This document shows, piece after piece, positions 1 to 55,329 of a stretch of DNA of 55,329 nucleotides. The stretch covers positions 1 to 55,329 of the IMG/VR virus record IMGVR_UViG_3300029199_000006. One strand, written 5' to 3'. The translations under genes and the position numbers were made by a program. Positions within the stretch are counted from its first letter, which is position 1. Every line of letters begins with the position of its first letter. Source of the DNA: a virus. Its lineage: Duplodnaviria > Caudoviricetes. The notes under the pieces are model-generated. The model had not been told where the DNA came from and did not search any database. It worked only from the letters and a program-made list of their open reading frames with translations.

Positions 1-109
1 GCTCCAACCCGCGCACGAGAGCAGGCACAACTCGTTTCGGACGTACTGATAAAAATAGTCGGCACCGAAAAGGTTGGTGCCACTGGTTGAGGCCCCGTTG
101 GTGTCCTTC
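1..109. repeat. Terminal overlap, identical to 55221-55329 (circular contig)
   Basis: Exact 109-bp match between the two ends; a reading frame runs across the join. Confidence 0.97.
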
Positions 110-1503
110 GGCAGGCCGAGACCGGCGAGTATCCAGCCACCTCCGGATTGATCGGCGGAGAGCACCTGGCTCGCGCCATTGCCGAAGCGCTGCGCGAAGC
201 CGTTACTCGGGTAGGTTGTTTGAAACACGGGACTGAACGGCTCCATCATCGCCCCTGCGCCGGTTGCTCCCCAGTGATCGGTGGCGGTGGCGACTCCGGA
301 GGTAAAATCCTTCATCGACGTGGCTTCCTTGGCGGCGCAAAAATCTCCGACCGTAGCCGCTCCTCCAGACGTATAGGCCGTGAAACCGGTGCTGTCCACG
401 CCGTCGAGGGTGATGGTGTTGGCATCGATGACGGTGAGCGTGTAGATTTTGTCGTTGAGCTCGGTCATGCCGCCCACGGAGGTAATCATTACCGGATCGC
501 CCGTGGTGCGGCCGTGACCGACGACCGTCAACTGGCAGGGATTACCCTGGGTCGCGGCGGTGATCGCCTTACTCGCGGCAACGCATGTGACGCCAAGGCT
601 GATCTCGTACATCAAGCCGTTCAGATCCGCCACTCCGCAGGCCTGGCCGTTGTGCGTGGTTTTCGCAAACGGTGCGCCGCTGCCGGTTTTGCCGCAGTCA
701 GAATAGCCGTCAGAGGTGTAACTAACTGCGCCGTCGTTGATATCTCCCAGGGCGTTATTGTTGCACCCCTTTGGGAAATTGCTGACGCCTGCGGCATCGT
801 ACCAGGCGCAATTGGTGGTGCCCGTAGCGGCTTGGCCGTGGGCGAGGGAGAGCATAGCCAGCGCCCCATAAATAAACCGGCTGCCGCAGAAAAATTGACT
901 TGAGGGATTGATCGCCCCGTCCACACCATCCCTCGCCTTGCAGGCATTGACAGCCTCGTAGTAGGCGTTAGCGCCGCATGCAGTCAATTCGGCTATCGGG
1001 TTATGGGCAGCAGATGTTGATAGTGGGAGACCTCCAGGGATGGCAGAGGCGACGAATCCAGAACCCAAGGCATTTTTGCTCGCCATGTATTTATCAACAA
1101 AAAAGCCGTCCTGCTCAACTCCGCCGTCGATAAACGCACGGTGCAGGGCGTAGCCCTGGGCTTCGGCGTCAAAGCGCGTGGGGTAGGTTTTGACTCCCCT
1201 TATGTCGATGGAGTTGACACCGTGGGCCGCGTAGGTGGGGTTATCGGCGTGGCCGACGCGGGAGTAGAATTTAGGCACCCAGACCATGATGGAGCCGTCG
1301 GCGTAGCGGTAGTTGCCGTGATTCTGGTGGGTCGGGTCGGTGTAGCCGTACATCGGCACCATGCCAGGGAGCAGAGCCTCGGGAGGCGCTACGCCAACGC
1401 CGAACCCTGCGCTGCCGGGGTCTCCGATGGAGTTGAGGACTCCGATAATTTCGCCGATGGCGGCGTCGAGTTGTGCGCCGGTGTAGCTTAGCTGATAGCC
1501 CAT
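1..1503 (-). CDS. DGR target protein, N-terminal 501 codons (Mtd-like receptor-binding protein, C-type-lectin/FGE-like fold); continues at 55220-55119, total 534 aa
   Basis: Hand translation from ATG 1503 (GGAGG upstream): MGYQLSYTGAQLDAAIG...GFFVDKY...GVADLNGLMYE...NELCLLSCAGWS, open to base 1. Not in the ORF track because it runs off the edge. Confidence 0.93.
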   Translation of the reverse strand, partial: MGYQLSYTGAQLDAAIGEIIGVLNSIGDPGSAGFGVGVAPPEALLPGMVPMYGYTDPTHQNHGNYRYADGSIMVWVPKFYSRVGHADNPTYAAHGVNSIDIRGVKTYPTRFDAEAQGYALHRAFIDGGVEQDGFFVDKYMASKNALGSGFVASAIPGGLPLSTSAAHNPIAELTACGANAYYEAVNACKARDGVDGAINPSSQFFCGSRFIYGALAMLSLAHGQAATGTTNCAWYDAAGVSNFPKGCNNNALGDINDGAVSYTSDGYSDCGKTGSGAPFAKTTHNGQACGVADLNGLMYEISLGVTCVAASKAITAATQGNPCQLTVVGHGRTTGDPVMITSVGGMTELNDKIYTLTVIDANTITLDGVDSTGFTAYTSGGAATVGDFCAAKEATSMKDFTSGVATATDHWGATGAGAMMEPFSPVFQTTYPSNGFAQRFGNGASQVLSADQSGGGWILAGLGLPKDTNGASTSGTNLFGADYFYQYVRNELCLLSCAGWS

Positions 1504-1647
1504 CTATGTTTCCTCCCTTTTGACTTTTAGTGTAGCGCCGTCTGCCGCATATACTTTTTCGTGTGAACCTGCGCCGTTGGCGACATAAAGATTATATTTT
1601 CGACTGAAGTTGTTGCCGCCAAGATTTAAACCAAGTCCTAATTGCAT
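1504..1647 (-). CDS. Small tail-region protein, 47 aa (MQLGLGLNLGG...)
   Basis: GAGGAG SD; stop abuts the target-gene ATG; LGLGL-type N-terminus as seen in phage tail proteins. Confidence 0.6.
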   Translation of the reverse strand: MQLGLGLNLGGNNFSRKYNLYVANGAGSHEKVYAADGATLKVKREET

Positions 1648-1819
1648 AATAATCTCCTCTTGTTTGTCCCGACCGTGCCACCGGCTCTGATAAGCGACAA
1701 CGCGCCGCTGTGCCGGAAATCACCGCATCCACCTGGTCTCCTACTGTTGCAGTCGAGACGGCCATACTTACCGGTGGCGCTATCCTCTCAAATTCTCCGT
1801 TTGGTTTTTGGTCTGAGAT

Positions 1820-2050
1820 CTACCAGCGGAATACGAGTATCTCGCCGTAATTGTCGTGAACAAAAAACCCTTCGCTGTCAATTACCATAGCCACTCCCTG
1901 CGTCGCAGACAGGTCTATCGCGCACAGCGGGGCGTGGAAAAGGTCTGCCCTGGCTGCCAGCAAAGGTATTGCCGGCAGCTTCAATAGCGGCGTTGCCGTT
2001 AAATCCATATCTCCCAGTGCCGGCTTTAGCAGGGCCATACTCAGCCCCAT
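1820..2050 (-). CDS. Hypothetical virion-region protein
   Basis: Start overlaps the upstream gene stop; co-oriented with the structural operon. Confidence 0.6.
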   Translation of the reverse strand: MGLSMALLKPALGDMDLTATPLLKLPAIPLLAARADLFHAPLCAIDLSATQGVAMVIDSEGFFVHDNYGEILVFRW

Positions 2051-2367
2051 GTCGGGCCTCCCGCAATGTCTGCCTGGCCGCTTTTAACCAATTTCACATA
2101 GTTGTCAGGATCAAGGGACAGCAGGAACCAAGTGACGCCAGAATCGGGCAAGGCGGTCAAATTGGCCTGTAGTTCGTTAAACCAAACACGGTTAATAATC
2201 GCGGCATCCGCCGCCCCGCTGATCGACAAGAGTTCGACGCCGTATCGGTCCAGCAGTTTGATCTTAAAGGACCAGCCGCTAACATCGAGCGCCGCACCTG
2301 CATCGAAGAAGTCCACGTATTCGTGAAAGTCGGTATTCGTGTTGATCGTGATCTTTTTCGTTGCCAT
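2041..2367 (-). CDS. Hypothetical structural protein (beta-rich)
   Basis: 108-aa ORF with SD in the structural operon. Confidence 0.7.
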   Translation of the reverse strand: MATKKITINTNTDFHEYVDFFDAGAALDVSGWSFKIKLLDRYGVELLSISGAADAAIINRVWFNELQANLTALPDSGVTWFLLSLDPDNYVKLVKSGQADIAGGPTWG

Positions 2368-2379
2368 ACGGTGTCCCCT

Positions 2380-3066
2380 TTATTCTCGTCGGCTTTTGCG
2401 CGGCTCCACTTTCTGTTCAGCCAGGTCCAACACACCCAACCCCTGCCCGAAAGCCTGGAGATGAAATGCCGCTTTTTGAGTGCTGGCCGCTTCCGTTTCC
2501 TTGCTGTGCGCCCGATGCAGGACAAAATGGTACAGGTCGTTGGCGTATTCGTCGGGCAGCGAAAGGTTGCTGTCGGAATCGCCGGTCGAGGTCCCGTCAT
2601 GATCGGCCAGGGTGCAGTCCGTCGGATTGTCGGCCCGGACCTGCTCCACATAGCCCATTCCGGAAGCCGGTTGCGGGGGATAGACGTAATAGGTCTTGGA
2701 ATCGCGCTCGTCAAAGCAGAAGTGTAGCGCCGAAGCGGAAGGGATGGACTTGTGCCAGCCTGGCAGAATAGCGTCCAGCGTCTTCTTTGGGCATTCGTGG
2801 ATTATATCGCCCGGGGTTGCGCCATCGGCACCCATGTTGCGGGTCAAATCGATCAGGCAGACGGCGCCAGCCGGCAGTGTCTGCTTGGTCCCGGCCACCA
2901 GTTGCACCGATTCGTTGACCGTGTTCGCCTCTGGCTTGTACTTGACGATCTCCCGCTGTCCGTCGTTGAGATAGTCCAGCAGTTCCTTGTCGCCCCATCG
3001 CACCCCGGTTTCGTCCAGCAGGGCCGTTTTTGCATCATCCACTACCTGTCTTGCGGTTTTGGCCAT
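2380..3066 (-). CDS. Head-tail adaptor protein (DUF6682-like)
   Basis: RWGDKELLDYLNDGQREI...LVAGTKQTLP...YYVYPP pattern typical of podovirus adaptors. Confidence 0.75.
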   Translation of the reverse strand: MAKTARQVVDDAKTALLDETGVRWGDKELLDYLNDGQREIVKYKPEANTVNESVQLVAGTKQTLPAGAVCLIDLTRNMGADGATPGDIIHECPKKTLDAILPGWHKSIPSASALHFCFDERDSKTYYVYPPQPASGMGYVEQVRADNPTDCTLADHDGTSTGDSDSNLSLPDEYANDLYHFVLHRAHSKETEAASTQKAAFHLQAFGQGLGVLDLAEQKVEPRKSRRE

Positions 3067-3078
3067 CGGTTATCCTTT

Positions 3079-3681
3079 TTAATAGTAAAAGCCGCTGGTC
3101 CGCCGTCGTCCGCTCTTGCGTCGGTACATCAAAGTGTCAATCTTCATGTTCGCGAGCATCCTCATACCGGCAAAGTCGTTGGCAGCCCCGGTCAGGTAGG
3201 CCGGGATCAGATCGAGGTAAATTTGATCCAGATACCCGCAATAGGGAAGATCATCGTCCATGGCCTCCACGGCGGCAGGGTATTGCCAATAGGGCACATG
3301 GACCGTTACGTCGCTGTCTGTCGCGGCGGGATAGGGGTAAATCGTCAGAACTGTCCCGCGCAGATCGTAAAACTCGGGGACCTGGCCGGTCTGGCCGGTG
3401 TACTCGCTGCGGTAGGTTTCGGTCATGGGCCTGAGTTGGCCCTGATCTTCGACCCAAGGATGTTCAGTAGCGCCTAGGAACCCTTCGGGGAGCTCGCCTT
3501 CGGGCGATCCAGCCACCACCACAACCTCCCCGGTCGCCTTGGCCAAATCACTTTGACGGTCAATCAGGGCCATAAACAACAGGTCGGACAAGCTGTTGAC
3601 CGCCTGAAAGATATCCATGCCATCGACCGCCGGGCCTTTAAGTCGGGGGAGAGTCTTGTGCAGCAGGTCTTGAACGGTCAT
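3079..3681 (-). CDS. Second adaptor-like virion protein
   Basis: GQVPEFY...LTIYPYP motif resembles adaptor/tubular-A proteins; position after the capsid genes. Confidence 0.55.
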   Translation of the reverse strand: MTVQDLLHKTLPRLKGPAVDGMDIFQAVNSLSDLLFMALIDRQSDLAKATGEVVVVAGSPEGELPEGFLGATEHPWVEDQGQLRPMTETYRSEYTGQTGQVPEFYDLRGTVLTIYPYPAATDSDVTVHVPYWQYPAAVEAMDDDLPYCGYLDQIYLDLIPAYLTGAANDFAGMRMLANMKIDTLMYRRKSGRRRTSGFYY

Positions 3682-3789
3682 GGCAACGCCTCGGTAATGG
3701 TAGTGAATGCTTTCTGAATAGCCCAGCAGAAGCAGATCGACATGAAAGCCGCAGCCGCCAGGACAACCAGACAGGCTTTGCCGCTCGGG

Positions 3790-4173
3790 TTATTGCGATG
3801 CCAAGGGGCCATGATCCGTCTCCTTGTTGATTTTCGGCCAGAGCTTATCTACCGCCCACCCAACAACATATGCCTCGACCTCCCGGTTTTTATCCTCAAT
3901 GCCATGGTGTAGTGTAAACTCGTCAGCGTAATGGACCAGTTCGTGAACCAGTACCCCGAGATCCGGCTTGGCTATCCAGAGAATGGAACCACACTGTTTG
4001 CCGTCATAGCCTGGTGCTTCCACAGCCATGCCCAGGTGTTTCTTGCAGGCTCTGGCGAAACGGTCCTTCTCTTCTTCGCCGACGAAGAGCCAAAGAGGTG
4101 TGTTGAACATTGGGATACGCAGGGTTATTTTCACGCAGGCTCCTTTGCGTCCGTGGTCCAAGTTGCGCCGCAC
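3790..4173 (-). CDS. Hypothetical protein with HExxH (zincin-like) motif
   Basis: VLVHELVH...EVEAY; true start uncertain. Confidence 0.55.
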   Translation of the reverse strand: MRRNLDHGRKGACVKITLRIPMFNTPLWLFVGEEEKDRFARACKKHLGMAVEAPGYDGKQCGSILWIAKPDLGVLVHELVHYADEFTLHHGIEDKNREVEAYVVGWAVDKLWPKINKETDHGPLASQ

Positions 4174-4257
4174 TCGGGGCAGGTTAAAACCGTATCGGCC
4201 CCGGAACCGGTCCCATGCAGCAGAGTATTGCAGGGAAGGCTTCGCTTAAACGGGCCG

Positions 4258-4668
4258 TCACCTTGCAGTCGATTCAGCGGGCAGCGGGTCAGCATGTTCC
4301 TCAATTTCCCTTAAAACCAGCTCCAGCACCGCCAGATTGCCCCATGCTCGATGGGCGATATGCAGCAAGGCGGAATCTTTGTCGTACAGTTCCCCTTTGG
4401 CGTCGGCCAGATCGTGCCGCAAGCGGGCATCGTCGTAGCGGGCCACGGCGTCCTCGATGGTGTCCCAGGAATCCCACCCGTGGTTCTCGGCGCCATGCTC
4501 GTTGACCCGTGCAATGGCTTCCAAGGCTCGGGGGAAGTAGCGCAACACCGAATGCAGGCAAGGCTTGCCCTTGTCGTGCTTCGCCCCGGCGCCGCGATGG
4601 GAGGTGGTGGCCATATTGGTAATGGTTGGCGTCTTGATAGGTCCGTAAACCATAGGCCCTTCTCTCAT
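4258..4668 (-). CDS. DUF5664-like (dATP/dGTP diphosphohydrolase-like) protein
   Basis: GAKHDKGK...ALEAIARV..HGA...W...RYDDARLRH...DKDSALLHIAH.AW pattern. Confidence 0.75.
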   Translation of the reverse strand: MREGPMVYGPIKTPTITNMATTSHRGAGAKHDKGKPCLHSVLRYFPRALEAIARVNEHGAENHGWDSWDTIEDAVARYDDARLRHDLADAKGELYDKDSALLHIAHRAWGNLAVLELVLREIEEHADPLPAESTAR

Positions 4669-5087
4669 GAACCCCCCTTGAGAATCTTCACCCGGTTCGC
4701 CACCCATGACTTGCTGCGGTCCACCAGCTCGGCAATCTGCCCGTAAGACAAGCCCTGTTCATGCAGAGACAGCACATGCGCGTCCCGCTCTGCGTCGGTC
4801 ATTTCCGGCTCTTCGGCAGCGTCTTCCTCTTCGGTTTCGTCCTCAGCCTGTCCCTCATCAGGATCTTCGTCTTTCGGCAGCGGCTTCGGATCCGGGCTCA
4901 CGCTCGGCTTATCCCCGGCATACGGTCGGTATAGCCCCGTCGAAAACATCTGCTGCACATGCGCATCGTTGGTCACGTCGCAGACACACGCCCCGCCCAA
5001 ATCGGCGCGACAGGTGAATAAGTAATCATATTTGTCAATCGTTACGGGCGTCGCTCCATCCCGCTGTATCAGGCATTCCACCAACAT
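4665..5087 (-). CDS. Hypothetical protein with acidic linker and C-terminal HTH
   Basis: GLSYGQIAELVDRSKSWV resembles an HTH. Confidence 0.65.
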   Translation of the reverse strand: MLVECLIQRDGATPVTIDKYDYLFTCRADLGGACVCDVTNDAHVQQMFSTGLYRPYAGDKPSVSPDPKPLPKDEDPDEGQAEDETEEEDAAEEPEMTDAERDAHVLSLHEQGLSYGQIAELVDRSKSWVANRVKILKGGS

Positions 5088-5112
5088 TTGAGTCCTCCAG
5101 AACTGGTGTTAT

Positions 5113-5141
5113 AGGCAGGGCCGGTTTTCGCGGCCCTGCCT
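5113..5141. terminator. Strong hairpin after the capsid/cement genes
   Basis: AGGCAGGGCCG / CGGCCCTGCCT perfect 11-bp stem; no clear U-tract. Confidence 0.4.
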
Positions 5142-5160
5142 GCTATTCAACCATCAATCG

Positions 5161-5610
5161 TTACGCCGGGACCGACAGCACCTTGAGTTTCAGGGTGCCA
5201 GCAGCCTTGGTGGCGGCCACGGTCGTGACCTTGACCCCGATAACCCGGTCCACGCTGGACGCGGCCAGTTGCAGCCCGGCCACGGTATCGGCCCTGGCGA
5301 CTCCACCGGTGCTCCCAACGGCCGAGCCGGTAATAAAGTTGGTCGAGGCCACCAAGTCATCCCCGTCCGAGTTGACCACCCCAACGGCCAGAGCAATGGT
5401 CGGGGTGCCGTTGGTGTCCAGGTCGTCCGCCTCAAGAATCACGTCTACAGGCTTATGCCCGGCGGGAAGGAAGGCGAGTTTGACAATATCGTTAGCGGCC
5501 AGAGTTACGGGCGCTTCATAGGCGCCCTCGTTGCAAACCACTACCCCGGCCTGTCCACCGGAAATAGCAGGCTGCTCCTGCGAGATATGGGTTGCGGTAA
5601 AAGTTGCCAT
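5161..5610 (-). CDS. Capsid cement/decoration protein
   Basis: Ala/Gly/Thr-rich beta protein directly after the capsid gene (DDLDTNGTPTI motif). Confidence 0.65.
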   Translation of the reverse strand: MATFTATHISQEQPAISGGQAGVVVCNEGAYEAPVTLAANDIVKLAFLPAGHKPVDVILEADDLDTNGTPTIALAVGVVNSDGDDLVASTNFITGSAVGSTGGVARADTVAGLQLAASSVDRVIGVKVTTVAATKAAGTLKLKVLSVPA

Positions 5611-5661
5611 GTCGTTCTCCTTTAGCTGAGCCCCGGCTTCCCGGGGATCAGTCGCGTGTTA

Positions 5662-6438
5662 TTAGGTGGGCGCAACGGCGGCTGTATCAATGGCGTAAGC
5701 GCCAAAGTCGAGGCCGTTGAACGAGCACTTCTTGAAGCCCCAGATGCACGACGTCGAAATGATAATCTCGTTGTCGTTGTCCTCAGTGCCTTCGTACCAA
5801 TCGAAGCGCAGACCCACGCCGCCCTTGCTGCCAAAGGCCACCGCACCTGCCTGACGGCCCAGGAACAGGGCACGGGCTGCGGCCACGTCGCTACCGCTGC
5901 CGTAGTCGTCGAAGCGGACAATGCCCTCTTCTTCCTGCAGCACGACGTTGTTGTACATGCCCAGGCCCCCTTTAAAAATGGGGTTGTCCTTGCCCTGAGC
6001 GGTCACAGCGGCTTTTTGCAGATCCAGCCAATCACCGGTTTCGGCGCTGGTCCGCAGGTCAGTTGCCTGCTGCGGATTCATCATGCAGACGAAGTGTTTC
6101 TCGCCGTTAATCATGATGGGCTGCAGTTTGGGAACGCCCTTGGTGCCGCCACCCATGAGCTTGACGGCAGTGACTACCGCGTCAATGTCTGCCAGGGTCA
6201 TCTTGTCGGTTGCGGCCAGTGTCGCCTTGGTGGTGCCGCCACCGTAGCGGATATGGTAGCTGTCCGGGGCGGTCAGGCTGTTGTTGGCGCGACCAGTCCA
6301 GTCCGTGCCATAGACAAAATCGTCATTTACACCGCGAGCGCCGGACAGGTACATGAAGATGCTTTCGGAAAAAGCCCGTGCCCACCATTCGGCCATCCGG
6401 GCCTTGGCCACCTTGCGCATCGAGTGAAGCGTCCGTTT
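5662..6438 (-). CDS. Major capsid protein (N4-gp56 family), exon 2
   Basis: KRTLHSMRKVAKARMAEWW...NPIFKGGLGMYNNVVL...ALFLGRQA; splices in frame to exon 1, giving 368 aa. Confidence 0.93.
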   Translation of the reverse strand, partial: KRTLHSMRKVAKARMAEWWARAFSESIFMYLSGARGVNDDFVYGTDWTGRANNSLTAPDSYHIRYGGGTTKATLAATDKMTLADIDAVVTAVKLMGGGTKGVPKLQPIMINGEKHFVCMMNPQQATDLRTSAETGDWLDLQKAAVTAQGKDNPIFKGGLGMYNNVVLQEEEGIVRFDDYGSGSDVAAARALFLGRQAGAVAFGSKGGVGLRFDWYEGTEDNDNEIIISTSCIWGFKKCSFNGLDFGAYAIDTAAVAPT

Positions 6439-7380
6439 CCTTTATGTTCGGCGAGGGCCGCTAGTTCCTCGCCCGCCCAATCGGGCAGCTTACGGTTTCC
6501 CGTAAGAGCAGACTATATCTTGAACCTCTAAACAGTGAGGCTCCCTGGCACTTCGAGCCGCTTGGCTCTACTCCCTTGCGGGATAGTCGTTGAAGGTTCT
6601 TCCAATAGGTCTTGCCACCTCACTGCGTGGGCCGAACAGTCAAAACTTTCGTTCGATCCCTTGATGAGGTTGATCGTCGCAGGCAAATACTGAAGGTTTT
6701 CCGGCTTATGCTCCCCGCCCTTGTCCAGTGGCACGATATGGTCCACGTGGTACCCATCAGGACGGTGGAGATAAACAAGACGGATTTTTTTCAGGTCAGA
6801 AGGGCTGCAAGGCAAAGTGCTCTTCTTTAAAGCCCTTCTCTTCGCGTGGGCTGCTAAACGAGCAGCCCGACCTTCTTTCGTTTGCCGGTACTCCGCGTCG
6901 CAAAGAGCTTTCTTCTTTCTTGCGACGGGATCATTTCTCAGCCTGCGATTATTGGCCTGCACCTTGTAAGCCGTGTTCGCCGCCCTGCAAGCATCACACT
7001 TGCAATAGCGGTAACCGGTTTTGGTGCCGTGCGGGTACTCTGGATGGTCCAGCGGCATATCAAGAATTTTTCGGTATGCCGGAGACTTCACACCTTTTTG
7101 AGACAAATTGTAGTCGGCCTTTGCCCTGCGACAGTCGTAGCAGCGACAACCCTTCTGATATCCGCTCAGCTTTCCATGCGGATATTCCGGGTGGCTTGTG
7201 TCTCTGATGTAATTTCTCTTTCCCATTGGAAGCTTCCCTGCTGATTACCCAATCCGCGATATTTTCAGACCGTCACGATTGCCTTTACAGGCTGCGTTGT
7301 GGTTATCGCGGCTCTAAGGGCTTTCCAGCAATTCACCAGGTTTTCATCAACACATTGCTGTGTTAAGCCGCTATTTCATA
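6439..7380 (-). ncRNA. Group I self-splicing intron (IA-like), 942 nt
   Basis: P AATTGCTGGAAA, Q AATCAGCAGG, R CTTCAACGACTA, S AAGATATAGTCT; P1 CCGU/UAUGAAAUAGCGG with U-G at the 5' splice site; P9 GAAA hairpin; terminal G. Confidence 0.93.
6528..7226 (-). CDS. Intron-encoded HNH homing endonuclease
   Basis: YHVDHIVPLDKGGEH.PENLQYL..TINLIK; two N-terminal HPEYPHG..GY..C.C..CR.A repeats. Confidence 0.9.
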   Translation of the reverse strand: MGKRNYIRDTSHPEYPHGKLSGYQKGCRCYDCRRAKADYNLSQKGVKSPAYRKILDMPLDHPEYPHGTKTGYRYCKCDACRAANTAYKVQANNRRLRNDPVARKKKALCDAEYRQTKEGRAARLAAHAKRRALKKSTLPCSPSDLKKIRLVYLHRPDGYHVDHIVPLDKGGEHKPENLQYLPATINLIKGSNESFDCSAHAVRWQDLLEEPSTTIPQGSRAKRLEVPGSLTV

Positions 7381-7710
7381 ACGGGTCATTCTGCCGCCGC
7401 CATTGACACCACCGCGCATCTGGTCGATATAGACCGAATCGCTGTAGAACTTCAGGGGTTCTTCGGTGCCGCGCTGCTTGTTGTCGCCTTCAATCGGCGC
7501 CTGCTTGAGCTGTACGCTCAAATCGTAGGTGATCTGTTCCCCCGCATCGTTCTGCAGTTCATCGAGCTGCACGATGGGGGCCTGAGCCTCTTCGCCCTTA
7601 CCGATGTACTTCCGGTTCCAGGGGTTTTGACGAGCGACGTCGATGGCCAGCATTCCGGAATAGCGCTTGACCGCCTTGGCGTCACCCAATCCAACAATCG
7701 TTCTTGCCAT
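7381..7710 (-). CDS. Major capsid protein (N4-gp56 family), exon 1
   Basis: MARTIVGLGDAKAVKRYS...DAGEQITYDL...EGD...GTEE.L.FYSD.VYIDQMRGGV..GGRMTR, 110 codons. Confidence 0.93.
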
Positions 7711-7779
7711 GGGTAAACCTCCATTCGTTGCGGCACTCCTGCGCCTTCATTTGGGTTGTGCGGGCCGTCCACGCCCGGT
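7711..7779 (-). promoter_or_regulatory. Capsid leader with GGA-loop hairpins (candidate CsrA-type sites)
   Basis: GGGC-GTGGACG-GCCC, GGCGC-AGGA-GTGCC and SD AATGGAGG. Confidence 0.5.
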
Positions 7780-7947
7780 TTAGGTTTTGTCCTTGCCGCC
7801 GCGCTCAACGCGAATCGTTTTGCTGGCGGTAATCTGCAAGCGGGCTTTGCGCCCGGTTTTATCGGTCATGCGAACGCTGGCCCCACCGATAATCACGGTT
7901 TGTCCGGCTTCCAGGTCAATGTAGAGCCTGCGCTGATCGTCGGTCAT
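7780..7947 (-). CDS. CsrA/RsmA-like micro-protein, 55 aa
   Basis: MTDDQRRLYIDLEAGQTVIIGGASVRMTDKTGRKARLQITASKTIRVER matches the CsrA beta-strand pattern; ATG overlaps the scaffold stop; below the ORF-track cutoff. Confidence 0.6.
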   Translation of the reverse strand: MTDDQRRLYIDLEAGQTVIIGGASVRMTDKTGRKARLQITASKTIRVERGGKDKT

Positions 7948-8840
7948 TATCTGCCTGCCAGGTAACGGTCCTGTTGTTCTGGAGACAGCTTCTCCAGGGC
8001 GGATTCCAGATCGCCACCGGACAATTTATCCAGGTGCGAAAACTCGCTGGTATTCGCCCGAGGGTTGTCCATTCCCGCTGCGGGAAGATCCCCCAGGTTC
8101 GGTGTCTGCGGACGCTGCGCTGCCGGTCTTGCCGGGGGCTTCGCGGGGGGGGCCTCGCCCTGCTTCTGCCCGCCAAACGCCTTCTGAATCTCCGCCTTAC
8201 CCTTGGCCAGAATCTCCCGAGGGCTCAGCCCCTCGATCTGTCCAGGCTCGTTGGTTGCCCAATGGCGCAACAGACCATCGAGGGCCACATGCTTGACCGC
8301 GTTGCCGTCCGCTTTAAACTCGGCATTGGCCGGATCCGCCATAAACCGCGATACCTCCCGGCTCCAGTTCGCGTCCTCCTGAGCCTGCAGGCGCTGCCGG
8401 TAATCGTTGGAGCGCACAACATCGGCCTGATCTTCGTACTCGGCCTGGCTCAGATCGCCGTCGGAGAGCTGTTCACGCAACGCTTTGAGCTGTTCCTTGG
8501 CCGCGTCCGTATATTCATAGGGATTGACCGGGGGCAACTTTTCTTCGCGGGGCTCCGGTTTGGGTTCTTCTGCAGGGGGTTCTTCCACAGGAGGGGTTTC
8601 AGCTTCTTCCTCCTTCGGCGGGTCATCCGTGCCGGGTTCCTCAACGGGCGGCTTGGCTTCCTCTTCGCCCTCATCGGTGCCCTCGTTCTCGCCCACTTCC
8701 TCTTCGCCCCCCTCATCGTCATCGGTGTCCACCGGGTTGGCCGTTGCCGTCAACTCTTCCGGGTCTACGTCCGCTTCAACGGCGGCCCTCTCTTCGGGGC
8801 TCAATGCGGCCAAATCTTCTTCGCTGTATCCGTGAGACAT
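7947..8840 (-). CDS. Capsid scaffolding protein
   Basis: Highly acidic, between portal and capsid; C-terminal LEKLSPEQQDRYL. Confidence 0.8.
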   Translation of the reverse strand: MSHGYSEEDLAALSPEERAAVEADVDPEELTATANPVDTDDDEGGEEEVGENEGTDEGEEEAKPPVEEPGTDDPPKEEEAETPPVEEPPAEEPKPEPREEKLPPVNPYEYTDAAKEQLKALREQLSDGDLSQAEYEDQADVVRSNDYRQRLQAQEDANWSREVSRFMADPANAEFKADGNAVKHVALDGLLRHWATNEPGQIEGLSPREILAKGKAEIQKAFGGQKQGEAPPAKPPARPAAQRPQTPNLGDLPAAGMDNPRANTSEFSHLDKLSGGDLESALEKLSPEQQDRYLAGR

Positions 8841-8852
8841 TTCCTGTTCTCC

Positions 8853-11048
8853 TTATTGCTGCGGTTGCTGTTCCGGCGCTGGCATCAGCCGCGCCCCATC
8901 GTCCATCACTTCATCCGCCATCGGCCCGAGCTCCGGGGCAATCGCCAGAGCACCGGCAATATCCAGGCTCTGTTGCATGGCCTCCAGCTTTTCCTTCATC
9001 GCCCGGACCATATCCAAGTCACCCTTGGCCATGGCCGCTTTGGCCTTGCCTTCCAACTCGGTCAATTCAGCGGTGAGCTTGCGCATCTGCAGTTGCTGGT
9101 CCTGCGCCTGCTGCTGCTCAAACTCGGCCCGTTCCTCGTCGCTCAATTCCTCATCCGAAGGACGCTGGCCGGTAATCTTGCGCACCCGGCCCACAATCTC
9201 GTCGCGCATCGGGATATCGGTCATTTCCAGAGCCACGTCCAGCAGGGCCACGGCAATGTTGCCCATGCCGCCATTGGCCAGAGCGGTAATCAACTCCATC
9301 AGCGACTGGTACATGGCCTGCCGCACACTGGACTGATACGCCTGCTCATCAATGATAAAGTCGGCCTTGGCCCGGCTGATCGGGTTCAAAATCTCGCCCT
9401 CTTCGCCGGGCTCGTTGACCGCCACATATTCCGGGGTTCCCCGTTCGTTCAGAATCCGGAAGGTTTTTTCCTGGTCGTAATACTGCTCCACCAGCGCCAG
9501 TTGCTTCTCGCCGCTGATCTGTCGGGCCAGCCGCAGATTATCAAACAGGCCCAGGGTCGCCATGCTGCCCTGTTCCTGCCGGCGCTCGATCGCCGCACCC
9601 GACACCGCGTTGGTCCGGCGGCCCATCAGCTCATCCGTCACCCCGGAAACCTCCGAAATGTACTGAGCGTTTTGAGCCATGAGCTGCACATATTCCTCGG
9701 CCAGCACCTTATCGTTGCGGATTTCCAGGGCTTTGCCGGGGTTTTTGGTGATAATGCCGTCAGGCCGGGCGACTTCTTCGGCCAGCTCGTCCACGTCATC
9801 CACCGCGCCCTTGTCCATAATGACCTGGTTGGTGGCCAAGATGAATTGGGCCTTGGAGCGGCACTTGTTCAAATCCGATTGCGGGTCACGCAGGTTCCGG
9901 ACCTCACCATAAGGGCTGTTGTCCCGCTTCTTGCGATAAGCCCATACCGGCGTTAAGGGGAAGCGGTTGTGCCAATACGGCAGGGCTTCGTCATGCAGCA
10001 GGGTGCCGTCATAAGCCTTTTCGCTTTCCATGCCCGACGGCGCGGTAAAAATCATCTTGCGCATCACCATCAACAGCCGCTTGCCCACAATCGGGGCTTC
10101 ACCGCTTGCCACTGCCCAGGCCTGCACCTCGTCCTGTTTGTTGAACCAACAGCCCCGCCACGGACCGTCACCGCCCAAAATCTCCACCACTTCCGGCTGT
10201 TTGTACCAGCACTCCACCAACCGCACCCGTTGCCGCCGGTTGAAATCGTCGGCGGGGATATTGTCGATGTAGGCCGTGCGATATTCGCCGGGCAGCCGCA
10301 AATCGTCGTCATCCATCCCGGTCAGATACGCCTGATCCTCTGCCGCTGCCGCCAGTTCGTGTTTAAACTCGGGGAACAGGGTCTGCGCCACGTCAAGATC
10401 GATCGATTTCGAGCGGAACAGATAGCGGCCGTCGCTCATGTCCGGCTCGGTAGACAGATGATCGTAATGCACGTTGCGCCAGTTCTCGTAGCGCACCATA
10501 AGAGGTTCTTCCAGAGGGTTGGCGTTGGTGCCTTCTTCGACCCACCCCACGCCCGCCGTCACGGCATCATCAAAGGCCCGCGACCAGACCGAGCGTTGCC
10601 GGTTGGCGTCGTGGACATATTTCAAGACCTTGGTTTTGCTCTCAGAGGCGTCAGCATCTTCCTTGCCCCGTGGCACCACCTTGAAATCGACCCGCGCCCG
10701 CTTCTCGGCTCCGGTAATCCAGGCAATCGCCGGTTTGACCTTGTTGAACACCAACGGGGCCTGATTGCGGTCCTGAATCTCCCGCTTCTCTTCTTCGGTC
10801 CACTGATCACCGTCGCGGAAATCCTGATCCGTGGCCATTTCCACCCGGTTATCGGCCTGATAGTCCCGCTCATCGATGTAGCGGCAAAGCATCTGCTTAA
10901 ACCGCTCCTGCGTCTTCGGCTTGTTGAGCTGTGCCCGTGATCCGGGTTTAGGCGCCACAGGAGCGACAGCCCGCTGTTCGGCGGCTTCATCCACCCAGGG
11001 TTGCCGGGCTTTGACCGTGCGCACGTTTTCGATTTCAGCTTTGTTCAT
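8853..11048 (-). CDS. Portal protein (P22-like)
   Basis: DFRDGDQW...PLVFNKVKP..WITG.E...YGEVRNLRDPQSDLNK..SK...SGAAIERRQEQG. Confidence 0.92.
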   Translation of the reverse strand: MNKAEIENVRTVKARQPWVDEAAEQRAVAPVAPKPGSRAQLNKPKTQERFKQMLCRYIDERDYQADNRVEMATDQDFRDGDQWTEEEKREIQDRNQAPLVFNKVKPAIAWITGAEKRARVDFKVVPRGKEDADASESKTKVLKYVHDANRQRSVWSRAFDDAVTAGVGWVEEGTNANPLEEPLMVRYENWRNVHYDHLSTEPDMSDGRYLFRSKSIDLDVAQTLFPEFKHELAAAAEDQAYLTGMDDDDLRLPGEYRTAYIDNIPADDFNRRQRVRLVECWYKQPEVVEILGGDGPWRGCWFNKQDEVQAWAVASGEAPIVGKRLLMVMRKMIFTAPSGMESEKAYDGTLLHDEALPYWHNRFPLTPVWAYRKKRDNSPYGEVRNLRDPQSDLNKCRSKAQFILATNQVIMDKGAVDDVDELAEEVARPDGIITKNPGKALEIRNDKVLAEEYVQLMAQNAQYISEVSGVTDELMGRRTNAVSGAAIERRQEQGSMATLGLFDNLRLARQISGEKQLALVEQYYDQEKTFRILNERGTPEYVAVNEPGEEGEILNPISRAKADFIIDEQAYQSSVRQAMYQSLMELITALANGGMGNIAVALLDVALEMTDIPMRDEIVGRVRKITGQRPSDEELSDEERAEFEQQQAQDQQLQMRKLTAELTELEGKAKAAMAKGDLDMVRAMKEKLEAMQQSLDIAGALAIAPELGPMADEVMDDGARLMPAPEQQPQQ

Positions 11049-11063
11049 GCCGTCAGCGCCTCT

Positions 11064-11462
11064 TTAGTCCAGCAGCTCGTGTTCAAACTTGCGCCCGTTG
11101 AGTGATCCATTGATCCGGCCCACCACCGTTTTCTCCCGTACCGGGACCCGGTAATCGACCAGAGCGTCCAGATGGTCCTGGATAAACATGGCGATCTGCG
11201 CCAGTGTGGCGTTATCCGTCGGGTAATCCAGAGCCAGAGCAATGTTGCGGCAAGCGGTCAGGCAATCGTATTGCTCGGCCCGACTCTCCGGCTCGTCGTA
11301 TTTCCATGCGCATTCCAGCGGGATAATAGCCGAACGGCCCAAACGTCCCGGACGATACAGGAACAGCGCCGGCTGTTCTTTGCCAGGCTTATCCGGATCG
11401 AGGGCCACCGAGGTAATCTGGTGAGCCAGGTCGCCTATCTGCTTAATCCCGATACCGATCAT
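11064..11462 (-). CDS. Hypothetical protein
   Basis: Translationally coupled ORF between terminase and portal. Confidence 0.7.
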   Translation of the reverse strand: MIGIGIKQIGDLAHQITSVALDPDKPGKEQPALFLYRPGRLGRSAIIPLECAWKYDEPESRAEQYDCLTACRNIALALDYPTDNATLAQIAMFIQDHLDALVDYRVPVREKTVVGRINGSLNGRKFEHELLD

Positions 11463-11911
11463 AACGACAACAGCTCCGTGCAGCGTTCGCGTGGAAAATC
11501 GAGGTGGCTTTGCGTGTGTCCGTCCACCGTGAGCTTGGTCCCGGCCTCTACCTGCGCCGACAGCCGCAGTTTGCCGTCCTGTTCCAGACAGACAAACGCG
11601 GGATTGTGGTTGTAAAGGAAGACCTTGGCCGCATGATCCTCCGTGGGTTGTTCTTCCGGACCTTCCAGCACATGCTCAAACCCCGGCACCGTTGGCACCA
11701 AAACCGCTGCAATCGCGCAATAGACCCTAGCTGACAGGGGTGCGTCATTGTCGGCGTAAATATTCCCGGCCTCTGCCGCCTTCTGCAGGGCTTCGGCATC
11801 GGCGATCTTCTGCGTTTTGGGCAGACGAGCCCACGGCGTAGACAGATCATCGTTCGGGTCCAGCTTGCGGACGGCTTCGTGGCAAATCTCGGCTATCAGG
11901 TCGATGGTCAT
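11459..11911 (-). CDS. Hypothetical protein
   Basis: AGGAG SD; coupled to the next gene. Confidence 0.65.
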   Translation of the reverse strand: MTIDLIAEICHEAVRKLDPNDDLSTPWARLPKTQKIADAEALQKAAEAGNIYADNDAPLSARVYCAIAAVLVPTVPGFEHVLEGPEEQPTEDHAAKVFLYNHNPAFVCLEQDGKLRLSAQVEAGTKLTVDGHTQSHLDFPRERCTELLSL

Positions 11912-11925
11912 TGCTGTTCGCTCCT

Positions 11926-13272
11926 TTACGCTGTTTTCCAGTTGCCGCTGCTGCGCTTGCGCCTTGCGGTTGTCCGGTGTGGCCCTTGATACCCCTGGGC
12001 GAATTGCCTGAATGCGTCAGAGCCGTTACTCGCCCAATCATGCAGCGGCTTCATGCGCCACGTCTGTGTTCTCTCGTCCCATTCGCGGCGATATGACCGC
12101 AGGGCTTTCAAGCCGTCCTTGCACCGCTCCCGATCAAACCAGCAGGCCCCTGATGCCAAAACCTGCCGGGTAACTTCGATTCCATCCTGCAGGTCATGCA
12201 CTCGCGGCACGACAACCAGTGGCCTTACCCCGCCCTCTTCCAAGGTTTGCTTGCGGCTCTTGTCGGTGGTCAACTCTGTCACCTCAACGTCGTGCGGCAA
12301 GTAATGCTCTCCGTAGATGTATCCACGGTCCTGCAAAACCTTGATGTAGTGAGCCAAGCCTTCGCCGTTTGTCTCGTAGTAGTCGATAAAGCGGTTTTCC
12401 TTGCCAATACGCTGATGGAACCAAATCGCCGTGGTGTCGTTGCGTCCCAAGTCCCAAAAGGTGTTAACCGGTATCGTTGGCTCTATCGGCACATTGCAGA
12501 TCCGGCCTGTCGGCACAAGCTCCGCCATTTCCTTGCCGTAAATCGCGCCTTCAATTTCCACCGAATCCCAACGGCCTTCCAGCAGCGCCTTTCGGTCCTT
12601 ATCCGACAGCAACAGCAGCCGCTCTCGGTACCCGGTCCCGGTCAGGTGGGGGTTGTCGGCCAGACTTGCAGGAATGAAGCGCCGGTAAATCTTCCGCCCT
12701 TCAACGTCGAGACACGAAAGTGTGGGGCTTCCTTCGTCGGGGACCTCCCACCTTGCCTTGACCCATTCGTGGCCTATCCCGCCAGGGTTGGTAGTCGCCC
12801 GGCAGTAGCACTTCAGGTCAGGGTCCGTTGTCCGCAGGCGCGACAGCAAGTATTCAAACGGCAGGGGGCTTGCCCATTGGGTTAACTCGTCCCACCCTAT
12901 GTACTGGAACTGCCTGCCTTGGTAACGGAACCGGTCTTTGTCCGACTCCAGATACCCGAACTCGATCTTTGCCCCGCTTGGGAACCGCCACTCTTTTGCG
13001 CTTTCGTGGTACACAGCTCCCGGAACGGCGCCCTGATAAAGCACCCGGCTGCGGTCGATCAACTCTCTGAGCTCCGGGAAAGAGCGCCTAAACAAAATCC
13101 CCCGGTAATGACTTTTGCGGATGGCTTCTTGCTGCAGGCTAAGGGCGTCGATCAGGATTGCGTCTGACTTCCCGCCTCCCGCCGCACCGCCATAAAGAAC
13201 CTCGTCCTCGTCGGCAGATAAAAATTCAGACTGTTTCGGCGTCGGCTGCCATAAAATGTTAGGCTCCGCCAT
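11926..13272 (-). CDS. terL: Terminase large subunit
   Basis: Walker A YGGAAGGGKS, Walker B IGWDE, ATTNPGG, nuclease WDLG..D and HDWASNGSDAFR. Confidence 0.95.
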   Translation of the reverse strand: MAEPNILWQPTPKQSEFLSADEDEVLYGGAAGGGKSDAILIDALSLQQEAIRKSHYRGILFRRSFPELRELIDRSRVLYQGAVPGAVYHESAKEWRFPSGAKIEFGYLESDKDRFRYQGRQFQYIGWDELTQWASPLPFEYLLSRLRTTDPDLKCYCRATTNPGGIGHEWVKARWEVPDEGSPTLSCLDVEGRKIYRRFIPASLADNPHLTGTGYRERLLLLSDKDRKALLEGRWDSVEIEGAIYGKEMAELVPTGRICNVPIEPTIPVNTFWDLGRNDTTAIWFHQRIGKENRFIDYYETNGEGLAHYIKVLQDRGYIYGEHYLPHDVEVTELTTDKSRKQTLEEGGVRPLVVVPRVHDLQDGIEVTRQVLASGACWFDRERCKDGLKALRSYRREWDERTQTWRMKPLHDWASNGSDAFRQFAQGYQGPHRTTARRKRSSGNWKTA

Positions 13273-13813
13273 CCCCGGCCCCTTGCTTTGCCGGAACGAC
13301 AATTACCCCAATAGGTGCCCCATCGGCCCCGGTGTGCTCTATCCGGTCCTTGAACATGCCGAGAAACTTCCCGATCAACTCCAGGTTCTTGGTCTTGTCG
13401 GCTACCTTGATTTTGACCTTCTTAACCTCTCGGCACTCTTCGCCTCGCCCTTCCGTGTACTCGTCTACCTGAATTTCGGTAAGTGCAGCGGCCTGCTCCC
13501 TGGTCAACTCAGACAAATCGACATAAGCCGTTCCGTCCGGCTGTACCGTGAAAAAGTCGGCCAAATTTGAAAAGGCGAGCTTGGACAATTCGGCCAGTAC
13601 CCGCTCTTGGGTTATTTCGGTCTTCTCCTGGATCTTGCGTTGACGCTTTGACACAGCTTCTTGAATTTCAACATTTCTCAACAGTCGTTCGCCCTGCTGC
13701 CCCGCTGTCTTTTTGCTGTACCCAGCACGGATAGCTGCCTGCGTGGCGTTCAGGTCCACCAGGTACTCATCCGCAAACCGCTGCTGCTTTGGTGTCAACT
13801 TCTTCACTGTCAT
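13259..13813 (-). CDS. terS: Terminase small subunit
   Basis: LTPKQQRFADEYLVDLNATQAAIRAGYS...KTKNLELIGKFLGMF. Confidence 0.95.
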   Translation of the reverse strand: MTVKKLTPKQQRFADEYLVDLNATQAAIRAGYSKKTAGQQGERLLRNVEIQEAVSKRQRKIQEKTEITQERVLAELSKLAFSNLADFFTVQPDGTAYVDLSELTREQAAALTEIQVDEYTEGRGEECREVKKVKIKVADKTKNLELIGKFLGMFKDRIEHTGADGAPIGVIVVPAKQGAGDGGA

Positions 13814-13821
13814 CCTGAAAA

Positions 13822-13860
13822 ACAAAAAGCCCGATAAAGCCTAATTGGCTCTACCGGGCT
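13822..13860 (-). terminator. Intrinsic terminator in the terS leader
   Basis: AGCCCGGTAGAGCC...GGCTTTATCGGGCT followed by TTTTGTTTTT. Confidence 0.7.
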
Positions 13861-14075
13861 CCGACCGCACCGTGAGGGGATCGTAGATTCCGTTGTTCTG
13901 ATTTTATCGGGGAGGCGGCAGCGCTACCAATAGGCCCGTCGGCCTACCATCCTTTTACAGATGACCTCCCCTTTCCTGGGGGGTGTTCTTAGCAAGCTTC
14001 GTCTCTCCGGCGCTAGACCCGTCACCCTAGGCATTAATGCGCGCCTCGCGCAACCGGAGAGACAAAACTCAAAAG

Positions 14076-14339
14076 CTAATCATGCAGAGACCGGTACAGA
14101 ATGTCTAACGCCAGCATCGCCACAAAGCACAAGGCCGAATAAACCCACTGGCCATCAAGCGCAAAAACAATAGTGGCAAGCGCCAGCCCGGCAGAAGACA
14201 AGGTTATGATGGCCAACACAAGCCGACGCAGAGTCTTGAGGATTTCTCCCACCAGCAGCCCCGCAACAAACGAGACTCGTTTCCTCCCGCCGTTCCCGTA
14301 ATCGGTCGTAGCCATTCCGCCCTGCCCCCTAAAACTCAA
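14076..14339 (-). CDS. Small membrane protein
   Basis: Two or three hydrophobic segments. Confidence 0.55.
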   Translation of the reverse strand: MSFRGQGGMATTDYGNGGRKRVSFVAGLLVGEILKTLRRLVLAIITLSSAGLALATIVFALDGQWVYSALCFVAMLALDILYRSLHD

Positions 14340-14520
14340 AGGCCACTCGCGGCTTGTTCGGCATCCCGCCGCAATTCATCTGCACCCGGATGGTCAATTC
14401 CCCGGTAAAGTCCTCCCCGGCCATTTCGACGGCACGGGGCAGCAGGTCGCGGACTTTACCGCAAACCTGATCCACGGCCCGATCCACTGCGATCTGCGTT
14501 TTGACCTTCATTCCGCCCAT
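14329..14520 (-). CDS. Small protein, possibly YezD/DUF2292-like
   Basis: FTGELTIRVQMNCGG beta-hairpin pattern; GGAGG SD; sits just upstream of the late region. Confidence 0.5.
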   Translation of the reverse strand: MGGMKVKTQIAVDRAVDQVCGKVRDLLPRAVEMAGEDFTGELTIRVQMNCGGMPNKPRVAFEF

Positions 14521-14659
14521 GCACCCTCCGGTTTATTGTCCCTGTCCACCCGCATTCTCTCAGAAAATTCACGCAGATGCAATGATATGGGGGGTAAACG
14601 TTTGCCTCATGGTTGGCGCTCTCTTTCGTCCATCAATCCTCCTTTAAAAATATTCCTTT

Positions 14660-15016
14660 TCATCCATTGCCATTGCCTCCTATCACGGTTGCCTTCGGAA
14701 AAACCTCTTCGAAAAACATTGAGATATATTCCATTGACTCTCCGTCATCGATGCGGAACGGTATCTCTACCCCTGTTTCGTGTTTCAGAATCATGTCATC
14801 TTCGCTTGCGTCAAAATCAGAATCTCGCATCACGAGGTATATGCCGGTTTGCGGCCACCCTGTTTTCGCGGCTATCCGTTTCCACCATGCTATTTTGTTC
14901 CGCCGTTGCTCTGCTTCATATTCCCCGTCAGGGTAGCAATCTTCCGGCCCCCATCCCTCGTTTCTCAAATCTCTCACCATAAAACCTCCAATAAAATCGG
15001 CTAACCAGCGGGTCAA
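14660..15016 (-). CDS. Hypothetical protein
   Basis: Acidic ORF; likely start MVRD after GGAGG. Confidence 0.6.
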   Translation of the reverse strand: MTRWLADFIGGFMVRDLRNEGWGPEDCYPDGEYEAEQRRNKIAWWKRIAAKTGWPQTGIYLVMRDSDFDASEDDMILKHETGVEIPFRIDDGESMEYISMFFEEVFPKATVIGGNGNG

Positions 15017-15046
15017 CGCGGAACGCCGAAACTGCCCGGCGTCCGG

Positions 15047-15247
15047 TTACCCTTGTCGTTGGGCTGCCCGTGTGTTCCAGTCAGCCACAACCTCATTCTT
15101 CGACCCGCGTCGCATGGACACGCAGTACTGGTTACACCGTATTTTCCAATTCGGTCGGCCCTTGCCGGGGTTTTCCAGCTCCGGTCCAACCGCAGGCATC
15201 CCGCAAAAGGGGCACGATAACAAGTCATTCAACTCGGATTCGTTCAT
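15047..15247 (-). CDS. Lar-like restriction alleviation protein
   Basis: LLSCPFCG...C..C...A.WNTR. Confidence 0.7.
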   Translation of the reverse strand: MNESELNDLLSCPFCGMPAVGPELENPGKGRPNWKIRCNQYCVSMRRGSKNEVVADWNTRAAQRQG

Positions 15248-15500
15248 CCGCTTCGCTCCTTCACTCTCCGGTTAATTCAAGCGTTATCCCTCATATCCGA
15301 TAAATTTAACCCGCTTCCCCACTCTGCCCCATTTCGGCTTAGGCGCTGGCCGGACCTTTTGCCATACATAGCCCATGTGGATCATCTGGTCGGGCTGTTT
15401 CGCAAGGCCGCCTTGAACGTGCCCGTTGTGTCTGAGATAGCGGCCTGAGTCTATATGCCTGCCAAGGCACTTCCAGCACCAACATTGGACTATTCCGTTT

Positions 15501-15689
15501 TCAGAGTGAGCCATCCCGCCCCCGATTAAATCCGCAAAAATATGCGGCTGTCCCAACGTCCTTTAATCTGTCAAGTTCTTCCCTCAGCCTTTGTACCTCT
15601 TTCTGTAGATCGTCAATTAAGCACAAGGGGCACTCTTCTGGATCTTCGTTTTTGTCGTGCTGGGCGCAAATCTTTATGTAATAACTCAT
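15501..15689 (-). CDS. Hypothetical Zn-finger/coiled-coil micro-protein
   Basis: C..H...CPLC followed by a heptad helix. Confidence 0.5.
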   Translation of the reverse strand: MSYYIKICAQHDKNEDPEECPLCLIDDLQKEVQRLREELDRLKDVGTAAYFCGFNRGRDGSL

Positions 15690-15893
15690 TATCCCCTCGC
15701 TTTCTTCAATTCTTTGAGCAGTGCGATTGCTGTTTGCTCCCTGTCCTGGTTGGAAACCTCTCTTTGCAGGTTACGCAATCGCACGACACACGGTAAAAAA
15801 CACCATCCTGGCACGGGCCAATGCGCTTATATCCGTTGCCTAAACAGCCGATCATCGTTGTTTGATATTTAGTTACATACTTACGTTCACCCA

Positions 15894-16121
15894 TCATTCC
15901 CTCGCTTTCTGAAAATCTGCAGACCATGCCTCTGTAAAATTGTCTTCAAAATATTGTCGAGCTACATACCACTGGTCAGCATGATTCATTGGATTCCTTG
16001 CCACCATTCCCATATCGTTTTCTGGATCGTCAACTTCTGACACACTGATGTGGGTCAGGTCTTCTCCAGAAACATACGGACGCATTTCGGCAATATTCGT
16101 TCTTACGTATTTTTTAAACAT
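15894..16121 (-). CDS. Hypothetical phage protein
   Basis: AEMRPY..GE...ISVS..D...MVARNP.NH.DQWYV...YF.DNF. Confidence 0.7.
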   Translation of the reverse strand: MFKKYVRTNIAEMRPYVSGEDLTHISVSEVDDPENDMGMVARNPMNHADQWYVARQYFEDNFTEAWSADFQKARE

Positions 16122-16405
16122 TCTCCCCTCGCTTTCTGGAGTAAAAGATTGAGTTTGAAGTCATTTCGGTGGGTTCTAAGGCCGGAACAAACAGGGCAAG
16201 TAGGAACATACCTAATCTTCCAATCTTCGCCAATCGCCGTTGATGATTTACTAAATTCCAACTTTTCCAGCATAGCCAGCAGTTCAGGTGCGGTGGCGAT
16301 TAGTCTGGCGTTGGCCTCGCCTGGAACTGAAGCCACGAGATTGTTTACCTCGTAATAAATCCAGCAAGAGTCAGAATCGTCCTGATTGTCTATTCTCCAC
16401 ATCAT
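16103..16405 (-). CDS. Hypothetical phage protein (ANARLIAxAPELL type)
   Basis: EANARLIATAPELL and CPVC motifs. Confidence 0.7.
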   Translation of the reverse strand: MMWRIDNQDDSDSCWIYYEVNNLVASVPGEANARLIATAPELLAMLEKLEFSKSSTAIGEDWKIRYVPTCPVCSGLRTHRNDFKLNLLLQKARGECLKNT

Positions 16406-16755
16406 CCCCTCGCTTTCTTCAACAAGCGACCCAATTTGCAGGTTTCGGCGTGTCTATCATAAACCTCATTACAGATGAGACAACGTAGGCTGATGCTTTT
16501 CCATTCCAGCTTTTCCAGCATGGCCAGAAGTTCGGCGTTAAGGGACTTCAACACCTCAATTTTTGCCGTCTTGTTGTAAAGGATCTCCACATATTCGGCG
16601 TTGGCTTCGAGTTTCCCACTCTCGTAGAAATGTTGCCGTTCGACCATCTTTCCAGCCAACCACCGACCATCGTGGCTTTCCCAGTCGTCTATTGCTTGTT
16701 CAAAGTCCATCATCCCCTCCCCCTCTCCTGTTTGCCCCTCGCAGCGTCCCGCCAT
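16402..16755 (-). CDS. Hypothetical phage protein
   Basis: Shares ELLAMLEKLE...CxxC...KARG with its neighbour; likely start MMDF. Confidence 0.6.
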   Translation of the reverse strand: MAGRCEGQTGEGEGMMDFEQAIDDWESHDGRWLAGKMVERQHFYESGKLEANAEYVEILYNKTAKIEVLKSLNAELLAMLEKLEWKSISLRCLICNEVYDRHAETCKLGRLLKKARG

Positions 16756-16873
16756 TCATCCCGCTGCTTCCTGAGTATGTTGTTGTCGATCTTTAGCTGC
16801 CGGATCTCCTGCAATAGCCGCCACTCTCGCATTAACTGCTCTGTTTGGCTCATATCGCATCTCATGTCGCCTC

Positions 16874-17302
16874 CTACGGGTAGATATGCCATCCTTTGTG
16901 CTGTCCGATTTTTAATATCAACGTCTCTATCTGGTCTTTGTCTACCCATGCTTTCGCTAGAAGGTGGCGAACCAATCCGAGCAACAGCAGTGGCGTGTCG
17001 ATCTGCTCCCATGCGATATCATACGGCCATTCGCTCCAATGAAGCGTTACCCCGTAATCGTCCAGCACGATCTGGTCAAAGTCTTTTTGTTGCTTCTCCA
17101 TGAGGGCTAAAACCTTGGCCGTAGGATCGTTTAGAGCCTCTGCCAATTCCTCGCCTGTGCCCTGCTTGCCACAACCAAAACAGAAAAACCTGTCTTTGTC
17201 CGGGGCGTAAATACAGCTTGGCGTTTTCTCAGCGTGGAAAGGGCACTTGCCCAAAAACCTGCCGTTGCTTTGCTTGTTAAAGACCTCTTCGACAATGTTC
17301 AT
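16874..17302 (-). CDS. CHC2 zinc-finger protein (primase-type Zn domain without TOPRIM)
   Basis: CPFHAEKTPSC...FFCFGCGKQG. Confidence 0.8.
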   Translation of the reverse strand: MNIVEEVFNKQSNGRFLGKCPFHAEKTPSCIYAPDKDRFFCFGCGKQGTGEELAEALNDPTAKVLALMEKQQKDFDQIVLDDYGVTLHWSEWPYDIAWEQIDTPLLLLGLVRHLLAKAWVDKDQIETLILKIGQHKGWHIYP

Positions 17303-18609
17303 AACGTCCCCCTAAATTCGTCCAGATTCCCAAACCGTGAAAACTCCGGTAGCCATACCAGCTTAATCGTCCCGGTAGGGCCGTTGCGCTGTTTGCCGAT
17401 TATCACTTCTGACCTGCGTTTATGGTGGGCAATATCGCAGTTCCCTTGTTTGCATTTTTCGCAATACTCCGCTTCCCGGTAGGGGAAAATAACCACGTCT
17501 GCGTCCTGCTCGATGCTGCCAGAATCACGCAGGTCTGACATTAGCGGGCGTTTGTCGGTGCGCTTTTCGAGGTCGCGGGAAAGCTGGGACAGGCAGACCA
17601 CCGGCACGTTCAACTCCTTTGCCAGCGCCTTTAGCCGTCTGGTGATTTCTCCTACCGACAGATTGCGGCTCTCGGCCTTTGGCATCTGCATCAGTTGCAG
17701 GTAGTCAATCACGATCAAGTCAAGGCCGTGCTGCCTCTTGTGCCGCCGCGCTTTCGCCCGCAGGTCCATAACTCCCATCCCATACGAGTCATCAATCCAA
17801 ATTGGCATGTTGGCGATTTTCCCGCTGGCATCCGTCATGCGCGACCAATCACCTTCTTGAAACTGCCCCGTTCTCAACCGCTGCCCGTCAATCCTTCCGA
17901 CAGAAGATAGCTGCCTCTTAACCAGCTGCTCCTTGCTCATTTCCAGCGAGAAAATCAGACTCTTCTTCCCGCTTTCTGCGGCGTTCTCGGTGATGTTGAT
18001 GACGAAGGCCGTTTTCCCCATCGAAGGGCGGCCCGCTATGATTATGAGGTCTTTGGGTTGCAGTCCTGCTGTCATGGCATCCAGTTCCGTGTAGCCGGTT
18101 GGGATGCCGGTTATGTGGCTCTTGTTCTTCCCTAACTGCTCTAGCTCCTTAAACACCGGACCAAGCACAGCACGGACGCTGACTGCTGTTTGCTTGGCCC
18201 CGCTGCCCTCGCGGATTTCCATTATCTTGGCTTCGGCCAGGTCCAGGGCGTTATCGTCCTCAACTTCTTTTTGGATTTCCCGGCAGGCGATAATCAGTTT
18301 CCGAGCCGTGGACCTCTTGCGGACCTCCCGGCAGTAATGACCCGTCATGGAAGGGAAACCGCCCTCATCGACAAGCTCGTGAAGCGTTGCCGCCGAAACC
18401 TTGCCAGATAGCGCCGAAGTAACAGACACCAGATCGGGAGATACGCTTTTGTCGGCCAGTTCGCACATAGTGTCGAATATCTGCCGGTTGGTTTCGTTGG
18501 CGAAGTCCTCTGATTTCAAAAAAACAGCATCGAGGGTTTCAGGATCAAGAAGGATGTTGCCCAGCACCGCCCGCTCTGCTGTCAAGTCTGTGAGAAAATT
18601 TGTTGCCAC
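17299..18609 (-). CDS. dnaB: Replicative DNA helicase
   Basis: IIAGRPSMGKT, FSLEM, VIDYLQLM, LSQLSR, SDLRDSGSIEQDAD, KQRNGPTG. Confidence 0.97.
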   Translation of the reverse strand: MATNFLTDLTAERAVLGNILLDPETLDAVFLKSEDFANETNRQIFDTMCELADKSVSPDLVSVTSALSGKVSAATLHELVDEGGFPSMTGHYCREVRKRSTARKLIIACREIQKEVEDDNALDLAEAKIMEIREGSGAKQTAVSVRAVLGPVFKELEQLGKNKSHITGIPTGYTELDAMTAGLQPKDLIIIAGRPSMGKTAFVINITENAAESGKKSLIFSLEMSKEQLVKRQLSSVGRIDGQRLRTGQFQEGDWSRMTDASGKIANMPIWIDDSYGMGVMDLRAKARRHKRQHGLDLIVIDYLQLMQMPKAESRNLSVGEITRRLKALAKELNVPVVCLSQLSRDLEKRTDKRPLMSDLRDSGSIEQDADVVIFPYREAEYCEKCKQGNCDIAHHKRRSEVIIGKQRNGPTGTIKLVWLPEFSRFGNLDEFRGTL

Positions 18610-19349
18610 TCGTCTTCGTCCTTTCGCTGGTTAGGGATAATCGTTGGCGTGATTTCTTGTGTCCTGTTTTTTTCCCAAGTCCTAACTGCGGCCCTCCAGT
18701 CCTTCATCTTGTTCTTGCCAACCATCCAACCCTTGGCCTCATAGAAGTTAACAAAGGTTTCAGCGTCTACAGAATTCCCCCTCTCTTGACAGTAGGCGGC
18801 AACGTCTGATATTGAAGGGTTTTTGAATCTCTTGCGGTTCTCTTTTTCACACTCCTGCGGGGCCTGGTTTTCTTTCCTTTCCTTTCCTTTCCTTTGTGCA
18901 CTTTCTGCGTCATTAACTCCCTCCACTTGGTTTGTTTCTGTGTGATTAACCCCGCTGTCACTGTTGTTTATGAGGCAGAAACAAGTAATCCCGTTGTATC
19001 TGGGTCTCTTCTTGGCTGCTTCATGGTATCGGCGTTGAATGCCGGGTGACGTAAGTACCTGATTTGCATCATAAACCAACTTCGAGAAAAGGTTTATTTC
19101 AAAAAAATCACTAAGTAAATTCCGCAGAAACTCCACATCAACCCCCCATTCTGAGGAATAAATGCACTCGTCAACGGGTTTCCAGTGGATGAAATACCCC
19201 TCTTCCCCATATATCTTCTCTAGTATCTTGAAATAAATCCCGTAACCCACCAGCCCATACTTTGACTCAATAAACCGGATGGCTCTCTCGTTACTGGTAG
19301 CTACATCATGAGTGAAATAGTCGAGTCCTTTTTTTATTGGTCGCGCCAT
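18582..19349 (-). CDS. Replication initiator (DUF4373-like N-terminus)
   Basis: MARP.KKGLDYF.HD...LTS.GIQRRY and C-terminal FVNFYEAKGW.VGKNKMKDWRAAVRTWE; directly upstream of dnaB. Confidence 0.85.
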   Translation of the reverse strand: MARPIKKGLDYFTHDVATSNERAIRFIESKYGLVGYGIYFKILEKIYGEEGYFIHWKPVDECIYSSEWGVDVEFLRNLLSDFFEINLFSKLVYDANQVLTSPGIQRRYHEAAKKRPRYNGITCFCLINNSDSGVNHTETNQVEGVNDAESAQRKGKERKENQAPQECEKENRKRFKNPSISDVAAYCQERGNSVDAETFVNFYEAKGWMVGKNKMKDWRAAVRTWEKNRTQEITPTIIPNQRKDEDEWQQIFSQT

Positions 19350-19351
19350 AC

Positions 19352-19810
19352 TTATGCCGTCGCCCCCTTGCCCCTATTGCAGTTAAAGCACAGAGTTTGC
19401 AGGTCTTCCATTCCGCTACCTCCTCCGGCAGAAACAGGAACCTTGTGGTCAATTTCGAGCCGTGCAGCCTTCCCGCTAGCTCCGCACAAGACGCACTGGA
19501 AGCCGTCTCGTTTTAAAACTTGGTAGCGCTTAGATAGGCCAACCGGCTCTCTCTTCTCACTCTTTGCGCCAATCGGTTTATATTCAATCAGTCGTGTCAA
19601 AAGGTAGTCGTCGTCACACTTCGCAAACTGCATGCTGGTGCCGGTCCTCAAACAGTCTTTTTTGCTCAAAAAACAACATCGGATACGGTCTGATCCATCA
19701 CTAAAAGCCAGTTCAACAACCTTGTCATTCTTTTTGCCGCAAACAGAACACGTCTGTTTTTCGTTGGAAAACCACACTGCATTTTCAGATTCTTGCCATA
19801 AAGTTTCCAT
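19352..19810 (-). CDS. Free-standing HNH endonuclease
   Basis: RYQVLKRDGFQCVLCG...LEIDHKVPVSAGG...LQTLCFNCNRGK. Confidence 0.9.
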   Translation of the reverse strand: METLWQESENAVWFSNEKQTCSVCGKKNDKVVELAFSDGSDRIRCCFLSKKDCLRTGTSMQFAKCDDDYLLTRLIEYKPIGAKSEKREPVGLSKRYQVLKRDGFQCVLCGASGKAARLEIDHKVPVSAGGGSGMEDLQTLCFNCNRGKGATA

Positions 19811-19827
19811 GCAAACCTCCTGAACGC

Positions 19828-19901
19828 AAAAAGCCCCGGTCACTGGTCCTTATCCGCTGATTGTCTAGGTCAGCAAAACAGGTCGTCCAGCAACCGGGGC
19901 T
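19828..19901 (-). ncRNA. C4-like antisense RNA / terminator
   Basis: AGCCCCGG/CCGGGGCT closing stem plus U-tract; internal segments complementary to 19940-19973. Confidence 0.55.
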
Positions 19902-19979
19902 ATCGTGAACGCAATTATCGCGTTACTTTCCCGTATTGTGCGGATAAAAAAACCTGTTGATGCTGACCTAGACCCCTAC

Positions 19980-20008
19980 AGCATATCTATTATTGTCAAC
20001 TGATGCAA
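19980..20008 (-). promoter_or_regulatory. Sigma70-like promoter
   Basis: TTGCAT-17 bp-TATGCT immediately upstream of the C4-like cassette. Confidence 0.55.
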
Positions 20009-20043
20009 CCCCTTTTCTCGCACTTTCGGCCATTTTCCACCGC

Positions 20044-20505
20044 CTACGCCTGCTGTGTCGCCTGCCAACTCGATTCGCCGTACAACTCGATATGCCGCTG
20101 TTGCACCTTCTTCTGCCGGGCCAGATCCTTGGCCTTGAGCCAGGACCCGAACCGGTCAAACACCGTGACAGCGTTGTAAGGGGATTTCTCGTTAAACTCC
20201 CTGGTGGTGCGGCACTGGCCGACCCACAGGAGTAATTCGTCATCGGTGTATTTCTTGTCGCTTCCATGCCGTAACCACGGAGCGCCACCCTTTCTGTGCC
20301 CAGGCCGGCACTCAGGCAGCATCCGCTTAGGGTCTTTGGTAAACAGCCCTTCCAAACGAAACCGCCGCAGGGTGCGCAGAAAATGCCGCCGATCCATTCC
20401 CAGGGTCTTGGCCGTCAGCCGCTGGCTACAACCAATCTCGGCGTAGTGAGCCACCGCCTCTTTGAACGATCCGTATTCCTTTTGTATTTTCTGAACTTTG
20501 GTCAT
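20044..20505 (-). CDS. Hypothetical DNA-binding protein
   Basis: HTH-like SQRLTAKTLGMDRRHF; YTDDELL...RFGSWLKA motif seen in homing-endonuclease-associated repeats. Confidence 0.6.
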   Translation of the reverse strand: MTKVQKIQKEYGSFKEAVAHYAEIGCSQRLTAKTLGMDRRHFLRTLRRFRLEGLFTKDPKRMLPECRPGHRKGGAPWLRHGSDKKYTDDELLLWVGQCRTTREFNEKSPYNAVTVFDRFGSWLKAKDLARQKKVQQRHIELYGESSWQATQQA

Positions 20506-20535
20506 TTAACCCTCCGAACTTCAATAGAAAATGTG

Positions 20536-20892
20536 CTATGGGTGAACGATCCTGATTTCCCCCTTATGGCCCCACAGCTTGGTGACTCTGCTGTCCCATA
20601 TATGGCTGTCGTCATCCTGGAACAGCGCATCGAGCAATGCCTTTTCAAGGTTGTCTTTGTCCGGCGTCTGCTGGTGCGGTTTCCCGTCCATTTCCGCCCG
20701 TTTCTTTTTTGACCAGCTTGAAGGCATGGGCAGGATGAAAAAAATGTGGCAACCGGCTTCCTTGAGCTGCACCTTGCGTAAGCGAACTTCGTCGCAGAAG
20801 GCCCGGTAGCGAAGAACAGCGGGGCGTTTTGCCCATTGGTCCCTTCGCGTCATGCGAGGCTTAGGAACTGGAACGATTGGGTAGGTTTTCAT
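20536..20892 (-). CDS. rusA: RusA-family Holliday junction resolvase
   Basis: PVPKPRMT...MPSSWSKKKR...PDKDNLEKALLDAL..DD. Confidence 0.88.
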   Translation of the reverse strand: MKTYPIVPVPKPRMTRRDQWAKRPAVLRYRAFCDEVRLRKVQLKEAGCHIFFILPMPSSWSKKKRAEMDGKPHQQTPDKDNLEKALLDALFQDDDSHIWDSRVTKLWGHKGEIRIVHP

Positions 20893-21031
20893 CGCCCCAC
20901 CTCTCCCCCCGCAAACGCCACCCGGATCAACCGGTTCCATTCCTCTGCCGGCAGCCCGGCCTTCTCCGCCAACGGAATCAAATAACTGCTGCAGGGGTTC
21001 TTGCGCATCCGCTGTATCAGTTCGTGCTCGC

Positions 21032-21550
21032 TCATGGGGTCGCCTCCTTAAAGTCATACCTGCGGTATTCCCCGGTCTTCCACCCCGTCAGCCGGGTACG
21101 TTTCGTAAACAACCGTTCAGCCACCGTCGCGGACGTTGCCCAAGGCCCTGCCGTTCCACATCCGGCACAACACAGTCGCGTCTCTCGCCTATGCGTCTGC
21201 CGGCTGACCGGGCCGTGACAACGGGGGCAGGTTGGCGTGGCTGCCAGCTTCCATATTTTGATTTCCCGTGCGTGGTTGCTGGTCAGGCGGCTTTTCGTGC
21301 GGCCTATGCAGCAAAATTCCTTGCTCTTAAAAACGGCCCCGAAAGAATTGCAGTGCCGCGGGGCAATAGCGAGTTTGTCAAACACCTCCCGCACATCGTC
21401 CATCGTGACCTGGCCGTTCATTTCCGCCAGTTTGCGGGCGATATTGCGGGCCGATCGCACAAAGTCCTCGTTGTGCAGTTCCACCGATTCCAGGCCCATG
21501 TCCCGCAGGATTTCGCCTTGGGTCTTGTCGTATATGGATAGTTGGCTCAT
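21032..21550 (-). CDS. Hypothetical protein with C-terminal Zn ribbon
   Basis: Coupled ORF; CPRC...C..CG. Confidence 0.6.
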   Translation of the reverse strand: MSQLSIYDKTQGEILRDMGLESVELHNEDFVRSARNIARKLAEMNGQVTMDDVREVFDKLAIAPRHCNSFGAVFKSKEFCCIGRTKSRLTSNHAREIKIWKLAATPTCPRCHGPVSRQTHRRETRLCCAGCGTAGPWATSATVAERLFTKRTRLTGWKTGEYRRYDFKEATP

Positions 21551-22227
21551 TGGCGATACTCCTCTGGCAAATAACGATCGATTCCTTTCTTCTCCGCCCA
21601 TGCCAGCAGTTCAATCGGCGGCAGTTCGTTCAAATGCTCGTAGCCCGTCGCGGTCTTGATCGACAGCTTGGCCCACGATTCCACCGTTTCCACCGCCCAC
21701 CGGTTCAACAGTTCCCGTGCTTCGTACTTGTCTGCCTTGCCGGTCAGAGCACATATTCCCTGATCGTGCTGCACCTGGTTGTGGTGGTGGTCGCACAAGG
21801 GTAGGGAATGGTAGGGAGGCTTGATCCCGGTCCCGCTACCAGCCGCCACGCTGCGCACATGAGCGGCCACGTTTGGCGGCTCGGCTTTGCACTTGCGGCA
21901 GGGCTGTGTGCGGACCCACTTTAGAAATGTTTCGTCGGTGCCCACCGCTCTCCATACTTCCGGGTTGCGGAAAAAGCCGGATTCGTGAAGGCGCTTGGCC
22001 TGTTGCCCGTAGGGGGCTGATTCCTTGATGAAATCGTTTTGCTGCTGCCTTCGGGCAACGTCCTTCGGCATCAGCGCCATGGCGCCCACGGTGCCCTTCC
22101 TGCCGAAAAGCCGCATCACGTCAATGGCGTCCTTTGGCTCGATATCAATAGTCAAGCGGACTGTTGAATCCACCAGCGTTTTCAGCGTGTGTGTCGTGAA
22201 GGCTATTGCAACGGTTTGGTTGCTCAT
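21547..22227 (-). CDS. DUF968/Ref-like HNH-fold protein
   Basis: FLKWVRTQPC..C...AHVR...GTGIKP...LPLC..HH. Confidence 0.7.
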   Translation of the reverse strand: MSNQTVAIAFTTHTLKTLVDSTVRLTIDIEPKDAIDVMRLFGRKGTVGAMALMPKDVARRQQQNDFIKESAPYGQQAKRLHESGFFRNPEVWRAVGTDETFLKWVRTQPCRKCKAEPPNVAAHVRSVAAGSGTGIKPPYHSLPLCDHHHNQVQHDQGICALTGKADKYEARELLNRWAVETVESWAKLSIKTATGYEHLNELPPIELLAWAEKKGIDRYLPEEYRQ

Positions 22228-22619
22228 GTCGGCCTCGCCAAAAGCTGCTTCCGTGTAGTCTCGAAATGCTCGCACGTCTGGCAGCCCGTTATGTTTTTAG
22301 AATCACCGCTATAATCAAGACAGTCTTCCCGAGAAACAACCAGCCCCCCACGCATATTGCAGCAAACGGCTCTCGCCTCTTCAAGCATGATCGCGTCAGA
22401 GGGGCCGGACAGGTTCAGACTGTCCATTCTTTTCCAAGATCCGTCGCGCTTGCTGTTCTTCAAATTCATGGCCTCTATTTTCAGAAGCTGCTCAGTTCTT
22501 TTATGTATTTGCCCGTAAACCGTCAAAATGCTGTTAACCTCTTCAGGCTTAACCTTCCCGCCCTTTATTTCCTTTATTAAATTGCGAAGCTCTAAAACTT
22601 CTTGCTGAATCAGACCCAT
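22224..22619 (-). CDS. Hypothetical protein (Cys-rich C-terminus)
   Basis: Coupled ORF, visibly AT-richer. Confidence 0.65.
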   Translation of the reverse strand: MGLIQQEVLELRNLIKEIKGGKVKPEEVNSILTVYGQIHKRTEQLLKIEAMNLKNSKRDGSWKRMDSLNLSGPSDAIMLEEARAVCCNMRGGLVVSREDCLDYSGDSKNITGCQTCEHFETTRKQLLARPT

Positions 22620-23161
22620 TTTTCACTCCTTGTAAATGCTTGCTCGTTGTTGACAACGCTCAACAAAATACCAAAATCATCAGTCACCCCGACCTTCGCC
22701 ATTCTTTTAAGATACTCACCCTTGACAACCAAGACCTGTACGCCGGCACAGCTTCTGTCATCATCGTCAATGCTTATAACAACACAGTCACGAAAAGTTT
22801 CTGGGAACCGGAAGTTATGGCAATTCCGGCCCTTGTTGATTTTTTCGACAAATGGCCTCATGTCTCGGGGGAACAAGACCTTTTTCCTCAACAATAGTCT
22901 TACGAAAATAGCCCTGGCCGCGGCATTCCTTGCTCCGTGCTTCCAGACGAGGTACTCAAAAAATGAACAGAGCCCTTCCTGCCATGCTTGTTTTGGGGAA
23001 AGTTTAGCCACTCTGCGCGATTCTTCGTATTGTTTGTCATCTTCCTCTACGAGACGATCAATAATCTGTTTAATTTTCTCGGCATCGATCCCTGTTTCGT
23101 CTGAAATTGCTCTGGCAAGATCTTCAACGCGAACCATAAAACCCCCATAAGCGTCCATCAA
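22610..23161 (-). CDS. Hypothetical protein
   Basis: 183-aa AT-richer ORF coupled to both neighbours. Confidence 0.6.
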   Translation of the reverse strand: MMDAYGGFMVRVEDLARAISDETGIDAEKIKQIIDRLVEEDDKQYEESRRVAKLSPKQAWQEGLCSFFEYLVWKHGARNAAARAIFVRLLLRKKVLFPRDMRPFVEKINKGRNCHNFRFPETFRDCVVISIDDDDRSCAGVQVLVVKGEYLKRMAKVGVTDDFGILLSVVNNEQAFTRSEKWV

Positions 23162-23683
23162 GGCTTATCTCACAGCGTCGCCATGCCGAATTTAACCGAT
23201 TGCAATCAGCCCTCGGGGTCATCTTCTTGCGCACCAAATACGGTCGAGACGCTCTCATCAGCTCCGCTAGGGCATTTTGGAGACGCATATTTTCGGCTTC
23301 TAGCGAGGCACGATGGGTGCTCATTTCGCAGGGGGGCTCTCCATCCGTGCATTGTCTTGGTGTCATGAATCCCTCTCTGAAAAATTCCCCGGCGGCGTCA
23401 GGAGGATTCCACCGCCGGGGCATGGTTGCTGTTATTATTGGCGCGGCTAGTTCGGCCCTTTTCCGTTGCTGCTTCGGAGTGCCAGCCGCCAACACATCTA
23501 TCCGAGAAAGGATCGCCCGTATTATCCGCTTGCGCGGGGCGCCCGGGCGAACCCCTGTGCAGGGCCAAAGACGCGGGGGAGTATGCGGCGCCTAATCTGT
23601 TCCTGGGCCACCGATCACCACGGCCACGGCTATCAATCCGACCAATCCGCAAAGAATAAGTATGAGTCCCATTGTTTTGCTCC

Positions 23684-24304
23684 TTATGCTGCTATCGCGT
23701 TTTCAAGTTGGGCTACCATTTCAGACACCTCTTCCAATAGAGCAATGACCTCGTACCGGATTTTCTCGATAGCCGCTTCATCCCGCACAAGCCGGACAAT
23801 GAACAACTGCAGAGCAACGGGCATCCTCGGGTCGTAACTGACAAAATCGCACCATTGCCTCTTGCAGCAATCCATCTGGAAAAGCATCTGATTGAGGTGT
23901 TCCGAAGGCACAGACTTGGCAAGCAACCACTCAACGTGGGTCGAGGTGTTCGGGCATTTTATCTCTATCATCCCATCCGCCCCGACAAGCCCGTCCGGCG
24001 AGCACCCCGCCATTTCAATGTGGGCGTGGTCAACAAACCCGACCTGCTCTACACTGCGCCCGGTGACAAACTCATACGCTTCGCGGGCGAACGGTTCTTT
24101 TTCAACCCCCCACTGCATAGGCCCGCTGCAAAAGGTTTCGGCCTTCTGCCCGGTCATCCTCTCCACGGCCAACTGCACCCGGTAATTCCGTCGGCCTGCA
24201 GCCTCGCCGCCACCCTTGAGCCGGGCCATGACGTCGTTAATTTTTGAGGCGGTACACTTGCCCACTCTGGCCGCGAACCACTCTTCGCTCATCTGTTCCA
24301 TCAT
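23684..24304 (-). CDS. YqaJ/lambda-exonuclease family protein
   Basis: EWFAARVGKCTAS, MQWG.EKEP, GCSPDGLV, IEIKCP, Q..FQM, CDFVSYDPR. Confidence 0.93.
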   Translation of the reverse strand: MMEQMSEEWFAARVGKCTASKINDVMARLKGGGEAAGRRNYRVQLAVERMTGQKAETFCSGPMQWGVEKEPFAREAYEFVTGRSVEQVGFVDHAHIEMAGCSPDGLVGADGMIEIKCPNTSTHVEWLLAKSVPSEHLNQMLFQMDCCKRQWCDFVSYDPRMPVALQLFIVRLVRDEAAIEKIRYEVIALLEEVSEMVAQLENAIAA

Positions 24305-25095
24305 TTCCCCCTTTTCGCTTCAAGCGCGGCAACGGCAGTGCTGTACTGGCTGGCCGGAATGTCCGCGATAAACTTCACCTTCATGTAGGTCAAAAACTTT
24401 GGCAGATCGGCACCCACATCGTCGGCAAGAGCCCCCAAATCTGCAGCCTGGGAATCGGTGATCGTAGGCTCTCTTGTCGTGTCGGCGGTCGCGACTCTCT
24501 GCTCTACATACTCCGCCGGCAAATCTTCAATATCCTGATCGAACACGTCCGAGGCTCCGGTCGCAGTCAGGGTCAGGTCGATCTGCGCCCGTTTTTTTGC
24601 CATCTTCAAAACCGTGTTGGCTAAATCGGCGGGCTCCGTCCTGACCTGCTTGATTTTTGACATTTCCTTTTTTCTGGTTCTGTCGTTCCACTTCGACCCG
24701 TACTTGAGCCGGCGCCTGTTTTCTGGCGTATCGTCAAACTCTTCATCGCAGACAGCGCCCCGCCACTTGTACTTCTCTTCATTGGTGGAACACTCCCCTA
24801 AGCCGCAGCCCACAACCGTCCCGTCAGGCAGCACACCTTTAGCCAGTACCCGATAACGGATTTCGTCGCCGGTAGAAAGGTCTTGAATCTCCGGCATGAT
24901 GGCAATGCGAAAGGTGGATAAAATCGCTTCGCTGCCGGGCTTATAAAGAGAGGGCTTTTTCGTCCCTGGGATAATCCCGTAATGAACGTCTTTCTTCATC
25001 ACGGCAGCCATGACCCGCTGGATTAGTGCCTTGTTCGCTCCCACTTCCTGGGCGGTCAACGGCTTGTTGTCGAGAACGGTCAAAGAGTTACTCAT
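24301..25095 (-). CDS. Single-strand annealing (recombinase) protein
   Basis: HYGIIPGTKKPSLYKPGSE...ANTVLKMAKKRA; adjacent to the exonuclease. Confidence 0.75.
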   Translation of the reverse strand: MSNSLTVLDNKPLTAQEVGANKALIQRVMAAVMKKDVHYGIIPGTKKPSLYKPGSEAILSTFRIAIMPEIQDLSTGDEIRYRVLAKGVLPDGTVVGCGLGECSTNEEKYKWRGAVCDEEFDDTPENRRRLKYGSKWNDRTRKKEMSKIKQVRTEPADLANTVLKMAKKRAQIDLTLTATGASDVFDQDIEDLPAEYVEQRVATADTTREPTITDSQAADLGALADDVGADLPKFLTYMKVKFIADIPASQYSTAVAALEAKRGK

Positions 25096-26270
25096 TGTTC
25101 CCCCTCGGCCAATTTCTCGGCCTGTTCGTTGGCGAAGGTTACGAGGGCGCGGATCTTCGCCTTGATTTTATCGGCGGCGTTCAGCCCCTCTTTGCTGTTC
25201 AGGGAAGGCACTTGTAGAGCGGCCACGGTTCCCGCAAAGGCCAGGATCTTTTCCTTGTCCGGGCGCAGACTGGCTTCATATTCCGCCCTGATTCGTTCGG
25301 CCTCTGCTCTTTCGGCTTCCTCGCGGGCTTCGCGCTCCAGCTTCTCTTTGGCTTCAATCTCGGCCTGTAGGCGGGATTCTTCGGCGCGAATCTTGGCCAG
25401 GCGTTCGGCTTCAATCCGGTTTTTTTCTGCGGCCATAGCTTCCTGCTCGCGGCGGATGGCTTCGCGCTCGGCTTCCAGCTTCTCCTGCTCGGCCCGCATG
25501 GCTGCTTCAATCTCAGCCTTCCTTTGATCGCGTTCTTCCTGCTCCTTGCGCAAAAGCTCTAGCCGCGCCCGCTCTTCGGCTTCCGCCTTCTCTCTGGCAA
25601 GGCGCTGTTCTTCTTCAAACCTTTTCCGTTCTTCGGCTAATCTCTCGGCCTCGATCCGCTGATTCTCGGCGGCTTCCTCAGCCTGAACTTTGTCCGCCAG
25701 CAAAATTGCTGTCCTGTCGCAAAACTCGGCCTGCCTGCGTTGGGCTTCTTCGGTGAACTCGGCAAACCCGTCCGCTTCGGTTACGTCGGTTTCGCTTTCC
25801 AGCCGGGCCTTCACGCCTGTTGAGGGGAGAGAGTGCAGAGCTAAAATCTCCGAATCTCCATACCGCGCCTCAATTCTCCCCCTGATCGCATCAACCCTCG
25901 CCCTCTCTGCCGCCTCCGCCTCTGCAATCTCCCGCAATTTGGCTTGCCGCAGTTCTTCCTTGCGGGCCTCTTCGGCCTTTATCAGTTCGTCAAGCCGGGT
26001 TTCTGTTTTGGCCAACTCTGCGGCAATCCGTTTTGCTTCTGCGTCCACTTTGCGGCCAAACTCCAGCGCGTCGGCTTTCAGCTCCTTCCTCTTGTGTTCG
26101 ACTTCAACCCTCAGTTTCCGATGCTCCCGCCGTCCGGCCACCGCCATTTGCATCGAAGCGGTATCCTTGATGGCCGTAAGGTCGGCATACTTGTTGGCAA
26201 GCTCCTGGATTTTCTGATCGGTTATGCCGTACTCCTTCGGCAAATTCACTTCTCTGACTATTAATTCCAT
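25092..26270 (-). CDS. Long coiled-coil protein of the recombination module
   Basis: E/R/A/K-rich heptads; R..VE.KRKELKADALEFGRKVDAEAKRI. Confidence 0.75.
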   Translation of the reverse strand: MELIVREVNLPKEYGITDQKIQELANKYADLTAIKDTASMQMAVAGRREHRKLRVEVEHKRKELKADALEFGRKVDAEAKRIAAELAKTETRLDELIKAEEARKEELRQAKLREIAEAEAAERARVDAIRGRIEARYGDSEILALHSLPSTGVKARLESETDVTEADGFAEFTEEAQRRQAEFCDRTAILLADKVQAEEAAENQRIEAERLAEERKRFEEEQRLAREKAEAEERARLELLRKEQEERDQRKAEIEAAMRAEQEKLEAEREAIRREQEAMAAEKNRIEAERLAKIRAEESRLQAEIEAKEKLEREAREEAERAEAERIRAEYEASLRPDKEKILAFAGTVAALQVPSLNSKEGLNAADKIKAKIRALVTFANEQAEKLAEGEQ

Positions 26271-26310
26271 TCCCCCTGCTCCTTTCTACGAAACCCCTCA
26301 GTTATGGGCG

Positions 26311-26544
26311 CTACCAGTAAAAGCGGCGCCCGGTTAAGTGTTGATGTTGGTACTGCATGGCTTCCAGCTTGGCCGTGGTGTCCCGAATTTCCAGCCGCAG
26401 CCGGTCAACAGGATCTTCATATAACGCCGCCCCGATCTGCCGCGCCCCTAGTTCCTCCATAAGGCCCTGCAGTTTCTTTTCATCGTTGGCCGCATCCGCG
26501 TCACGCCAGTCCTCGTACAGTTCATCCAGTTCCGTCAGTCCCAT
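26311..26544 (-). CDS. Hypothetical protein
   Basis: SD plus 77-aa helical ORF in the early operon. Confidence 0.6.
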   Translation of the reverse strand: MGLTELDELYEDWRDADAANDEKKLQGLMEELGARQIGAALYEDPVDRLRLEIRDTTAKLEAMQYQHQHLTGRRFYW

Positions 26545-26700
26545 CGCAACCCCCTTCCTTACGGCGTCCTGGCATAGGTTTGCCTATCAACCTCGATTTG
26601 CTTGTCGATCCCCTGACCCAAGGACACCGCCATCGCCACAAACAGGGCCAGCAGGATAACGGCAGGTGCATACTTCCGGGCCAACTCGCTTAAACATTGT

Positions 26701-26901
26701 TTACGCCTTGGCAGCAGCATTGGGCACCTCCCTGCTAAGACCGTTGATCCAATCTTCCACCTCAGACTCCACCCACCCTTTGCCCCCGGCAGGAAATTGC
26801 ACCGCCCGAGGAAACGACGGGTCTTGCCGCATCCGCCAGAACGTCGCCGGACTGACTCCGCCCAGCTTCGTCCGCACTTCTTTGTTGCCAATAACTCTCA
26901 T
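26701..26901 (-). CDS. alpA: AlpA-family regulator/excisionase
   Basis: KEVRTKLGGVSPATFWRM...FPRAV...GWVESEVEDWI; GGAGG SD. Confidence 0.85.
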   Translation of the reverse strand: MRVIGNKEVRTKLGGVSPATFWRMRQDPSFPRAVQFPAGGKGWVESEVEDWINGLSREVPNAAAKA

Positions 26902-27087
26902 GCCATCCTCCGTGTTTTGTGCTATAGTTTTACCTTGCAGGGTACGGTCAGCCTCGAAACCGTGCTGTACCGTGCTTGCAATTAACTTAACCGTGTTTTG
27001 GTTCAAGGTCAAGTGTTTCTTTGTGATTTATTTTCTTTCAGGCGTTTTCTTTGTGATTCATCGCGGGGAGGCAAAGCGGAGCGAAGC

Positions 27088-27141
27088 ATGGAATTTGAAA
27101 CCAAGGCAGAACAGAGGGAGTACCAGGGGCGGGTAATTGAA
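27088..27141 (+). pseudogene. N-terminal 18 codons of a gene divergent from alpA (possibly the repressor), truncated by the IS scar
   Basis: MEFETKAEQREYQGRVIE, then the IS end; the repressor identity is positional inference only. Confidence 0.4.
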
Positions 27142-27187
27142 CAAAACAGGAGCGCAATCCCCTGGATTTATCCATGGGGAGGTTCAA
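27142..27187 (+). mobile_element. 46-bp fused left-end/right-end remnant of the IS at 28167-29334
   Basis: CAAAACAGGAGCGCAATCCCCT matches that element's left end; AATCCCCTGGATTTATCCATGGGGAGGTTCAA matches its right end; joined at the shared AATCCCCT. Confidence 0.9.
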
Positions 27188-27296
27188 CCATGTGCTGCCG
27201 GGGGTAAGGGGGATTTATGTTCGATACAGCTACGACGCGGAAAAGAAGGCGGCTATGCAGGCGTGGGAAAAAAGGTTGCGGGAGATTGTCGAGTAA
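27188..27296 (+). pseudogene. Tyrosine integrase, C-terminal remnant only
   Basis: (N)HVLPGVRGIYVRYSYDAEKKAAMQAWEKRLREIVE* matches the H...Y box II tail of P4-type integrases; no upstream frame. Confidence 0.8.
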
Positions 27297-27336
27297 AAAA
27301 AGCGGCCCCTGCCGCAAGGGGGGTGCGACAAGGGCC
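27296..27336 (-). terminator. Terminator at the end of the lysis operon
   Basis: GGCCCTTG...CAGGGGCC stem followed by a T run. Confidence 0.55.
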
Positions 27337-27359
27337 TGGCAACAGGTGGAGCGGACCTG

Positions 27360-27563
27360 CTACCGTAATGTTTCAAACTCTGTCTGACACTCTACGCAGC
27401 GGTGACAGGTCGGGACCGCCCGCCGTCGCGCTTCGGGTATCGGCTCGTCGCACTCGATACACACCGCTGTGCCCGTGCCGCTTCGCTGTTTTCGGCGCCA
27501 GTCGGCCAGGGCATCCGCGTGATAGTTGTCCGTCACTTCTCCCGCTCGATCCAGATCATCCAT
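27360..27563 (-). CDS. TraR/DksA C4-type zinc-finger protein
   Basis: MDDLDRA...CIECDEPIPEARRRAVP.C.RCVECQ. Confidence 0.9.
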   Translation of the reverse strand: MDDLDRAGEVTDNYHADALADWRRKQRSGTGTAVCIECDEPIPEARRRAVPTCHRCVECQTEFETLR

Positions 27564-27587
27564 TCCAAAAGCCTTCACGTCAACGGG

Positions 27588-27773
27588 TCACTGACAGTTT
27601 CGGACCCATGTTTCATTATGCACAATGATCTGCTCCAGCGTCTGCCGGGTTAATTGGTCCTCGGTCTGCATCCAGATCGGACGCACCCACGAACACCCGT
27701 TACCGGCTCCACTTGTCGCGCAACCGCTCAAGGTCAGCAGCAGGCAGGCCATAAGTATTGATTTCAACGTCAT
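27588..27773 (-). CDS. o-spanin (Rz1-like lipoprotein)
   Basis: Lipobox LLLTLSGC; overlaps the i-spanin 3' end. Confidence 0.8.
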   Translation of the reverse strand: MTLKSILMACLLLTLSGCATSGAGNGCSWVRPIWMQTEDQLTRQTLEQIIVHNETWVRNCQ

Positions 27774-27921
27774 CACGCACCTGCCTTGCTTTGTCGGCGC
27801 TCTCCGTTTGTTTCTGCAGCGCGGCGGCTTCGCCTTTGGCCCTGGATAGCCGGGCAATAACAACGACCAGGCCGGCCAGAGCCGCCAGGCCCCCGATACT
27901 GACCCCGAGAGCCCACCACAT
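27700..27921 (-). CDS. i-spanin (Rz-like)
   Basis: N-terminal TM segment plus short coiled coil ending LRDKWSR. Confidence 0.75.
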   Translation of the reverse strand: MWWALGVSIGGLAALAGLVVVIARLSRAKGEAAALQKQTESADKARQVRDDVEINTYGLPAADLERLRDKWSR

Positions 27922-28142
27922 CAGTCCTTGGCCTTCTTCTGCTCCCGCACCTTGGAGGTGATCGCCAGAACACCGGCCACCCCGGCCAGCAAAGACGAAC
28001 CGATTTCCACCAGGGCGCTTTGTTCTTCCGGCCCCAACTGATAGCCCAACAGGCCAAGGATGAACGATACCAGCGCCAGAACTGAGGCACCGACGCGGCC
28101 CCATACCAGGGACGCTTTGAATGAATCTGCTGTGTACGCCAT
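27921..28142 (-). CDS. Holin (2 TM)
   Basis: Two hydrophobic helices, basic tail, lysis-cassette position. Confidence 0.75.
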   Translation of the reverse strand: MAYTADSFKASLVWGRVGASVLALVSFILGLLGYQLGPEEQSALVEIGSSLLAGVAGVLAITSKVREQKKAKD

Positions 28143-28166
28143 GATTTACTCCTTTTTGGATGATGT

Positions 28167-29334
28167 TTGAACCTCCCCATGGATAAATCCAGGGGATTCC
28201 GGTTGTGAGTCATCAAGCGACTCTCCGTTCGAGGGTCGCTCCGACCCCAGCAATGAGGGTGTTGATCGCGGCATTTACGTCTCGATCATGGTGCGTTCCA
28301 CACGCTAAACACTCCCATTGCCTTACTGACAGCCCTGCTAGACCTTGTGGCCCGGATAGGCATCCACAACCCGAGCAGGTTCTGGTGGAATTACGACTGG
28401 CAACTTCGAGATACTGCCTACCGCCTGTACGGCACTTGTAGTCGAGCATTGCTCTAAGCTGTCCATGACTAGAACTAGCCACTGACTTGCCAAAACCCGC
28501 ACGGGATAATCCCCGCAGGTTGTCTTTACTAAAGACTATGACGGCGTTTTCTGATACCAGCCGTCTTGATAGTTTATGGTTCCGATCTTTGCGCTGATTC
28601 GCTATCCTCTCGTGTAGTCGAGCTACCTGCTGACGGTTAATTCCCCGCTGCGCCTGACCTAACCGCTGTAAGCTTTTCTGCAGTTCCCGCGGATGGTCTA
28701 TCTTTTCTCCACTGGAAAGGGTCAGCAGATGTTCATATCCAGGATCGATTCCGACCGCCGCATCTCCTGTTTGTGGAATAGCATTAGGCTCTGCATCAAT
28801 GAACAAGCAGAGATACCATCCCGAAGCCTTGCGCACGATCCGTCCACATTTTATCCGCCCTTCGGGCAACTCCTGCTTGTGATAACGGACGGATTTTAGT
28901 CCTGGGAGCTTAATTCTGAAATCCACAGGTCTTCTGATCGGATCAGGGAATGGGATACTGTTGAGCCTGTTTCGCATACCTTTTAACCTTGGCTTCCTGC
29001 GGACCTTCTTGAAACATTGCTTCCAAGACTGATGAGCGAGAGACAGCATACCTTGGATAGTATGGGATGGTATTTCCAAGGTTCCGCTAGTCCCGGCTAG
29101 TAGGTTCTGAAAGTCCTTCGGGGAGTAATACTGACCCCCCTGAGAATCCAATTCGATCTTCCGAATAGCCCAGTTCCAGATAGAAGTGAGCGTTGGCAAC
29201 CACCCCAGCAAGGAGGCTTCTTGCTTCTTCGTTAGTTTTAACTTGAGTTGTCGTTGAATCATGAATTCCTCCTTCCTGTCGGAATTGGTCGCTAGACCCC
29301 ATAGTTAAAACTAGGGGATTGCGCTCCTGTTTTG
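28167..29334 (-). mobile_element. IS200/IS605-family element, tnpB only
   Basis: Subterminal hairpins CCCCTAGTTTTAACTATGGGG and CCCCTGGATTTATCCATGGGG; right end TCAA; removal restores a 50-aa ORF (29466-29335 + 28166-28146). Confidence 0.9.
28213..29262 (-). CDS. tnpB: TnpB with atypical RuvC-II
   Basis: VGIDPG, CSGCG/CLACG zinc finger, HDRDVNAA; RuvC-II reads VIVFSKDNL. Confidence 0.92.
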   Translation of the reverse strand: MIQRQLKLKLTKKQEASLLGWLPTLTSIWNWAIRKIELDSQGGQYYSPKDFQNLLAGTSGTLEIPSHTIQGMLSLAHQSWKQCFKKVRRKPRLKGMRNRLNSIPFPDPIRRPVDFRIKLPGLKSVRYHKQELPEGRIKCGRIVRKASGWYLCLFIDAEPNAIPQTGDAAVGIDPGYEHLLTLSSGEKIDHPRELQKSLQRLGQAQRGINRQQVARLHERIANQRKDRNHKLSRRLVSENAVIVFSKDNLRGLSRAGFGKSVASSSHGQLRAMLDYKCRTGGRQYLEVASRNSTRTCSGCGCLSGPQGLAGLSVRQWECLACGTHHDRDVNAAINTLIAGVGATLERRVA

Positions 29335-29452
29335 TTCTGGGGGCAGACGGTCTGTCGGCCAGCCGGGGCAATCGGTCTTGACGCATAATCTCACGTTGCC
29401 GGCAGCCGGGCAGGTTTTGGTTGCGTTACGGCTGTTACCGCAGCGGCCCCAC

Positions 29453-30019
29453 TTATCGGGACTCATTGCGGCCCCACAGCAACAGCGCATCGGCAATCGC
29501 CAGCGCCATCCGGTTCTGGTTCCACTCATCAGACAGCCAGCGGGCGTCGTCCGCATTGCTGATAAAACCCATTTCCACCAGCACCGCAGGGCTTTTCGTA
29601 TTGCGAAGCACATAAAACGGGGCTTCCTTGTCAGGATCACCGTCGCTGTAATCAGCCCGGAACAACAGACAAGAGAACGACCGCCGCAGGGCCTGGAAAA
29701 TCTCTGTGGCCAAGGGGTCCGCTGCCGTCTCCCCCGGCGAGGTCCAGACTTCCACGCCACGGGCCGTGATATTGACTGCCGCGTTGCAATGCAGGGAAAT
29801 AAAACAGTCCGGGGCCAGTTGCCGCTCAAGAGCGCAACGTCCCGCCAGGGTCGGGTAAACATCCCCTACCCGTGTCGCAGAAACCGCCACCCCCATGGCC
29901 TGCAGGATGGCGAACAGTTTATTACTCACGGCCAGGGCTATGTCTGCCTCTCGCAATCCGTTGGCGGAAACCGCGCCGGGATCTTTCCCCCCATGTCCGG
30001 GGTCCAGCAAAACTTTCAT
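29453..30019 (-). CDS. Endolysin, N-acetylmuramoyl-L-alanine amidase (Amidase_3)
   Basis: LDPGHGGKDPGA, E, FISLHCNA, PAVLVEMGFISN. Confidence 0.95.
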   Translation of the reverse strand: MKVLLDPGHGGKDPGAVSANGLREADIALAVSNKLFAILQAMGVAVSATRVGDVYPTLAGRCALERQLAPDCFISLHCNAAVNITARGVEVWTSPGETAADPLATEIFQALRRSFSCLLFRADYSDGDPDKEAPFYVLRNTKSPAVLVEMGFISNADDARWLSDEWNQNRMALAIADALLLWGRNESR

Positions 30020-30031
30020 AGAAACCTCTCG

Positions 30032-30355
30032 CTATCGGTAAATCTTTGGGTATTCGTTGGGCTTTCGCTTGGTGTAGCCGTGGTTCTGTTCATGCTGAGC
30101 TTCCAGCCATGAGATTCGGCTTTCCGCGCCCCGCACCCACATGAACACCTCGTTGGCCGTGTCTTTCAGTGACTTCTTTAGGTCCTCAAGGGCTTCGGTC
30201 AATACCGATACCACCTGGCTTGTGGCCTTTTGTTCAGCCGCTTGCTTCGCACGGTACAGCCAGGACACCAAGCCCGCCATGGCGACAATCAAGGACACCA
30301 GCAGGCCGATCAACGCCCACGCAACCCCTGGGTTCTCTGCGATGAAGTTTTCCAT
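30032..30355 (-). CDS. Single-TM lysis-cassette protein (holin/antiholin-like)
   Basis: One TM segment plus coiled coil; first gene of the lysis cassette. Confidence 0.65.
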   Translation of the reverse strand: MENFIAENPGVAWALIGLLVSLIVAMAGLVSWLYRAKQAAEQKATSQVVSVLTEALEDLKKSLKDTANEVFMWVRGAESRISWLEAQHEQNHGYTKRKPNEYPKIYR

Positions 30356-30370
30356 GCGCCTCTCTTCAAA

Positions 30371-30413
30371 AACGAAAAAAGCCCGGCGCGAATCGTTAAG
30401 ATTCAGGCCGGGC
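30371..30413 (-). terminator. Intrinsic terminator in the lysis leader
   Basis: GCCCGGC...GCCGGGC followed by TTTTTTCGTTTTT. Confidence 0.7.
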
Positions 30414-30553
30414 CTCTGGCTCACCGCAAGGGGCCATTGGGTTCCGAAGGTTATTAGTTGCTGTTATCTTGGCACGTTATGCGCTGTAGATCAAGTCCTT
30501 TGATGGGCTTTTGACATCCTCCCCGGCCTGAAGGCCGGAGATTCCTACGACGC

Positions 30554-31774
30554 TCAGGCGCAGCTCAATGCCGCGCCTGAGCCGTTTCGGCGAGTTCCTG
30601 CTGCTGGCGGTATTGCTGCACCGCTCACTTCACAGGCGAACCGGGCGTGTCCCGCCCTTAGAACATTGATCGCGCCGACCAGATCGGCGTTTTCCTCGAA
30701 GCCGCACTCGACGCACGCAAACTGCGCCTGCGTCTTGCGGTTGTCCGCGCTGACGTGCCCGCAGCACGGGCACGTCTGGCTGGTGTAATGCGGTGGCACA
30801 GCAACGAGCCAACCGCCGTTCCACGCCAGCTTGTAATCAAGTTGGCGGCGAAACTCGAACCAGCCTTGGTCGAGGATGGATTTGTTCAGGCCGGATTTGG
30901 CCCGAACGTTTTTCCCAGGCGCTTCGGTTGTGCCTGCCGCCGACTTGGACATATTCCGAACCTGCAAGTCCTCGATACACACCATCGCGTGGTTTTGGCT
31001 GATCGCGGTCGAGGTCTTGTGCAGGTAGTCGCGGCGGGCATTGCCGATGCGGGAATGGATACGCTGGACTCGGGCCTTGGCCTTCTTCCAGTTGTTGCTG
31101 AACTTCACCTTGCGGCTCATCGCCTGCTGCGCCTTGCGCAAGGCAGACTCATGCCGCTTGAAGCTGTTGAGCGGCGCATAGACGGTGCCGTCCGAGAGCG
31201 TGGCGAAGCGGGTCACGCCCATGTCGATACCGACGGCATCGCCTTGCGGTACGGGTTGCTCGACCTCGCGTTCCGTCTGGATCGACACGAACCACTTGCC
31301 GCACGACTGGCTCACGGTGACGTTCTTCACCGCTCCGAGTACGTCCCGGCTGCGGCGATAACGCAGCCAGCCCAGCTTGGGCAGGAAGATTCGGCTGTTG
31401 GACTGGTCGAGCTTGATCTGCTTCGGGTCGGGGTAGCGGAAGCTGTCGCGCTGACCCTTCTTCTTGAAGCGCGGGAAGTCGGCCCGCTTGGCAAAGAAGT
31501 TGGCGTAGGCCCGCTCCAAATCCTTGAGCGTCTGTTGCAAGGGATGCGTTGGTGCATCCTTGAGCCACGGCGTTTCCGGGCCATTGCGCCACTCGGTGAG
31601 CAGCTTGCACAGTCCCGCATAACCAAGCTTCTTCTCGCCGCGCTCGTAGCGTTCCTTCTGCAACGCCAGCGCCTTGTTGAACACGAACCGGCACGATCCA
31701 GCGAAGCGGCGCATCTGCCGCTCCTGCTGGCCGTCTGGGCGTAGCTCAAACTTGAAGGCTTGAAGTCGTTGCAT
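30554..31774 (-). CDS. tnpB: TnpB RNA-guided nuclease
   Basis: VGIDMG, VCIEDL, YTSQTCPCCG, NADLVGA: intact D-E-D. Confidence 0.96.
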   Translation of the reverse strand: MQRLQAFKFELRPDGQQERQMRRFAGSCRFVFNKALALQKERYERGEKKLGYAGLCKLLTEWRNGPETPWLKDAPTHPLQQTLKDLERAYANFFAKRADFPRFKKKGQRDSFRYPDPKQIKLDQSNSRIFLPKLGWLRYRRSRDVLGAVKNVTVSQSCGKWFVSIQTEREVEQPVPQGDAVGIDMGVTRFATLSDGTVYAPLNSFKRHESALRKAQQAMSRKVKFSNNWKKAKARVQRIHSRIGNARRDYLHKTSTAISQNHAMVCIEDLQVRNMSKSAAGTTEAPGKNVRAKSGLNKSILDQGWFEFRRQLDYKLAWNGGWLVAVPPHYTSQTCPCCGHVSADNRKTQAQFACVECGFEENADLVGAINVLRAGHARFACEVSGAAIPPAAGTRRNGSGAALSCA

Positions 31775-31796
31775 GGATCAATGATACTCTTGGTCT

Positions 31797-32210
31797 ATGA
31801 GCGATGACAACGATATTCGACATGGACGGCACTGTGTTTTCAAGATGCACGTTCACTTGGTCTTTGTGGCGAAGTATCGCCGCGCAGTGTTTGATGGCGA
31901 CGCCATCGACCGCTTGCGCTTGATCTTCGCCAAGATCTGCGCCGACTTCGAGGCGCGGCTGATCGAGATGGACGGCGAGGACGATCATGTTCATCTGCTG
32001 GTCGAATACCCGCCGAAGGTGGCGGTGTCGAATCTCGTGAACAGCCTCAAGGGCGTGTCCAGCCGCTTGCTTCGGAAGGAGCGGCCCGACATTCAGAAAC
32101 GCTACTGGCGCGGCGTCCTGTGGTCGCCGTCATACTTTGCGTCGAGTTGCGGCGGCGCTCCAATCTCCATCGTGCGCCATTACATCGAACAACAGCAGAC
32201 GCCACACTGA
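31797..32210 (+). CDS. tnpA: IS200-type Y1 (HUH) transposase
   Basis: HLVFVAKYRR, DHVHLL, LWSPSYF, YIEQQ. Confidence 0.97.
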   Translation: MSDDNDIRHGRHCVFKMHVHLVFVAKYRRAVFDGDAIDRLRLIFAKICADFEARLIEMDGEDDHVHLLVEYPPKVAVSNLVNSLKGVSSRLLRKERPDIQKRYWRGVLWSPSYFASSCGGAPISIVRHYIEQQQTPH

Positions 32211-32404
32211 AGCACCAAGGACGGCTACGCCGTCCGCGCTATCCTTCCCCGCCCTGAACGGCGGGGCTTGTCGCGCACCTGGTCAGGATTTCAGGCACCA
32301 GGCCACAAGCCCCACCACGCCTACGACAGCGCACCACCCGCCCATCAGAACCAAACACCCTGTTGCCGTGCCTACTCCCAGGTGCATCCATATTTCACCT
32401 GCTT

Positions 32405-35400
32405 TCACAGCTTGATCCTTTCATATGCAAACTTGTAAATCTCTTTGCGCTGTAAACTCAACTGGTCCAGCCTCCGCCGCTTCTCTTCGGCACTCATGCG
32501 GGCGTCCATGTAGATCAACCGTTCTTGTTTGCGCAACAACGAAAGCCTGCTGTTTACCATATCGATGAATCGACGATAGCGCATCGGCGGGCTCATGGCC
32601 AATTTTCTGGCCTGCTGGTAATCCCCGAGCTGCTTATAATGGCTGATCGTCGCCGCCAACTCGTTCACTTCGCTGGCAAATTCATAATACCGGGTCGCGT
32701 ATTTGGTCCGGCCTATCTCACTCCGGACAAAGCGCCCCAGGCCGGGCAGGTCGTTAATGGTTTTGGCCGGGCGGGAAGGCGATTCGTTGCCCCACCGGTA
32801 AGCGGCATCGGCAACCCCCAAAAGGGTGGAGCCCAAAACCGCGAAGTGCCCCTGCACCATGTGCTCCATCTTGATGGGCGAAACGCCCAAAGTCCGGCCC
32901 ATGTCTTTTAAGATTTCCGGGGTCCACGGGTTTGCCCGTTCACCTGCAGGCAGCCGCTGCAATGACATGCCTTCCAAGGGCCTGCCGGTAAACGCACTCT
33001 TGTTGGCGTAGACCTCCAGAGACGGAGCGACGGCAGCCGGGGCGCCCACTGAAAACGTCTCAGTCAGGGTGTGGCGCAAGAACCGCAAGAAGAAATCATA
33101 TTCTTCATCCCCGGTCAATACTGCTGCGGCACTTTCGGCCAGGGTCGAAAACAGCGCCCCGACCTCAAAGGCTTTCGGGATGCGGAAATGTTGGTCCCCG
33201 ATCCAGAAATGATGGTACTGCCACTTCTCCCAATCTTCAAGGTCTTTATACCGATCATCGTCATGGTACAGGCTCCACAGCAGCAGAGAGGCCGCCGACA
33301 CCAGAGCCCCTTTAGCGAGAAACGCTTTCGGGTCGGCCTTAGCCCCACGGTACATCCGGTCCATGCCCTGAATACGAGCGTTCAAGAACGGTGTCACCAT
33401 CGACAACACCCGCACCGCATTGCTGGCGCCGGTACGGTAGAAGTCCAGCAGGTCCCGCGCTTCATAGGCCGCCTTGAGATTGCTTTCCCCCTTAACCTTG
33501 AGGTTGGTATAGAGTTGAACGCGGGCCGCCATTTCCGACGCATGGCCGGTGCGCTCCCAAAACTCCAGCATTTTGCGCGGGGTGTCCAACAGGGTGCCCT
33601 TGCTGCCCTTGCCTTCGCGCTTAACGATCTTGTTGATATGCCGGGCCATAGCTCGGGGGTCGCCAGAATCCACCCACCCTTGCCCAAACCCGCCACCGGA
33701 CGCCATCAGGGCGATATAGTCCGGAGACTCTTTCCAGACCTGAACCAAGCCCCTGCCGGTATCCACAAACGGTGCAAAGGACTTGGAAACAACCGCCGTG
33801 TGCAGGGTGTCGCGAAGCATGTTGGCGATTCGGAACGAGGGCGAAATGGTGGCCCCCACAGTCAGCCATCGTTTCGGCGCCCCGAGCATCTTCAGGACCA
33901 GCGAATTGAAAGACTTCGCGTTGGTTTCGGCCAGGGCCTCGAATAAAAGCTCGTCGCTTACCTTTAAGAATACCGCTTTGCCGTCCTCTTGAAAGCTGAT
34001 AACCGAGTTTTCTTTTCGTGCGCCGGGCGACTTAAAGAGTTCGTTGCCAGCCACCCTTTCAGCCAGCCCCATGTCAACCGCCACTTCGGCAGCCGTAGCG
34101 CGGGCCACGTTGCGCTGGCTCTCCTGGATCAGGTGCGACCAGTTGCGTAAAATGTTTTCAATCGGATCGCCGATCTTTTCCGTGCCGCCCTCAAGCCGTT
34201 TGATCTGCGCCGAAATGTGCTTTTTGCTTTTCTGTGGAGAACTGATAAATTCGTCCTGGCTCAGCGGGTCTTCCATGATGCGGTAGAAGGGCAGATAAAA
34301 ATCCCGCATCCAGGCGTCTACCTGTTGCTGAGAAACAAGCCCGGCCTCCATGGAAATGTCGATGATGTTTTGGTTGTAGGCCTGAAACTCCTTATTCAAC
34401 TGCTCAAAGGATTTCTCTTTTGCGGCCCTCTGCTCAGCGGTCAGCCCGGCAAACACAGAATCAAGGACCCCTTGCCGCTTCTCTGGAGTCAGCCAGTTCT
34501 CCCGGCCCTCTGCTTCCAGTTTCTCCGCTCGTTTAACAGCGATCCAGTAAAACAGGTTGCGCCCGTCAGCCCCGATCTTGTGCAGCCATGGAAGGAACCC
34601 TTGCCCCTTCTCTTTGACGGAAAGAACCCCTTGGTCCCATGACAGCCGCCCGTGCTGCAGAAACGTGGAAATCGTTGCATGGGCGTTTCCGAGCAAGCGG
34701 TGTTGCATGTAGGCGTCCTGCCCCAACTGCTCGATGGGGTGCATCCGGTCCACCAGTTTGGTCCGTGCCGCGCTGATCGACTCTTTGCGGTCAACCTCTT
34801 TGGCCTTCCGGAACACCCCTTTAAGGGCGCTGAGATAGGTGTGCTGCTCGGGTACGTCGAACACGTCCGAGATAGCCATGGCCACGGGTCTTGCTGGCGG
34901 TGCAACCTTCGGTGCTTGTGGTTTGGCTGCCGGTTTGGCTGCCGCTGGCTTTACTGCTGCCCTCGGCGCTTCTGCAGGACTTGCCGCAGGCTGCGGAGGT
35001 GGCTCCACGTCCACCTCACTTCTCAACTCCTGCACCTTGGCCAGCAGGGCGGTCTTTTCGGCGCTGTTTGGCATGGCGTCGGCCTTGGCTTGCAAGGCGG
35101 CGATTCGGGCCGGGGTGGTTTTGCGGGCGTAGGATGTAGGCTCATAGACTCCGGACCTGTCGAATGTTGCAAGATTGAGCGACTTAACGGCCTCTTTGCT
35201 TAGCCCAAGAGACTCCCGCTTCTCATAAGCAAGTGCGTCAAATTCTTCTCTCAGATCTTCAAAAGAGCGCAGTTTGCCTACCGGCCTAGCCGTTCCTACG
35301 TCAATGATTGGCTCGCCGTCAGTGCCATCAGCTATTTTCTCGCCAGTCACGAAATAGGCGTACTTCGCCGGGTACTCAGGCTTGTCAGCTACCGAAAGAC

Positions 35401-38400
35401 CGTATTCAGTCTCGCCGTTGGCGTGATTCATGGACCCGCGATGGGTGCCGTTTTTTAAATGGTTAAAATCCTCCTTCTGGTTGGTGGTGCGGACATAAAC
35501 ATTTTCATCCAGCGGCGACAAAAACCTCTGTACTGCGCGGGGCAGAATCCGGCTGTTCACCAAATCCGGGTCCTTGAGAAACACTTTGTCGGCGAACAAA
35601 ACCGCTTCCCCGTCGATGATCTGGATGTTGGCCGGGCCGTCATGTGGGGCAATTTTGACCGCTGCGCCGCCGAAGGAACCGCGCTTATTCTTTAATTCAT
35701 CCTTCCGCTGAAACGCCATCGCCTCGCCTCCGTGAACAAAGGTAACTTCTTCACCAGAAGTTATATACTTGTCCACGTTCGCAATCAAGTTCCGCAACTC
35801 GGCTTTCGACAATTCGAGATTCGAGAATACCGAACGCACCCACTCCCGCACCTTGGCGATTACGCTGTCGATAAACTTGTGCGCCTTGTTCTGCCGCACC
35901 ATATCGACCAGCACTTCCTCTGCGGCCATCAGGCGGCTTGCGTGGGTGTTCTCGATCTTGTGGGCCTTGAGATAGTCGGCCACGTCCTTATTGAACAGCA
36001 TGGCCGCCTGCGCCAGTACCGGCTTCTTGTTGCCGCCCAGGACGTGTTCTAAGCCAAGGTGCCGGGTTTCGTGGATCAGCGCCCGTTGTGCGTCTTCCAT
36101 GCTGGTCAGGTTATCCGCGACCAGATGGACGTTGCCCTTCCAGTATACCCCGTCAAAGGCTCCGTTCATCTGCTCGCGCTCGATGGCGGCTTGCAGGTCC
36201 TGGGGTAGTTGCGTTTCCGACTGGACCAGATTGACCTTGCCGAGTGCGCCGGGGAGTTTGGTCAGGCTGTCTTTCAGACCGGCAGAGAGGTCGGCAAGGG
36301 GAAGACCGGTGCCGGTGTTGCGGGAGAATCTGGTGTTTTTCCCGCCCTTGGCATACTCCGTCAAAACCTCGGCGGCCACAGATTCGGCCTTATTCGCGTT
36401 CTTGAAGAAAATATCCAGATTGTAATCGGCGCCCTGGATCTTTTGCACAATGCGCTTCACCGCATCGAAAGCGGCCCTAAATAACTCCGGGCTTTTCGCG
36501 TAGAGTTTCTGCCAAAAACTCTTGTCAGTGAGCTTGCCGCCGATAAACTCCGCTGCGTATTCCTCCATCAGTTCAGCGTCTGTTATCTCCACGCCATAAC
36601 TATCTTCGACAGCTTGCCGCATTGACTGGAAGTGCGGCTCGTTCACCGCCACGGCTTCAAGGAACTGCTCGTACAGGTCGGGGCGGTCCTCCTTTATGGC
36701 GTGAGTCAGTTCATGCCCGAACAGGGTCAGGTGCGGGACCGGCGTCGAGACGTTGACGAAAATTGTGCCGGGAAGTTTCGGGTCAAAAAAGCCCGGCAGG
36801 CCCGATAAATCTTCTCTCGTCGTCTGAAACACCACGATCTTTTTCTGAAAAACTCCCGCCAGTTTTCCAAGGTCGTCCAGGTCAGTTCGTTCCCATAGAT
36901 CGACACTTGCGGGTTCAACTTCTCTACCAGCCGCACGAGAAAGGGAGGCCGTGAGCTCTTCCACTCTTTTTTGGTCTGTAACAGGTGCAGATGTCTTGTC
37001 ATCGGCCATTCCTTTGCCTTCGGGGGAGAGATAGCCTGCCCCGCGATGCGGGAACAGGGCGGGCTTGCGGGAGAAGGCCGGAGCGTCTTTGTTGATAACA
37101 ACCAAACTTGTCGCCACCCCGGTCGGACGCTCGGCGCTCTTGAAAGATCCGTCAGGCAGTTCCTGCACCTCCCCACCAACGTCTTCAATCCACTGGCGGA
37201 ACTCTGTAGATTGCCGGTCGTTACGGAAGAACGGACCCCGGCTCATAATGGCGACCACTTTCCCGTCCTGTTTCAACAGATCGTAAGCATGGCGCACATG
37301 GGCCATATCCTGCCCGTTCTCAAAGGGCGGGTTCATCAAGATGCGGTCGTATTCCCCGGACTGCTCCAAGAAGTCCTGCCCCACAACGTCATAACCTTTT
37401 TGCTGCAACAGATCGGCCAAAGTGCTGTTGTATTCCACCACTTCCGGGGTGAAGCCTGCTTCGCGGATAGCGTCAGCAATATTCCCTTTGCCTGCGGACG
37501 GTTCCAACACCTTCAGGCCTTCTTGAAGGTCGGCCAACTCGATCATATCCTGCACGATATTCTTCGGTGTCGGGAAGAACCCCGGAATGGGTTTTAACGA
37601 AACTTCCCGCTCCAACTGCTTAATTCGGTCTGCTGCTGGCTTCTTGCCTCGATAGTTCAAGTATTCCCGCAGGGCCGCCCGCAAGGAGGGCAGATCAGTA
37701 ATGCCCATTTTCTGCCAGCGACCATAGGCTTGCAGTTGCTCTTTGATATTTTGAGCCGCGTAGGCGTCCAGCCCATTCGCCACCGCCTTGGATAAGGCGC
37801 GTTCTAACAAGGTAATATTCTCTGCCGTGGCAAAGGACACCACCGAGGTTCTTTCCTTATCGGTAGCCTGCCACAGTTTCCGCAATCTGGCGGCGTCCTG
37901 TTTACCCCCGGATTTCCGCTCCAAGAAGGTGAACAACTCCCGGACGTGGGACTCGTGAACGGAGGGATAAGGATATTTGGCGTTCTGGATATCTTCTAAG
38001 GAAACTTCCCGCTCTTGCGATTGGGCATAAGAGATATTATTGGCCCGCTCGTATTCCCGCTTGGCGGCTCGCAGTGCTTGGTCAAGGGCTTCAATGTGCG
38101 TCTTAGCCCGCACCCCGTCAAGGTGGGTGGCTTCTCCGCTTTCGATGGCCGCCGAAAGGTTCCTCATGGTCTGCGCCATCGCTACATCAGCGCGGGCTGC
38201 GGCTTCGGCAGAACCGGCCATTCGGGCCATGCGGTGCGTGTGGGTCTTGCGGTCCTGATTCAGTGAGGCGTTGGCTTTTTCTTCCAGCGCGGCGGCCATC
38301 TCAGCGAGGTTGGCAGCGGCGTTCTGTTTGACCGACTCCTGCCGGTCCTGTACCCTGTCGGCCTTTGAAACATCACCCTCTTTGAGAGCCATAAAACTTT

Positions 38401-41400
38401 CGGCAGAGGACTGTTCTTTGAATTGGAATCCGGGAACAGCTCCATTGGCGCGATACGAGGAATACCAGCCGCCTAACTGTTTGGCTTTTTGCAGCAGGTC
38501 TTTGTAAACGTCTTTATCCACCTTGTCGGTCAGTTTTACCACCCACAGCGGATAGCCGTTCTTGGTGTGAGTGGTTTCCACCATCTCCATGCCGGTGTCG
38601 CCCAACTCTACACCACGAACAACGGCCTTGGCTTCCTGCTCGGCCTGCCGCTGTTCCTTGTTGGCGAGGGCGCGGAGTTCGTCATAACGGGCTTGCTGCT
38701 CGGCGGTCAGACTTTTAGCCCCACGGACCTGAACGAGTCGTTTGAAATCGTCCAGCGTTTCCGGGTTCTCAAGCGACTTTTTCCAGAGATCGACCTTCTC
38801 TTTATTTTTGGCTCTCGCCTCTTTGACTCGCTCGGCGAAGGCTTGCAGGAGTTCTTCGGTCATCCCGTCAACCTTGGCGCGGATGGCCGCTTCCGGGCCG
38901 TCCATGCCATAGGAATAGCTTTGCCCGGCCACAAAGTCGCTGGTCATTTCGCCCAAAACCATCTTAACGATGGCCGCCTTGCGCTCCCCTCTGGCCCTAT
39001 CTTTGCCGAGAGAGCCCAGCATCTTGGTCAATTCCTTGACCGTCTTTTCTCCCAGTTCCTTGGAGAGAGCTTCACGGCTGTCCATGAATTGCGCGAAGGC
39101 GGATTGCAGGTCGGCCACGGAGAGTTCCCCGTCGTACATGCGGGACATTATGGCCTTGTGGTTATCGACGGTGTAGCCGGAGGATTCGGCGGACGGGGCC
39201 GGAACGGTTTTGCTGTCAGTCAAGTAGACCGGCGCCAAACCGCCGTTGACGATCATCGACCGATAGCGATAGGTGCCATCCTGAGAGACAAGGATGCTCT
39301 TGTAATCGTTGGGTGCCTTCGCCCACTTCTCTTTTGTGACAGCGACAAAATCAAGGCCTGGATCGTTGACGATGGGGAGTTTATTCTGCTGCTGTTTAGC
39401 GGATTTTTCGCGGCGGTCGGCTTCTTCGCGGGCCTTCTGCTTGTTTTCGTCGCTCGCCTGCTTGCGCTGTTCGCGCACTTCGGCCACGCCGGTCTTTGCA
39501 GCGGCTTCCGCTTCGGCCTGTTTCGTCCATTGGGCGAAAGCCTCTTCCGCCCGATCCAGGGCGCTGTTTCTCTGCCCCGCCTGTTTAGCGTTAAAGTTGC
39601 TTTTCCCGGCGACATGGGCCGATACGGTGTTTTTCCGCACGTCAAGGACGCGATAGCGGCGGTCAACGTATTCTGCCCTTACCCGCTCCAGTTCGTCGGC
39701 CAAACTTTGTTCGTTGCCTTCTGGAAGGTCTTTGCGCAGATCGGCTTCCAATTCCTGCATAAAGCTATCGAACTGCGACAGTTCCACGTCTGCGGCCCGC
39801 ATCGGGCTATTGCTGGTCCCAGAGTAAGCGGCGGCCACACGTTTTCGGTCCAAACCGTCTGCAGGCCCTCCCTCAAACATCCCCGTCTGTTTGGCGTCAT
39901 CAGCCGCCACGGCCATTTCGGTTTCCATGGCAAGTTCGGTGACGTTGGCCCCTTCCGGTTTTGGTTTCTTGCCAAAGGTCGGGGGAGTGGCAAAGAGTTT
40001 GCCGTCCTCCCCTACTTTTTGGCCGGGGCGGGTTGTTCCTTCTTCTTCGGGACGAACCCGGTTTCCTTGTCCTTCAGTTTGCGTGTCAGCACTTTCTGTG
40101 CGGCTTTGCCCATCGGTTTCCCTTTCCGAAAGTTCGATCAGGCGGCGCAAGATTTCTGCGTCGGTTCCTTCTTTCTCCATGATAGCGAATGCGGCATCTT
40201 CGTCAACCTGTTTTGCGGCTTCAAACGCATCGCTCAACTTCCGTTCCATCACGCCCCAATCGGGGTCATAGGTGGATTCCTCAAAGGCGTTCCCGGTCAC
40301 GGCGTTCTCGATCCTGCGGTTGTTCTCCTGCCACGCCTCGACGATCCCCTGCTGTTTCTCGGTCAACGCCTTCCCTTGCGCGTGTTTCCGCAGGGCGGCT
40401 GTGGTTTCTTTGGCCGAATAGCCGCCGTCGATATACCAGCGGTGCGCCAGGCTGTTGGCGCTGACCGTGGCGTTCTTTTTGAATCCGTCCGCCACCAGGG
40501 TTTCCGAGTTCTTGGCATTGCGCTCAATATCCGTTGCGTCGGCTTCGGCGGCGGTGCGCTCGATCTCTTCGGCGGTTGGCTCTGCGAAGGGGTCAAAATC
40601 TTCGGCAAGGGCCGCTTCCTGCTCCCCAAACACCTGCTGCGCGTATTCGCGGGCGTAGTTGTCCACCTGAGCGTCGGCAGCATATTGGGCCTGTACGGCT
40701 TCGAGGCTGCCAAGCTCCTGCACCTTGCTCTCGATGAAGGCGCGGCGGTTGGGGTCAAGCTCCACCCTTTCCATGGCGTCACCAGCGGGGGCCTGCTCAA
40801 CTTGCTCTACCGGCGCTTCCAGCAAGTCCTGCAACGCCTCGCGCACCTGGGTCTCGCGCTTCTTCGGGAACATCCAGCCGCCGTGCTTTGCGTTCCATGA
40901 TCCCTTGAGGGCCTTGATCCGGTCCTTATGGGCCTTGGTGTCGCCCTTGACCAGAATGGCCTTCTCCGACAGCGGGGCGATCTGGAGCGGGGCTTGAGGT
41001 GTAAAGGATTCCTTTACAACTTCGCCTTGATTCTCAGAGTTTATGTCGTAAGCTGTTGATTCTGCAATGGTTTCTTGGTTGACGGGTAATTGATTGACTG
41101 GCTCAATCTGGCCCTCCTGCACCGCCTCTGACATCACCGGGGCGGTAATGTTCGGAGCTTCCACCGGAATGTTCACAGCTTCCGGCGTAATGCTCGGAGC
41201 TTGCAAGTCTTCCCGGCTGCCTTTCGGATCGTAAGCGTTCGGGCCGCGCATGGGGAAAGCCCCCGGCATCTGCATGGATTCCGGGGCAGACAGCGCCAGG
41301 CGCGACGGTGCGGGAAGAGCCCGAAGGCCCTGCTTGGCAGCGATCACCCCCAGGTTGGACACCCGGTTCGGGTCCGCCTGCGGTATCGGGGGTTCGTTGA

Positions 41401-42469
41401 TGTTCTGCTGCGAGGCCGCTACCTGCTCGTCCGTCATCCCGGTATTGAGCCCACGGTTGATGATGGTGTTCTTTTGCTCGGGAGTAACAGCGGCCCCTTC
41501 CGGAGAAACTTCCACGGCAGGAGAAGGCAGCAGGCGTGATTCGTCGGTAATAGGCCCTTGCTCTGCGGCGGGCTCTACCGGGGCTTGGACTGCTTGTTCT
41601 TGGGTGGCAACCGTGGGGTTCCCGGACAGGACGGCAGCGGGGCCGCCGACCAGACCGCCGATAACCGATTCAATGATGTTGTCGAAATAGCCCGCGGCCT
41701 CGTCGTAGCCGTGCTTGGCAATAGCGTTCTGCGCAATGGTCTGCGTCGCTTCCGTGCCGGATTCGCCGATAGCGCCCACGATAAAGCGCCTTGCCGCAGG
41801 ACCCGTGGTTTTCAAGATAGAGTCCAAGCCGAATTTTTCCAGCATGAACGTCACGGTTCCGGCCTTCATGGCGAAGTCCAGCGCCTCCTTTGGCGTTTTC
41901 CCTTTGGCCTTTGCGTCCTCGTAAATCCCGCCCGCTTCGGCCCCGGACAGAATGGCAGCGCCACCACTTGGCCCGGCAATGATTGAGACAGGGACAGCCA
42001 CCCCAAGCGAGACACCCCCTTGAACCAGAGCCGACACGCCCCGTTTGACGCTCGGGTTTTCCAGAAAGGTGCCGCTGTATTTAGGGGCATACTCCTGGGC
42101 AACGCCCCCCCAATAGTCGGCGGTTTCTTCTAAAACCTGCTCCGTCCCTTGGTTGGCTGCATCAAAGCCCCGGTCAATCTTGCCCAATAACCCGCTTCGA
42201 GGGCCGGACGGCGTAATCCCTTGGCGTTCGTTCCGTTCTTCAATGCCTTGCTTGTAGGCTTCACGGGAAGCCTTGGCGAGGCCAAAGATCCCGCTGACAA
42301 TTCCGGTCCCTGCCGACACTGCCGCCTCTCCCGTCGCTTCCCACCAGGAAGGATCTTGCGGCGGCTGGTCTGCGGCCACCATGTCAAAAATATCCCCGGC
42401 CGCCTCTTCCCCTTGCGGTTTGGCGCTGGTGGTTTCTTCCATGTCGATCAGGTCAAAAATGTCAGGCAT
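32405..42469 (-). CDS. Large polyvalent virion/ejection protein (3354 aa): N6-adenine MTase, two HExxH domains, C-terminal LPD38-like region
   Basis: FFPTP...VLEPSAGKG...ILMNPPF; GHELTH and IHETRH; C-terminal Y..L.DWEK..Y.HF.IG...RIPKAFE.G. Confidence 0.88.
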   Translation of the reverse strand: MPDIFDLIDMEETTSAKPQGEEAAGDIFDMVAADQPPQDPSWWEATGEAAVSAGTGIVSGIFGLAKASREAYKQGIEERNERQGITPSGPRSGLLGKIDRGFDAANQGTEQVLEETADYWGGVAQEYAPKYSGTFLENPSVKRGVSALVQGGVSLGVAVPVSIIAGPSGGAAILSGAEAGGIYEDAKAKGKTPKEALDFAMKAGTVTFMLEKFGLDSILKTTGPAARRFIVGAIGESGTEATQTIAQNAIAKHGYDEAAGYFDNIIESVIGGLVGGPAAVLSGNPTVATQEQAVQAPVEPAAEQGPITDESRLLPSPAVEVSPEGAAVTPEQKNTIINRGLNTGMTDEQVAASQQNINEPPIPQADPNRVSNLGVIAAKQGLRALPAPSRLALSAPESMQMPGAFPMRGPNAYDPKGSREDLQAPSITPEAVNIPVEAPNITAPVMSEAVQEGQIEPVNQLPVNQETIAESTAYDINSENQGEVVKESFTPQAPLQIAPLSEKAILVKGDTKAHKDRIKALKGSWNAKHGGWMFPKKRETQVREALQDLLEAPVEQVEQAPAGDAMERVELDPNRRAFIESKVQELGSLEAVQAQYAADAQVDNYAREYAQQVFGEQEAALAEDFDPFAEPTAEEIERTAAEADATDIERNAKNSETLVADGFKKNATVSANSLAHRWYIDGGYSAKETTAALRKHAQGKALTEKQQGIVEAWQENNRRIENAVTGNAFEESTYDPDWGVMERKLSDAFEAAKQVDEDAAFAIMEKEGTDAEILRRLIELSERETDGQSRTESADTQTEGQGNRVRPEEEGTTRPGQKVGEDGKLFATPPTFGKKPKPEGANVTELAMETEMAVAADDAKQTGMFEGGPADGLDRKRVAAAYSGTSNSPMRAADVELSQFDSFMQELEADLRKDLPEGNEQSLADELERVRAEYVDRRYRVLDVRKNTVSAHVAGKSNFNAKQAGQRNSALDRAEEAFAQWTKQAEAEAAAKTGVAEVREQRKQASDENKQKAREEADRREKSAKQQQNKLPIVNDPGLDFVAVTKEKWAKAPNDYKSILVSQDGTYRYRSMIVNGGLAPVYLTDSKTVPAPSAESSGYTVDNHKAIMSRMYDGELSVADLQSAFAQFMDSREALSKELGEKTVKELTKMLGSLGKDRARGERKAAIVKMVLGEMTSDFVAGQSYSYGMDGPEAAIRAKVDGMTEELLQAFAERVKEARAKNKEKVDLWKKSLENPETLDDFKRLVQVRGAKSLTAEQQARYDELRALANKEQRQAEQEAKAVVRGVELGDTGMEMVETTHTKNGYPLWVVKLTDKVDKDVYKDLLQKAKQLGGWYSSYRANGAVPGFQFKEQSSAESFMALKEGDVSKADRVQDRQESVKQNAAANLAEMAAALEEKANASLNQDRKTHTHRMARMAGSAEAAARADVAMAQTMRNLSAAIESGEATHLDGVRAKTHIEALDQALRAAKREYERANNISYAQSQEREVSLEDIQNAKYPYPSVHESHVRELFTFLERKSGGKQDAARLRKLWQATDKERTSVVSFATAENITLLERALSKAVANGLDAYAAQNIKEQLQAYGRWQKMGITDLPSLRAALREYLNYRGKKPAADRIKQLEREVSLKPIPGFFPTPKNIVQDMIELADLQEGLKVLEPSAGKGNIADAIREAGFTPEVVEYNSTLADLLQQKGYDVVGQDFLEQSGEYDRILMNPPFENGQDMAHVRHAYDLLKQDGKVVAIMSRGPFFRNDRQSTEFRQWIEDVGGEVQELPDGSFKSAERPTGVATSLVVINKDAPAFSRKPALFPHRGAGYLSPEGKGMADDKTSAPVTDQKRVEELTASLSRAAGREVEPASVDLWERTDLDDLGKLAGVFQKKIVVFQTTREDLSGLPGFFDPKLPGTIFVNVSTPVPHLTLFGHELTHAIKEDRPDLYEQFLEAVAVNEPHFQSMRQAVEDSYGVEITDAELMEEYAAEFIGGKLTDKSFWQKLYAKSPELFRAAFDAVKRIVQKIQGADYNLDIFFKNANKAESVAAEVLTEYAKGGKNTRFSRNTGTGLPLADLSAGLKDSLTKLPGALGKVNLVQSETQLPQDLQAAIEREQMNGAFDGVYWKGNVHLVADNLTSMEDAQRALIHETRHLGLEHVLGGNKKPVLAQAAMLFNKDVADYLKAHKIENTHASRLMAAEEVLVDMVRQNKAHKFIDSVIAKVREWVRSVFSNLELSKAELRNLIANVDKYITSGEEVTFVHGGEAMAFQRKDELKNKRGSFGGAAVKIAPHDGPANIQIIDGEAVLFADKVFLKDPDLVNSRILPRAVQRFLSPLDENVYVRTTNQKEDFNHLKNGTHRGSMNHANGETEYGLSVADKPEYPAKYAYFVTGEKIADGTDGEPIIDVGTARPVGKLRSFEDLREEFDALAYEKRESLGLSKEAVKSLNLATFDRSGVYEPTSYARKTTPARIAALQAKADAMPNSAEKTALLAKVQELRSEVDVEPPPQPAASPAEAPRAAVKPAAAKPAAKPQAPKVAPPARPVAMAISDVFDVPEQHTYLSALKGVFRKAKEVDRKESISAARTKLVDRMHPIEQLGQDAYMQHRLLGNAHATISTFLQHGRLSWDQGVLSVKEKGQGFLPWLHKIGADGRNLFYWIAVKRAEKLEAEGRENWLTPEKRQGVLDSVFAGLTAEQRAAKEKSFEQLNKEFQAYNQNIIDISMEAGLVSQQQVDAWMRDFYLPFYRIMEDPLSQDEFISSPQKSKKHISAQIKRLEGGTEKIGDPIENILRNWSHLIQESQRNVARATAAEVAVDMGLAERVAGNELFKSPGARKENSVISFQEDGKAVFLKVSDELLFEALAETNAKSFNSLVLKMLGAPKRWLTVGATISPSFRIANMLRDTLHTAVVSKSFAPFVDTGRGLVQVWKESPDYIALMASGGGFGQGWVDSGDPRAMARHINKIVKREGKGSKGTLLDTPRKMLEFWERTGHASEMAARVQLYTNLKVKGESNLKAAYEARDLLDFYRTGASNAVRVLSMVTPFLNARIQGMDRMYRGAKADPKAFLAKGALVSAASLLLWSLYHDDDRYKDLEDWEKWQYHHFWIGDQHFRIPKAFEVGALFSTLAESAAAVLTGDEEYDFFLRFLRHTLTETFSVGAPAAVAPSLEVYANKSAFTGRPLEGMSLQRLPAGERANPWTPEILKDMGRTLGVSPIKMEHMVQGHFAVLGSTLLGVADAAYRWGNESPSRPAKTINDLPGLGRFVRSEIGRTKYATRYYEFASEVNELAATISHYKQLGDYQQARKLAMSPPMRYRRFIDMVNSRLSLLRKQERLIYMDARMSAEEKRRRLDQLSLQRKEIYKFAYERIKL

Positions 42470-42483
42470 CTGCCGCCCCTTTA

Positions 42484-43944
42484 TTAAAATGAATACCCGG
42501 CTTGCTGTGCGAGTTGCCGCGCCTTGGCCTTGTCACCCTTGGCTTGCTGGAGAAACTGCCGGGCCAGGGTCGCGTGTTCCGGGTTCTGCGGGTCAAGCTG
42601 CTTCGGTCCCTGCTGCGCCACGTCCAGCCCCCGCGCTGCCGGGCTCTGTCCTGCTCCACCTTTGAGCCGTTGGTAAAACTCCATGGTCTTTTCAGCAATC
42701 GCCTGTTCCCGGTTGCCGCCGAACTCGGCAAAATCCTTGCTGTCAAAGTTCCACGCCTTGGCTTGACTCTTTACCCAATCTTCTGCTTGCTTGCGGGCTG
42801 TGGCATAGATCGGATCGTATATGTCAATGCCCTGCGGCTCTCTTTCCTCCTGCATAAAGACCGGCTCAGCGGCTTGCTCATTGACCCATTCTTCAAACGA
42901 CTTCGCATCCCCGTAGGTTGTAACACCAGTGGCAAGGTCTTTGGTTTGCCTTGGTTTAAGGTACGCGGCATAACCCTGTCGCAACTCACTCAGTTGAACC
43001 GGGATACCGGTCTTGAGCATAATCGGTTCAGACTTACCCGTTGCCCCGCTCCCCTGCGGCTTGACATAGCCCGTCTTAGCCACTTCGCCGGTCTTCTTGT
43101 TCATCCGCAGCGAACCATCCGCGCCAAAGGTCCAATCGTTTTCCGGTTCCTTGATCTTGCCCCGCGCCTTCAAGTAGGCTTCGGCCCCCTGCAAGGTTTG
43201 CAGTTGCCCGGCCAGATAGGGGAATACCTCTTCGAGACGGAAGTTCTTCACCTCATTATCCCCGTCTTCCACCGTGCCGCCGCCCACCGTCGCCGGGGCG
43301 CGGTACTTGCTGCCGTCCGGGCGGGTAATTTCAAACTCCGCCATAAACCCGTCGCCTTCGGGAGAAGGGGCCAGCAGGCTGAATCGCACGTCCTTGGCCC
43401 CGTACTTCTTGCCCCGTTCGGCCAGTTCATCGGCAAAGGCAATGTTGCCGTTTTCCACCAAAGACTTTTGATCGAACTCCCCGGTGTAAAGCTGTTTCAG
43501 GATATTCTCCGTTGCCTCTTTGCGCTCCGTTACCTTGCCCGGATCGTACAAAGCCGACAACTTGCGCTTGAGCCCATGCTGAACCGGCTCCAGCCTCTCC
43601 AGCAGCAGACCAATATCCTCTTGGCCAAACTCCTGCTTGCCCTGCGCCTTCATCTGCCCGGTAAACTCCAGCAGAATCTGGTCCGCCTGGTTTCGGGCTG
43701 CGGCAATGTCCTGCTCCCGATAGTCCGCCACCTTGCGCCCGCGCTCCATGCGGGTCCATTCGGCGTTTTCCTGGTGGGCCTTTTGGTTTAAGGCAAACTG
43801 TTCATCGGCCCGAAGGTCCTGCTTTTCCAGCATCCGGCGCTGATATTCGCGGTCCTCCTTGCGATCTTTGGCCGCTTGACTTTGCAACTCCAGGCCCTTG
43901 AGCGCCCCGTAAGTCTGAATGGCGCGGGCTATCGGGTCCACCAT
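42484..43944 (-). CDS. Internal virion/ejection protein
   Basis: Helical, Q/E/K-rich; precedes the giant gene in the podovirus ejection block. Confidence 0.65.
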   Translation of the reverse strand: MVDPIARAIQTYGALKGLELQSQAAKDRKEDREYQRRMLEKQDLRADEQFALNQKAHQENAEWTRMERGRKVADYREQDIAAARNQADQILLEFTGQMKAQGKQEFGQEDIGLLLERLEPVQHGLKRKLSALYDPGKVTERKEATENILKQLYTGEFDQKSLVENGNIAFADELAERGKKYGAKDVRFSLLAPSPEGDGFMAEFEITRPDGSKYRAPATVGGGTVEDGDNEVKNFRLEEVFPYLAGQLQTLQGAEAYLKARGKIKEPENDWTFGADGSLRMNKKTGEVAKTGYVKPQGSGATGKSEPIMLKTGIPVQLSELRQGYAAYLKPRQTKDLATGVTTYGDAKSFEEWVNEQAAEPVFMQEEREPQGIDIYDPIYATARKQAEDWVKSQAKAWNFDSKDFAEFGGNREQAIAEKTMEFYQRLKGGAGQSPAARGLDVAQQGPKQLDPQNPEHATLARQFLQQAKGDKAKARQLAQQAGYSF

Positions 43945-43953
43945 GATATCCTC

Positions 43954-44211
43954 CTAAAAAAGGTCTGCGCCGAAGTAGCCGGCCATGCCGCCAACGACGG
44001 CACCAATTGCCGTTCCCCATCCCGGCATGATCTTTGACCCGATCATTGCCCCCGTCACCGCGCCGCTTCCCGCCGTGCTCGTCTGCATCTGCTTCTTCTG
44101 CGCCTTGAGCTGGTCGTTGGCCATATCCCGTTCCAGGCCAAGCCGGGCGGCCTTCTGCATTCCCTTTAGGGCCTGATCCTTAACCGAATTGCCCGTGGCT
44201 AAAATACTCAT
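43954..44211 (-). CDS. Small glycine-zipper ejection/pilot protein
   Basis: GAMIG...PGWGTAIGAVVGGMAG. Confidence 0.7.
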   Translation of the reverse strand: MSILATGNSVKDQALKGMQKAARLGLERDMANDQLKAQKKQMQTSTAGSGAVTGAMIGSKIMPGWGTAIGAVVGGMAGYFGADLF

Positions 44212-44594
44212 TGGTTCATCTCCTTGACCATCCCGCCCGTGGTAATGCCGCCGCCGAGAATCGCCTGATCCCGCTCCAGCAGGGCTTGCCGGGTTCGGTT
44301 TTTGGCATCCACCACCGCCGTGGTCCGAGCCAGGTTAAACGATCGATCGGTTTCCTGTTTCACCTGGGCGTCCTGATTCAAACCGAATCGCGCCATCGAG
44401 CGGCCAAACGACCCTTGAGCGGCATCCATCCCGGCCATGGTCTGATCCACCGCCGAGCCGATAATCCGGTTATGCACGGTAGGGTTGTTGTAGGTATCGA
44501 CCAGTTCATTCTCCAAAGGGAAGAACCGCTTTACATAGTCCGACCACTGATCCCGGTAAATCTGCGCAAGTTGGTTGTCCGCCTGGCTGCCCAT
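44208..44594 (-). CDS. Internal virion protein
   Basis: LAQIYRDQW.DY..RF.PLE; resembles the N-terminus of the upstream gene. Confidence 0.65.
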   Translation of the reverse strand: MGSQADNQLAQIYRDQWSDYVKRFFPLENELVDTYNNPTVHNRIIGSAVDQTMAGMDAAQGSFGRSMARFGLNQDAQVKQETDRSFNLARTTAVVDAKNRTRQALLERDQAILGGGITTGGMVKEMNQ

Positions 44595-44609
44595 AGATAG
44601 CGCCTCCGC

Positions 44610-45281
44610 TTAAAGGTTCAAGTTCAGGCTATAGCGATTGGCTGCCGGTTTGGCCGTGCCCCGCATCAGACTATAATTGGTGCCGTTATAATCGGTCCCG
44701 GTCCACTGCGGGGCGGCTACGCCCTCTGCTGCTGCCGGTGCTGCCGTACCGATCTTGCCCACCCCGTAAGCCGCCGCGCCTGCCGCCGATCCGACCAGCC
44801 CCGCTGTAGCTGCCCGGTCAGATTGCTTGTTAAAGGCCTTGTTGATCGCTCTGGAGGTCGCCTGCCCGGCCATATCTTCCATTCCGGCCTGCGCTTCAAT
44901 CGCCTGCCCACGCCCGAGCCGAATCCCGCTCATCAAAGCGGTCACGTCGGCGTTTTCGGCCTGCATGTTGCCTTCTGTGGCACCTCTGCCCAAGGCCCTG
45001 CCCTTGCCGACCGCCAGGTCCCGCGCCCCGGCAGTAAAATTGCCGCTGGCCGGGCTCATGCCCACCATCTGCTTTTCGTGCCCGGCAACGTCCTGCGACA
45101 CATCCCCGGCAATATGCCCGGCCAGCAAATCCTTCTCGCCTCCGGATACCCGCGATTCCTTGAGCCACTTATCTTCCAGCGGGGCAAAGGTGCTTTGGTA
45201 GCGGGCGAACTGCTTTTTGGAAATGTCGGCGAGTGCTATTTCCTGTTGCGTCGGTTTTACCTTGTCGGATTTTTTACCCAT
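44610..45281 (-). CDS. Internal virion protein
   Basis: MGKK N-terminus; Ala/Gly-rich C-terminus. Confidence 0.65.
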   Translation of the reverse strand: MGKKSDKVKPTQQEIALADISKKQFARYQSTFAPLEDKWLKESRVSGGEKDLLAGHIAGDVSQDVAGHEKQMVGMSPASGNFTAGARDLAVGKGRALGRGATEGNMQAENADVTALMSGIRLGRGQAIEAQAGMEDMAGQATSRAINKAFNKQSDRAATAGLVGSAAGAAAYGVGKIGTAAPAAAEGVAAPQWTGTDYNGTNYSLMRGTAKPAANRYSLNLNL

Positions 45282-45660
45282 CGTTCACGTCCCTCCGGTA
45301 ACAGACATATTCCACCGTCCACCCTGCCCGCTCGAATCCGCGCCGGGGAGAAAAACACTTCACTGCCTTGCACCCGGCGTCCGTTGCAATCTTTTGAATC
45401 TGCGGCCAATACCTCTCCTGCACATTGCCCTCGCCATGACAGGCCAGCGCCAACAGGTACGGCTCCCCGGTCCACTCGTTTTCCATCCGCACCAGAATGG
45501 CGAACCCTTCCGGAACCGTATAAAGAGACGCTTTGCCAAACAGGCAGAGCGAATAAATATCCTCCAGCCGCCAATCGGCCTGGGTCGCGGTCTTGATCTC
45601 GGCAAGCCCCGGACGAATCGCGTCCCATGCCGTGCGAATGTCAGCCGGTGTCAGTTCCAT
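45274..45660 (-). CDS. GNAT-like virion assembly protein
   Basis: IA.DAGC..V...SPRRGFER.GW; first gene of the ejection block. Confidence 0.55.
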   Translation of the reverse strand: MELTPADIRTAWDAIRPGLAEIKTATQADWRLEDIYSLCLFGKASLYTVPEGFAILVRMENEWTGEPYLLALACHGEGNVQERYWPQIQKIATDAGCKAVKCFSPRRGFERAGWTVEYVCYRRDVNDG

Positions 45661-45671
45661 TGAAGTCTCCA

Positions 45672-45717
45672 AAACGCAAAAAGCCCGGCCACCCCCGCTA
45701 TGGGTATTGGCCGGGCT
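45672..45717 (-). terminator. Intrinsic terminator in the ejection-operon leader
   Basis: AGCCCGGCCA...TGGCCGGGCT followed by TTTTGCGTTTT. Confidence 0.72.
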
Positions 45718-45809
45718 ATCAGGCGTTCCGCTGGTCGCGGGTCCGTCAGTCACCGATTCGGGCTATAGAATTTTCCTATTTTCCCACGAATACACTCCAA
45801 AGTAAACCG

Positions 45810-45912
45810 TCAAATCAACGGCTTGCGATAGATGGCGGGCATCTGTTTTCGGTACAGTTCCGACTCAAACGAGCCCTTGCAATGGTCCTTCTGCCAGAAG
45901 AACAGAGCGTTG
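45810..45912 (-). pseudogene. Orphan C-terminal gene fragment beside the IS right end
   Basis: NALFFWQKDHCKGSFESELYRKQMPAIYRKPLI*; no start codon of its own. Confidence 0.6.
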
Positions 45913-47203
45913 TTGACGTCTCCCCACGGATGAATCCGGGGGATTCCTAATTCGCAGAATCTAGCCCGACTGTGTTTAGACACAGACAGGACTTACGGAC
46001 TCTCCAAAGGCTGACACCGCCCGCCCGGCGGCCAAGATGTTAATTGCTGCGTTGACGTCCCGATCGTGTTCTGCCTTGCAGTCGGGACACGACCAGCTTC
46101 GGACAGAAAGAGGCAGCTTGTCCATGACAAAGCCACACGCCGAGCATCGCTTGCTCGACGGGTACCACTTGTCGATACCGACAAGTTCTCTGCCGTACCA
46201 GCGTGCCTTGTATTCCAGCTGCCGGACGAACTCCGACCAGCTGGCGTCGGCGATGGATTTGGACAGACAGCCGTTGCGCAGCATGTTCTTGATTGAGAGT
46301 GTTTCGAGAACGATCGTTTGGTTCTCACGGATCGTCCGGGTCGAGAGTTTATGGAGGAAGTCACGCCGGGTGTCGGCGATTTTCGCATGAAGCCGGGCGA
46401 CCTTGACCCTGGCCTTAGTGCGGTTGCGTGAACCCTTTTTCTTCTTCGCCAGCCGCCTCTGGAGCTTCGCAAGCTTTTTCTCGTTGCGGCGAAAAACGTT
46501 CGGAGCAGCCACCTTCTCGCCCGTGGAGAAAACGGCAAAGTGTGACAGCCCCAGATCGACGCCGACTGCGGCCTCAACTTTTGGAAGAACTGCCACCGCA
46601 TCGTCGCACAGCATAGAGACGAAGTATCTGCCCGCTGCATCCTTGGAGACGGTCACGGTTGTGACCTTGGCCGCCTTGGGGAGAGTGCGGGAGAAGCGAA
46701 TCTTGAGCGGCTGCTTCATCTTCGCCAGGGTCAACACCCTGCCATCCCACTTAAAGGCGGAGGACGCATAGGTGGCCGCCTGACGATCATGCTTTGAGCG
46801 AAAGGATGGATAGCGTGTCCGGCCTGCGAAGAAGTTGCTGAATGCCTGTTGCAGGTGACGAAGGGCTTGCTGGATGGGGACACTTGAGACGTCGTTGAGC
46901 CAGGCGTACTCGGGGTTTTTCTTGAGCTGTGTCAGTGCCGCAGACGTCTCGTTGTAATCGAGGCGCTCACCCTTCTCAAACCAGGCATCGGTGCGTAGGC
47001 GCAGCATGTGGTTGTAAACGAAACGAGCGCAGCCGAACGTCCGGGACAGGACATCTTCCTGCTCGGGTGTTGGGTAGAAGCGAAATTTGTACGCTCGTTT
47101 TATATCCATAGCTTACAGTGTACCGCACTTTCGTGTAAAAACCAAGCCAAAACCTGCGCCTTATATCCCCATAGATGAATCTAGGGGTTTTACGGCGCAT
47201 CAT
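45913..47203 (-). mobile_element. IS1341-type element, tnpB only
   Basis: Hairpins CCCCTAGATTCATCTATGGGG and CCCCCGGATTCATCCGTGGGG; right end TCAA; preceded by TTTAT. Confidence 0.88.
45976..47109 (-). CDS. tnpB: TnpB RNA-guided nuclease
   Basis: AYKFRFYPT, VGVDLG, IVLETL, PSSKRCSACG, HDRDVNAA. Confidence 0.96.
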   Translation of the reverse strand: MDIKRAYKFRFYPTPEQEDVLSRTFGCARFVYNHMLRLRTDAWFEKGERLDYNETSAALTQLKKNPEYAWLNDVSSVPIQQALRHLQQAFSNFFAGRTRYPSFRSKHDRQAATYASSAFKWDGRVLTLAKMKQPLKIRFSRTLPKAAKVTTVTVSKDAAGRYFVSMLCDDAVAVLPKVEAAVGVDLGLSHFAVFSTGEKVAAPNVFRRNEKKLAKLQRRLAKKKKGSRNRTKARVKVARLHAKIADTRRDFLHKLSTRTIRENQTIVLETLSIKNMLRNGCLSKSIADASWSEFVRQLEYKARWYGRELVGIDKWYPSSKRCSACGFVMDKLPLSVRSWSCPDCKAEHDRDVNAAINILAAGRAVSAFGESVSPVCV

Positions 47204-47496
47204 ATAAACCAAACGGAACCCATTGCCAGCATTCCCGCCTTGGCTGCCTGTTTCATTTCCGCAGGAGTCACCAACTCATCTTTTGTTTCGTGGCAGTCGG
47301 CCATGTTCCAGCGGTATTGCTCCACGCCTTCATCCTGCATGGCATCGGCAATAATATACAGGCGCATCCAGCTCTTTTCATCGCCGTCAAACCAAAGCTC
47401 CTTGTCGCCTCGCATAACTTTGACAACGATTTGATTGACCTTTCTTTCTCTGACCACTTTCTTTTCTTCAATTGGTGCTTCGTAGTTGATTATCAT
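47200..47496 (-). CDS. DUF4376-like tail-fibre-associated protein
   Basis: FDGDEKS..RL...W.MAD...VT.AEMKQA; stop codon supplied by the IS end. Confidence 0.65.
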   Translation of the reverse strand: MIINYEAPIEEKKVVRERKVNQIVVKVMRGDKELWFDGDEKSWMRLYIIADAMQDEGVEQYRWNMADCHETKDELVTPAEMKQAAKAGMLAMGSVWFI

Positions 47497-47882
47497 TCCA
47501 CAGCCTCCACGGTAAAGAATGCGTCCAGATGCGGCCAAGCTTCCACCTTCACTTCATAGGTTCCCGGCAAATCCGCCGTGAAGCCGAAGCTGCCATCAGT
47601 GACTTCGTATTGTTGATTCTTGAAAGTTATGGCGCAAGGTTTCGGCAGATTGCTGATTATGGCCGTGTCCATCTTGTCGGCGGTGATGGTGGTCTTGTTG
47701 ATAGTGCAGGGCATGGTCGGGCGGTTCACAATCAAACCGCCATCAACATAGTGAATTAAGTCGTCAGAATGCCCACCTACCCAAGACTCTCCTTCTTGCA
47801 CTTGGTCTTGAGCAACGCCAAATGGAGCTATAATTACTCGATTTATCTTACCGCTTCTTGGATCGAATATTGTAATATTCAT
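47493..47882 (-). CDS. Tail-fibre-associated hypothetical protein
   Basis: Follows the fibre gene; Ig-like C-terminus PGTYEVKVEAWP. Confidence 0.65.
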   Translation of the reverse strand: MNITIFDPRSGKINRVIIAPFGVAQDQVQEGESWVGGHSDDLIHYVDGGLIVNRPTMPCTINKTTITADKMDTAIISNLPKPCAITFKNQQYEVTDGSFGFTADLPGTYEVKVEAWPHLDAFFTVEAVE

Positions 47883-50176
47883 CGTTTCATTCCTATAAGG
47901 CCTAAGTATCTATAAAAAGCATTCTTATTTGCAGTTAAATAAGACGTTGTGTTGAGCCTAAGCTGCAAATACACGGTTACTGATCCTGCCGGAAAAATCA
48001 TGGTGCTAAAGGAAACTGCCCCCCTTAGTGTTGCAGTTGAAGACCCGAATTGTCTCTCTACCATATACTCTGGAATGATTTCGGTTCCTGTGCTGTAAAC
48101 CAAACGGCAGTACAGTTCTCCGGTGACATACCCAGTCGAAGACCATGAAATATAGTAAGCAGACGCATAGTCAATGCTGACAGGCTGGCCGAGAGCATTA
48201 ATGGTGGCTTGTTGTATAGTAACCCAAGATGTTCCTAATGCTATATTGCCGGCTGTATATGCGCCAACCGGCACCGTGACCGCGTTCGGACCAATCTTCA
48301 GCGTCGTTACCGCTGCATTCCCCAACAACGCTTCACCAATGGCCGCATTCTCAAAATAACTGCTGATGTTGGCAACGGTAAATCCATTAAGGGTTGACAG
48401 AGAACCGAGCCCGGTAACCGCCGTTGAGGGAACGCCTCCACCGGCACTGACAATGGTATTCCCCGCTGCATCAAAGATTTCAATAGCCCAGTCAGTGCCG
48501 ATTTTCCCGAGCCGCACCCGCACCCGATTCCCGTCACTGACAGTAATCTGCTCATTGGTCCCGTCGATATGGATCCGGCTGGAAGCACCCACAAAAACAT
48601 TGGACACGGAGATAACCCCGGCCAGTATCTTCGACGCCGACAGTTGAAACGCTACCGACGCTTCATCGGCGACAATCTTCTGCCCGACGAAGTTGGTCGC
48701 GGTCAGGTTCTTTACCAAGGCGGTATCCATGTATACCGAGCCATCCTGCACCACAAACGGGATCATCGCCTTGGCACAGCGCAAACCGGGAAAGCCTTCC
48801 GCTACCGTTGCTGGTGTTACCGGAGTGCCCGTGATGGTGTAGGTAAACTGCGTGGTACTGAGCACCGTTGCTACCTGATGCCCGCCGTTATATTCCCGCT
48901 GATCCGCCCCGGTCATCACAACCCGGTCCGATACCGCCAATCCGTGTGCGGTACTGGTGGTTACGGTAACTGTCGAACCGGAGCGGGTAATCGAACTGAC
49001 AGTCCGCACGTCCGCTGCCGGATTGATAATGGCAAACCGATCGACTAAAGCTAGGAACTCGCTGAACGGTACTCCGTTGATCGGCTCAGAGGCCAGTCCA
49101 TAGCCCGAGGGAAAGCCGTTGTTATCGATCTTGGTCGTAATCTGCGCTTCCAGCCCGTCCACACTGGTCTGTTGGGTTTGAATGCTGGTGGTGTTATCCC
49201 CCACGGTGGTCTGCAAAGTCGAGACGTTTTGTGCGATGGTGCTGTCTGCGTCAGCTCTTGCCGTGGCTTCGTTCTGTACCGCACTATGGGCTGCTGACAG
49301 GCCCGTGGCGGGGTCGTTAATCGTTGACGTAACCGTGGTGATGTCCTGCGCCAGTGCGCTATCCGCATTGGTTCTGGCCTGCGATTCCGACACCACCGCT
49401 GAATGTGCGGCAGCCAAACCAGTAACGGGGTCAGCTACTTCGGCCTGCACCAAATCCAGGCTTTCCGCCAGCGCCCCGTCTGCGGTTTGCCGCGCCTGGG
49501 CTTCCGACGCCACCGCCGTGCCTCGATCTAGTATCTCCTGCGCCAGACCATCAACCAGCCCGGTTCCCGGAGTATCAATCAAATCAATCCGGTCGTTCAA
49601 AACGCTATACAACTGGCTTTCAGTAATCTGCTCCTGTAGCAAGCTCAGCACATAGCCGGGGTCGGTCGCCGTGGAGCCCGGTGTGCCTTCCACGGCGTTG
49701 AAGGCCCCGACGTCCCCGTTCTTGTTGACGTGACGGCCCCAATAATAATAGGTTTCCGACGCCAGACTGGAAGGCAGGGTATCGTCGGTCCAGAGATAAA
49801 AGGCTTCGCGGCCCACCTCCACCGCCTGCCCCAAGTCGTTGACCTGCGCCCGCCAGATTTCCGTATAAGCATGGCCCAGATAACTCGGCGGCAGCCACTT
49901 GGCCATGATCGCCGAAAAAGCCCCGATAATCTCCAATCCCTGCAAGGTTTCCGGCGCCTCGATCACTTCCGTGGTGCCGTCCCCGGTGCTGCCGCTCGGG
50001 CTTTGCGAGATGCTATCCACCACGCTGGACACCTGTTTCGAGATTTCCACCACCTGCGCCTGCACAGCGGTCAGACCGGTTACAGCCGCCCGCACCGCCA
50101 GGGAGAACTCGCGCAACTCTGCCGGGGTCGGCTTGGCGGATAAAGGTTTGATCTGCGGAAACAATGCCTGGGTCAT
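47879..50176 (-). CDS. Tail fibre / host-specificity (J-like) protein
   Basis: FN3-like YTEIWRA..NDL...YYYW, coiled-coil repeats E..AR..ADSALA, K.D.NG..SGYGL...DRFAI and PFVV..G.VYMD.A (DUF1983-like). Confidence 0.8.
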   Translation of the reverse strand: MTQALFPQIKPLSAKPTPAELREFSLAVRAAVTGLTAVQAQVVEISKQVSSVVDSISQSPSGSTGDGTTEVIEAPETLQGLEIIGAFSAIMAKWLPPSYLGHAYTEIWRAQVNDLGQAVEVGREAFYLWTDDTLPSSLASETYYYWGRHVNKNGDVGAFNAVEGTPGSTATDPGYVLSLLQEQITESQLYSVLNDRIDLIDTPGTGLVDGLAQEILDRGTAVASEAQARQTADGALAESLDLVQAEVADPVTGLAAAHSAVVSESQARTNADSALAQDITTVTSTINDPATGLSAAHSAVQNEATARADADSTIAQNVSTLQTTVGDNTTSIQTQQTSVDGLEAQITTKIDNNGFPSGYGLASEPINGVPFSEFLALVDRFAIINPAADVRTVSSITRSGSTVTVTTSTAHGLAVSDRVVMTGADQREYNGGHQVATVLSTTQFTYTITGTPVTPATVAEGFPGLRCAKAMIPFVVQDGSVYMDTALVKNLTATNFVGQKIVADEASVAFQLSASKILAGVISVSNVFVGASSRIHIDGTNEQITVSDGNRVRVRLGKIGTDWAIEIFDAAGNTIVSAGGGVPSTAVTGLGSLSTLNGFTVANISSYFENAAIGEALLGNAAVTTLKIGPNAVTVPVGAYTAGNIALGTSWVTIQQATINALGQPVSIDYASAYYISWSSTGYVTGELYCRLVYSTGTEIIPEYMVERQFGSSTATLRGAVSFSTMIFPAGSVTVYLQLRLNTTSYLTANKNAFYRYLGLIGMKR

Positions 50177-52581
50177 ACGTTCCTCAACTCGGCCATGGTT
50201 TCGGCCAGCACAAGGGTTTCAATCTCGCCTGCGGCGCTTCCGGCCACTTCAATCTCTATCGTTTCGGTCACATACCCGCCCGGCAAGCGGAAGGGTTTGG
50301 CGTTGGCCACCGTCACGGTACGGCTTACCGTCTTGCCGCTGGCCACCAGCCGTCCACCAGAGGCCGCAGCAATGGCGGTCGCCGTGGCGTCACTGCCAAA
50401 GGTTGCAACCATCTTGAAAGTGAAGGGGTAGGCGGTCGCCTTGAGCTGTCCCACGCCAAAGCAAACCGGGTACGGCAGATCGTGGCGCTTGCCCTTGCGG
50501 GTCAAGGATAGATTCGCCCCACCTTCCCACTGCACAATGTCATCACCTCGTTGCAGGTAGAGGATGTCGGTCAACAGATCCACATGCACCGCCGTGGCAT
50601 AAATATCGGCAAAGTCCACCGAACCGTCCGTCAGGTTCAGGATCAAACAGCCCTGAGCCGCGCCGTTGTCGTAGAAGGCATAATATTTGCCATCATGGGC
50701 AGCCGAAATGAAGGATGAGGGGTTCAGCGCCTGCCAGTCCTGCCGCCTGAATAGCTGCTGCGTGGCATTCTCGGCCACGCCACTGCCGATAATCATCAGC
50801 CCGTCCGGAGAAGGATAGGCCACCGCGCTGCCCAAGTCCGCCATGCCGCGCCGTGATACACAGGCCTGGTTTATTTCGGTACGGTCCATGGTCATGTAAC
50901 CTGGAATCGCCCCGGTCGCCACATAGGGAACGCCCTTGGTCGTGACCAGCACCGACGAGCCGAACACCTCCAGCCCGACAATTTCAAAATCCGTCGGCAG
51001 CCGGTAGCGGGTCGGCCAGGCATGGCACTGAAACGGTTCGCTAAAACAAACGTTCTTGCCGGAGAAGCCCACCAATACCCCGTTGGGCATGGCCCGGACC
51101 CCCTTTAAATCGTCGGGCGGAGCGGTATAGTCTTCGGTCTTCAACAGTTCGTTGGAGCCCACCACCGAGGGCAGGGCATTGTCCGTGTAACTGGAGGCCG
51201 CCACCGCCACCTCAGCGACGAAATGAAAGGCGCTGTCGCCCGCCGTGTTTAATCGGTAAATCCGCCGATGGGTAATGTTGTAGGCCCCGGCAGGAATGGA
51301 GCTGAGCTGAGACACCAGAACCCCTTGGCCGTTGGAGAAATCCACATCCACCAAAGCAGAGGCAGAGGATGGCGGACCTTCTTCGTCGATCCCCGACCAG
51401 CGCCGGACAAAGGTTTCCACATAGGCGGTTGTGGTCAGGCCGTCACCATCTTTGGGGTCGGCCCCCGGTTCCCATCGGGTCAGTCGGGTATAGGTTCCGG
51501 ACGTGAACGCCCCGTAAAGCGTCGAATCCACATCCACGCCGTCCAGGCTTTGCAGGGTGAAGTTGTTGGCGTCCACTTTCACGATCTGGCCAATCCAACT
51601 GTCCAGCTCCGTCATTCCCGTCGGCATGGCCAGCGATACCCGCTCGCCTGTCAACAGACCATGGGCCGTGCGGGTAATCTTTGCCGGGTTGGCGTTGGTT
51701 AGGCTGGTAATGGCGACCGGGCTGTAGGCAATAGAGCGCTGCAGCAGTTCAAAGTTGCCCGAGGTGAACGTAGCGTAGCCGGTGCTATCTACCCCGTTGA
51801 GGGTGAAGCGGTTGGCATCTACACGGGTAATGGTCGCCTGAGTGTTGTGCAACTGCGTCATGCCGTTAATCGACAGGTGAACTGTATCGCCGGTTTGCAG
51901 CCCGTGACCGGCTGAATAAGCACTGGCCGGGTTGGCCTTGCTGATACCGGTAATCGCGGCCATGCGCAGTGAGGCCAGCCCTGAGACAAACAGGCTGTCG
52001 GCATCCCGCACCGTCAGGCAAAACCTCTGCCCGTCCAGCGCCGTTACGCCTGTGCCGTAGATTCCGCCGTAATATGTCAGGTTCGAGGCCAGACCATGCC
52101 CGGCCAGGGTAATCCAGACGGTTCTGTCCGTTGACCAGTTCACCGCTGTGATTGGTTTCGGCAGCACCCCGGCCACACTCACCACGGTAACGGTCGGCTC
52201 ACTGACTGGCGCCGGCAACCCGAGCAGATAACTGTTGTTCGGGTACAGCACTCCGCCGCCCGCCGTGGCAATCGAGGCGTCCGTCACCTTCGGCACCCCG
52301 TCGCCGGTAAACACCGTGCGTTCCTGGGTATCGTTGGGAATCGGCGCCCGCACCACATCCACCTCATCCAGCCAGTGAAACCAGAAGGTTTTGGCGAACA
52401 GGTGAATACTTTTCTTGGTCCCGACCTTGGCGGGGGTTGCCACTACCGCCGTGTCTTTCAGCGGACGCAGATTGCCGTTGTCATGCACGGCGTTGTGCGA
52501 TACCTGAGCCGCGCCTTCGGGCAGGTATTGCGGAGCTATGGCCGGGATCTGGCCCCGGAAGGCGTTTTCTCGTATCAGCAT
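50173..52581 (-). CDS. Tail tube/stabilisation (nozzle-like) protein
   Basis: F.G..P.I.P..LPE.AAQ, EEGPPS, FSEPF..HAWP..Y, QACVS.R, YPSPDGL. Confidence 0.78.
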   Translation of the reverse strand: MLIRENAFRGQIPAIAPQYLPEGAAQVSHNAVHDNGNLRPLKDTAVVATPAKVGTKKSIHLFAKTFWFHWLDEVDVVRAPIPNDTQERTVFTGDGVPKVTDASIATAGGGVLYPNNSYLLGLPAPVSEPTVTVVSVAGVLPKPITAVNWSTDRTVWITLAGHGLASNLTYYGGIYGTGVTALDGQRFCLTVRDADSLFVSGLASLRMAAITGISKANPASAYSAGHGLQTGDTVHLSINGMTQLHNTQATITRVDANRFTLNGVDSTGYATFTSGNFELLQRSIAYSPVAITSLTNANPAKITRTAHGLLTGERVSLAMPTGMTELDSWIGQIVKVDANNFTLQSLDGVDVDSTLYGAFTSGTYTRLTRWEPGADPKDGDGLTTTAYVETFVRRWSGIDEEGPPSSASALVDVDFSNGQGVLVSQLSSIPAGAYNITHRRIYRLNTAGDSAFHFVAEVAVAASSYTDNALPSVVGSNELLKTEDYTAPPDDLKGVRAMPNGVLVGFSGKNVCFSEPFQCHAWPTRYRLPTDFEIVGLEVFGSSVLVTTKGVPYVATGAIPGYMTMDRTEINQACVSRRGMADLGSAVAYPSPDGLMIIGSGVAENATQQLFRRQDWQALNPSSFISAAHDGKYYAFYDNGAAQGCLILNLTDGSVDFADIYATAVHVDLLTDILYLQRGDDIVQWEGGANLSLTRKGKRHDLPYPVCFGVGQLKATAYPFTFKMVATFGSDATATAIAAASGGRLVASGKTVSRTVTVANAKPFRLPGGYVTETIEIEVAGSAAGEIETLVLAETMAELRNV

Positions 52582-52591
52582 GGTGCCATCC

Positions 52592-52924
52592 TTACATGCC
52601 CTGCACAGAGGCCGTAGCGGTGCCGAGTACAAGTGTCACAGACTCGCCAACGCCAAGCTGGCCGACGATGATGAGGTTGTCTGATTCAGCCCGAAGGGGA
52701 TAGGTTTTCGTCGTGTCGCCGTTAAAGTAATAGTATCCGTCTACGGTAGGGTCGATACGCAGAATCATTCTCCCCATAATATCCACATCACCGCCCTCCC
52801 CTTTTTTAAAAACGACTGTGCCGGTCATGGCAGTGTTGACCTGGCTAAATCTCGGATCAGGAACGAATGCCGGCACAGGGGTCCCGATGTAATCACGGAG
52901 CAGTTTTGCGTTCGTTGCGTCCAT
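52592..52924 (-). CDS. Hypothetical structural protein
   Basis: AGGAG SD; beta-rich 110 aa. Confidence 0.65.
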   Translation of the reverse strand: MDATNAKLLRDYIGTPVPAFVPDPRFSQVNTAMTGTVVFKKGEGGDVDIMGRMILRIDPTVDGYYYFNGDTTKTYPLRAESDNLIIVGQLGVGESVTLVLGTATASVQGM

Positions 52925-53056
52925 TGGTTAATCTCCTATTGGTTAGAAATTTGCCAAGCAGTTCCTTCGTTATCCGGATGTAGCAGTCAACCCACCAAAC
53001 GATCCTGCTGAAATAAGCCTTGCGCAAGCGCCTCCTTGCCTGGCTTCGGTCCTTTT

Positions 53057-53485
53057 TCACAACCCCAACATCGTTCTCTGCCCTCTGCCCCAGGCCCTTA
53101 CTTCCTCGATAAACGCCTGATACTCTGCGATCAGGGCCGGTTCGTGCGGTTCCATCGCATATGCGCCGGACAGAGCGCCGACGGCAATGCGCGTCAGATA
53201 CATCTCATCCTCGCTGCAATACTTTTCGCGGATTTTGTCCTGCATCCGTTGATAGATTAGTCTGCACTGTGGGCTTGCGGTTTTAATCTGCTCTCGCAGT
53301 TCGGGGGTCAGGTCTGCCGGCTCCACGGTGATTTGTGGCGGCTGAGGCGGTAGTTCTTCGGGACCGCAAAAATAGACGTAACCGTCCTCAAGTGTGCAGA
53401 GCTCCTGCACCGGTGCTTCTTCGCTTCCCTGGGCGCGGTAAATCGTGTAGGCGTCGGATACGGGCTGGTAGCGGTAGATTGTCAT
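53057..53485 (-). CDS. Hypothetical protein downstream of the DGR RT (tail-assembly-like)
   Basis: AAGGAG SD; IREKY..EDE...EY.AFIEEVR.WGR..R..LGL; overlaps the RT 3' end by 98 bp. Confidence 0.75.
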   Translation of the reverse strand: MTIYRYQPVSDAYTIYRAQGSEEAPVQELCTLEDGYVYFCGPEELPPQPPQITVEPADLTPELREQIKTASPQCRLIYQRMQDKIREKYCSEDEMYLTRIAVGALSGAYAMEPHEPALIAEYQAFIEEVRAWGRGQRTMLGL

Positions 53486-54437
53486 GGGGGATCTCCTTTA
53501 GGTGATCGATCAAGTGCGGCAGGCTGGCGGTGTCCTTGGCGTGGCCGAGCAGGGACGCCACGGCGCGGGCGTTGCCCCGCTTGGCCCTTCGGCGGAACTT
53601 GTAGAGGCTATGCTTGCGGATCAGGCGGTGGCTGCGCCAGGTACGGTAGCCAACAAAATTGACACCATGTTTAACCTTTTGGATGGTCGACTTGGAAAGC
53701 CCCAGCCGGAGATTGTCGGCCAGAAACTCCACTAATCGTTGGCGTAAATCTAGGCACTGCTTACGGGTCAAGCCGAAGAGGATAAAATCATCCACATAGC
53801 GGACATAATATTGGGCCTTGAGCGAGCGCTTAACGTATTGATCCAGGGGGTTAAGATAGACTAGCGCATAGAGCTGGCTGAGTAAATTTCCGATCGGGAT
53901 GCCCACCGGGCCGTCTGCATCGGCAAAACGCATCATGATGTCTGTAAGTTTCCAGTCCTTTATTTTAGACTCGACCAGCAGCCGCAGAATGTTGCGATCG
54001 ATGGAGTAGAAAAACTTGCGGATATCAAGCTTTAGGGTGTAGCTATCCGGGTCGCAGTCTCTTAACGCCTGCTGTGTGTAGGTGCTGGCTTTGTGAGTTC
54101 CGTAACCGATCCGACAGGCGAATGACGTGCTGATGAAGGTTCGGTCGAAGATCGGATAGACTGTGCGATAGATGGCATGCTGCACAACGCGATCGCGAAA
54201 ATGCGGTGCGTGGATCAATCGTGGTTTTGGTTCGCTGACCCAAAAGGTGCGGTAGGGCCTCGGGCGATAAAACCCGCTGTGGATCTCCCAGAAAAGTGCG
54301 TCCAACTCGCCGCCGAGATTGGTTTCGAAATTGAAGCAGGCCCTTTTTTTTCGCTTACCGCTTCGGGCATCGAGATAGGCTTGATACAAATTATCGCGAG
54401 TAAATGTTTTGGCAAATAAGTTGCCGTGGCGTTTCAT
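53388..54437 (-). CDS. DGR reverse transcriptase
   Basis: EPKPRLI.AP.FRDRVVQHA, LKLDIRKFF, GIPIGNLLSQ (DGR-type GxxxSQ), YVRYVDD; start MKRHGNL after GGAGG. Confidence 0.96.
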   Translation of the reverse strand: MKRHGNLFAKTFTRDNLYQAYLDARSGKRKKRACFNFETNLGGELDALFWEIHSGFYRPRPYRTFWVSEPKPRLIHAPHFRDRVVQHAIYRTVYPIFDRTFISTSFACRIGYGTHKASTYTQQALRDCDPDSYTLKLDIRKFFYSIDRNILRLLVESKIKDWKLTDIMMRFADADGPVGIPIGNLLSQLYALVYLNPLDQYVKRSLKAQYYVRYVDDFILFGLTRKQCLDLRQRLVEFLADNLRLGLSKSTIQKVKHGVNFVGYRTWRSHRLIRKHSLYKFRRRAKRGNARAVASLLGHAKDTASLPHLIDHLKEIPHDNLPLPARIRRLHDLPRPGKRRSTGAGALHT

Positions 54438-54560
54438 TTGGCCTCCGGTCTTCGGCTTAAGCCTACCAAAAGGAGGCTGATATTCGATTTCGCGTAACGC
54501 GGGACAGCGCATCCCTGAGACTTCCACTGCACGCATCTAGCGTCTTGAGGATGAAAGTGT

Positions 54561-54675
54561 CAGTCCGCCCGGAACCCGACATTGTTGTTCGAGTTCGTCC
54601 GGTTGTTGTTCCAATTGACCGCCGACACGCCCGCGTTGGAACTAGTGCTCCAACCCGCGCACGAGAGCAGGCACA
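54561..54675 (-). repeat. DGR template repeat (TR)
   Basis: 115 bp, AAC/AAT-rich, between avd and RT; differs from VR only at adenines. Confidence 0.96.
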
Positions 54676-54697
54676 CGCTGAGGCACTGCCCCTTTGG

Positions 54698-55096
54698 TTA
54701 CCACCTATTTTCTTCTTTGATTTTGCGGATCCAGGCACCAATCATCCGCCCCAGTTCGTCAACCAGGTTGCCCAGAGTGGCGAAACGGCGGGCCTCTAAC
54801 TGTTGCGGTGTCTTATTTAAGACGCGGCCGTCCTTGAATCGGAAATATCCCAATTCGTAGGCCAGATAGAGCTGCATCCGCAGCCTTTGATGGGCAATGT
54901 CCAGATTGGTCAGGGTGGTCTTCTTGTGGTAGCGTTTTTCCGCCTCGGTAATATAGTCATACACCTCATAGGCACAATTCCTGATACGGTTGACCAGAGC
55001 GAATTTCTCTGCCCTGGGAAAATGGTTGAGATAGATATTGAGCAGTTTGGCAAACTCAATAAATTTTCGATTCAATTCAACTTCGCCGTCTTTCAT
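54698..55096 (-). CDS. avd: DGR accessory variability determinant
   Basis: Basic four-helix pattern HFPRAEKFAL..RIR...LD.....LR..L.LA.ELGY...ELGRMIGAW; lies between VR and TR. Confidence 0.92.
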   Translation of the reverse strand: MKDGEVELNRKFIEFAKLLNIYLNHFPRAEKFALVNRIRNCAYEVYDYITEAEKRYHKKTTLTNLDIAHQRLRMQLYLAYELGYFRFKDGRVLNKTPQQLEARRFATLGNLVDELGRMIGAWIRKIKEENRW

Positions 55097-55118
55097 TTTG
55101 TTAGGTCCTCGCTATCGC

Positions 55119-55329
55119 TCAGTTCGCAGGGTAACAGGCCGCCCGGAACCCGACAGAGAAGCCCGAGGACGCCCGGCTGTGGAGCCAATAGACCGCCGAC
55201 ACGCCCGCGTAGGAACTAGTGCTCCAACCCGCGCACGAGAGCAGGCACAACTCGTTTCGGACGTACTGATAAAAATAGTCGGCACCGAAAAGGTTGGTGC
55301 CACTGGTTGAGGCCCCGTTGGTGTCCTTC
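55119..55329 (-). CDS. DGR target protein, C-terminal part
   Basis: ...CAGWSTSSYAGVSAVYWLHSRASSGFSVGFRAACYPAN*; terminal GFR motif of CLec-fold targets. Confidence 0.93.
   Translation of the reverse strand, partial: KDTNGASTSGTNLFGADYFYQYVRNELCLLSCAGWSTSSYAGVSAVYWLHSRASSGFSVGFRAACYPAN
55135..55249 (-). repeat. DGR variable repeat (VR)
   Basis: Ungapped 115-bp match to TR with 16 mismatches, all at TR adenines. Confidence 0.96.

Follow-up and report, generated by a model that had tools for sequence, protein, structure and literature searches.

Homologous twin-box cassettes ahead of strong terminators in an uncultivated tailed phage, and their possible role in antitermination

Three operons of an uncultivated tailed phage, namely those beginning with the small terminase subunit gene (terS), the lysis genes and the ejection genes, are headed by leaders that, judging from their sequences, are homologous control cassettes and not chance matches. 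In each of them two tandem boxes run into a strong intrinsic terminator, which is placed directly ahead of the first start codon of the operon. An antitermination role for this cassette is plausible and partly supported by the comparisons described here. The reading that we favour, with a probability of roughly 0.45, is that read-through of each terminator would be regulated locally, the boxes serving as the recognition element.

The window, that is, the whole stretch of DNA analysed, spans 55,329 bases, has direct terminal repeats and represents a complete viral record. Its minus strand carries nearly all of the genes, as well as the leader features for which coordinates are given below. The packaging and head genes include a P22-type portal, the small and large terminase subunits, SU10-type adaptors and a capsid gene, and the window also encodes tail-fibre genes, a diversity-generating retroelement, a replication and recombination block, and lysis genes comprising an amidase endolysin and a spanin. 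The terminase DNA is only distantly like that of F116-like Pseudomonas phages. The terS gene (Pfam Terminase_2, 6e-42) starts at 13813, with an alternative GTG at ~13806, and its leader is called here site 1. The first open reading frame (ORF) of the lysis operon starts at 30355 behind the terminator of site 2, with the endolysin at 29453-30019 (PHROG 5.5e-44, Pfam Amidase_3 7.5e-45), and the first ORF of the ejection module starts at 45660 behind the terminator of site 3. The ORFs downstream of site 3 match phrog_610, 611, 596 and 594 and are followed by a 3354-aa polyvalent protein, with which the module ends. Elsewhere in the window are a gene of the DksA/TraR zinc-finger type and a small ORF resembling CsrA, neither of which shows a tie to the leaders.

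The preliminary description of this DNA had singled out one motif, CCC-N4-CGGTG-N9-CCCG, at these three leaders. This motif is found exactly three times in the window, always on the minus strand (13855-13879, 30409-30433 and 45738-45762), and a genome-wide pattern scan indicated that its occurrence is non-random, as 100 dinucleotide shuffles gave a mean of 0.02 matches and none of them at least three, a statistic that is generous because the motif was defined after the sites had been seen. The same motif read backwards, used as a control, has no match in the window. Nevertheless, the motif does not stand as a single unit: its three copies do represent the same kind of box, but they are out of register and mix two boxes. 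At sites 1 and 2 the motif corresponds to box 2 together with the end of box 1, whereas at site 3 it corresponds to box 1 (45738-45762). Likewise, its final CCCG is the 5' arm of the terminator at sites 1 and 2, as had been noticed, while at site 3 the motif ends 21 nt ahead of the terminator arm. The suggestion that its CGG could alternatively pair with this CCCG was not upheld, since the pairing amounts to 3 bp and has neither thermodynamic nor covariation support.

The true unit, as recovered from the alignment of paralogous and orthologous leaders, consists of two tandem boxes of the form YGGWR-N9-10-CCC, of which box 1 is better conserved than box 2, and box 2 extends into the first bases of the terminator 5' arm. 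At site 1, box 1 is located at 13876-13892 (a composite twin-box match, also aligned in A10) and box 2 at 13855-13872, this being the 3' part of the earlier motif, with its last four bases forming the terminator 5' arm. At site 2, box 1 is found at 30430-30446 and box 2, in the region of the earlier motif, at 30409-30426, running into the terminator arm. At site 3, box 1 (45739-45755) is the box covered by the earlier motif, and box 2 (45712-45730) is a degenerate copy with an N10 spacer that likewise runs into the terminator arm. Alignment A10, with 10 leader instances, contains 21 invariant columns in a cassette of 69-80 nt. In all 10 instances box 1 starts 32-39 nt from the terminator arm, and the box-to-box distance is 20-27 nt and not constant, the centre-to-centre spacing varying by 7 bp.

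This composite twin-box pattern matches the window three times, exclusively in the leaders and on the minus strand, against a mean of 0.076 in first-order Markov simulations (0/500 with at least three). In 906 kb of other loci, it only matches two leader types of one clade of related phages (the G004 clade, described below). A covariance model of the cassette (R2) gave the same picture, scoring 58-67 bits at the three sites and 15 bits at the next full-length match in the window; in 513 kb of other loci it retrieved the G004 clade only. At the level of structure, the box region is no more stable than its shuffled versions (z -0.75 to +0.54) and no convincing consensus structure of the leaders emerged from RNAalifold, and therefore the boxes are treated here as a primary-sequence element. 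A small hairpin, in which the end of box 1 pairs with the start of box 2, looks well formed by eye in 7 of the 10 leaders and is kept as possible.

Every copy of the motif lies in a non-coding leader and, as the preliminary description had stated, is followed by a terminator and then by the first start codon of the terS, lysis or ejection genes. The terminator of site 1 (13818-13861) has a 15-bp hairpin at 13861-13827 and a T-run reaching 13818 (-26.0 kcal/mol, z -7.2), that of site 2 (30368-30414) has its hairpin at 30414-30380 plus a T-run (-23.4 kcal/mol), and that of site 3 (45671-45717) has its hairpin at 45717-45682 plus a T-run (-26.9 kcal/mol), with z-scores for the three hairpins against shuffles ranging from -3.6 to -7.2. 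At all three leaders the T-run ends 5-13 nt before the start codon, with a Shine-Dalgarno sequence and the start codon following, so that no promoter would fit in behind the terminator. A promoter hidden inside the terminator was also considered and rejected, as no credible -35/-10 could be seen by eye. Since essential genes are thus located directly behind strong terminators, read-through is logically required. Only one other compact terminator of this strength was found in a scan of the coding strand of the window (27304-27336; -24.2 kcal/mol). It has no twin-box match (R2 score 7.2 bits) and closes the lysis operon before the early region; that the sole box-less strong terminator of the coding strand is one that ends an operon fits local gating.

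Upstream of the boxes, a custom scan predicted sigma70-type promoters with an extended -10 at 30466-30494 for site 2 (-35 at 30494-30489, -10 at 30471-30466) and at 45778-45806 for site 3 (-35 at 45806-45801, -10 at 45783-45778), in a scan run without a shuffle control that gave 7 sites on the minus strand and 3 on the plus strand. The predicted -10 ends 20 nt before box 1 at site 2 and 23 nt at site 3, and promoter-like elements were seen by eye at an equal distance in the orthologous leaders L208 (lysis) and L210 and in the relative L255. Lambdoid late promoters have a -10-like sigma-dependent pause element in their initial transcribed region; in several of the present leaders, weak -10-like hexamers can be seen by eye between the predicted -10 and box 1. 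Two related phages, G004 and G006, have different genes upstream of their orthologous ejection leaders, yet their sequences coincide from a point ~2-3 nt ahead of the -35, so the module seems to begin there. The terS leader is built differently upstream of its boxes and has no promoter beside the cassette. A reading of the boxes themselves as ECF-sigma or sigma54 promoters was discarded by eye, as their spacings, 20-27 nt and not constant, do not fit.

The position of the boxes just downstream of predicted promoters also raises the idea that they are recognized as duplex DNA by a phage transcription factor, being either the operator of a roadblock repressor or a Q-like loading site. Two direct repeats 20-27 bp apart do recall phage 21, in which two direct repeats form the Q recognition element and are bound by two protomers (PMC6606751), and the lack of RNA structure would be compatible with recognition as DNA. 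However, the Q binding element lies between -35 and -10 (PMC6606751), whereas the boxes are at ~+14 to +55 of the predicted starts. In addition, a box spacing that varies by 7 bp would be awkward for a DNA-bound dimer, and the searches revealed neither Q nor another late regulator of the helix-turn-helix type in the vicinity. We consequently regard recognition as DNA as quite improbable. Because the fixed relation of the boxes is to the terminator arm, which is an RNA feature, they would most likely be read on the nascent RNA, and RNA-level recognition is our preference over DNA-level recognition.

Mobile elements flank two of the three leaders, as TnpB genes end 121 nt upstream of the motif at site 2 and 214 nt upstream of it at site 3, and a Y1 transposase is encoded on the opposite strand of the element at site 2. 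Together with a weak HgcC-like Rfam match at the 3' end of the first element, this proximity would be in line with the motif belonging to the right ends, or to the omega-RNAs, of IS200/IS605-type elements. Nevertheless, the right ends were placed at ~30511 and ~45913, that is, 78 and 150 nt before the motifs, by alignment with independent copies of the elements from other viral contigs, whose flanks diverge fully past these points. Furthermore, the motif was found in 0 of 104 TnpB loci, including copies with a 100% identical TnpB, site 1 has no insertion sequence (IS), and the orthologous leaders of G004 and G006 carry the cassette without any IS. The right-end positions, the TnpB loci and the IS-free orthologues refute an origin of the motif in these elements, whose likelihood we consider next to nil. 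The elements have instead inserted upstream of pre-existing leaders, the predicted promoter of site 2 lying 17 nt downstream of the IS right end. Regarding known RNA families, Rfam 15 gave no match in the window at the gathering score, and at E<=1 six leader loci showed nothing on the leaders themselves, the matches being an int-alpA RNA elsewhere in L211 and the weak HgcC on the IS.

Three related viral contigs have a portal 75% identical to that of the window (L190/G004, L191/G005 and L192/G006). On the coding strand of G004, terminators of this type are found three times, before the gene at the terS position, before the homologue of the first ejection gene and before the lysis cassette, and alignment of these leaders bore out the expectation that the motif is kept in related phages. 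The proteins encoded around them are far less similar: the ejection gene homologue is 36-38% identical, the endolysin 50% and the flanking proteins 36-50%, and in G004 and G005 the gene that follows the terS-type leader has no match to the TerS of the window at E<=0.001. The cassette is thereby orthologously conserved at all three places while the surrounding proteins have diverged strongly. Box 1 of site 3 is nearly identical in the orthologous leaders L210 and L257 and in L255.

The cassette is missing from 16 of 19 loci orthologous to that of the ejection gene, the three that have it all belonging to the G004 clade, and the two closest relatives of the ejection gene of the window (68% and 58% identity) do not have it. 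The cassette thus goes with the phage backbone and not with the downstream gene, and is dispensable for the downstream genes. When a metagenome collection was scanned with a specific pattern, three loci (L255, L256 and L257) were retrieved, all of them genuine cassettes. L257 represents the ejection type of leader and L256 the terS type, whereas the cassette of L255, on a 244-kb contig, precedes a gene of the AlpA family and one similar to that of replication protein O. In a scan of viral contigs for box 2 plus terminator, three of the 21 matches are relatives and the rest look like chance. The leader DNA has no match in GenBank phages, and four DNA runs compared with 13400-14700 gave only short pieces of the terS of other phages, the leader not being covered. 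As known from these searches, the family is small, with about 4-5 lineages. The proposal of a late-gene antitermination element keeps its ground insofar as homologous, conserved cassettes do precede terminated genes, but the label "late-gene element" is too narrow, as one relative heads alpA-repO.

These comparisons also bear on the idea that there is no dedicated regulation, and that the cassettes are homologous module-boundary terminators spread or homogenised by recombination and crossed by leaky read-through, the boxes being a recombination linker or a terminator-enhancing sequence. Indeed, the cassettes are located exactly at module junctions with exchanged neighbours, as exemplified by the TerS, which is non-homologous between the window and G004, and by the ejection gene, which is closer to that of phages without a cassette. 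Within the window, sites 1 and 2 are more alike than their orthologues are, suggesting gene conversion, and the unstructured box region would suit this view. In contrast, the invariance of positions across the 10 leaders while adjacent bases diverge speaks against it, leaky terminators of -23 to -27 kcal/mol ahead of terS, the gene in the holin position and the ejection genes would be costly, and the example at 27.3 kb makes clear that boxes are not necessary for this phage to form a strong terminator. An absence of regulation is thus doubtful in our opinion, and regulated read-through of each terminator is retained as the preferred reading.

The terS leader presents additional features. A predicted sigma70 promoter with an extended -10 (TGn), recognized by eye, is located at 14554-14582 (-35 at 14582-14577, -10 at 14559-14554), ahead of an ORF of 63 aa, hereafter orf63 (14329-14520), and promoter-like elements are found at the same place and with the same spacing upstream of the orf63 homologues in L190, L191 and L256. 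These homologues, 42-47% identical, immediately precede the terS-type cassette in all three other records where that side is visible, and this synteny holds in records whose TerS is not homologous to that of the window. The preliminary description had suggested this ORF as a trans-acting factor; the positional link in 3/3 records speaks for it, but the link concerns the terS leader only, and orf63 is put forward here as a candidate by conjecture from synteny. Its proposed assignment to YezD/DUF2292 did not hold, as there is no Pfam match at E<=1 and no match to a PDB fold at E<=0.001; PHROG gave no match either. The AlphaFold2 model (pLDDT 71) predicts one long helix and a beta-hairpin. The family is rare, with only 3 clusters among 5.8 billion proteins; a protein-atlas search gave leads only, GenBank phages gave no match, and searches of metagenome and genome contigs gave no relative and one marginal fragment, respectively. 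A small hydrophobic ORF that follows orf63 is found in the window only.

Between orf63/ORF87 and the terS cassette, a 63-nt segment (13909-13971) folds into a four-way-junction ("cloverleaf-like") RNA with 22 pairs in 4 helices. All 66 of 66 cells are paired in the window, L190 and L191, with 7 pairs changed on both sides, compared with 33-59% paired in slid controls, a covariation signal that is good but thin as it rests on three sequences, two of them close. The junction contains G-U pairs, which indicates that the structure is read on the transcribed strand. It is unique in the window, and its covariance model (R1), within 563 kb, only matched this locus and L190, L191 and L192; the junction was not found at sites 2 and 3, nor in other phages, and is missing in L256, though orf63 and the cassette are present there. 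Rfam gave no match. Its identification as a tRNA or tRNA-like structure was rejected, as ARAGORN predicted 0 genes and two arms end in 4-nt loops, whereas the anticodon and T loops of a tRNA cloverleaf have 7 nt. The terS-type order is therefore a conserved promoter-like element, orf63, the four-way junction in two clades, the boxes and the terminator.

This arrangement is one argument for an alternative in which antitermination is processive and set once, at the orf63 promoter: RNA polymerase would be modified by the four-way junction, the 63-aa protein or both, as in put or conAn, and one long late transcript would cross all three terminators. The main products of the cassettes at sites 2 and 3 would then be short terminated RNAs, which could be by-products or have a regulatory function. 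With genes on one strand and direct terminal repeats, a transcript from the terS leader could indeed pass through the structural genes and reach the ejection and lysis modules, and the head of the terS operon combines a small ORF with a conserved promoter and a structured RNA that covaries. A comparable combination is described for conAn, in which a long operon begins with a protein gene followed by an RNA element (PMC8191782). Moreover, a promoter, hairpin(s) and a U-tailed terminator are the usual anatomy of small RNAs, and a terminated PR' leader is described as acting as a small RNA (PMC7547250). Nevertheless, L256 keeps orf63 and the cassette without the four-way junction, the terS cassette itself bears boxes, and processive read-through would need no special sequence beside the terminators, yet the boxes are present at all three and absent at the fourth. 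For these reasons a single processive event is, in our view, unlikely, and we continue with local, regulated read-through.

Regarding the factor that may recognize the boxes, the earlier observation that no Q-type antiterminator or sigma factor is evident was confirmed by the comparison of 80 ORFs with PHROGs and by 94 Pfam queries (some at E<=1), and the same searches revealed no N, RinA-type or NusG-like families. None of the candidate factors has a functional annotation. A zinc-ribbon ORF (21032-21601), considered as a Q-like candidate, gave weak leads only.

Putting these elements together, the favoured mechanism would run as follows. At sites 2 and 3, RNA polymerase starting from the predicted promoter would make a leader RNA of ~90-100 nt and stop at the terminator by default, while the terS cassette would be fed from the conserved upstream promoter through orf63 and, in two clades, through the four-way junction. 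Expression of the terS, lysis and ejection genes would then need read-through of the terminator, and a phage-encoded or phage-modified factor, presumably acting beside the 5' arm, would suppress termination locally, cassette by cassette. A more specific version can be formulated, in which the twin-box cassette is the cis element of an undescribed, non-processive antitermination system: a small phage protein, with the orf63 family as the best positional candidate, would read the boxes on the nascent RNA and block closure of the hairpin, all the operons with a cassette would be switched on together, an alpA-repO module located in another mobile element could in this way sense the phage, and the four-way junction would be a second RNA element of the same switch. 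Taken as a whole, this version is speculative and has a low likelihood.

Among the known systems, the Q-dependent PR'-tR' regions of phages lambda, 82 and 21 would resemble the cassettes of sites 2 and 3 in having a constitutive-looking promoter (a predicted one in our case), a terminator within ~100 nt and lysis or morphogenesis genes next, with a short leader as the default product. In contrast to these systems, no Q homologue was found, the boxes start 20-23 nt after the predicted -10, and the terS copy has no promoter beside it. Moreover, there are three cassettes, each with boxes at its own terminator, whereas Q has one loading site followed by processive read-through. From lambda N/nut, the leaders differ in that the box region has no conserved stable hairpin comparable to boxB. 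Antiterminators and attenuation proteins of the HutP, LicT/BglG, TRAP and PyrR types bind RNA close to the terminator. With these, the cassette would share repeated single-stranded motifs located upstream of, and overlapping, the terminator 5' arm, as well as a local and non-processive action, although no homologue of the proteins or of their RNA targets was detected, the sequence and spacing of the boxes differ and the setting is a phage. The put RNA, of about 70 nt and active in cis without a protein, consists of two stem-loops and not of a four-way junction. The terS leader is nevertheless similar to HK022 put and to conAn in combining a structured RNA and a small ORF at the start of the operon with terminators downstream (PMC9378689, PMC8191782), but its four-way junction is restricted to this leader and absent in L256, there is no sequence or Rfam relation, and boxes are present at every terminator. 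Finally, the predicted RNAs of ~90-100 nt at sites 2 and 3, with a terminator hairpin and a U-tail, would be similar to lambda 6S RNA and StxS (PMC7547250).

The timing of late-gene expression in tailed phages is understood for few models, such as Q, N, put, late sigma factors and Ogr/Mor-type activators, and none of these was found in this phage. Independently of the cassette, the four-way-junction RNA may represent a new family of structured RNAs. If the cassette is indeed a gated terminator, it would represent a compact control part of ~75 nt, movable between operons, and would offer a testable entry into the transcription control of uncultivated podoviruses with P22-type portals. Such gating would also explain the tolerance of these genomes to IS605/TnpB insertions between modules, because the terminator of the cassette would insulate the downstream genes.

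Outside the three late leaders, the related viral contig G004 and a metagenome contig provide further context for the twin-box terminator cassette, and several other elements of the window can be described. The major capsid gene lies in two pieces (7363-7710, 6528-7226 and 5662-6420, - strand, the intervening ORF included). The N-terminal 115 aa and the C-terminal 252 aa matched consecutive stretches of one capsid profile, and an HNH endonuclease ORF separates the two segments, an arrangement suggestive of an intron, or of an intervening element of another kind, that carries a homing endonuclease. R2, the covariance model of the cassette, has a weak full-length match (15.3 bits, E 0.009) at 6367-6444 (- strand), which includes a terminator-like hairpin and T-run and falls within coding sequence, right at the start of the second capsid segment; this match is probably due to chance. 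Its position coincides with the boundary of the intervening element.

Two small proteins are possible regulators: a DksA/TraR-type zinc-finger protein (27360-27578, - strand), encoded by the final gene ahead of the terminator that lacks boxes, and a CsrA-like small ORF (7780-7947, - strand), flanked by the gene in the scaffold position and the capsid gene. No link between either of them and the cassette leaders was found.

The window also carries three IS200/IS605-type insertions. One is complete (30511 to about 32280, - strand), encoding both TnpB (30554-31774) and, on the + strand, a Y1 transposase (31797-32210); another has TnpB only (45913 to about 47190, - strand; TnpB at 45976-47109). 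The right ends of these two (about 30511 and about 45913) were placed by comparing further copies, and identical TnpB copies were found in unrelated viral contigs (L086 and L160). The third encodes a more divergent TnpB (28213-29262, - strand) and lies within the lysis cassette, with the endolysin gene on one side and the spanin gene on the other. A weak Rfam match to the HgcC family (22.9 bits, E 0.11; 30502-30626, - strand) spans the TnpB 3' end and the right end of the complete element, and is consistent with the omega-RNA of that element. A diversity-generating retroelement (53388-55096, - strand) comprises an Avd-like accessory protein (54698-55096, - strand) and a reverse transcriptase (53388-54536, - strand), with tail and internal-virion genes downstream, and the ejection module is closed by a polyvalent protein of 3354 aa with methyltransferase-like and LPD38 domains (32405-42469, - strand).

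In G004, an int-alpA RNA (Rfam RF02996; locus L211 787-856, corresponding to about 1437-1506 in locus L190) scored 46.6 bits against a gathering score of 35.8. It lies just downstream of the gene that the terS-type leader precedes; no match to RF02996 was obtained in the window. G004 also has a strong, consensus-like putative sigma70 promoter (L190 1-200), overlapping the start of a divergently oriented small gene whose product, as read by eye, is a putative helix-turn-helix protein. Since this promoter and gene lie about 230 nt upstream of the promoter of orf63, the 63-aa ORF preceding the leader, the orf63-terS unit in G004 adjoins a putative switch region, which may be of the repressor type.

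A twin-box terminator cassette is likewise present in the 244-kb contig NPIE01000008.1 (locus L255, 1496-1574, - strand), where box 1 is nearly identical to box 1 of the ejection leader in the window. There, the cassette precedes genes for an AlpA-family protein and for a protein resembling replication protein O, and the locus may be the early region of a prophage or satellite that relies on the same switch as the window.
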